Part shown: positions 1-32,000 of the stretch, in pieces | Position numbering within the stretch: the first letter of the stretch is position 1 | How the letters are laid out: every line of letters begins with the position of its first letter | NCBI RefSeq assembly: GCF_900232105.1 | Contig: NZ_LT934425.1 | Location: 1,230,001 to 1,262,000, forward strand | Length of the DNA: 32,000 nucleotides | Direction of reading: 5' to 3' | Origin: Candidatus Kuenenia stuttgartensis | GTDB lineage: Bacteria > Planctomycetota > Brocadiia > Brocadiales > Brocadiaceae | Translations under genes and position numbers: made by a program | Notes under the pieces: generated by a model | Told to the model about the DNA's origin: nothing | The model's database searches: none | What the model saw: only the letters and a program-made list of their open reading frames with translations

Positions 1-3
1 TAC

Positions 4-1491
4 TTACCGGTGCGTATTTTTCCCTTCTTTCTTGGAACAATAGAGTGCATTGTCGGCTTTTTTGATTAAATCCTCCATGTCATTGCCGTCTGCCGGATAT
101 AGACTGATGCCTATGCTGACGGTAATGCCGATTTTGTCATTATTAATCAGGAATTTTTGGGAAAGTAATCCGAGAAGCTTCTTCGCCACATGATTTGCAT
201 CCTCTCTATGATTAATGTTTGTAAGGATAACCATAAACTCATCTCCCCCAAAGCGGGCAACCGTATCACATTCCCGGACGCATTCCTTCATCCTCACGGC
301 TGCCTCCTTTAACAGCAAATCTCCCATATGATGCCCGAAGGAATCGTTAACGGCCTTAAAGCCATCCAGGTCAAGCGCCATGACGGCTGCCATCTTCTTA
401 TTACGTTTTGCCTGAAGGATGGCCATTTCCAGCCGGGCACGAAATAAATTGCGATTGGGGAGGTTGGTAAGGGCATCGTGATATGCCATGTGTTGAATAC
501 ACGCTTCCGAACGTTTACGTACAATGGCATTGCCTATAATCTCAGAAACAATACGGAGCAGCATTATATCTTGTTCTTTGCAGGAGCAGCCGTTCAAAAT
601 ATTTTCACAACTAATAAATCCGAATGAATCTTTGTCCGCAAATACCGGAAAGGACAATACGGATTTGACTTCCCGTTTAATCAAAAACTCTTGTTCTGCC
701 GCTGCTTCTTTTGGCATACGGCACACCTGTGGGATATGAATAACATCGCCCGCACGCAGGTGTTTCATCCACCATGTGAATGCGAAGAAGGAAACGTCCA
801 TAAATCGACGTCTTTGAGAGGGTATGCCTTCGTTGCACCATTCATAAACATTGTCAGCCATGCCGTTATTCGTACCGGACAGCACAAGGCATACCCTGTC
901 AACTCCGATCTGCCTGCCAATTTCTCCCTCGCCTATTGTTTGGAGTATTTTTGGAATAGCCTCATCAACAGAAACAGACTCCATCAATATGTTCGACAGT
1001 ATATACAGGATTTCATGCCGCTGTTCATTTTGCTTTTGTATTGTTATATCTTCCTTTATCGCAAAAAAATGTGTTATCATTCCTTCCTCATTCATGAGGG
1101 GAGAAATAGACGCCTTCTCCCAGTAGAAACTGCCGTCTTTTTTCTTATTACAAAACACCCCTTTCCATTTTTTGCCGGAGGTAATTGTTTCCCACAAATG
1201 TTTATACTCTTCGGGAGCAGTCCTGCCGGATTTCAGTATGCGGGGATTTGCCCCTGTAACCTCTTCCCGGGTATAGCCGGTGAGTTCAGTAAATTGCGAA
1301 TTTACATATTCAATAGTTCCCTTTATGTCTGTCACAATTACTGCACATGGGATTTGTTCTATTAACGTGTAAAACATGATACGTTTATCTTTTCTGCCTG
1401 TTACCGCGCTCTGCGTGGCAACAAATTGTTTTGGACGCTCTGAGTCCGGATTATTACTCGAGATACAGGGCATCTGATCCTGCATTCCCAC
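4..1491 (-). CDS. PAS-GAF-GGDEF diguanylate cyclase
   Basis: 495-aa ORF. N-terminal PAS-like block (IPCAVIVTDIKGTIEYVNSQFTELTGYTREEV), central GAF-like region, C-terminal GGDEF domain with intact RFGGDEF and DLDGFKAVND motifs. Start is GTG at 1491 or ATG at 1485. Confidence 0.85.
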   Translation of the reverse strand: MGMQDQMPCISSNNPDSERPKQFVATQSAVTGRKDKRIMFYTLIEQIPCAVIVTDIKGTIEYVNSQFTELTGYTREEVTGANPRILKSGRTAPEEYKHLWETITSGKKWKGVFCNKKKDGSFYWEKASISPLMNEEGMITHFFAIKEDITIQKQNEQRHEILYILSNILMESVSVDEAIPKILQTIGEGEIGRQIGVDRVCLVLSGTNNGMADNVYEWCNEGIPSQRRRFMDVSFFAFTWWMKHLRAGDVIHIPQVCRMPKEAAAEQEFLIKREVKSVLSFPVFADKDSFGFISCENILNGCSCKEQDIMLLRIVSEIIGNAIVRKRSEACIQHMAYHDALTNLPNRNLFRARLEMAILQAKRNKKMAAVMALDLDGFKAVNDSFGHHMGDLLLKEAAVRMKECVRECDTVARFGGDEFMVILTNINHREDANHVAKKLLGLLSQKFLINNDKIGITVSIGISLYPADGNDMEDLIKKADNALYCSKKEGKNTHR

Positions 1492-1808
1492 GCGAGAGCG
1501 CTGGAACGGGAAAAAACATTACACACTCTTTCGCATTGCTTGTTTTTCGTTGGGCAATGCCCATCCTACTTAACTCACTTTGTTCTGAATGATAAGAAAG
1601 ACGTTGGGTTTTGCCTTTACAACAGACATGCTGGTTACTATTGAGGCGTGTAATCTGAAGGTGGTTACGATAGAGATATGTGCGGAGTGTGAACTTGCCG
1701 AGACGAAGCGTAAAGTTTGTATTGGCTTTCGCTACTGTGATTTGTCCGAACCTAAGAATCTGTGTGCATTCAAATAAATCAAAGGCGGAAAGCGATAGCT
1801 CTGTGCTG

Positions 1809-1837
1809 TATACGGCTGCGCTTCGCGCAGCCGTATA
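1809..1837. repeat. Perfect hairpin, 13-bp stem and 3-nt loop (TATACGGCTGCGC-TTC-GCGCAGCCGTATA)
   Basis: Read directly. The right arm runs straight into the first unit of the adjacent tandem array. Confidence 0.95.
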
Positions 1838-1913
1838 ACCATAGCCGTATAACCATAGCCGTATAACCATAGCCGTATAACCATAGCCGTATAACCATAG
1901 CCGTATAACCATA
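1830..1913. repeat. Tandem repeat, 6 x 14 bp (GCCGTATAACCATA)
   Basis: Six head-to-tail identical units read directly. Lies about 340 bp upstream of the (-) GGDEF gene start. Confidence 0.95.
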
Positions 1914-2156
1914 ATAGTCATGTAAGAATAAAGCACAGTAATGTCTAAAATCAAAAAAAATCTTACTGTCGAAGGCTGAATAATTCAGCACTTATCGGTA
2001 GTAAGGCTATCTTTGTACTGTAAGTAAAGACCTTTTACTTTGCGTCCCCTGATTGCTCAGGGTTTGCCTTTATCGATATTTTCATGAATCTTGTATTAAA
2101 AGCGGGAAATATACATTATTACCACGGGTTATTCAATAGTTATTTTTACCGGTATC

Positions 2157-2615
2157 AAAATTTTTGTAATACTTTAGTCCTATGAAAAAAACCGCTCGTT
2201 CCCAAGCTCCGGCTTGGGAACGGGATTGTTTGAGAAGCTCCAGCTTCGAATGGAAAAGGGAATGAACCCATTATGTCAGCTTGGAGGCTTTTCAGTATGT
2301 TACCCAAGATATTTGGGAACCTCTTTTGAATCGAATAATACACGAAGCTTCGCTTGCCGGCTAAATGGAAGCTAGAGCTTCCAACGCAATTACGTTCCCA
2401 AGCCGGACAGACTGGGTCAAATGAACTTTATTGTCTCAAAAGTGGGGACAACTCTTCGCATTATGCCTGTTTTCGACCCTATTTAGTGCTGTTTTCCCAT
2501 TAAAGTGGAGAATGCCTGTCGTAAAATAGGATAAAATTGCCCATTTGACCCAGTCTGCGGAGCTTGGGAACGAGCATTTTTGTTTTTCCAAAAATCTAAA
2601 CTGTTACAAATTTTT
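2157..2615. repeat. MITE-like composite element bounded by imperfect terminal inverted repeats (AAAATTTTTGTAATACTTTAGTC ... TCTAAACTGTTACAAATTTTT)
   Basis: The inverted ends extend inward through CGCTCGTTCCCAAGCTCCG / CGGAGCTTGGGAACGAGC. Contains an 11-bp-stem hairpin at 2197..2222 (CGTTCCCAAGC-TCCG-GCTTGGGAACG). No ORF with recognisable similarity inside. A related smaller element lies at 7485..7687. Confidence 0.5.
2393..2572. repeat. Inner inverted-repeat pair with about 31-bp arms flanking a 118-bp core
   Basis: CGTTCCCAAGCCGGACAGACTGGGTCAAATG (2393..2423) against CATTTGACCCAGTCTGCGGAGCTTGGGAACG (2542..2572). The arms are near-identical in reverse complement, differing only by small indels in the middle. 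Confidence 0.85.
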
Positions 2616-2648
2616 AGATCAGGCTGATTAAAGTATGGCTATAAACAG

Positions 2649-2664
2649 TGGTATAAAATTTGCG
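2649..2664 (+). promoter_or_regulatory. Candidate sigma-54 (-24/-12) promoter TGGTAT-N5-TTGCG
   Basis: GG and GC have the canonical 12-nt register. Shares the exact GGTAT-N5-TTGCG form with the candidate upstream of flgB. It lies 350 nt upstream of the next (+) ORF (3014), so the target is unclear. Confidence 0.3.
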
Positions 2665-3013
2665 ACAACGCTACATAATCATTTAAATGTTTCTGGTAAC
2701 TATTCAGCTTAGAGGGGATTTAATTTGTACATAAGTTTTATAAAAACCAGTTAAACCACGGAACACGCGGAATACACGGAAATTGATTATTTTGCATAAG
2801 TTTTATAAAAACGTGTAAGTATCCTCTTAAAAAAATACTACATTGTGTGAGAAATCGTATTTTTAAACAGATGTTGATAATGGAAGATTAGTAGTGTTTA
2901 AAAATTAAACGTTTTGATATACTGAACTCAAAGTATTTTTTTTACGGGAAAAAAATTAAGTTTTATAATGCGTGGGACATTGAACGGTTTGTTTTTAATG
3001 GAAGGATAAATAA

Positions 3014-4423
3014 ATGAAGCCGAAAGGTATAATTCTTATTGTCGATGACGAAGAAACAATCAGGCTTTCTGTCAGGGAGTTTTTAGATGCGCAGGGTTAT
3101 GAAGCAATTGCCGCCGGTAGTTGCGAAGAAGCGCTGGAGAAAATGGATACATTTATGCCGGATTTGATACTGCTGGATTTGAGATTGCCCAATATAAATG
3201 GAGTGGAACTTATTGAAAAAATAAAAGAGAAAGACCCTAACGCGTTAATGGTGGTAATGACGGGATATGGAAGCGTAGACTCGGCAGTTGAAGTAATGAG
3301 ACTAGGGGCATACGATTATTTAGAGAAACCGTTTAAGCTTGACAGGTTAAGGTCGGTGGTTGAAAAGGCATTAAGGAGGCAGGGGCTGCGCCAGGAGGTG
3401 CTTGAAATAAAGGAAAAGCAATGGACGTTTGATGAAGAATCGGACGGAATTATTATTGGCAATAGCCCGCAGATGAAAGAGATATATTCTCTTATTAAAC
3501 AGGTGGCAAAAAGTTCTTCTACAACGGTGTTAATACAAGGAGAGAGCGGTACCGGGAAAGAGCTTGTTGCAAGGGCGGTGCACCGGTTAAGCGCAAGAAA
3601 ATCAGGGCGTTTTGTGGATATAAATTGCGCTGCCCTGACGGAAAGCCTTCTGGAAGCAGAATTATTTGGTTATGAAAAAGGGGCATTTACCGGCGCGGCG
3701 ACAGCCGGTAAACCGGGTTTGTTTGAAATTGCCGATAAGGGAACCGTTTTCCTTGATGAAATAGGCGAGATGGGGGTTTTGCTGCAGGCAAAACTTTTAA
3801 GAATTCTGCAGGAAAGGCAGTTCAAAAGGGTTGGCGGCATACAGGATATCAAAATAGACGTTCGGATTATTGCCTCGACAAACAGGAACCTTGAAGAAGA
3901 AATAGCGTCGGGAAATTTTAGAAAGGATTTGTATTACCGGTTGAAGGTATTGCCGATTTATGTGCCGCCATTGAGGGAAAGAAGAGAAGATATAATGCTT
4001 TTGGTGAAATACTTTATACATAAATATAATAATGAGTTTGGCAAGAATATTTGCGATATCCCGCCCGATACTGAACGGATATTATTGGAATACGGCTGGC
4101 CTGGGAACATCAGAGAATTAAAGAATGTGGTAGAAAGAGGCGTGTTGATTGCAAACGGCAGCGCATTATCGCCTAAATATGTTGCAAATATCAGCGTTGG
4201 GAAAAAAGAATCTGAAAGCCTTGCCGGTATTACTGTTGATGGAAATACTGACTGTGTAAGCAGCGACGGACTTGATGCCCGTTCACTGGCATTTATGGAA
4301 AAACAACATATAGAAAATGTCCTGAAAGAAACCTCATGGCGAAGGACGGAAGCGGCAAGGGTGCTGGGTATCAACAGAACGACCTTATATAATAAAATAA
4401 AAGAGTATGGCATTGCACAGTAA
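3014..4423 (+). CDS. Sigma-54-dependent response regulator (NtrC family: REC + AAA+ + Fis-type HTH)
   Basis: 469 aa. REC (LIVDDEETIR, LLDLRLPNING), Walker A GESGTGKE, GAFTGA loop (EKGAFTGA), C-terminal HTH (RTEAARVLGINRTTLYNKIKEY). Purine-rich RBS ggaagga before the ATG. Confidence 0.9.
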   Translation: MKPKGIILIVDDEETIRLSVREFLDAQGYEAIAAGSCEEALEKMDTFMPDLILLDLRLPNINGVELIEKIKEKDPNALMVVMTGYGSVDSAVEVMRLGAYDYLEKPFKLDRLRSVVEKALRRQGLRQEVLEIKEKQWTFDEESDGIIIGNSPQMKEIYSLIKQVAKSSSTTVLIQGESGTGKELVARAVHRLSARKSGRFVDINCAALTESLLEAELFGYEKGAFTGAATAGKPGLFEIADKGTVFLDEIGEMGVLLQAKLLRILQERQFKRVGGIQDIKIDVRIIASTNRNLEEEIASGNFRKDLYYRLKVLPIYVPPLRERREDIMLLVKYFIHKYNNEFGKNICDIPPDTERILLEYGWPGNIRELKNVVERGVLIANGSALSPKYVANISVGKKESESLAGITVDGNTDCVSSDGLDARSLAFMEKQHIENVLKETSWRRTEAARVLGINRTTLYNKIKEYGIAQ

Positions 4424-4462
4424 TATTTAATTAATAAGCAAAAGATCGCCTATAAAAAAAAG

Positions 4463-5998
4463 ATGAAGAAAAAAATTTTATTGGTAGATGATGAAGAAAC
4501 GCTGCGATGGGCTTTGCAAAATACCCTTTTGGATGACGGTTATGATGTGGAGGAGACCAACGATAGCATTGAAGCCCTGGAATTGGCGAAAAAAAGAAAA
4601 TACGATTTGGTGATTAGCGATTTAACTATGCCCTTCATGAATGGCGTGCAGTTAATTGCTGAAATAAAGAAGGCAAATCCCTCAATAAGGGCGATTATTA
4701 TGACGGGTTATGGTTCAACGGAGGCGGTTATTGAGGCGATGCATACCGGCGTTTCTGATTTTATAACAAAGCCTTTTAAGCTTGAACATATGAAGAAGGT
4801 GATTCGCAAAGTCCTGAGTGAAGGCGAAAATACCGGTACAAATGCGCATAGCGAAAAAAAACGCGGGAATGAAGAACCACGGCCGTGTGAGGTATATACT
4901 GACAAGCACAAGGATTCATCCTGTTATATTGTGCAGGACGAAACAGAGAAGGCAAATCTTACTTTTTATGATGCCGTTGAGACTGATGACCGCCAGTTGG
5001 CGCTGTTTGGAAGTTTTTCACGCGAGGCCGGGTTGGAAAATCTGGATACGGTGATAAAAACAGTTTTTCGCTATGAGGCTAAAACATGCAGATCACCGGC
5101 ATCTTTGATAAAAAACATGAATACATTTCTCTGCGAAAATATAAAAAACCGTTTTCCGCTTATGCTTTTCTGTGTAATTTTGGAGAAACAAGGGCAAAAA
5201 CTCTCTTATTCAATTTGCGGGGAAGGACTCGCCTGTTTTGTATTTTCGCAGGAAAAAGAAATGACACAGTTGCAATCGTATCCCTTATTCCTAAATATGT
5301 TTCCTGACATAAGCGTGCCGGAGCAAACCCTGCCAATGCCTGCGGGTAATAGATTTATTGTGATTGACAGCAATGCTGTTGCTACAAGCATCCGGAAGGG
5401 AATTATTCAGAAAGACAGGCTCAGGGATGCACTTGTGCGGGATGTTGCCGGGGATTGTGAGCATGTGGCGAAAAAAATGAAAGAGGGAATAGTTGGATGG
5501 CATGAACTGACTGCCGATGCACGAAATTGTTCCGTCGCTGCCTTTACCCTGGAGAATGGCAGATGCATGCCATGGAAAGAAGAGATTTCTATTTCCATGC
5601 CCATTGATGATTATGATGAAGTGCTGCAATTATTCGAAGAAAAGTTGTCAAAAATAGTGGGTGACGAGTGTAAGAGGCATGACATTATTACGTCTGTTAA
5701 TGAGGCCGTTTTGAACGCATTATTCTTTGCATACAAGGAGGGGGAAAAAGGGGAAATTGTTCTGAAATTTTCTAGATTGGGGGAAGATATCATCATAGTG
5801 GTAAGCGACAGGGGCTGTGGATTTGATACGCAGAACTATGAAGAACCTGATACGACATTTTATAAAGGCATAGCAAGAAAAGACGGGCGAGGGATTTTTG
5901 TTATGAAACAGTTAATGGATAGAGTAATGATACAATCCGGCAGGGGAACCGGGACTTCGGTCTTTTTGGCGAAACGGGTAAACTTCTATGGAAATTGA
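4463..5998 (+). CDS. Fusion protein: receiver domain + SpoIIE/PP2C-like (probably degenerate) domain + RsbW/SpoIIAB-type anti-sigma serine kinase domain
   Basis: 511 aa. N-terminal REC (LLVDDEETLR, VISDLTMPFMNG, TKPFKL). Middle region aligns by eye to the SpoIIE pattern (FYDAVE..LALFGSFSREAG..CGEGLA..IVIDSNAV) but with the GDvsGhG and aGH motifs substituted. C-terminal HATPase_c_2-like region (NEAVLNAL, VSDRGCGFD, GRGIFVMKQLMDRV, GTGTSVFL). Confidence 0.7.
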   Translation: MKKKILLVDDEETLRWALQNTLLDDGYDVEETNDSIEALELAKKRKYDLVISDLTMPFMNGVQLIAEIKKANPSIRAIIMTGYGSTEAVIEAMHTGVSDFITKPFKLEHMKKVIRKVLSEGENTGTNAHSEKKRGNEEPRPCEVYTDKHKDSSCYIVQDETEKANLTFYDAVETDDRQLALFGSFSREAGLENLDTVIKTVFRYEAKTCRSPASLIKNMNTFLCENIKNRFPLMLFCVILEKQGQKLSYSICGEGLACFVFSQEKEMTQLQSYPLFLNMFPDISVPEQTLPMPAGNRFIVIDSNAVATSIRKGIIQKDRLRDALVRDVAGDCEHVAKKMKEGIVGWHELTADARNCSVAAFTLENGRCMPWKEEISISMPIDDYDEVLQLFEEKLSKIVGDECKRHDIITSVNEAVLNALFFAYKEGEKGEIVLKFSRLGEDIIIVVSDRGCGFDTQNYEEPDTTFYKGIARKDGRGIFVMKQLMDRVMIQSGRGTGTSVFLAKRVNFYGN

Positions 5999-6368
5999 AA
6001 GGCATGAAAAAGGCAATGTGGTCGTGTTATCGCCAAAGGGGAACCTCGTGTATGAGGGGGCAATCAAACTGGAGTGCATGCTTAAGATTTTGTGCGAAGA
6101 TGCATGCGCCATTATACTGAATTTCAGAGATGTAAAGTATATTTCCGCAAACGCATTGGGGAGTATCGCATATTATGTGAGTTGTTTCAGGGAAAAACAA
6201 AAGGGATTTAAGCTGGTTCAAACAAATAAAAACATTAAAAAACTTATGGATATTACCGGCCTGCTTCGCATTGTGGAGGTATTTGAGAACGAGGATGAAG
6301 CAATGTCAAGCATTGGTCCCCGTGTGGGGAAACTGGAAAGAACATTTTTATGGTCAGGGGGAAATTAA
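5988..6368 (+). CDS. STAS-domain anti-sigma-factor antagonist-like protein (SpoIIAA/RsbV family)
   Basis: 126 aa. Typical STAS layout (VVVLSPKGNLVYEGAIKLE, ILNFRDVKYISANALGSI, KLVQTNKNIKKLMDITGL). Overlaps the upstream kinase-fusion gene by 11 nt. Confidence 0.75.
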   Translation: MEIERHEKGNVVVLSPKGNLVYEGAIKLECMLKILCEDACAIILNFRDVKYISANALGSIAYYVSCFREKQKGFKLVQTNKNIKKLMDITGLLRIVEVFENEDEAMSSIGPRVGKLERTFLWSGGN

Positions 6369-6436
6369 TCCTCAGTCCTCAGTCGGCAATCCTAAATCTG
6401 CAATTTGCCGATTTCCGATTGTAGATTGCCGACTGC
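6367..6436. repeat. Heptanucleotide-periodic intergenic array, copy 1 (10 heptads, self-complementary)
   Basis: AATCCTC AGTCCTC AGTCGGC AATCCTA AATCTGC AATTTGC CGATTTC CGATTGT AGATTGC CGACTGC. Starts inside the stop codon of the STAS gene. It is the reverse complement of the unit order seen in copies 2 and 3. Confidence 0.9.
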
Positions 6437-6517
6437 ATAAGTGACCATTAAATATTTCGTCAAATAATGCAAAGAAATTACTGATAAGGTACTAACTTTA
6501 TTAAGAGGTAATAAAAT

Positions 6518-7456
6518 ATGACTAATACTCCATCTGATGACGAAAAAAAGGAAACTGCATTAAATGAAATAATCGAAGGGCTGCAAAAACGGGAGGAGGA
6601 AGATTCTTTCCCGGAAGCGATTTCGCAAGGTGAAGACGCGCCCGATATGCCTGTTCATGAAGCCTCTGACGAGTCGGTAAAATCAAAAAAATTGTTAAAA
6701 GCGGGCATGTTGCTCAATCAATATGTACTTTCCGCTATGGTGCTTTTTTTTATAGTAGGCGCGATAAGCTTCTTTTTATTTCTCCAGAAAGATTGGATTA
6801 AAGTAAAAGGCAATAAAATGGTTTCCCGCCTTGTGGAAAAAAAGCTGGAAGAGTCTTTGGATAAATATATGGACTTGAACGACAATTTAAGGGGTGGCAA
6901 AAGGGCTAAGGCAAAACTGTCAGACGATATAAAGGGGGAAAATTCTTCTGGTGTACAGCGAGGCCGGGAAGAAACGCAGGAAGACAGGACAGAATATATC
7001 ATCGAAGCAAATCGATTGTACGAACAGGGCGATTACAAGACGGCGGCTTCTCTCTATGGAAAGGGATTAGACAAATCGATGCCTTTTCTGAATGAGGATT
7101 TTATTGTATATCGTTTGGGCGATTGTTATTTTCAATCGGGAGATTATAAGGAAGCCCTTGAAGTGTTCAGGCATTTAAACAATGATTATCTTAACAGCGA
7201 GTATCAATTGCAAAGCAGATTAAAAATGGGTGAATGTTGCGCAAAACTGGGGGACTATAAGCAAGCAAGAAAAACCCTTTACTCCGTTATCGCCCAGGAA
7301 GGTGACTGCAAAACGGAAGAAGATAAGTCGTGCGTGGCAGAGTCTTATTTTAAAATCGGAGATTATTACCGGGAGGAGTCAAAACGTCTGAAAAATGCAT
7401 CTCAAATGGTAGGTACGGTCACCGCAGGATCCGGGAAAAGCAATGACCATTTGTAG
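6518..7456 (+). CDS. Membrane-anchored TPR-repeat protein
   Basis: 312 aa. Acidic N-terminus, one hydrophobic span (LSAMVLFFIVGAISFFLFL), charged linker, then TPR-like repeats (ANRLYEQGDYKTAASLYGKGL, LGDCYFQSGDYKEALEVF, MGECCAKLGDYKQARKTL). Confidence 0.6.
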   Translation: MTNTPSDDEKKETALNEIIEGLQKREEEDSFPEAISQGEDAPDMPVHEASDESVKSKKLLKAGMLLNQYVLSAMVLFFIVGAISFFLFLQKDWIKVKGNKMVSRLVEKKLEESLDKYMDLNDNLRGGKRAKAKLSDDIKGENSSGVQRGREETQEDRTEYIIEANRLYEQGDYKTAASLYGKGLDKSMPFLNEDFIVYRLGDCYFQSGDYKEALEVFRHLNNDYLNSEYQLQSRLKMGECCAKLGDYKQARKTLYSVIAQEGDCKTEEDKSCVAESYFKIGDYYREESKRLKNASQMVGTVTAGSGKSNDHL

Positions 7457-7484
7457 AACGAAGAATAGGAAGGCAAATGAAGAA

Positions 7485-7687
7485 TTTTGGTAACACTTTA
7501 GTCTTGTTAAACGGGGAATTGTCATTTGTAGTGCGACGAGGTTCGTCGCACTACATGAATTTAGTGGGCTTAGATATTTCAAGTGAGGAACGAGCGGCAA
7601 CCGTTTATAGCAAATGCTCCGCCCCTGCACTTATACGGCAAGTAGCGTTATTATTGGAATTTTTCTAAAAACTAAAGTGTTACAAAA
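7485..7687. repeat. MITE-like element with 18-bp terminal inverted repeats (TTTTGGTAACACTTTAGT ... ACTAAAGTGTTACAAAA)
   Basis: The termini match those of the 2157..2615 element. Contains a perfect 13-bp-stem hairpin at 7527..7555 (TGTAGTGCGACGA-GGT-TCGTCGCACTACA). Fills most of the intergenic gap between the two TPR genes. Confidence 0.55.
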
Positions 7688-7719
7688 TTCTGCATATACC
7701 ATTTATGGGATAATGAATA

Positions 7720-9555
7720 ATGAATAGAAGAATAATTTTTATACTCATATTTCTTTTAGGCGTATTTCCTGTATGCTCTCTTTCCAAAGCCGGTGAGGAG
7801 ACTACTGGCGAGGCGAAGGAGGATATCTCAAATACCGTGCAGGGCGTATTGAACGAGGAGAGGAAAAACCTGGAAATGCTTCAGATGCAGTTGCAGGCTA
7901 TTGATGAATCAAGCGAACTCAGTGAATCATTAAATAAAGAGTTGAGAAATCTTGAGATGCTCCAAATGCAATTGCAAATATTAAGAGATCAGGAGTTAGA
8001 AGAAAAGGAAGATAATGGCGCCGGGACGAAGGCGGCTGAAAAGAAGAGTGGTGCTCCGGAAGAAAGAAAAGAGGTTTTTATACAACCAAATGAAAATATC
8101 ATGCTGAAAAAAGAACTGGACGAGTATGATATGCCGGTTTATTCAATTAACGCAAAACAGGTGCAGGTGTCTGAAATATTGAAAGCGCTGTCAGCAGTCT
8201 ATGGCAAAAGTATTATTGTGGATGAAGAAATTGCACCCGAATACTTGTCATCTTTTATAAATGTATCAATCAAAAAAAGCCCATTACAGGATATATTGGA
8301 AGTAATTATCGGAATGCGCAACCTGGAATTTATTCCGAAAGAGAACGCTATATTTGTTACCTCTTTGTCACAGCTTAACGTCGATACGGCATCTGACTAT
8401 TATAAGGATAAGGCTGCCCAAATATATCAAAGGGCACAAATAAAATATCCCAACGACAAAATGGTCGTCAAGGCGTATTATGAACTGGGGAATTATTATT
8501 ATGATCTGGGTTTCAATTTTCTTGCGTTGCAGGAATATCAGGTTGTTGTAAAAAAATATATAACGTCTCTCTTTGCAAAAGATGCTTTATTTAAAATCGG
8601 AGACTGTTATTACCGCCTCAATGACCCGGAAAGCGCCATTAGGGCGTATTTTCAGTTTATTTATGGCTATCCGAAAGATCCTTTAATTGCCGATGCTTTT
8701 ATGGGGATCGGCGACTCTTTAATGATGCAGGGGTTTTATGTGCGGGCAAAGGACACCTACGAAAGGGTGCTGAATGGATATCCGGAAACAGAGATTGCCG
8801 CTAAGGCGCAGCTTAACATTGCCAAAGCGCTTGCAAAAATGGAAAAACACCGGGAGGCGATTCGGGCATTGATGGAGGCCAGGGAACTCTATAATTCCCT
8901 CCATATAGGGGCTGAGATTGAATATTTAATAGGAAAATGTTTATTCTCGTTGAAGGAGTATGAGGATGCCAAAACAGTTTTGGGGAATTTCCTGGCCAAT
9001 GCGGGCAATGAGAGATATGCCGAAGACGCAAGTTTCTTATTGGGAGAATGCTTCTATAATAATGAGAATTATGTTGAGGCATTCCAGGTTTTTAAGAGAG
9101 CGCTGGAAACCTATCCAAACAGCAGCAATGTCCCACGCGGTATGTATTTTTTGGGAAAGTCTCTGCGGGCAATGCACTTTTATGATTCTGCGATAAAAAC
9201 ATTCCGGGAAGGGATACAATTTTGGCCAACTAATGAATATGCGGACAAAATGGCCATGGAGATAGGATGGTGTTATTTTGATGATGATAATTATGCGCGG
9301 GCGCAGGAAGGTTTTAAGGATTTTATAAAGAAGTACCCTTACAGCAAGGTATTAATAGAAGGAATGGTTGGCCTGGCGGATGCACTCTTCTGCGAAAAAA
9401 AATACGAACAAGCTGTGAAGGCATATATAGATGTTTTAGGAAATAGCAGCGAAAAGGAAATCAGGGCGTTTGCATTTGAAAGAATTGGCGCTTGTTATAA
9501 AGCTATGGGAAAACTGGAACAAGCAATAAAAGCGTTTCGTTTAGAGTTGGGATGA
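7720..9555 (+). CDS. Secreted multi-TPR protein with N-terminal coiled-coil repeat and a secretin/TonB-N-terminus-like (STN-like) module
   Basis: 611 aa. Signal-peptide-like start (RRIIFILIFLLGVFPVCSLSKA). Duplicated NLEMLQMQLQ segment. Block YSINAKQVQVSEILKALSAVYGKSIIVDEEI...PLQDILEVIIGMRNLEFIPKENAIFV resembles secretin N-terminal / STN modules. More than 8 TPR-like repeats to the C-terminus. Confidence 0.55.
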   Translation: MNRRIIFILIFLLGVFPVCSLSKAGEETTGEAKEDISNTVQGVLNEERKNLEMLQMQLQAIDESSELSESLNKELRNLEMLQMQLQILRDQELEEKEDNGAGTKAAEKKSGAPEERKEVFIQPNENIMLKKELDEYDMPVYSINAKQVQVSEILKALSAVYGKSIIVDEEIAPEYLSSFINVSIKKSPLQDILEVIIGMRNLEFIPKENAIFVTSLSQLNVDTASDYYKDKAAQIYQRAQIKYPNDKMVVKAYYELGNYYYDLGFNFLALQEYQVVVKKYITSLFAKDALFKIGDCYYRLNDPESAIRAYFQFIYGYPKDPLIADAFMGIGDSLMMQGFYVRAKDTYERVLNGYPETEIAAKAQLNIAKALAKMEKHREAIRALMEARELYNSLHIGAEIEYLIGKCLFSLKEYEDAKTVLGNFLANAGNERYAEDASFLLGECFYNNENYVEAFQVFKRALETYPNSSNVPRGMYFLGKSLRAMHFYDSAIKTFREGIQFWPTNEYADKMAMEIGWCYFDDDNYARAQEGFKDFIKKYPYSKVLIEGMVGLADALFCEKKYEQAVKAYIDVLGNSSEKEIRAFAFERIGACYKAMGKLEQAIKAFRLELG

Positions 9556-9587
9556 TGCCTGTCTCAGCCATAAAAGAATCCCCCCGC

Positions 9588-9662
9588 AATCGGCAGTCTA
9601 CGGTCGGCAAATTGCAAATTGAGGACTGAGCAAGGTGAGGAATCTTAGGATTTCTCACCTTG
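9588..9662. repeat. Heptanucleotide-periodic intergenic array, copy 2, ending in a 13-bp-stem hairpin
   Basis: AATCGGC AGTCTAC GGTCGGC AAATTGC AAATTGA GGACTGA, then hairpin CAAGGTGAGGAATC-TTAG-GATTTCTCACCTTG (9631..9662). Begins 33 nt after the stop of the 611-aa gene. Could act as a bidirectional terminator between convergent genes. Confidence 0.85.
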
Positions 9663-9753
9663 GCAGAAATGACAATTACAGGCATATTAAATTCTTCTAT
9701 GTCCCTAAGCACCATCCATTTTCCAAATCTTTAACTGCGTCTTTACCCCTGCT

Positions 9754-9993
9754 TCAAGCCGGTTGTTCGGCTTTTCCGGGGGGCCACTTTATTTGGAGTT
9801 TTCTTTGACTGATTGCACAGTCACGAAGATAAAGATTTATTAGGGTCTGGTATGGAATACCGGTATCCTCCGACATAGACCTGAAATAGAGAACAGTATC
9901 ACGGTCCAAACGCATAGTAACCGGTTGTTTTAAATACTTTAAATAAGGATTTTTACGCCCCTTCATTTTGGAAAAATCATAATGGTCTCTCAT
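9754..9993 (-). CDS. brnA: BrnA-type antitoxin (CopG-like)
   Basis: MRDHYDFSKMKGRKNPY...VTMRLDRDTVLYFRSMSEDTGIPYQTLINLYLRD matches the BrnA pattern. Its ATG overlaps the brnT stop in an ATGA junction (9990..9993). The TTG at 10008 is a less likely start. Confidence 0.8.
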   Translation of the reverse strand: MRDHYDFSKMKGRKNPYLKYLKQPVTMRLDRDTVLYFRSMSEDTGIPYQTLINLYLRDCAISQRKLQIKWPPGKAEQPA

Positions 9994-10283
9994 TGTCTGT
10001 TCCTCCAATATTCACTTTCTTCATCGCCATCGGCTTTCCTCGCAGAGATGATTCTGATAACTGTATCGCTTTCCCGGAAACAGTGGCAGATGACCAGAAG
10101 CCTAAGTTTATAACTTATTCCAAGTAAGATAAAACGATCTTCTTCGTGTGAATGGTCGGGATCAAAATATTGAATGGCATTTTCATCATAAAAGGCTATA
10201 CGCGCTTCTTCGAAGGAAATCCCATGCTTTTTGATATTGGACTTTTCCTTCCGGTTATCCCATTCAAATGTTAATTCGATCAT
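9990..10283 (-). CDS. brnT: BrnT-type toxin (DUF497 ribonuclease family)
   Basis: 97 aa. FEWDNRKEKSNIKKHGISFEEARIAFYDENA...RIISARKA is the characteristic BrnT signature. Confidence 0.85.
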   Translation of the reverse strand: MIELTFEWDNRKEKSNIKKHGISFEEARIAFYDENAIQYFDPDHSHEEDRFILLGISYKLRLLVICHCFRESDTVIRIISARKADGDEESEYWRNRQ

Positions 10284-10716
10284 ATGTACATTGTACTTAT
10301 AAAAATATTGATGTCAAGGTTCGGGTTCAAACAAAACAGGGAGTCAAATTTTTCAAAAACGGGATGCACCCTGACAAACTGCAAAACCCCAACTGATGAC
10401 CTTGTATAAAGTCTCCCGCCTCTTTATTGTCTTATAATTAGACAACGCGTCCATATTTTTTACTTATCAATAACAACGACAGGCGCTTCAGGTATGGTTA
10501 CCTGGTATTTTTTTGATAATTATTGTGACATAAGCTTTCTTTTGTAAAATAGTTGTGAGTCCATGTGCCGTAATTTCTGTAGTATCTGCCTGCAGGGTTA
10601 TTGTTGTCGGCCGTGTACGGCACTGCTTTTGCGATGCCCTTTATACTGATTGCATTTTTTTTAATATCATGAACTAATTAGTACCTTAGCAGTGATTTCT
10701 TTGCTTTTTTTGGCAA

Positions 10717-10785
10717 AATCCTCCCCCTTACCCCCCTCCAAAGGGGAAGAATGTCCCCCGCTGGCGGGGGTGCAGGGGGTGGATT
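10717..10785. repeat. G/C-rich imperfect palindrome (C5-7 / G5-7 runs) with central hairpin CCCCCG-CTGG-CGGGGG
   Basis: AATCCTCCCCCTTACCCCCCTCC ... GGCGGGGGTGCAGGGGGTGGATT. Central hairpin at 10755..10770. Sharply different in composition from its AT-rich surroundings. Confidence 0.8.
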
Positions 10786-10861
10786 CTAATTTTCGTATTT
10801 TTTATTTCTTTCTTGTTTGGTTCTGGCTACGCCAGCATAGGTAAACATAAGGACGTGTTAT

Positions 10862-11764
10862 TTGAGTTTTTTGAAAAAAACAGAGAAAAAGTTCCTGGTG
10901 GTTTTTATGGCTTTGTGGATGGGTGTGCCTGTTTTTATAAGTTCTGAAAGATGTTTGTTTAGCGAGACTGTAAACAGTGGAAAAAATGCAGGAACCGGAG
11001 AGATTCAGGACGTATCTCATGGAAGTTCTGCTTTGGTCGGTACTTTGTCTGGTGCGGGCGAACATCAAGGAGTGGAAAGGGTATTATCAAATCTCAACGT
11101 TGAAAACGAACGGCTTCGGGAATTAGAAAAGAAATATTTAACATTGCAAGGCGTTACTTCAGAGACAGGGATTGGGAAATATTTTAAATCAGGCGCAACG
11201 AAAGATATTGATTCTGTGGCGGTTCATGAAGTGGGCAATGTGTCAAAAACAGACGGCCAAAGCGATGCCGGTGATACATCAAACGAGATTTCAGAATACA
11301 CGCCATTACAGTATTCAAAAAACTTTGAGGATGCAGTGCCGCAAAAAGAAGAAGTTGATGCGTCCGTTGAGGATGGCGAGGAGAGAGCCAGGATGCACAA
11401 CCGGCTGCATCGCTATTTGACCGGCATAGAAAAAGAGACGCCTCCCATAACAATAGCAGAATGTTTTTATACATTGGGTGAATATGAAAAAGCCTTGCAG
11501 GGTTATAAAAATATTCCGCAAGAAGCGGTTACGCCGTATCAATACATGTGGGCCCGGTACCAGATTGCAAATTGTTTCCGGCAGTTAAAAAAATACGATG
11601 ACGCGCTGAATGAATTCCAGCGTTTTATCGACGAAAATCCGAAGAGTGAGTTAATAGTGCAAGCGAAATGGTATGTTGATGATATTGCCTGGTGGAAGGA
11701 ATGGCAGGGGAAAAATACATTGAAGAATAATAAATTGTTAATGCTTTCTGATAATAATGAGTGA
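10862..11764 (+). CDS. Exported/anchored TPR-repeat protein
   Basis: 300 aa from TTG (ATG alternative at 10907). Signal-like KKFLVVFMALWMGVPVFISS, acidic low-complexity middle, C-terminal TPR-like repeats (AECFYTLGEYEKALQGY, IANCFRQLKKYDDALNEF). Same architecture as the 6518..7456 protein. Confidence 0.55.
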   Translation: MSFLKKTEKKFLVVFMALWMGVPVFISSERCLFSETVNSGKNAGTGEIQDVSHGSSALVGTLSGAGEHQGVERVLSNLNVENERLRELEKKYLTLQGVTSETGIGKYFKSGATKDIDSVAVHEVGNVSKTDGQSDAGDTSNEISEYTPLQYSKNFEDAVPQKEEVDASVEDGEERARMHNRLHRYLTGIEKETPPITIAECFYTLGEYEKALQGYKNIPQEAVTPYQYMWARYQIANCFRQLKKYDDALNEFQRFIDENPKSELIVQAKWYVDDIAWWKEWQGKNTLKNNKLLMLSDNNE

Positions 11765-11794
11765 AATAATGGGAAAAGAAAACGGGGTTACGTT

Positions 11795-13117
11795 ATGAAA
11801 AATATTGCCGTGAACAAATATCCGAAAAAATTCAGGAATGAACTCGCAACCGCCTTTGAACAGTTTAATCTTTATACATTGCGTTTGGAAGAGGCTTACA
11901 ATAAGCTGCAAAGCAGGGTAAAGGAAATAGATAAGGAGATGGAAGATACAAATGCCCGTTTAAAGGATAAAGTGCAGGAACTCGACAGCCTTACGAAATA
12001 TCTAAATAGTCTTTTGGGAAGTATTCATAGCGGTGTTATCGCCATAAATGTGAAAGGGGAAATAACTACTTTCAATACGGCGGCAGAAGAAATATTGAGC
12101 TTCAGCGGGTCTTGCGTGGTAGGGGGAAATATAGCGTGTTTATACGAAAATGCGGACGGTGGTGAATCCTTGCTTACGGAGGCTATTAAAAAGGGGCAAA
12201 ATTTTATTAATGTTGAGCGTAAAATAAAGACCAGCCAGGGATTAACCAGGATGCTGGAAAGCAGCGTGTCACTGATTAAGGACTCGCAGGACAATATTAT
12301 AGGCGCTGTAGAGGTGTTTAAAGACTTATCAAAGATAAGAGATTTGGAGATGCGATTGAGAAAAGCGGATAAACTTGCAGCCATTGGCGCAATGGCGGCC
12401 AGTATTGCCCATGAAATTCGTAATCCACTAAATGGTATTGAAGGGTTTTCTGCATTACTTGCAAGGGACTTTGAAGATTCCGACCCCCGTAAGAAACTGG
12501 TAAAAAATATAATACAAGGCACAAAAAATCTGAACAAAACGGTTACCGAGTTGCTGGTATTCGCGCGTCCGGTGCGATTGAGTTTAATGAATAGCCGTAT
12601 ATCTGAAATTTTGGACAGAACACTCTTTTTTATTAAGGAAGACATGAACCGGAATGGAATAGATGCTATTTCTATCCATAAAGAATACGGCGCAGATGAT
12701 TATTGTTTGAAATGCGATGCGGAAAAATTGCAGCAGGTCTTTTTGAATCTTTGCTTAAATGCAATTCAATCTATGACATGCGGAGGCCATTTAACGGTAT
12801 TTACGCGGACAATAGAGGGAGAAAACGACAACGGCGTTGTTCAGATTGGCATAAAGGATACCGGAGTAGGAATTAAAAAAGAGGTTGTCCGGAAGATGTT
12901 TGACCTCTTTTTTACTACAAAACAGGATGGAACGGGGATTGGATTGGCAATTGTGAACAAAATTGTAGAAGCGCATAACGGCAAAATCTTTGTTGAAAGC
13001 GAAGAGGGAAAGGGAACGACATTTTATATTAATCTGCCCATAAATTCGCATGACTATATGGATTCGTACAGCGCCTTCGTTCCGGAAGAAGAGGCATTGG
13101 CGATGCAGTTTGCTTAA
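11795..13117 (+). CDS. Cytoplasmic PAS sensor histidine kinase (FlrB/FleS-like by context)
   Basis: 440 aa with no hydrophobic span. Coiled-coil N-terminus, PAS-like GVIAINVKGEITTFNTAAEEIL, H-box IAHEIRNPLNGI, N-box LNLCLNAIQS, G1 DTGVGI, G2 GTGIGLAIV. Confidence 0.85.
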   Translation: MKNIAVNKYPKKFRNELATAFEQFNLYTLRLEEAYNKLQSRVKEIDKEMEDTNARLKDKVQELDSLTKYLNSLLGSIHSGVIAINVKGEITTFNTAAEEILSFSGSCVVGGNIACLYENADGGESLLTEAIKKGQNFINVERKIKTSQGLTRMLESSVSLIKDSQDNIIGAVEVFKDLSKIRDLEMRLRKADKLAAIGAMAASIAHEIRNPLNGIEGFSALLARDFEDSDPRKKLVKNIIQGTKNLNKTVTELLVFARPVRLSLMNSRISEILDRTLFFIKEDMNRNGIDAISIHKEYGADDYCLKCDAEKLQQVFLNLCLNAIQSMTCGGHLTVFTRTIEGENDNGVVQIGIKDTGVGIKKEVVRKMFDLFFTTKQDGTGIGLAIVNKIVEAHNGKIFVESEEGKGTTFYINLPINSHDYMDSYSAFVPEEEALAMQFA

Positions 13118-13158
13118 GTAGCAAGTTATTTATGTCTTCCAGTCTATAGGGGAATAAA

Positions 13159-14529
13159 ATGAGTGTCGAGAAAATAATGGTTGTCGATGATGATGCATTG
13201 GGGCGTGAATACCTCTGTGAAACGCTGAAAAGAGGCGGATATGATGTTACAGGGGTTGGCAACGGACAGCAAGCCGTCTCGCGAATCGGCAAAGAAGATT
13301 TTGACATGATATTCATGGATATGAAAATGCCTGGAATGGACGGCATGGAGGCGCTTGAAAAGGTAAAGGGAATTTCGTCGGAAACCGTAGTCATTCTCAT
13401 GACTGCGTATGGCACTATAGAGTCTGCTGTGGAAGCTATGAGAAAAGGCGCTTATGATTACATTATAAAACCTTTTTCTCCCGATCAGATAGAGCTTTTA
13501 ATCTCAAGGGTGAATGAACGGCAGAAATTAATCGCCGAAAATAAATACTGGCGGTCTGCTTCCAATGTGGATGAAAAATCTGAGCCTGTGTACAGCAAAA
13601 ATTCTAAAATGTCGCAAATATATGAACAACTGAAAAAGATTGCACAGAGCAAGGCAAGTGTTCTTATACAGGGAGAAAGCGGTACGGGCAAGGAATTAGT
13701 TGCGCGTGCGATACATTATTTCAGCCCGCGCTGCGAAAAACCTTTTATTCGGGTAAATTGCGCAGCCCTGGCAGAGTCCCTCCTGGAAAGCGAACTCTTT
13801 GGGCACGAACGCGGCGCATATACCGGAGCGGTGGCAAAGCGTATAGGACGCTTTGAACTGGCAAACGAAGGTACGCTGCTTCTTGATGAAGTCAGCGAGA
13901 TTTCTCCCAATATACAGGCAAAGTTGTTGCGGGTGCTGGAAGAAGAGGAATTTGAGCGGGTTGGGGGAGAAAAAACCATAAAAATCGATGTCCGCATTGT
14001 GGCAACCACAAACAGGGATTTGGCAAAGGAAATACAAAAGGGGACGTTTCGCGAGGATTTGTTTTACCGGTTAAATGTTGTTCCAATACACTTACCGCCC
14101 TTACGGGAGAGGCGCGAAGATATCCCGTTGCTGGCGAATACCTATCTTGAAAAATATAGTTCGGAAAATAATTCATCTGTCAAATCGATTGAAAAAAGGG
14201 CAATGGATTACCTTTCCCAATACAATTGGCCTGGGAATGTGAGGGAATTGAAAAATATTATGCAAAGAGCGGTTGTTATGGGTTCATCGGAAGAGCTTGG
14301 ATTAGAGAACTTTACATCCCTCATTGACATAAAAAAATCCGAACATACCATGTGTAATGATTCCGTAAACATAAAAAAGAATGGTCAATCTATTGAAGAT
14401 GCAGAGAAGGAGTTGATTTTTACCACACTCGAAAAAACGGGCGGGAATAAAACAAAGGCAGCCGGGTTGCTTAAAATTACAACCAGAACATTGCGGAATA
14501 AACTCAATAAATACGTAATTGCTCAATAA
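13159..14529 (+). CDS. Sigma-54-dependent response regulator (NtrC family; FlrC/FleR-like by context)
   Basis: 456 aa. REC (MVVDDDALGREYL, FMDMKMPGMDG), GESGTGKE, GAYTGA variant of the GAFTGA loop, HTH GNKTKAAGLLKITTRTLRNKLNKY. Sits between the kinase gene and flgB. Confidence 0.9.
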   Translation: MSVEKIMVVDDDALGREYLCETLKRGGYDVTGVGNGQQAVSRIGKEDFDMIFMDMKMPGMDGMEALEKVKGISSETVVILMTAYGTIESAVEAMRKGAYDYIIKPFSPDQIELLISRVNERQKLIAENKYWRSASNVDEKSEPVYSKNSKMSQIYEQLKKIAQSKASVLIQGESGTGKELVARAIHYFSPRCEKPFIRVNCAALAESLLESELFGHERGAYTGAVAKRIGRFELANEGTLLLDEVSEISPNIQAKLLRVLEEEEFERVGGEKTIKIDVRIVATTNRDLAKEIQKGTFREDLFYRLNVVPIHLPPLRERREDIPLLANTYLEKYSSENNSSVKSIEKRAMDYLSQYNWPGNVRELKNIMQRAVVMGSSEELGLENFTSLIDIKKSEHTMCNDSVNIKKNGQSIEDAEKELIFTTLEKTGGNKTKAAGLLKITTRTLRNKLNKYVIAQ

Positions 14530-14580
14530 ATTGTGGCAATGGAGGTATTGGGGACTTGGGATTTCCCATTATACCGTAGC

Positions 14581-14750
14581 AATCTACAATCTACAGTCGG
14601 CAGTCGGCTTTCAATAGAGGTCAGATGTCAGAGATCAGAGATCAGAGGTCAGATGTCCGCGAAAAACTCTGACTTCTGACTTCTGACTTCTGAAATCGGC
14701 AATCGGCAGTCGGCAAATTGCAGATTGAGGATTGAGGACTGAGGATTGAG
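14581..14750. repeat. Heptanucleotide-periodic intergenic array, copy 3 (about 24 heptads)
   Basis: AATCTAC x2, AGTCGGC x2, then TCAGAKR x5 facing TGACTTC x3 (long imperfect hairpin), then AATCGGC AATCGGC AGTCGGC AAATTGC AGATTGA GGATTGA GGACTGA GGATTGA. Begins about 50 nt after the activator gene stop. Confidence 0.9.
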
Positions 14751-14801
14751 CAGAAGGCGATGTATTTTCCTACATACCGTGAAATTTTTTCTTAATAGGG
14801 G

Positions 14802-14815
14802 GGCAAAGATTTGCC
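14802..14815. promoter_or_regulatory. 14-bp palindrome GGCAAA-GA-TTTGCC, candidate enhancer (UAS) site
   Basis: Perfect 6-bp arms, about 100 bp upstream of the candidate -24 element of flgB. Nested in a wider CCGTGAA...TTCACGG inverted repeat. The functional assignment is inference only. Confidence 0.3.
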
Positions 14816-14915
14816 TTCACGGATGCAATAATATATTTTTACTTACGCTGTATCTTATTGATAAATAGATATATGTGTATTTTTATTGCATATTGTATTT
14901 GCTGTCTCTGTTTTC

Positions 14916-14931
14916 CGGTATTTGTTTTGCG
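14916..14931 (+). promoter_or_regulatory. Candidate sigma-54 promoter cGGTAT-N5-TTGCG upstream of flgB
   Basis: GG (14917-14918) and GC (14929-14930) are in the canonical 12-nt register, 27 nt upstream of the flgB ATG. Located downstream of a sigma-54 activator gene. Flagellar rod operons are sigma-54 class genes in several lineages. Confidence 0.45.
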
Positions 14932-14957
14932 ATGTTCTGTGGATAAGGAGAAAGATT

Positions 14958-15335
14958 ATGAATATTGGTTTAGATAAAACGTTTGGTTTATTAGAGAATA
15001 TGTTGGATGTTTCGTCTCTAAGGCACAAGGTTGTTGCAAACAACATTGCCAATGTAAACACTCCTGGTTACAAGAAAATGGTGGTTAATTTTGAGGGTGA
15101 GCTTGAAAAGGCTATACAAAGCAGTTCGCAGAAAAATTTTAATAAGTTTGAACCAAAGGTCGTAATTTCAGAAGATGTTGTAGATGGGACATTGCGCAAC
15201 GATGGAAACACGGTGGATATGGAAAAAGAGGTTGCTACTTTACTGAAAAATACGGGTTTTTATAAAATATATTCGCAGTTACTGGCAAAAAAATTTGATT
15301 TAGTAAAAGCCGCAATTGACGGCTCTAAAGGATAA
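14958..15335 (+). CDS. flgB: Flagellar basal-body rod protein FlgB
   Basis: MNIGLDKTFGLLENMLDVSSLRHKVVANNIANVNTPGYKK is the FlgB N-terminal signature. RBS aaggag lies 7 nt upstream. The longer ORF from 14886 lacks an RBS. Confidence 0.9.
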   Translation: MNIGLDKTFGLLENMLDVSSLRHKVVANNIANVNTPGYKKMVVNFEGELEKAIQSSSQKNFNKFEPKVVISEDVVDGTLRNDGNTVDMEKEVATLLKNTGFYKIYSQLLAKKFDLVKAAIDGSKG

Positions 15336-15346
15336 GGAGGGAAAAT

Positions 15347-15790
15347 ATGGGAATAAGTAAGGTATTTTCAGCGCTGGATATAAGCGCTACCGGGCTTACC
15401 GCGGAACGTATCCGCATGAATGTGATAGCAAATAATATTGCTAATGCAAACGCTACTAACTCTCCCGACGGCGGTCCGTATCGCAGGGAACAAGTGGAAT
15501 TTCAGTCTATTCTTAATAAGGCGGCTAATTTGTCCGATATTGATGGAATGGAACGTTTGGGCGGCGTAAAGGTGAGTAATATTATGAAAAGCAAAGAACC
15601 TTTTAATAAGGTATTTATTCCCGGGCATCCTCAGGCGGATGAAAATGGTTTTGTAGAGATGCCTAACGTAAACATTGCAACGGAGATGGTTGATCTGGTC
15701 ACGGCGTCCAGATCTTACGAAGCGAATCTTGCGGTGATAAATTCTTCTAAAGATATTACAAATCAGGCATTGTCAATTATTGGAAGATAG
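15347..15790 (+). CDS. flgC: Flagellar basal-body rod protein FlgC
   Basis: 147 aa. SALDISATGLTAERIRMNVIANNIANANAT ... VEMPNVNIATEMVDLVTASRSYEANL. RBS aaggaggg. Confidence 0.92.
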   Translation: MGISKVFSALDISATGLTAERIRMNVIANNIANANATNSPDGGPYRREQVEFQSILNKAANLSDIDGMERLGGVKVSNIMKSKEPFNKVFIPGHPQADENGFVEMPNVNIATEMVDLVTASRSYEANLAVINSSKDITNQALSIIGR

Positions 15791-15800
15791 GGGTGTAGTT

Positions 15801-16100
15801 ATGGCTGTTTTACCGATTAATAATAATGGCGATTCAATTCAACAAAACAAAGGGTTTGATTTTGTTGAAGAGCAGAAAGGCGCTTCCTTTAAAGATACAT
15901 TGGGAGGTTTTATCAATGAGATTAATGACCTTCAGGTGAAAGCCAGTGACAGTATCGAGAAGTTTTCCGGTGGAAAGATTGAAAACATCCACGAAGTTAT
16001 GGTTGCCATGTCAAAGGCGGAGGTTAGCTTTAAGTTTATGATGGAAACCCGGAACAAACTGGTAGAAACATACAAGGAAGTTATGCGTATGCAAATGTAA
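15801..16100 (+). CDS. fliE: Flagellar hook-basal body complex protein FliE
   Basis: 99 aa from the ATG at 15801. FKDTLGGFINEINDLQ...IHEVMVAMSKAEVSFKFMMETRNKLVETYKEVMRMQM is the FliE C-terminal signature. Confidence 0.88.
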   Translation: MAVLPINNNGDSIQQNKGFDFVEEQKGASFKDTLGGFINEINDLQVKASDSIEKFSGGKIENIHEVMVAMSKAEVSFKFMMETRNKLVETYKEVMRMQM

Positions 16101-16199
16101 CTGGAATAATACATAATACACATCGCAGCAAAGCCGCAACCAAAGAGAGTTTAACCACCTCGTCATTGCGAGGGCTTTTTCCGAAGCAACCTCATAAAC

Positions 16200-16510
16200 C
16201 GTCATGGAGATCCTTCCATCCTGCATCATTCCATTAATTAATTCTATTTTTTTAGCCCTTTGAGCCACCCTTAATTTGCTTCTCACGGGATATGGCGTTT
16301 CTTACGTCACGAAATATCTCGTAGTATACTGATTGCTTCGGAAAAGACCCTCGCAATGACAAGTTTTGTAACATTATACTTTTTTGTAAATCCCTCGACC
16401 CTCTTCTCTCTATGTTCATATACTCTTCTTTTAAGATTGTTCGTTACCCATGTGTAGAGTACTGTATCATTTTTATTCGTCATTATGTAAACAGAGTATA
16501 ATTTATCCAT
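16200..16510 (-). pseudogene. GIY-YIG nuclease family gene (UPF0213-type) disrupted by a 31-bp repeat insertion and a frameshift
   Basis: Intact N-terminus MDKLYSVYIMTNKNDTVLYTWVTNNLKRRVYEHREKRVEGFTKKYNVTKLV. The repeat CATTGCGAGGGTCTTTTCCGAAGCAATCAGT then interrupts. The family sequence resumes in another frame (YYEIFRDVRNAISREKQIKGGS), and after a 1-nt shift continues (RAKKIELINGMM). Confidence 0.8.
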
Positions 16511-16550
16511 TACAAATTACTTTGATTGAATCCGGTGTTATTGAAAAAGA

Positions 16551-16657
16551 TTGCTTCGGAAAAAGCCCTCGCAATGACAAACTGAGGACTCGCAATGACA
16601 AAAGCGTGTCATTACAAGGGTGCCAGCGTGTCATTGCGAGGGTCTTTTCCGAAGCAA
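16551..16657. repeat. Inverted pair of the CATTGCGAGGG-N-CCGAAGCAA repeat family (29-bp arms)
   Basis: TTGCTTCGGAAAAAGCCCTCGCAATGACA (16551..16579) against TGTCATTGCGAGGGTCTTTTCCGAAGCAA (16629..16657). Further copies at 16162..16193, at 16332..16360 (inside the GIY-YIG gene), and a partial copy near 16590. Confidence 0.9.
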
Positions 16658-16741
16658 CCTCGCAAATAACACGCTCTTTAACCACGGAACACCTGGCGAG
16701 TCCTTTAGTCGCAACCAAATTCGAAATACGAAACAACCCTT

Positions 16742-16798
16742 CGGAGTGAGAGATAAAGTGAAAGTGAGATTTTCACTCTGGCTTTATCTTTCACTCCG
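16742..16798. repeat. Long hairpin (17-bp stem with 1 mismatch) between convergent fliE and thyX regions
   Basis: CGGAGTGAGAGATAAAG ... CTTTATCTTTCACTCCG with an inner AGTGA/TCACT stem. A terminator role is possible but there is no T-tract. Confidence 0.7.
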
Positions 16799-16932
16799 AA
16801 GAACGGTTATGCATTTAAAAAAACTAGCATAAAAAACAAGAAGTTGATGGATAGTAGTACAAAGAATATTGAACGCAAAGGACACGAAGAAAAACTTACA
16901 AAAAAATAGAAAAAAAGAGGCAACCCACAGTA

Positions 16933-17661
16933 TCATATATTTCTAAACATAGTTCTCACTTCAACCATCTTCCCGCACGTCATTTTTCCTTCCGGGCATG
17001 CATTGTTTACGCAACCAGGGCCTGCATCTTTCAAAATATTTGGGGCGACCTTTTTCGCTAGCCGCAGCATTTCAATTGCCATAGCCCTGATTTCCCATTG
17101 TGCGCGATTGCAGCAACGTACACGAAGGAAATGCAATAATTCGCGGGCGTTCATGGTAATGATAATCTTTGTCTCCGCGGCATTGGGCAGTAAAAATCTG
17201 GCGTCTTCAAATGTGCTTTCTCCACTATCGCCCAGCGCCTCTATCAGTTCGTCATACCATTCCTGAATACAATTCATTTTTTCAATGAACCACTGTTTTT
17301 TTCCGATTTTTTCAATCCTGGGGGGGATAACAAAATCAAAACCACCGGTTTTCTTACGGTACTTTCCCACATAACGCTGGCTTTGCTGGGAATAAGAAGC
17401 CAAACGATGCCGGACAAGCTGATGTGAACAGGCGCGGGAAATGCCCTCTATACCAAAGGTAAAACTGACGTGTTCTATGGGCGAGAGATGCCCCATTTCC
17501 GTTAATTTTTCAATAAAAACGGACTGATCCTTGCTGTCAATCTGTTCCTTTAATTCAGCAACAGAGGAGGGGCTATAACACAGTTTGGCGGCTTGCGCCA
17601 CGATATGTTCAGGGTCTTGTGTGTATCGTAATAATAGTACATTTAGTTTTGATTCAGACAT
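16933..17661 (-). CDS. thyX: FAD-dependent thymidylate synthase ThyX
   Basis: ThyX motif QLVRHRLASYSQQSQRY (RHR..S....S.R). Start taken at the ATG at 17661 (MSESKLNV); the track ORF begins at a TTG at 17679. Confidence 0.9.
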   Translation of the reverse strand: MSESKLNVLLLRYTQDPEHIVAQAAKLCYSPSSVAELKEQIDSKDQSVFIEKLTEMGHLSPIEHVSFTFGIEGISRACSHQLVRHRLASYSQQSQRYVGKYRKKTGGFDFVIPPRIEKIGKKQWFIEKMNCIQEWYDELIEALGDSGESTFEDARFLLPNAAETKIIITMNARELLHFLRVRCCNRAQWEIRAMAIEMLRLAKKVAPNILKDAGPGCVNNACPEGKMTCGKMVEVRTMFRNI

Positions 17662-17736
17662 GTTTTCATAATATAACAAGATGAAAAAATAAACATTAAA
17701 AATCTGTATCCCTTTTCGGTTTGAGACTTCACCCCG

Positions 17737-18264
17737 CTAAAATTCTATCCCTTTACGTGCCTTTATTCCATTTTTATAGTGGTGCTTTATTTCTTTCATC
17801 TCAGTCACTAAATCCGCAATATCGATCAATTGACTTTTGGCATTCCGTCCTGTAAGGACAAGATTCAATCGCCTGGGTTTATTTTGTATCACCCCAATAA
17901 CGTCTTCGACATCCAGCAATCCATAATCAATCAAATGGTTAATTTCGTCAAGAACAATGAGATCGTATTCATCTGAGAAAATCTCCTTTTTCGCATATTC
18001 CCAGGATTCTTTGACATTTTTGATAGTTTCTTCGGAAAAATGTCCTTTTTGCGTTTTAATAAATCCCTGCCCCATGAGAACCATCTTAAAATCAGGTTCC
18101 AATAATTTAGCAGCCCTCATCTCGCCGGTTTTTTGAGAACTTTTGATAAATGAAAGCATAAGCGCTTTCATCCCCTGTCCAATAGCACGAAAGCAAAGCC
18201 CTAATGCCGCGGTAGTTTTCCCTTTTCCATTTCCGGTATGTATAAGTATAAGCCCATTTTCCAT
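17737..18264 (-). CDS. cobO: Cob(I)yrinic acid a,c-diamide (corrinoid) adenosyltransferase, CobA/CobO/BtuR family
   Basis: 175 aa. LILIHTGNGKGKTTAALGLCFRAIGQG P-loop and LVLDEINHLIDYGLL are characteristic of the family. Confidence 0.85.
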   Translation of the reverse strand: MENGLILIHTGNGKGKTTAALGLCFRAIGQGMKALMLSFIKSSQKTGEMRAAKLLEPDFKMVLMGQGFIKTQKGHFSEETIKNVKESWEYAKKEIFSDEYDLIVLDEINHLIDYGLLDVEDVIGVIQNKPRRLNLVLTGRNAKSQLIDIADLVTEMKEIKHHYKNGIKARKGIEF

Positions 18265-18357
18265 ATATTATCCTAAAGCGGGACAAGCCAGAATCAAATA
18301 AACGTAAAATACAAAAGAGGAACCAGTAGAGTAGAAACAGACGACAAGAACTTAGGC

Positions 18358-18487
18358 GTAGCTATTCAGCGTAATTTATCAAACTACCGGGGGTGCAGAG
18401 CGCAACTCGTTCTCAAACAGATACTTCACTACGTTCAGTACAAGGTTTTGGGAACGAGCCGTGTATCGTTTACGCTGAATAGTTACC
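18358..18487. repeat. Palindromic element, copy A (arms GTAGCTATTCAGCGTAA / TTACGCTGAATAGTTAC) with a nested inner hairpin
   Basis: Shares both arms and the adjacent TTTATCAAACTACCGG / GCCGTGTATCGTTTACG sequence with copy B at 26920..26990. Carries an extra about 60-bp insert with a CTCGTTCTCAAA...TTTGGGAACGAG stem. Confidence 0.85.
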
Positions 18488-18499
18488 AAAAAGATATTA

Positions 18500-18673
18500 T
18501 TAGTTTTCTGTGTGGATTTCATCAGCTTTTTTAATGAAACTTACAATTTTTTTTGAGCTTTCGTTTTGTCGCTTTCTATAATAATCTACAATTTTCTTAA
18601 TATCGTAATTAAATTTGGCGGCGTGTTTTTCACGATACTTATGAATCTCTTCTATTATTGGATCATTATACAT
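18500..18673 (-). CDS. Small conserved-looking partner protein of the PIN gene (putative antitoxin, encoded downstream)
   Basis: 57-aa ORF below the track cutoff, found by hand: MYNDPIIEEIHKYREKHAAKFNYDIKKIVDYYRKRQNESSKKIVSFIKKADEIHTEN. Starts 3 nt after the PIN gene stop. The antitoxin role is inferred from position only. Confidence 0.5.
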   Translation of the reverse strand: MYNDPIIEEIHKYREKHAAKFNYDIKKIVDYYRKRQNESSKKIVSFIKKADEIHTEN

Positions 18674-18676
18674 TTT

Positions 18677-19150
18677 TTATTCTCCTAATAATTCTTCTGG
18701 AGTACAGATTATCGGAGCGATATAACCATTATCAAATATTACTTTCTCAATTAATGGTCGCATTTTCGCATTTGCTATATGTTTACAATTCCAGGTTAAT
18801 AAATAATTCATATTATGGATTGATGCTATAGAAATATGTAAAGAATCTACCACGGCTTTAGGAGGTAAGCATTTCTTATCCATTAAAGCTTCTGATAAAC
18901 CAATAATATCATTTGTGATATCAAGTAAAGCTATTTTATTTAATTCCAATAATCTTTTTTGTGCTGCATCGGGGTCGCCTGCTTCGGCTTCATCGATTAC
19001 AAATTGTGAAGTGAATAAATCAAATTCATCTCGATGAGTAGACCACCAATCGTATGTAATTTGTTGATGAGCGGCTATAATAATATCACGACTCGGTTTA
19101 GAGGTTAGATAGCTTATAATACTTGTCTCTATGTACAGTTTCTGATTCAT
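18677..19150 (-). CDS. PIN-domain ribonuclease (VapC-like toxin)
   Basis: 157 aa. LYIETSIISYL, acidic FVIDEAEAGD, DSLHISIASIH and LLTWNCKHI give the layout of PIN acidic residues. Very low GC (about 27-33%) compared with its neighbours. Confidence 0.7.
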   Translation of the reverse strand: MNQKLYIETSIISYLTSKPSRDIIIAAHQQITYDWWSTHRDEFDLFTSQFVIDEAEAGDPDAAQKRLLELNKIALLDITNDIIGLSEALMDKKCLPPKAVVDSLHISIASIHNMNYLLTWNCKHIANAKMRPLIEKVIFDNGYIAPIICTPEELLGE

Positions 19151-19262
19151 GGTTAAATTATACTATTATTATCAACTATATTCTTAAACAGCTAACGTCT
19201 GCGTTCAGGTGCGGCTGGCACGAGCAGCGGGACAGACGTCACCTGCAACGCATTGTTAGCAG

Positions 19263-20138
19263 TCAATCTCTAAACCTCTCAAAATAGCTTAGATCGACGT
19301 CATAAACTGTCCGCTTTTTAACTCCAAGCTCAACGCGCTGAAACATTTCGACCAATTTTGCACCATCAACAAGTTCAACTTTTGGCGCACCCTCTCGATT
19401 GGCTTCAACTACTGCCGCGTTGGTAAATGAAGATGTTGTAATGATGATTCCTTTCTCGGCTCTTCCGATCATGGCATTTCTAAAGTCGCCCACTTGTGAA
19501 CGACCAACCAAGTTGCCATCCGCGTATCGCTTGCACTGAAACAATACTTTGAAACTTACGAACGGATTGATCTCCAGTGTGCCGAAGCCATCTATGCCGC
19601 CATCGGCTGAACCTCCCGTGATCTCGACATTTTCAAATCCTGATTCACGCAGGAGTTCCTGAGACACCTTCTCGAAGCCGAGCGGGCTCAATGAGCGCAG
19701 AATAGCGATCAGGCTCATTTTCTGATCTGCTTGCGGTGTGTCCGGGGTGGGTGCTTCCTCTTCCGTTGCTTCACCCTGCTCCGCCGCTTTTTGTTTCCTG
19801 TTCTCGGCGTGGATCGCGACCCATTTCTTGAATATTTCGGCTGCCTGAGCATCAGAAATGTGTGCTGTACGACCCTTTTCCGTGAGCGTCCATGTGCCGT
19901 GCTTGGACGATTTGAGCATTCCCTCCCAGACCAGATACTGCCTCGCCCAGGCAACCTGATTGTGAAACCTGCTGTCACCGGACTTCAATGTTTCGTCCAG
20001 CACCTCGTCTGTGAGGTTAAGATTCTTGGCTATACGGTCCGAAACTTCTCGCGGCCTACCGGAATCTCCAAGGTCACGGAGCGCGTCAAGAAGTGGTCCA
20101 AACCACTTTACAAACTCGGCATTTGATTTACGCGTCAT
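19263..20138 (-). CDS. mrr: Mrr-family restriction endonuclease (Mrr N-terminal winged helix + Mrr_cat)
   Basis: 291 aa. The N-terminus resembles Mrr_N. C-terminal catalytic core GGSADGGIDGFG...KVLFQCKRY (D...QxK). GC is visibly higher (about 50-60% in sampled lines) than the rest of the window. Confidence 0.8.
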   Translation of the reverse strand: MTRKSNAEFVKWFGPLLDALRDLGDSGRPREVSDRIAKNLNLTDEVLDETLKSGDSRFHNQVAWARQYLVWEGMLKSSKHGTWTLTEKGRTAHISDAQAAEIFKKWVAIHAENRKQKAAEQGEATEEEAPTPDTPQADQKMSLIAILRSLSPLGFEKVSQELLRESGFENVEITGGSADGGIDGFGTLEINPFVSFKVLFQCKRYADGNLVGRSQVGDFRNAMIGRAEKGIIITTSSFTNAAVVEANREGAPKVELVDGAKLVEMFQRVELGVKKRTVYDVDLSYFERFRD

Positions 20139-20386
20139 TGTTGTTTTCTGACTGCTAACTTTATATTAGACTTCCCAAATATCATATTAATTTACGGCAA
20201 TTATGAGATATATTTTTATTTGTATACATTACTGCTAAGTGCTTGCAGCACGACTTTTCAGTTTTTCAATATTAGATAACAGTTTGATTTCCTGTAATAT
20301 TTCCATACAAGCTTATAATTGACCAATGACTAATGACTAATAAGGTACTAAATGGGCTGCTTCCTTGTGTATTGCCTCCTGTCTCA

Positions 20387-23300
20387 TCACTTGTAAACAA
20401 AAAGCAGATCCCTGGCCTCTACATTGTCTCTTGGTTTCACCAGCACCTTACTAATCTCGCCATCGTGCTCTGCATAAATGGTTGCTTCCATTTTCATCGC
20501 CTCCATAATCAGGAGCGGATCATTTTTGGCAACTTTATCACCTGCTGATACTTTTACTTTAACAATCATGCCTGGCATAGGCGCTCCGACATGCTTGCTA
20601 TTCCCCTCCTCTATTTGGGGATGTCTGATGATTGAAGCGGCAATTTTACGATTTGCAATAACAACTTCACGCGGCTGGCCGTTCATTTCGAAGAATACCG
20701 TGCAATTCCCCTCCTCATTTACCGTACTTATTGCTACCAGTTTGAAAATCAGGGTTTTCCCTTCTTCGATTTCAATATAGATTTCTTCATGCATGGGCAT
20801 GCCGTAGAAGAACACATTCGTAGGAATGACAGATACATCATCATATTTCTTTCTGTGTTCTGCATATTGAAAGAAGACTTCCGGATACATTAAATAAGAC
20901 ATAAGCTCTTCGTTGGAGATATTCCTGAAGATACAGGACTCTACTTTTTCTTTCACCTCTTCAAGGTTCACAGGTGGAAGATTAGCGCCCGGCCTTTCCG
21001 TATAAGCAGGCGCTCCACGCAATATTTTGTACTGTACTTCTTTAGGAAAACCTCCCGTGGGCTGGCCAAGGCGTCCCTCAAAAAATTCAACAACAGAGGT
21101 CGGAAATGAAATATCTTTTTCGTTGTCGAGAATATCCTTTGCCTTCATATTATTCGTGACCAGAAAAAGCGTCATATCCCCGACCACTTTTGAAGAGGGG
21201 GTTACTTTTACAATATCGCCAAAAAGCTGATTCACCTCTGCGTAAACATCCGTAATTTCGCGCCACCGGTGCGCCAATCCCATTGAGTGCGCCTGTTGGA
21301 AAAGATTGGTAAACTGTCCCCCAGGAATTTCATGATGGAACACCTCTGCGGTACATGCCTTTTGGATGGATTCAAATGGCGCATAGTATTCCCTGACCAC
21401 TTCCCAGTAATCCGAGAGCAGTCCGAGTGCTTTAAAGTCCATGCCGGTGCTGCGTTCGTGAAACCGCAGCATCTCTACCAGTGTATTCAAATTGGGTTGA
21501 GATGTTAATCCGGAAAGGGGTCCCATAGCCGCATCCACAATATCTACTCCAGCCTCTGCTGCTTTTATAAGGGTGGCAATCTGTCCGCCGGAAGTGTCGT
21601 GCGTATGCAAATGTACCGGAATGTTTACTGCCGACTTCAAAGCGCAAACAAGCTCATAAGCAGCGTAGGGCTTCAGTAGTCCTGCCATATCTTTTATTGA
21701 CAGCATATGCGCTCCCAGTTCTTCCAGTTCTTTTGCCATTTTCACATAATAGTCAAGGGTATATTTCGTGCGTTTCGGGTCAAGTATATCACCGGTATAA
21801 CATATCGCCGCCTCGCATAAGGCGCCGGTTTCCAGAACAGCATCCATCGCCACCTTCATATTCTCAGCCCAGTTAAGAGAGTCGAAAACACGAAACACGT
21901 CTATTCCGCTTTCAGCCGCCTGTCTGATAAATGCATTGACAACATTATCGGGATAATTTGTATATCCCACGCCATTGGAAGCCCTGAGCAGCATTTGAAA
22001 GAGTATGTTGGGCACAAGTTTGCGCATGGAGCGCAAACGATCCCAGGGACACTCCGTAAGAAACCTCATCGCAGTATCAAAGGTTGCTCCGCCCCACACT
22101 TCAATTGAAAAGAAATCGGCATGGTTCTTTGAGTATACCTCAGCAATTTTCAACATATCGATAGTTCTCATGCGGGTTGCAAGCAGTGACTGGTGTGCAT
22201 CACGAAATGTAGTATCTGTCAATAACAGTCGTTTTTCATTGCGAATATGCTGAACAAATTTTGCCGGTCCCATTTCAAACAGCATATCACGGGCGCCTTT
22301 AGGCCTTGATTCTTTATGGTCAACTGTGGGTACCGGCGCTTTGCGGCGACATACGGATTTCGGAAGTTCTTTGATAAGTGGATGGCCGTTGACAAGGACG
22401 TCTCCTAAAAAACGCATAATAAGCGTAGCACGGTCCCTGCGCCGGGAAAAACGGAAAAGGTCTTTGTTCTCGTCAATAAAACGTGTAGTGCACTTTCCTT
22501 TCAGGAAATCTTTGTGATTTATAAGATTGATGAGGAACGGAATATTAGTTTTTACGCCGCGAATCCGGAATTCATCCAAAGCCCTGTCCATGCGGTTAAC
22601 TGCATCCTCAAAACAAATTCCGGACGCTGTAACCTTCACGAGCAGAGAATCGTAATAGGGGGTGACAATGGCTCCGGAAAAGGCGGTTCCTGCATCAAGG
22701 CGAATGCCCATACCGCCGGCAGAACGGTAATGCTGAATACGTCCGTAATCAGGAATAAACGCATTGGAAGGATCTTCTGTGGTGATCCGGCTTTGAATGG
22801 CGACCCCCCTGGTTTGGATTGATTCCTGGTTTGGTATCCGGATTTCAGGTGAATCAAGGGGAAACCCTTTGCTGATCAATATCTGTCTTTTGACAATGTC
22901 GATATCGGTTATTGTTTCCGTAACGGTGTGTTCAACCTGTATTCTTGGGTTGATTTCAATAAAATAAAATGTGTTTTTTTCCGTATCGAGAAGGAATTCC
23001 ACCGTGCCGGCATTATCATAATTTACCGATTTACATATTTTTACCGCCGCGTTACAGATGTCTTGCCTGACGGACGCATCAAGATGCTGTGCCGGGGCTA
23101 TCTCTACAACTTTCTGATGGCGCCTTTGAAGGGTACAGTCTCGTTCATAGAGGTGTACAATATTTTTATGTTTGTCTCCCAGTATTTGCACCTCAATATG
23201 ACGCGCCTTTTCTATGTATTTTTCAATGAAGCATTCATCGTAGCCAAAGGCCGTCATTGATTCGCGCTGCGCTTCGTTAAGGCGGCCTACCAATTCAGAT

Positions 23301-23836
23301 TCGCCCAGAACGATACGCATTCCCCGTCCGCCGCCTCCATTGGCAGCCTTAATGATAACCGGGTATCCCACTTCACGGCAAAAGGCCTTGGCTTCATCCG
23401 GGTGCCTGATAGGGTATTTATTTCCGGAAAGTATTGGGACCTGAGCCTGGCCGGCTATCTGCCTGGCGGATATCTTGTTGCCAAGCAGCTCAAGTATTTC
23501 CGAACGTGGGCCTATAAAGACAATGCCAGCTTTTTCGCATGCGCGGGCAAAGCCAGCATTTTCAGAGAGAAACCCGTAACCCGGGTGTATGGCGTCTATC
23601 CCCTTGTCTTTGGCAAGTTGAATGATTCCTTCTATATCCAGATACGCTTTAACGGGATCTTTGCCTGTGCCTGTCTGATATGCTTCGTCTGCTTTAAACC
23701 GATGAAGTGCGAAACGATCTTCATGGGAATATATTGCTACAGTCCTTATGCCCAATTCGTGCGCTGCACGAAAAACACGTATTGCTATTTCACTACGGTT
23801 GGCAACGAGTAGTTTTTTAAATCTTCTGATTTCCAT
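20387..23836 (-). CDS. pyc: Pyruvate carboxylase, single-chain (biotin carboxylase + carboxyltransferase + biotinyl domain)
   Basis: Start taken at the ATG at 23836 (MEIRRFKKLLVANRSEIAIRVFRA) with RBS aagga. TFRDAHQSLLATRMRT carboxyltransferase motif and C-terminal biotinylation motif EAMKME. The track ORF extends to a TTG at 23890. Confidence 0.93.
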   Translation of the reverse strand: MEIRRFKKLLVANRSEIAIRVFRAAHELGIRTVAIYSHEDRFALHRFKADEAYQTGTGKDPVKAYLDIEGIIQLAKDKGIDAIHPGYGFLSENAGFARACEKAGIVFIGPRSEILELLGNKISARQIAGQAQVPILSGNKYPIRHPDEAKAFCREVGYPVIIKAANGGGGRGMRIVLGESELVGRLNEAQRESMTAFGYDECFIEKYIEKARHIEVQILGDKHKNIVHLYERDCTLQRRHQKVVEIAPAQHLDASVRQDICNAAVKICKSVNYDNAGTVEFLLDTEKNTFYFIEINPRIQVEHTVTETITDIDIVKRQILISKGFPLDSPEIRIPNQESIQTRGVAIQSRITTEDPSNAFIPDYGRIQHYRSAGGMGIRLDAGTAFSGAIVTPYYDSLLVKVTASGICFEDAVNRMDRALDEFRIRGVKTNIPFLINLINHKDFLKGKCTTRFIDENKDLFRFSRRRDRATLIMRFLGDVLVNGHPLIKELPKSVCRRKAPVPTVDHKESRPKGARDMLFEMGPAKFVQHIRNEKRLLLTDTTFRDAHQSLLATRMRTIDMLKIAEVYSKNHADFFSIEVWGGATFDTAMRFLTECPWDRLRSMRKLVPNILFQMLLRASNGVGYTNYPDNVVNAFIRQAAESGIDVFRVFDSLNWAENMKVAMDAVLETGALCEAAICYTGDILDPKRTKYTLDYYVKMAKELEELGAHMLSIKDMAGLLKPYAAYELVCALKSAVNIPVHLHTHDTSGGQIATLIKAAEAGVDIVDAAMGPLSGLTSQPNLNTLVEMLRFHERSTGMDFKALGLLSDYWEVVREYYAPFESIQKACTAEVFHHEIPGGQFTNLFQQAHSMGLAHRWREITDVYAEVNQLFGDIVKVTPSSKVVGDMTLFLVTNNMKAKDILDNEKDISFPTSVVEFFEGRLGQPTGGFPKEVQYKILRGAPAYTERPGANLPPVNLEEVKEKVESCIFRNISNEELMSYLMYPEVFFQYAEHRKKYDDVSVIPTNVFFYGMPMHEEIYIEIEEGKTLIFKLVAISTVNEEGNCTVFFEMNGQPREVVIANRKIAASIIRHPQIEEGNSKHVGAPMPGMIVKVKVSAGDKVAKNDPLLIMEAMKMEATIYAEHDGEISKVLVKPRDNVEARDLLFVYK

Positions 23837-24497
23837 TAAAAATCCTTCTACTGACAAGCATGATCGTTTTATATGATTGTTTTTAGGCAATAGCGGCTTT
23901 CATATCTGCCCATTTTCCATTTGTTTTATAAAGGTAAATACTATACCGGATGCTTCCTTCCCTACTACTCTTCGTTTTTCATCATAGTATTTTTAATCAT
24001 AAAATAAACACTATTTTTATTAATAATCAATTTATTTTGCCCTACGCCCCTACGTAGATTTTGCAGTTTTTGTAACAAGCGTAAAAACCGCGAAACAAAA
24101 GGAGGATAAGAAAGCTTCGTAATGCGTTATTCATTAGCGTCTATTTACGTCTATTCTCGGTTAATAAAGGAACCGCCAATGAACGCCAACAAACGCGAAT
24201 CTGTAAATTTCATTACACGGTTAAATTAATCCGTAATTTTAAGTTAGCTCTTTTGGTTGATTCCCCTCCATCAAAAGGAATGCGACATCGTCCAGTACTA
24301 TTTATGGCATGTATTTCACTTGTAGGAAATGTGTACGTATCAATGATTGTTTCAGAAGGGGGGGTTCTTTTTGGCCATGATAGTAGTTTGTGTATAGTTT
24401 TGAGTTCAAAATATAATAATAATGTTCACACAGCAAAAGCAATAGCGCAAGACAAAACTCCGGGTCATGAAAGAGTTCTCGTAACACTTTTTAAATA

Positions 24498-24525
24498 TTG
24501 ACAATGGAATTGCGTTGTCTATAAT
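24498..24525 (+). promoter_or_regulatory. Consensus sigma-70 promoter: TTGACA, 16-nt spacer, TATAAT
   Basis: Both hexamers are perfect (24498..24503 and 24520..24525), 46 nt upstream of the DUF433 gene ATG. Confidence 0.7.
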
Positions 24526-24571
24526 GCACGCATAATTTTACCCTATAAAAATTAATACAGGATGAGAAATA

Positions 24572-24793
24572 ATGGTGGATTGGAGGAACCACATTGTAAG
24601 TACATCGGATGTGCTTAGGGGAAAACCCAGAATTAAAGGAACCAGAATACCGGTTAGCCTTATCCTTGGGTATTTGGCTGCTGGCGAACCTCTTGAAAAA
24701 ATTATGGCGGAATTTCCTGGTATTACTAAGGAACAAATAGCAGCTTGTCTGGATTATGCCCGCGAGCTTTCTGAATATGAGGTAGCCGTTTGA
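24572..24793 (+). CDS. DUF433-family protein (antitoxin-like)
   Basis: 73 aa. VLRGKPRIKGTRIPVSLILGYLAAGEPLEKIMAEFPGITKEQIAACLDYA is the DUF433 pattern. Confidence 0.8.
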   Translation: MVDWRNHIVSTSDVLRGKPRIKGTRIPVSLILGYLAAGEPLEKIMAEFPGITKEQIAACLDYARELSEYEVAV

Positions 24794-25074
24794 TGGCGTT
24801 GAGATTCCTTGAGGATCACTGTGTTTTCAATTTTATAATCTAAACACTTCTGGATGCTGGTTTCGAAGTGTTTAGATTAAGGGATTATGCTTCTCCGGAT
24901 GCGGTTGACCAAACTGTAATTTCAATAGCGCAGGAACTCGATTCTATTTTGATTTCTTTGGATGGGGATTTTACAGATATAGTAAATTACCCTCCCGCAA
25001 ACTACAAAGGCATTATCTCTCTACAAGTAAGAAATCATCCTGGTAACACTTTTAACAATACGAATCAACCTTAA
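24793..25074 (+). pseudogene. DUF5615-family (PIN-like) partner gene carrying an in-frame TAA
   Basis: The ATG overlaps the DUF433 stop (TGATG). It reads MALRFLEDHCVFNFII*TLLDAGFEVFRLRDYASPDAVDQTVISIAQELDSILISLDGDFTDIV, collinear with the family pattern at normal length except for the TAA at 24841..24843. Confidence 0.65.
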
Positions 25075-25090
25075 CCACTATACACACATT

Positions 25091-26551
25091 ATGAATACCC
25101 CAGAGCCGCTTATCTTTGAAAAATCTGTTCCCAACAGAAGATGTTTTAGCCTGCCCGCCTGCGATGTGCCGGAAAGCCCAATAACACAGTTAATTCCTCA
25201 AAAAATGCAAAGGAGCCGGAACCCCAACTTTCCCGAAGTATCGGAAATTGACATAGTGCGGCACTTTACAAAACTTTCCCAAATGAACTATTGCGTTGAC
25301 ACGCATTTTTATCCGCTGGGTTCATGTACCATGAAATACAATCCGAAGATTAATGAAGATGCCGCAAACCTGGAAGGTTTTACAAGGCTACATCCTTATC
25401 AACCGCAAGAACAATGTCAGGGTATTTTAAAAATACTCTACGATCTGGAACAGATGCTTGCAGATATATCAGGTATGCCTTGTTTCACATTACAACCTGC
25501 GGCGGGCGCCCATGGTGAATTAACAGGTATGCTGATAATTCAGGCATATATGAAGAAGCAGCGGGAAATCAGAAATACCATTATTGTGCCCGATTCTGCC
25601 CATGGAACAAATCCTGCCTCCGCTGCCCTTTGCGGCTACCGTATAGCATCCGTCCAATCAGACGCCAACGGACTTATCGATGTTAAAAAATTGAAACAAA
25701 TGCTGTCAAATGATACAGCGGCTCTCATGGTTACCAACCCCAACACCCTAGGTCTTTTTGAAAAAGATATACTTGAAATAAGTAAAATCGCCCACGATGC
25801 CGGAGCGCTGGTTTATTGTGACGGCGCCAACATGAATGCGCTTCTGGGCATAGCACGTCCGGGAGACATGGGGGTAGATATTTTACACCTTAATCTGCAC
25901 AAGACATTTTCTACCCCTCATGGAGGAGGCGGGCCTGGGGCGGGTCCGATAGGGGTTTCAAGGGCATTAGAGGTATTCCTCCCTATACCACGAACAGTAA
26001 AAAATGAGGATGATTCATATGCATTAACGTATGATTTCCCGGACTCAATAGGAAGGGTCAGGGCTTTTTATGGTCATGTGGGTATAATGATTCGGGCATA
26101 TACGTACCTGTTGTCGTTAGGAAAGGAGGGGATAATAAAAACGGGGGAAAACGCCGTCTTAAACGCCAATTACCTGAGAAACATCCTTTCAGAATATTAC
26201 GAAATACCGTATGGAAAGACCTGCATGCATGAATTTGTCATATCCGCAAAAAAACAAAAGGCACAGGGCGTTTCCGCTTTGGATATTGCCAAAAAATTAT
26301 TGGATTACGGTTTTCATGCCCCTACGATTTATTTCCCACTAATCGTGGAAGAGGCTTTAATGGTGGAACCGACAGAAACTGAGTCACGGGAAACACTGGA
26401 TGCGTTTGCAGGCGCAATGATTGAAATTGCCGGCGCAATTGCACAAGCGCCGGAAACCGTGCGTAATGCACCGCAAAAAACGAGAATCGGACGCCCTGAC
26501 GAAGTAATTGCCGCCAGAAATCCAAAATTAAGGTGGAAAGGTACCGGGTAG
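25091..26551 (+). CDS. gcvPB: Glycine dehydrogenase (aminomethyl-transferring) subunit 2
   Basis: 486 aa. LIFEKS start, SCTMKYNPK, PLP-lysine motif LNLHKTFSTPHGGGGPG. Confidence 0.92.
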   Translation: MNTPEPLIFEKSVPNRRCFSLPACDVPESPITQLIPQKMQRSRNPNFPEVSEIDIVRHFTKLSQMNYCVDTHFYPLGSCTMKYNPKINEDAANLEGFTRLHPYQPQEQCQGILKILYDLEQMLADISGMPCFTLQPAAGAHGELTGMLIIQAYMKKQREIRNTIIVPDSAHGTNPASAALCGYRIASVQSDANGLIDVKKLKQMLSNDTAALMVTNPNTLGLFEKDILEISKIAHDAGALVYCDGANMNALLGIARPGDMGVDILHLNLHKTFSTPHGGGGPGAGPIGVSRALEVFLPIPRTVKNEDDSYALTYDFPDSIGRVRAFYGHVGIMIRAYTYLLSLGKEGIIKTGENAVLNANYLRNILSEYYEIPYGKTCMHEFVISAKKQKAQGVSALDIAKKLLDYGFHAPTIYFPLIVEEALMVEPTETESRETLDAFAGAMIEIAGAIAQAPETVRNAPQKTRIGRPDEVIAARNPKLRWKGTG

Positions 26552-26919
26552 GCTTTAATGTGAGATTTACGAAGGATTCGGCGGCCTGGGTTTTGCATCA
26601 AAACTGGCTGGCTCGAAAATAAGACTACAAAAAATAGCTCAAGTACATGTACCGCAATATTATATGGTTATAAAACCATTTTCATAGTTTCTGTGTGTTG
26701 CAAATGAAACATGATGACTGTTTGGTGGATTCGGTGCGAAAAAGCCGCACCTTAATCCACCATAAACGTTTGAAACACCAAACGAAACAACATAGTCTTT
26801 GCAAGCATGTTATATTAACCCTGACAGGGTTCTTTCGTATTCAGGTTTTTGTATTTGTAATGAATTGTGCTTTGGATTGTCTTTCAGATAGGTTAATTGT
26901 TTTTAATGCCTCTTCTTTA

Positions 26920-26990
26920 GTAACTATTCAGCGTAATTTATTAAACTACCGGAGATCAGAGCCGTGTATTGTTTACGCTGAATAGTTACC
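26920..26990. repeat. Palindromic element, copy B (GTAACTATTCAGCGTAA ... TTACGCTGAATAGTTAC)
   Basis: Perfect 17-bp arms. Ends 8 nt from the stop of the (-) RidA-like gene. Plausible terminator for the convergent gcvPB and RidA-like genes. Confidence 0.9.
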
Positions 26991-26998
26991 AATGAAGA

Positions 26999-27511
26999 CT
27001 ATTTTGCCACCTTGTAGGCAATAACATTTACCAGTTCAATTTGATACGTCTTGTTCAGGTCTTGTATGCCAATTGCTGCACGGGTTGGACATGATTTGAC
27101 AAATTCCTTATACACGGCGTTCATCTCTCCCCAGTAATCCATATTTTTAAGGAAAATAATTAAATTTACTATTCTATCTGGCTTTGAGCCCATGGCTTCC
27201 AATGCGGTTTTCAGGTTTGAAAAAACCAGTTTAAATTGTTCTTTTGGAACCAGACTAGGCACTTCACCCGACGCATCAACAGGTATAAAACCACCGCAGC
27301 GTATTTTAATTGCCCGGATTTTTGTAAGTCTGACCATGTCCTCTTCAAAGTAATCGCTCATCAACCCTACTTGCCGTTCAGGTTGCTTCCCGACGTTTTT
27401 CAGAGAATCCCTTAGTATAAGGTCTAATAATGTGTCTCTTTCTTTAAAAGACAACTGCAAGGCTTTGTCAATGGGTAATGCATCTAAATCAGCTAAAGTT
27501 AAATTTGCCAT
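26999..27511 (-). CDS. RidA/YjgF/L-PSP family protein with N-terminal extension
   Basis: Start taken at the ATG at 27511 (MANLTLADLD) with RBS gagggg. The C-terminal about 115 aa (IRCGGFIPVDASGEVP...FSNLKTALEAMGSKPDRIVNLIIFLKNM...MNAVYKEFV...PTRAAIGIQDL...IELVNVIAYK) fits RidA. The first about 55 aa have no match I recognise. Confidence 0.75.
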   Translation of the reverse strand: MANLTLADLDALPIDKALQLSFKERDTLLDLILRDSLKNVGKQPERQVGLMSDYFEEDMVRLTKIRAIKIRCGGFIPVDASGEVPSLVPKEQFKLVFSNLKTALEAMGSKPDRIVNLIIFLKNMDYWGEMNAVYKEFVKSCPTRAAIGIQDLNKTYQIELVNVIAYKVAK

Positions 27512-27740
27512 TTTTCCCCTCTTTTCGTTAAAAGACAAAACAAAATATAATTCAATACCAGAAGAATGAGCATATTTTCATACTGCCAGGGGTTAAACCC
27601 CATAAGCGTTAAGTTAAAATTACGGATTGATTTAACCGTGTAATGAATAACGAACAAGTTGCCCGGCAATATTAACCGGTAGATATACGGGTATGGAGGA
27701 TTGCCCGTATAACTACCGGTATATAAATTACACCGTTAAA

Positions 27741-27768
27741 GCAGAGACGCACGGCTGTGCGTCTCTGC
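27741..27768 (-). terminator. Perfect 12-bp-stem hairpin (GCAGAGACGCAC-GGCT-GTGCGTCTCTGC) after the GltB-like gene
   Basis: Lies 47 nt downstream of the stop at 27815 on the (-) strand. The following T-tract is weak (TTT), so terminator function is uncertain. Confidence 0.45.
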
Positions 27769-27814
27769 ATTTTGATTGCGGCTTTGCTGCGTTATGATGC
27801 AACAAATGGTAACG

Positions 27815-29392
27815 TCATGCATCCAGAACCCTCTCTGCTTGTTCTTTGTCATAATCCATGATATAGGTAATGCCGGTGATATCTGTAGCTTCTCTCGTTA
27901 ATGTAAAAATATCATCCCTCGTTATATCGTTAACCGACCATCTCCGGGAACCGGCCATCAGTTGCCTCAATCCAGTTGCCAGGCGCTGATAATAAGAATA
28001 CATGCCAATGGCGCCTGTGGGAATATTGCCAAACCGATCCTTTACCTTTTGTGAGTAATAGAAGATTTGATCGGTGGAAGAACCATATTCCGAAACAGGT
28101 TTTGGCACTTTCCCTTCTGCCACCGCCTTGCCGATGGTATTGCCAACCATGGCGGCGCAAATGGTAGACCGTGACATCCCTACTGCCTTAATAAATGGCG
28201 ATAAGAGGGCAAAAGATTTATAAATATGGTCTTCCGAGACGAGACCCCCTGCAAGGACTATATCAGGGACATATTCGCCACGGTCCGCAAGCCTTTTGCA
28301 ATATTCATACGTTAATGCGGCGATATACACCGTTGGCAGTCCCCATTCATTCATCATACGCCAGGGACTCATGCCCGTTCCGCCGCCGGAACCATCGATT
28401 GTCAGGACATCTATCCTCGCCCAGGAAGCAAATTTAATGGCGCGGGCAAGATCGGAAGGCCGGTAAGACCCTGTCTTTAAAAAGACATATTTGGCGCCGG
28501 CATCTCTTAAATGCTGGACGTTATTCATGAATCCGTCAAATGCCCGCGACATGGCGTCCGGTATTGCGCAGATCCGTGTATGTCTTTCAAAACCCTTAAT
28601 CGTCCCGTTTTTAAATGCCTGCTGCGTAAGTGCATCTTCCGGGTCGGGAATGACTACATACCCAAGTTTTTTTAACCGGATGGCCTTTTCAATGGAGGTT
28701 AACTTTACCTCGCCGCCGATATTTTTGGCGCCCTGTCCCCATTTCAATTCGACGGCGTCCGCCCCTAATTTCTCAAGGGAGTAGGGCAATACCCCAAGGC
28801 GCCAGTCTTCCTGGTTTGCCTGAATTGCAATAAATCCATACCCATCCTTTTGATTATCTTTAAACGATTTGAAACGCCGCACTAATTCCGGGCTGTTTGT
28901 AACATTGCCGTCCGTTATGGTTGAATCATCATCCATCGCAGCCACATTTTCACCGAGGACAATGCCTGTACCACAGATAGCTGCGCCGGAGCCTAAAGAC
29001 TCAAAGTGGGTTTGGGCTATTTTCGTTGAACCAAGGCCCGTACAAATTATGGGGATACGCAATTTTAGTCCACCGTCCCTCCCCATTTTTGTTTCAATAC
29101 AGGCGTTGGTAAACAGGTCATATTCCTTTTGGTGATGTCCCGTGATTGAGCCTGTTATATTAAAATGAGAAAAATCAACGGGGAAATCCTTTTGTGCCCC
29201 TGCGGTAATTTCGCCAAACGGCACAGGATAAATCGCTTCAGGCCCCCTATAGGCGGATTTGCCAATTTCGCAGTATCCGGGGCAGCCATCCAGGCACGTA
29301 ACGCACATACCGCTCTGGGGCAATACCTCATCGCCTAAACGGGTCCACGTGCCTGTGGCCCTTGATTTGTTCGGGATAAACAAGGATCCCAT
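27815..29392 (-). CDS. Stand-alone FMN-binding glutamate-synthase-family protein (GltB FMN-domain homologue)
   Basis: 525 aa. DGSGGGTGMSPW and VLAGGL motifs of the GltB FMN/TIM-barrel domain. N-terminal Cys cluster CVTCLDGCPGYCEIG. RBS aaggag. No amidotransferase domain and no GltD-like partner nearby. Confidence 0.8.
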   Translation of the reverse strand: MGSLFIPNKSRATGTWTRLGDEVLPQSGMCVTCLDGCPGYCEIGKSAYRGPEAIYPVPFGEITAGAQKDFPVDFSHFNITGSITGHHQKEYDLFTNACIETKMGRDGGLKLRIPIICTGLGSTKIAQTHFESLGSGAAICGTGIVLGENVAAMDDDSTITDGNVTNSPELVRRFKSFKDNQKDGYGFIAIQANQEDWRLGVLPYSLEKLGADAVELKWGQGAKNIGGEVKLTSIEKAIRLKKLGYVVIPDPEDALTQQAFKNGTIKGFERHTRICAIPDAMSRAFDGFMNNVQHLRDAGAKYVFLKTGSYRPSDLARAIKFASWARIDVLTIDGSGGGTGMSPWRMMNEWGLPTVYIAALTYEYCKRLADRGEYVPDIVLAGGLVSEDHIYKSFALLSPFIKAVGMSRSTICAAMVGNTIGKAVAEGKVPKPVSEYGSSTDQIFYYSQKVKDRFGNIPTGAIGMYSYYQRLATGLRQLMAGSRRWSVNDITRDDIFTLTREATDITGITYIMDYDKEQAERVLDA

Positions 29393-29463
29393 AATATACT
29401 CCTTTCCTTGTTGTTAACAAATTAACTGTTGGAATAGTTATAGCGCACCAGCAGATTTTTTGA

Positions 29464-30174
29464 TTAAAATCTGGTTGCCTTCTCTAATCCGTCCCACAAT
29501 ACCGTTCTTGCGTCAAGGAAATCAAGAGCGCCCTTCCTTATTTTTCTCTGCTCCTCTTCCGTTTTAGAGCAAAATACCAGAGAGTTTCTGATGTTTGCGG
29601 CATGCTCAACGTCTAATTCTATATGGGCAGAAAAGAAGAGTACTGCATCATCATTTAAACCGGCGCGTTTACAGCCTTCACGAATCGGCTGATACATGGT
29701 AGGCACAATATACTCAGTTCCTGGCCCCAATGCCCCCAAGGCTTCAACATAATCCATATAATGAATGTTCAGGTATTTTTCCACAAACAATTTTGTCTCA
29801 GGCAGCATTACTATATTGTTCAATGCCTGCTGGTCGGTATTAACTCCGGCTGCTTTCAGGAATCTGCGGAAGATTGCAGGGTGGGTAAGTTCTGCATCCA
29901 TGCCTTTTTTCTCTTCACTTCTGCCGCCGTACTCTTCAAATAAATTCTTAATTAACGGCGCCCTGCCAGCTTCGTCGGGACAAATAGCAATTGCACCCGC
30001 CAAATACCGTGAAAAATGCCTTGAAAAACAATAGTATTGTTCCGCATATAATTTTACTGCCTTCATATCTGCTTTTGTTCTGAATTTTTGCAAATATGGG
30101 TGGTCGTTAACCGCCGGATGTTTTAAAACTTCTGCTTCCAGTTTGTCAAAAAATTCGTCAGTTGACATAGCCAT
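29464..30174 (-). CDS. Heme-oxygenase-like diiron (HDO; CADD/PqqC-like fold) family protein
   Basis: 236 aa. HPYLQKF...YAEQYYCFSRHFSRYLAGAI...NLFEEYGG...HPAIFRRFLKAAGV...GTEYIVP...FSAHIELDVEHA. The E/H, E and H-x3-D-x2-H residues are spaced as expected for the diiron site. RBS aggagg. Confidence 0.7.
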   Translation of the reverse strand: MAMSTDEFFDKLEAEVLKHPAVNDHPYLQKFRTKADMKAVKLYAEQYYCFSRHFSRYLAGAIAICPDEAGRAPLIKNLFEEYGGRSEEKKGMDAELTHPAIFRRFLKAAGVNTDQQALNNIVMLPETKLFVEKYLNIHYMDYVEALGALGPGTEYIVPTMYQPIREGCKRAGLNDDAVLFFSAHIELDVEHAANIRNSLVFCSKTEEEQRKIRKGALDFLDARTVLWDGLEKATRF

Positions 30175-30334
30175 AATTATTAACTCCTCCTAAAAAGTAT
30201 GTAGATTTATCAAAATATCTTAAAATTCAAACAAAGAATCACTAACAATATACTGCACTGAATTAATCAATACACCTCCTTTCTGCTTCATACAGGAATT
30301 AAGAAAGCATTAAATTTCTTAAAATAATCCGCTC

Positions 30335-30742
30335 TTATTTTATACCTTTACTGTTCAGATGTTCGCTATACCTCTGATCCGTTTCCTTAATATGTTTATT
30401 CAGCCAATCGGTAAGGAATTTTGATACCTCTACGGTTAAGCTTACTTTTCCCGCATTGTAATCATTTTGAAGCGCTAATACCTTTGCAGTCATCTTGTCG
30501 TGTTTGTCCTTGTGCTCAACATATTCCGGATAATCATGTTGCTTAAATATCTTCTCTTCTGCGGCAAAATGGAAACCTGTGTAATTTATCAATTTTTTTA
30601 AAATATCACCAACAACGATCTTCCCCTTCCCCTGCCTCATAGCATCATCCAGATCGTTAATCATTCCTATTAGCTGCTTATGATGTCCATCAAACTCAGC
30701 AATTTTTACACTATACTCATCTTTCCAGGTCATTAACGGCAT
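30335..30742 (-). CDS. Bacteriohemerythrin
   Basis: 135 aa. MTWKDEYSVKIAEFDGHHKQLIGMINDL, HFAAEEKIF, EHKDKHDKM, WLNKHIKETDQRY carry the hemerythrin His/Glu/Asp ligand pattern. Confidence 0.88.
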   Translation of the reverse strand: MPLMTWKDEYSVKIAEFDGHHKQLIGMINDLDDAMRQGKGKIVVGDILKKLINYTGFHFAAEEKIFKQHDYPEYVEHKDKHDKMTAKVLALQNDYNAGKVSLTVEVSKFLTDWLNKHIKETDQRYSEHLNSKGIK

Positions 30743-30822
30743 AATTCCATCTCCATAAATAATATTTCCTCTTTAAAAACCCAACGACTTTTTGGATATT
30801 ACGTAGACTGTAGAACTCAGTG

Positions 30823-30838
30823 AGCAATCGTTGTGCCT
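30823..30838 (-). promoter_or_regulatory. Near-consensus sigma-54 promoter AGGCAC-AACGA-TTGCT upstream of the hemerythrin gene
   Basis: The reverse complement of 30823..30838 reads AGGCACAACGATTGCT (consensus TGGCAC-N5-TTGCW), about 80 nt upstream of the ATG at 30742 and directly downstream of a sigma-54 activator gene on the same strand. Confidence 0.7.
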
Positions 30839-30958
30839 GAAAAAAATGCCTGTCTGTTATTTTGAAATAAATATTTGATATGATGAGAGTTATAACAATG
30901 ATGATATTTTTGTTACAGGATGGATAAGTTTTTGAGAGGGGTTGTTAGCAGATTTTTC

Positions 30959-31012
30959 CGAAAAATTTTCGTATATTGGCTATATGCTGGCAAAGCGTAC
31001 GAATTTTTTTCG
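30959..31012. promoter_or_regulatory. Two CGAA-N5-TTCG palindromes, candidate activator binding sites (UAS)
   Basis: CGAAAAATTTTCG (30959..30971) and CGAATTTTTTTCG (31000..31012), centres 41 bp apart, 120-175 bp upstream of the -24 element. Function is inferred only. Confidence 0.3.
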
Positions 31013-31015
31013 CAT

Positions 31016-32000
31016 TCAGCACCATTCTTTGGTTTTGTATTCGATTTTTCGTGTAGATATACCCAATATTTTTGCAGCGGATTGTTTGCTGCCATTAGTT
31101 ATTTGGAGGGTTCTTTGGATGATCTCTTTTTCGGCTTCTTTTAAGGTAGTGCCTATGGGTATTTTAATTACCGGGATATATTCATTGTCCGGCATAATGC
31201 TCTCCGGCAAATGATCAACGGAAATGGTATCGCTTTTACACAATACAATAGCCCGTTCTATGGTATTTTGCAGTTCCCTGATATTGCCCTGCCAATGGTG
31301 GGAAAGGAGCGCTTTTATGGCCTCCGGGTCGAAACCTTTTATCTCTTTCTTGTATTTTTTTGCATATTTAACGGCAAAATAATTTGAAAGAATGGGAATG
31401 TCGTCTTTTCTTTCTCTCAGGGGGGGCATTTGAATGTTGATAACGTTTAGGCGGTAAAATAAATCCTCCCGGAATCTACCTTCGGAGACTTCTTCTTCAA
31501 GGTTCCGGTTTGTTGCGGCGATACACCTCACATCCACTTTTATGGTCTTTTCACCCCCAACACGTTCAAATTCTCCTTTTTCCAGTACGCGCAATAATTT
31601 GACCTGAACTTTCAGACTCATTTCTGCTAATTCGTCCAGAAAAAGGGTTCCGCCGTCTGCCAGTTCAAACCGTCCCTTTCGTGATTGTATCGCCCCCGTA
31701 AAGGCACCCTTTTCGTGTCCGAATAATTCACTCTCGAGTATTCCTTCAGATAGTGCGGCGCAATGCAATGCCACGAATGGTTTTCCGGCCCTTTCGCTCC
31801 TGTAATGTATGGCGTGTGCTACAAGTTCCTTTCCCGTTCCCGTCTCTCCCATAATAAGAACAGATGCCGTACTGGGGGCAACGTCTTCAATCATTTTAAA
31901 AATCCGATGCATTTGCGGAGAGCCGCCCACCAGCTCGGAAAATGTATACTTATCTTTCAGCTCTTCCTTTAACAGCCGGTTTTGGATTACGAGTTGTTGT
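31016..32000 (-). CDS. Sigma-54-dependent transcriptional activator (5-prime end outside the window)
   Basis: AAA+ core GETGTGKE, GAFTGA loop (EKGAFTGA), C-terminal HTH SKQSAAKILGISTRKIEYK. The reading frame stays open to the window edge, so the sensor domain is not visible. Confidence 0.88.
   Translation of the reverse strand, partial: QQLVIQNRLLKEELKDKYTFSELVGGSPQMHRIFKMIEDVAPSTASVLIMGETGTGKELVAHAIHYRSERAGKPFVALHCAALSEGILESELFGHEKGAFTGAIQSRKGRFELADGGTLFLDELAEMSLKVQVKLLRVLEKGEFERVGGEKTIKVDVRCIAATNRNLEEEVSEGRFREDLFYRLNVINIQMPPLRERKDDIPILSNYFAVKYAKKYKKEIKGFDPEAIKALLSHHWQGNIRELQNTIERAIVLCKSDTISVDHLPESIMPDNEYIPVIKIPIGTTLKEAEKEIIQRTLQITNGSKQSAAKILGISTRKIEYKTKEWC

Follow-up and report, generated by a model that had tools for sequence, protein, structure and literature searches.

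The stretch of DNA that we analyzed (32,000 nucleotides, hereafter the window) ends within the Candidatus Kuenenia stuttgartiensis locus kustd1397-1403. An initial annotation had described five co-oriented genes on the minus strand at this end of the window, and inspection of the open reading frames found all five where it had placed them; its family assignments were upheld by profile searches (Pfam, NCBIfam). The features are:

26999..27511 (-), RidA-family protein (kustd1403), 170 aa from ATG; Ribonuc_L-PSP PF01042, 66 bits
27741..27768 (-), 12-bp GC-rich hairpin directly 3' of the stop codon of the GltB-like gene
27815..29392 (-), stand-alone glutamate-synthase-type FMN protein (kustd1401, GltB-like), 525 aa; PF01645, 42.9 bits
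29464..30174 (-), heme-oxygenase-like diiron protein (kustd1400, HDO), 236 aa; PF14518, 105 bits
30335..30742 (-), bacteriohemerythrin (kustd1399), 135 aa; NF033749, 153 bits (cut-off 84)
30823..30838 (-), sigma-54 promoter AGGCAC-N5-TTGCT (GG, 30837-30836; GC, 30825-30824)
30959..31013 (-), two palindromes read from the sequence, candidate upstream activator sites
31016..32000 (-), NtrC-family sigma-54 enhancer-binding response regulator (kustd1398, 'zraR'), C-terminal 327 residues; the gene extends past the window end

The product of kustd1398 scored 248 bits against Sigma54_activat and 35 bits against HTH_8, contains a readable GAFTGA motif, and matched no NCBIfam equivalog at cut-off. In identical public contigs, the full-length protein (448 aa) comprises REC, AAA+ and HTH_8 domains and is preceded, beyond the window, by a 361-aa kinase of PAS-HisKA-HATPase architecture. 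The enhancer-binding protein of the initial annotation is real; more precisely, it is the response regulator of a two-component pair with this PAS kinase. The proposed near-consensus -24/-12 promoter (30838-30823; predicted transcription start near 30812) departs from the consensus by at most one mismatch, as no other site in the window does, and it is unchanged across four Kuenenia-type genomes. The palindromes, CGAAAATTTTTCG at 30971-30959 and GCGAAAAAAATTCG at 31013-31000, lie ~130 and ~170 nt 5' of the -24 element, and both are kept in an alignment of the four genomes (A3).

A diiron gene is paired with a glutamate synthase gene across the anammox clade

A search of 185,579 species genomes for the HDO locus returned 40 loci, every one of them in Brocadiia, and our comparison of gene order covers these 40 species-level genomes, all Brocadiia/anammox. 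The five-gene cluster is not a conserved unit; the unit is a sigma-54 promoter followed by the HDO gene and then a glutamate synthase gene. Conservation of gene order thus held for the HDO to GltB-like core and failed for the hemerythrin gene (K. stuttgartiensis only) and the RidA-like gene (two genera). The HDO gene is almost always followed immediately, in the same orientation, by a gene for either the stand-alone 525-aa FMN/4-Cys protein or, in Scalindua-type genomes, canonical GltB-GltD. The GltB-like gene follows HDO in every locus that lacks canonical GltB and has enough downstream DNA. HDO copies that seemed unlinked were found in the order citrate synthase-HDO-START-GltB (1528 aa, four domains)-GltD, and one locus (L019) has the order GltB-GltD-HDO-GltB-like. 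A -24/-12 promoter almost always precedes HDO: of 41 loci, 37-38 have the motif 5' of the first HDO gene, compared with a background rate of 0.11 per 300 nt.

The initial annotation had reasoned from the absence of the usual partners of these families, an argument that is undercut because the HDO of Scalindua-type genomes (80-91% identical) precedes canonical four-domain GltB and GltD. As the adjacency extends over four genera and two glutamate synthase (GltS) architectures, chance does not explain it, and the K. stuttgartiensis locus is one version of a synteny module that spans the anammox clade. No description of this anammox-wide pairing was found in the papers searched. The literature searched also contained no characterized pathway that combines these genes, in agreement with the initial annotation.

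The hemerythrin and RidA-like genes are lineage-restricted

The hemerythrin translation has a readable H/H/E/H/H/H/D ligand set. Its gene was inserted, specifically in K. stuttgartiensis, 3' of the promoter and 5' of HDO, and it was not found in loci L012 and L013 or in any other genus compared. In published K. stuttgartiensis RNA-seq data (RPKM in NH4-limited/NO2-limited growth), the HDO gene (203/695) and the GltB-like gene (232/662) were expressed at a ratio of ~1:1, at 200-700 RPKM in anoxic steady-state culture, and RNA of the RidA-like gene (65/211) was at about one third of the GltB-like level and co-varied with the GltB-like gene. Hemerythrin RNA (28/23) was ~10-fold below that of HDO and the GltB-like gene and did not co-vary with either, so the hemerythrin gene does not simply belong to one sigma-54 transcript with them. 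The hemerythrin gene had been proposed as a member of the module; it is instead a late add-on with separate expression. Since it lies between the promoter and HDO yet is ~10-fold rarer in RNA, most of the HDO and GltB-like RNA in this dataset may come from a source other than the sigma-54 promoter.

No terminator was found between the HDO and GltB-like genes in Kuenenia and Brocadia, and an intrinsic terminator separates them in Scalindua, Anammoxibacter and deep Brocadiia; co-transcription is therefore not universal. The hairpin reported after the GltB-like gene occurs at the same position in six genomes with divergent sequence, is followed by a T-run in Brocadia, and is a probable partial terminator.

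The RidA-like gene is present in Kuenenia and Brocadia only. A TTG at 27538 is probably not its start because six genomes begin MANLTL. Its product resembles the RidA (YjgF/YER057c/UK114) imine deaminases in its PF01042 match and in keeping the Arg105-equivalent (PTRAAIG), Asn (MNAVY) and Glu (QIEL) residues, but its TIGR00004 score is 54 against a cut-off of 106, and an extension of ~70 residues replaces the first ~25 residues of the RidA fold. This extension, which the initial annotation had flagged as unexplained, is genuine and kept in both genera.

The two-component system and promoter resemble NtrB/NtrC control of nitrogen assimilation in having a cytoplasmic PAS-HisKA-HATPase kinase, a REC-AAA+-HTH_8 activator, and a -24/-12 promoter with palindromes upstream. 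However, both proteins score under the respective cut-offs (NtrC, 443 vs 559; NtrB, 98 vs 240), and the RNA-seq data showed induction by ammonium limitation for amt and P-II genes but for none of the Kuenenia module genes. The ~3-fold change between the two conditions was not significant (padj about 0.9-1).

Homologs of the 525-aa protein lie in nitrogen-assimilation loci

The GltB-like protein matches PF01645 above the gathering threshold, over residues 290-396 only. Sequence and profile searches of the PDB gave no match and did not reach a solved GltS. Its AF2 model is a TIM barrel (pTM 0.84) with glycolate oxidase and GltS 1LLW as Foldseek neighbors; globally, the protein is only weakly similar to GltS (hhalign E 0.0016), and Foldseek ranks glycolate oxidase equally. 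The GltS catalytic motifs QGAK..GG and DG-x-GGTG-x-SP are present, in an arrangement collinear with E. coli GltB that comprises RxGV, (I/L)K-x2-QGAK-x2-3-GG, the following Arg, and DG-x-GGTG-x-SP. The protein shares the FMN TIM barrel with GltB but lacks the amidotransferase, central and GXGXG domains, and an N-terminal C-x2-C-x3-C-x3-C is found instead of the missing C-x5-C-x4-C 3Fe-4S motif. This Cys cluster, already seen in the initial annotation, consists of C30, C33, C37 and C41 and is invariant in 27 homologs. Compared with a gltBD operon, GltD is not adjacent in Kuenenia, whereas the Scalindua-type HDO is upstream of a true gltB-gltD pair.

The GltB-like protein and its homologs in other phyla share 150 invariant columns and 54-63% identity. 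Homologs in Firmicutes are encoded inside P-II/Amt/GlnA nitrogen-assimilation loci, and others behind a NuoEF-like module. The 'FMN-binding glutamate synthase family protein' of the anaerobic Firmicutes Desulforudis and Desulfofundulus has 54-56% full-length identity, the same 525-526 aa architecture and the 4-Cys motif, and is likely, judging from these features, to be the same enzyme as kustd1401, although its gene lies amid glnA, ANTAR regulators, P-II and Amt with no HDO. No biochemical characterization of the family was found in the literature searched; the anammox literature already treats the gene for the 525-aa protein as a GOGAT candidate. Given the P-II/Amt/GlnA context of its homologs, the protein most likely does form glutamate, rather than being a reductase dedicated to a novel pathway, which suggests that the module concerns glutamate synthase rather than an orphan imine pathway.

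The HDO has a full set of metal ligands and resembles BesC and HrmI

All six metal ligands of the HDO (E81, H98, E154, H184, D188 and H191) are kept (alignment A1) and align with those of CADD. Additional charged residues (R56, R71, K76, R103, R213 and R223) are also invariant, which suggests a specific small-molecule substrate. Among solved structures, the top sequence matches of the HDO profile are BesC (4-chloro-allylglycine synthase; 79 bits) and HrmI (45 bits). The AF2 model of the HDO (pLDDT 89) has the seven-helix heme-oxygenase-like fold of BesC (TM 0.80-0.85), which is also that of the L-lysine N6-oxygenases HrmI/BelK (TM 0.82-0.83 to HrmI), and all of these proteins share the 3-His/3-carboxylate ligand set. 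The HDO differs from BesC and HrmI in its low identity (23-24%), in a conserved stretch of 10 inserted residues that separates the first Glu ligand from the first His ligand, in a score of 64 against the NCBIfam BesC cut-off of 500, and in its setting, outside natural-product clusters in an anaerobic host with a glutamate synthase partner. The public annotation of kustd1400 as 'pqqC' is wrong, and orthology to CADD, PqqC or TenA was rejected, with scores far under the cut-offs (CADD, 200; PqqC, 240).

The HDO clade is confined to Brocadiia. In one near relative, the HDO is joined to rubredoxin-like and PCP_red domains, which shows that the HDO site is redox-cycled; three others (P0170, P0174 and P0187) are HNOBA-HisKA-HATPase-REC-Hpt phosphorelay proteins with a C-terminal HDO domain. 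Outgroup HDO relatives have H-NOX (next to one of them) or Crp/Fnr-type regulators as neighbors, and outgroup HDOs are found beside an acyl-CoA-dehydrogenase-fold flavoprotein or fused to rubredoxin.

Possible functions of the module

Our tentative reading, for which the balance of evidence falls somewhat short of even, is that the anammox HDO-glutamate synthase module contains a diiron oxidase whose expression is conditional and which is linked to the glutamate/2-oxoglutarate node. The 525-aa protein would convert 2-oxoglutarate to glutamate by reductive amination for nitrogen assimilation, with electrons that enter through an N-terminal Fe-S site and pass via FMN. The HDO would be an oxidase expressed conditionally under the two-component system and sigma-54, and would probably use O2 on a free amino acid or related metabolite, as its nearest characterized relatives do; in this case, the substrate would belong to the glutamate/glutamine/2-oxoglutarate node. 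Ammonia and an oxo- or imino-acid would be produced and would be fed back by glutamate synthase, by the RidA-like imine hydrolase in Kuenenia and Brocadia, or by an aminotransferase in Scalindua.

Several observations count against this reading. Anammox bacteria are anaerobic and the HDO is well expressed without oxygen, which is awkward for O2-dependent chemistry. The nearest outgroup HDOs have no adjoining glutamate synthase, and the GltS similarity of the 525-aa protein is weak. The terminator between the two genes in several lineages, the low hemerythrin RNA downstream of the sigma-54 promoter, and the missing induction by ammonium limitation also speak against it.

Anammox cells make NO, hydroxylamine and hydrazine, and the HDO could instead be a protective accessory that reduces O2, H2O2 or NO with electrons from glutamate synthase Fe-S/flavin or ferredoxin, or acts in cluster repair as rubrerythrin or RIC/YtfE do, thereby shielding an oxidant-sensitive Fe-S flavoenzyme. 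The two GltS architectures have only Fe-S/flavin chemistry in common, the host is anaerobic, and the HDO is under sigma-54 with its own terminator in several lineages; the rubredoxin-like and PCP_red fusion, the H-NOX and Crp/Fnr-type neighbors, and the recruitment of a hemerythrin next to HDO in K. stuttgartiensis fit as well. We nevertheless consider this unlikely, as every characterized HDO oxidizes a substrate and none is a scavenger or repair protein, the invariant charged residues suggest a specific substrate, and anoxic cells express the HDO gene at a housekeeping level. If the glutamate synthase mainly re-reduced the diferric site after turnover, with the HDO as the main catalyst, this would suit the need of HDOs for an external reductant (the physiological one is known for few) and the flavoprotein neighbor or rubredoxin fusion of outgroup HDOs. 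This idea is improbable, since the GltB-like protein is conserved equally in phyla without HDO, a four-domain GltB-GltD is hard to picture as a mere reductase, and both genes are transcribed separately in Scalindua.

The self-contained novel pathway envisaged in the initial annotation would have an amino acid oxidized or fragmented by the HDO, a 525-aa protein devoted to the reduction of 2-imino acids instead of a glutamate synthase, RidA as the imine quencher, and a hemerythrin that provides or senses O2/NO. Such a pathway is chemically compatible with these families, and both the catalytic Arg kept in the RidA-like protein and the aminotransferase (PRK06855, 702 bits) preceding HDO in Scalindua agree with it. 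It is quite unlikely, however, as the 525-aa protein is orthologous to a family in GlnA/P-II/Amt loci of HDO-less organisms, the same HDO is paired with canonical GltB-GltD, hemerythrin and RidA are restricted to few lineages, and hemerythrin RNA is decoupled. We give even less credence, as little as to the reductase idea, to the HDO as a non-enzymatic diiron sensor of gas or redox that adjusts how active or how strongly expressed glutamate synthase is: the phosphorelay fusions and the H-NOX neighbor point that way, but the HDO in the fusions, accompanied by a methyltransferase, may just as well be an output domain with regulated catalysis, the Brocadiia HDO is single-domain with no DNA-binding or partner-binding module, and its RNA is as plentiful as that of the enzyme to be regulated. 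Incidental adjacency of an HDO with an independent role, as a CADD-type p-aminobenzoate synthase, PqqC or TenA, is highly improbable. Public annotations name PqqC or TenA, and CADD TIGR04305 gives sub-threshold matches to the HDO (72 bits) and a deep-Brocadiia paralog (111 bits); against this stand the shortfall from the cut-offs, Leu28 and Ile164 at the positions of CADD Tyr27 and Lys152, the absence of pqq genes near HDO, and an adjacency kept beyond chance.

The DnfABC 'Dirammox' system of Alcaligenes (a diiron oxygenase, a reductase and a glutamine amidotransferase, linked to hydroxylamine chemistry; PMC9478400) offers a conceptual parallel only, as a diiron oxygenase-type protein genetically tied to glutamine/glutamate-type nitrogen enzymes. 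No homology is implied: DnfA is an AurF/CmlI ferritin-like diiron protein rather than an HDO, and the Dirammox system is aerobic.

Gene cluster and public annotation

Translation confirmed the five minus-strand open reading frames at the positions first read from the sequence, and searches with Pfam and NCBIfam profiles bore out each family assignment in the initial annotation.

26999-27511 (-), RidA-like protein
27815-29392 (-), 525-aa GltB-like protein with an FMN domain and four cysteines (kustd1401)
29464-30174 (-), 236-aa predicted heme-oxygenase-like diiron protein (HDO; kustd1400)
30335-30742 (-), bacteriohemerythrin
31016 to the window end (-), sigma-54 activator

The activator gene is truncated by the window end; on public contigs its full form encodes a 448-aa REC-AAA+-HTH response regulator and is preceded by a gene for a cytoplasmic PAS histidine kinase. 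Identical copies of the HDO protein are encoded on Candidatus Kuenenia stuttgartiensis assemblies, one of them a 4.33-Mb chromosome. The equivalents in strain MBR1 are KSMBR1_1163-1168 (kustd1403, 1401, 1400, 1399, 1398 and 1397, respectively), where the HDO is annotated as 'pqqC' and the 525-aa protein as 'hypothetical protein, glutamate synthase'.

The HDO gene is paired with glutamate synthase genes across Brocadiia

A scan of one genome per species (185,579 species) recovered 40 HDO loci, all in Brocadiia (Kuenenia, Brocadia, Anammoxibacter, Scalindua and deeper lineages). We mapped gene order around these genes by tblastn and checked it with Pfam.

Gene order at HDO loci of Brocadiia (L numbers denote homologous loci in other genomes)
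Kuenenia: kinase - activator - (hemerythrin, K. stuttgartiensis-type genomes only) - HDO - GltB-like - RidA-like
Brocadia: HDO - GltB-like - RidA-like - MIP channel
Anammoxibacter: HDO - GltB-like
Scalindua: aminotransferase (PRK06855) - HDO - GltB-like - (molybdopterin oxidoreductase)
Deep Brocadiia: kinase - activator - HDO paralogue - HDO - GltB-like
L020, L029, L030, L032, L046: citrate synthase - HDO - START-domain protein - canonical four-domain GltB (1528 aa) - GltD
L022: aminotransferase - HDO - GltB - GltD
L019: GltB - GltD - HDO - GltB-like

HDO copies that at first seemed unlinked proved to be linked to canonical GltB-GltD genes, with L028 as the sole exception. The HDOs beside canonical GltB-GltD are 80-91% identical to those beside the stand-alone enzyme, and both arrangements occur in one MAG. 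Because the canonical-GltB loci carry the same HDO, we conclude that the conserved unit is an HDO gene followed by a glutamate synthase gene of either architecture; this order holds across Brocadiia, and the five-gene cluster of the initial annotation is not conserved as a unit. We also reject the HDO as a stand-in for a missing glutaminase domain, since the same HDO also lies ahead of a complete GltB with an amidotransferase domain of its own.

The Scalindua aminotransferase reaches the PRK06855 cut-off. Between HDO and canonical gltB, a 234-aa START-domain protein is conserved in Scalindua-type genomes (L020, L029, L030, L032 at 5031-5735, and L046). At two Brocadia loci (L010, 11068-16104; L014, 3707-5075), the MIP-family channel has an N-terminal extension of ~140 residues and is followed by a duplicated RidA-like fragment; ~1 kb past this fragment lies a gene for a 916-aa protein in which glutamate dehydrogenase (ELFV) is fused to an Asp/Glu racemase domain, which is another tie to glutamate metabolism.

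The HDO is a predicted diiron protein of an isolated clade

The HDO scores 105.5 bits against the Pfam profile PF14518 (cut-off 28.9), and its AF2 model (pLDDT 89) has the seven-helix heme-oxygenase-like fold. In Foldseek comparisons the model matched BesC (7twa; TM 0.80-0.85, rmsd 2.3 Å) and HrmI (TM 0.82-0.83), as well as CADD, UndA and FlcD. Its candidate metal ligands, three His and three Asp/Glu (E81, H98, E154, H184, D188 and H191), pair in order in the alignment with CADD residues E81, H88, E142, H174, D178 and H181, and are invariant across 17 sequences except for E154 (at least 90%); a conserved 10-residue insertion sits between the first two. By profile, fold and ligand set, the protein is thus a predicted diiron member of the HDO superfamily.

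Matches of the HDO to the NCBIfam BesC (64 bits, cut-off 500) and CADD (TIGR04305; 71.6 bits, cut-off 200) models are sub-threshold, as is that of the deep-Brocadiia paralogue to TIGR04305 (110.7 bits, cut-off 200). In a HMMER alignment to CT610, CADD Tyr27 and Lys152, which we take to be the sacrificial residue and the amino donor, correspond to invariant Leu28 and to Ile164 of the HDO; because of these replacements and the score, we rule out a CADD-type p-aminobenzoate synthase. The public annotation as PqqC or TenA is likewise unsupported by scores or neighborhood: the window HDO has no match to the PqqC NCBIfam model, its deep-Brocadiia paralogue reaches 33.7 bits (cut-off 240), and pqqA/B/D/E genes are absent from every locus inspected.

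With just 44 clusters at 90% identity, the HDO subfamily is small, and nearly all of it is of anammox origin. When 1.84 billion representatives were searched exhaustively by profile, scores dropped from 416 and 369 bits to 238 and 211 and then formed a continuum, and by this drop the clade is isolated. Among near relatives, one has rubredoxin-like and PCP_red domains fused to it, and several (P0170, P0174 and P0187) carry the HDO at the C-terminus of HNOBA-histidine-kinase-REC-Hpt phosphorelay proteins. Outgroup single-domain HDO genes adjoin genes for a Crp/Fnr-type regulator and a flavoprotein of acyl-CoA-dehydrogenase fold, or lie between an H-NOX gene and a methyltransferase gene. No glutamate synthase gene stood next to an outgroup HDO relative in the loci inspected, and the pairing is therefore a Brocadiia innovation. 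Still more distant HDOs are fused to domains such as cupin, globin, methyltransferase and class II aldolase, which showed no glutamate synthase link. As a separate matter, the nearest non-Brocadiia HDOs (P0170, P0174, P0187 and P0323) suggest an uncharacterised HDO output module tied to NO/O2 signalling.

The 525-aa protein is a candidate stand-alone glutamate synthase

Against PF01645 the 525-aa protein gave a partial match of 42.9 bits, covering residues 290-396 only, and it had no NCBIfam match. It lacks the four-domain GltB architecture (Ntn amidotransferase, central, FMN and GXGXG), all of which Pfam detects, by contrast, in the 1528-aa GltB of L032. The family has more than 8000 homologues, with proteins of equal length and 54-56% identity in Firmicutes, Omnitrophota, Aminicenantes and Armatimonadota. 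An alignment of 27 homologues (A2) has 150 invariant columns that contain exactly four cysteines, the N-terminal C30, C33, C37 and C41; the [3Fe-4S] motif is absent from the FMN domain. Synthase-site motifs of glutamate synthase occur in order (RxGV, (I/L)K-x2-QGAK-x2-3-GG, a downstream Arg and DG-x-GGTG-x-SP) in a region collinear by local alignment with E. coli GltB residues ~913-1044, and the motif residues are invariant in A2.

The overall likeness to E. coli GltB is weak in hhalign (E 0.0016, residues 323-498 vs 1016-1169), and PDB sequence and profile searches found no solved structure, only a spurious TolR match and designed TIM barrels. The AF2 model is an FMN TIM barrel (pTM 0.84) whose Foldseek neighbors are alpha-hydroxy-acid oxidases (E ~1e-10) and glutamate synthase 1LLW, the latter with the highest query TM-score (0.49). 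Elsewhere, the homologue is found in Desulforudis in the order P-II - Amt - ANTAR - GlnA - homologue - ANTAR - GlnA - GlnA - split GOGAT, in a similar context in Desulfofundulus, and in an Aminicenantales genome behind a NuoE/NuoF-like module near GlnA; the Omnitrophica context was uninformative. Because these contexts point to nitrogen assimilation, we infer that the 525-aa protein is probably a glutamate-forming, Fe-S-fed enzyme of that process. This role is also assumed in anammox papers, and Smeulders et al. 2020 (PMC7438415) count just two glutamate-synthase homologues for the genome, this protein among them.

Predicted sigma-54 control is primarily a property of the HDO gene

The -24/-12 promoter of the initial annotation was verified as AGGCAC-N5-TTGCT at 30838-30823, unique in the window within one mismatch of the consensus. 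It is invariant in four Kuenenia-type genomes, with two conserved palindromes upstream (31013-30959), and the hemerythrin gene is an insertion between it and the HDO gene. A GG-N10-GC motif (at least 8 of 11 consensus positions; background 0.11 per 300 nt) lies within 320 nt 5' of the first HDO gene at 37 of 41 loci, or 38 counting the Kuenenia locus L011; variants are TGGTAT-N5-TTGC in Scalindua, TGGCAC-N5-ATAGCT in deep Brocadiia and AGGCAT-N5-TTGCT in Brocadia.

The gap between the HDO and GltB-like genes is 61-95 nt without a terminator in Kuenenia and Brocadia. Scalindua genomes share a strong intrinsic terminator past the HDO gene (CCCCGTTAG...CTAACGGGG with a T-run; -26 to -39 kcal/mol), followed by a sigma-70-like TTGAAT-N16-TATATT ahead of the GltB-like gene, and Anammoxibacter and deep Brocadiia have a hairpin and then a T-run after the HDO gene. 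As terminators follow HDO in several lineages, we conclude that the predicted sigma-54 control is primarily a property of the HDO gene. The 160-nt hemerythrin-HDO gap of the window had no convincing second promoter or terminator: a second sigma-54 motif was found neither at threshold in L011 nor by eye in the window, and a sigma-70 scan gave only weak 9/12 matches.

Two spacer variants stand apart from these patterns. In L011, from a close Kuenenia relative, a ~200-bp insertion (~9150-9350) that the window lacks separates the sigma-54 promoter from the hemerythrin start. The HDO-to-GltB-like spacer is 699 nt in Scalindua loci L007 (8715-9410) and L048 vs 330-510 nt in other Scalindua, and a terminator scan and searches of it for a conserved ORF and Rfam families were without result.

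Expression of the cluster

We compared these features with published RNA-seq data.

RPKM under ammonium-limited and nitrite-limited growth (changes not significant)
HDO: 203 ammonium-limited, 695 nitrite-limited
GltB-like: 232 ammonium-limited, 662 nitrite-limited
RidA-like: 65 ammonium-limited, 211 nitrite-limited
Hemerythrin: 28 ammonium-limited, 23 nitrite-limited
Activator: 34 ammonium-limited, 49 nitrite-limited
Kinase: 26 ammonium-limited, 27 nitrite-limited

The HDO and GltB-like RNAs are present at ~1:1 and move together, and the RidA-like RNA tracks them at about one third of their level. We confirmed the 12-bp hairpin previously placed at 27741-27768, and the lower RidA-like level is consistent with partial termination at this structurally conserved hairpin, which lies past the GltB-like stop codon. 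Although the hemerythrin gene follows the sigma-54 promoter and precedes HDO, its RNA is flat and ~10-fold below that of HDO, which argues against one simple sigma-54 transcript in K. stuttgartiensis. Ntr-type nitrogen-starvation control is not supported, as the HDO-GltB-like cluster is not induced by ammonium limitation while expression of amt and P-II genes increases 50-150-fold in that dataset.

RidA-like protein and hemerythrin

The RidA-like protein belongs to the broad family (PF01042, 66 bits, cut-off 27.3) and scores below the cut-off of TIGR00004 (54 bits, cut-off 106), where its match begins at profile position 29. A conserved 70-residue extension replaces the N-terminus of the RidA fold, and the protein is 170 aa long in six genomes. 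The catalytic Arg (Arg105 of enteric RidA) corresponds to the R of PTRAAIG, a segment that aligns to PARVAV in PH0854. All of seven sequences have this Arg, and the Asn and Glu of RidA are also kept.

The hemerythrin scores 153.4 bits against NF033749 (cut-off 84), and its translation has the H-H-E-H-H-H-D ligand set (HH20-21, H58, E62, H77, H81, H117 and D122). Although the initial annotation had counted it among the cluster genes, we reject it as a core member because it is confined to K. stuttgartiensis-type genomes and its RNA is low.

Possible roles of the HDO

The reading that best accounts for these observations is an HDO whose expression is conditional and whose function is tied to glutamate synthase. 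Since every characterised HDO that we know of oxidises a substrate, usually a free amino acid, we tentatively favor, at slightly below even chances, an oxidase by analogy: the HDO would oxidise a metabolite at the Glu/Gln/2-oxoglutarate node, and glutamate synthase, the RidA-like protein or an aminotransferase would recycle its products, an oxo- or imino-acid and ammonia. The RidA-like protein, the Scalindua aminotransferase and citrate synthase together point to the 2-oxoglutarate/glutamate node. The main rival, a protective redox accessory, draws on the anaerobic host, the presence of the same HDO with two glutamate synthase architectures and the rubredoxin fusion in a near relative, and we consider it unlikely. 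The stand-alone, O2- or NO-responsive imine pathway of all five genes that was first proposed, in which the hemerythrin would have a part, is rather improbable. We see little likelihood that glutamate synthase is a mere reductase for the HDO, and just as little that the HDO is a sensor; independent roles for two proteins whose genes are paired across Brocadiia are very improbable.

To our knowledge, the HDO family is known solely for O2-dependent chemistry. There is a slim chance that the anammox-specific HDO has a reactive nitrogen species as its real substrate or oxidant, in place of simply O2 with an ordinary amino acid. In one version, the HDO would N-oxygenate glutamine- or glutamate-type nitrogen to the hydroxylamine level. 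In another, it would destroy gamma-glutamyl hydroxamate, gamma-glutamyl hydrazide or 2-oxoglutarate oxime, adducts that glutamine synthetase and glutamate synthase would make from leaked hydroxylamine or hydrazine. In a third, it would hand electrons from reactive nitrogen species to glutamate synthase. If true, this chemistry would be an adaptation of the HDO to an anaerobe and would link anammox catabolic intermediates directly with nitrogen assimilation.

Novelty and significance

Literature searches by locus tag and family combination agree with the initial annotation that no characterised pathway joins these families; they returned only the Smeulders 2020 dataset, where the HDO appears in a supplementary table and nowhere else, and no paper that connects an HDO with glutamate synthase. 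Each part comes from a known family, and what is new is the association of HDO with glutamate synthase.

Anammox bacteria take out a large share of fixed nitrogen in oceans and wastewater, and their ammonium assimilation is, as far as we know, understood from annotation alone. Our analysis indicates that anammox glutamate synthases, whatever their architecture, are accompanied by a clade-restricted, predicted diiron protein whose gene is under predicted sigma-54 control and well expressed in anoxic culture. If functional, this pairing either shows how an Fe-S flavoenzyme of central metabolism has been adapted to cells producing NO, hydroxylamine and hydrazine, or extends the HDO superfamily by a new type of reaction. 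The 525-aa family, widespread in anaerobes and without a solved structure or assay, gains a testable identity as an ammonia- or ferredoxin-linked glutamate synthase, and the public 'PqqC/TenA' annotation is corrected.

Other features of the window

The spacer between the GltB-like and RidA-like genes (27512-27814) folds at -98 kcal/mol (z = -6.3) and holds a second long palindrome, ACCGGTAGTTATACGGG...CCCGTATATCTACCGGT (27675-27720, -), that is absent from other Kuenenia and Brocadia spacers and could be a small inserted repeat element. Searches of intergenic regions for riboswitches and known RNAs (Rfam) gave only a sub-threshold, probably spurious McaS match in the window (27685-27776, +; E 0.03, 29.5 bits vs gathering score 42), which overlaps this palindrome, and none in the Scalindua spacer.

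Beyond the cluster, we observed the following.

24572-25074 (+), DUF433 and DUF5615-type gene pair, toxin-antitoxin-like, between pyruvate carboxylase and GcvPB
25091-26551 (+), GcvPB (glycine dehydrogenase subunit 2, 740 bits), convergent with the cluster and with no GcvPA, GcvT or GcvH neighbor in the window
4-1491 (-), 3014-4423 (+), 4463-5998 (+) and 11795-14529 (+), signalling genes

Signalling genes are dense in the window and include two more REC-sigma-54 activators, of which one has a PAS kinase of its own; a PAS-GAF-GGDEF protein, a REC-SpoIIE-HATPase protein and several TPR proteins are also encoded.
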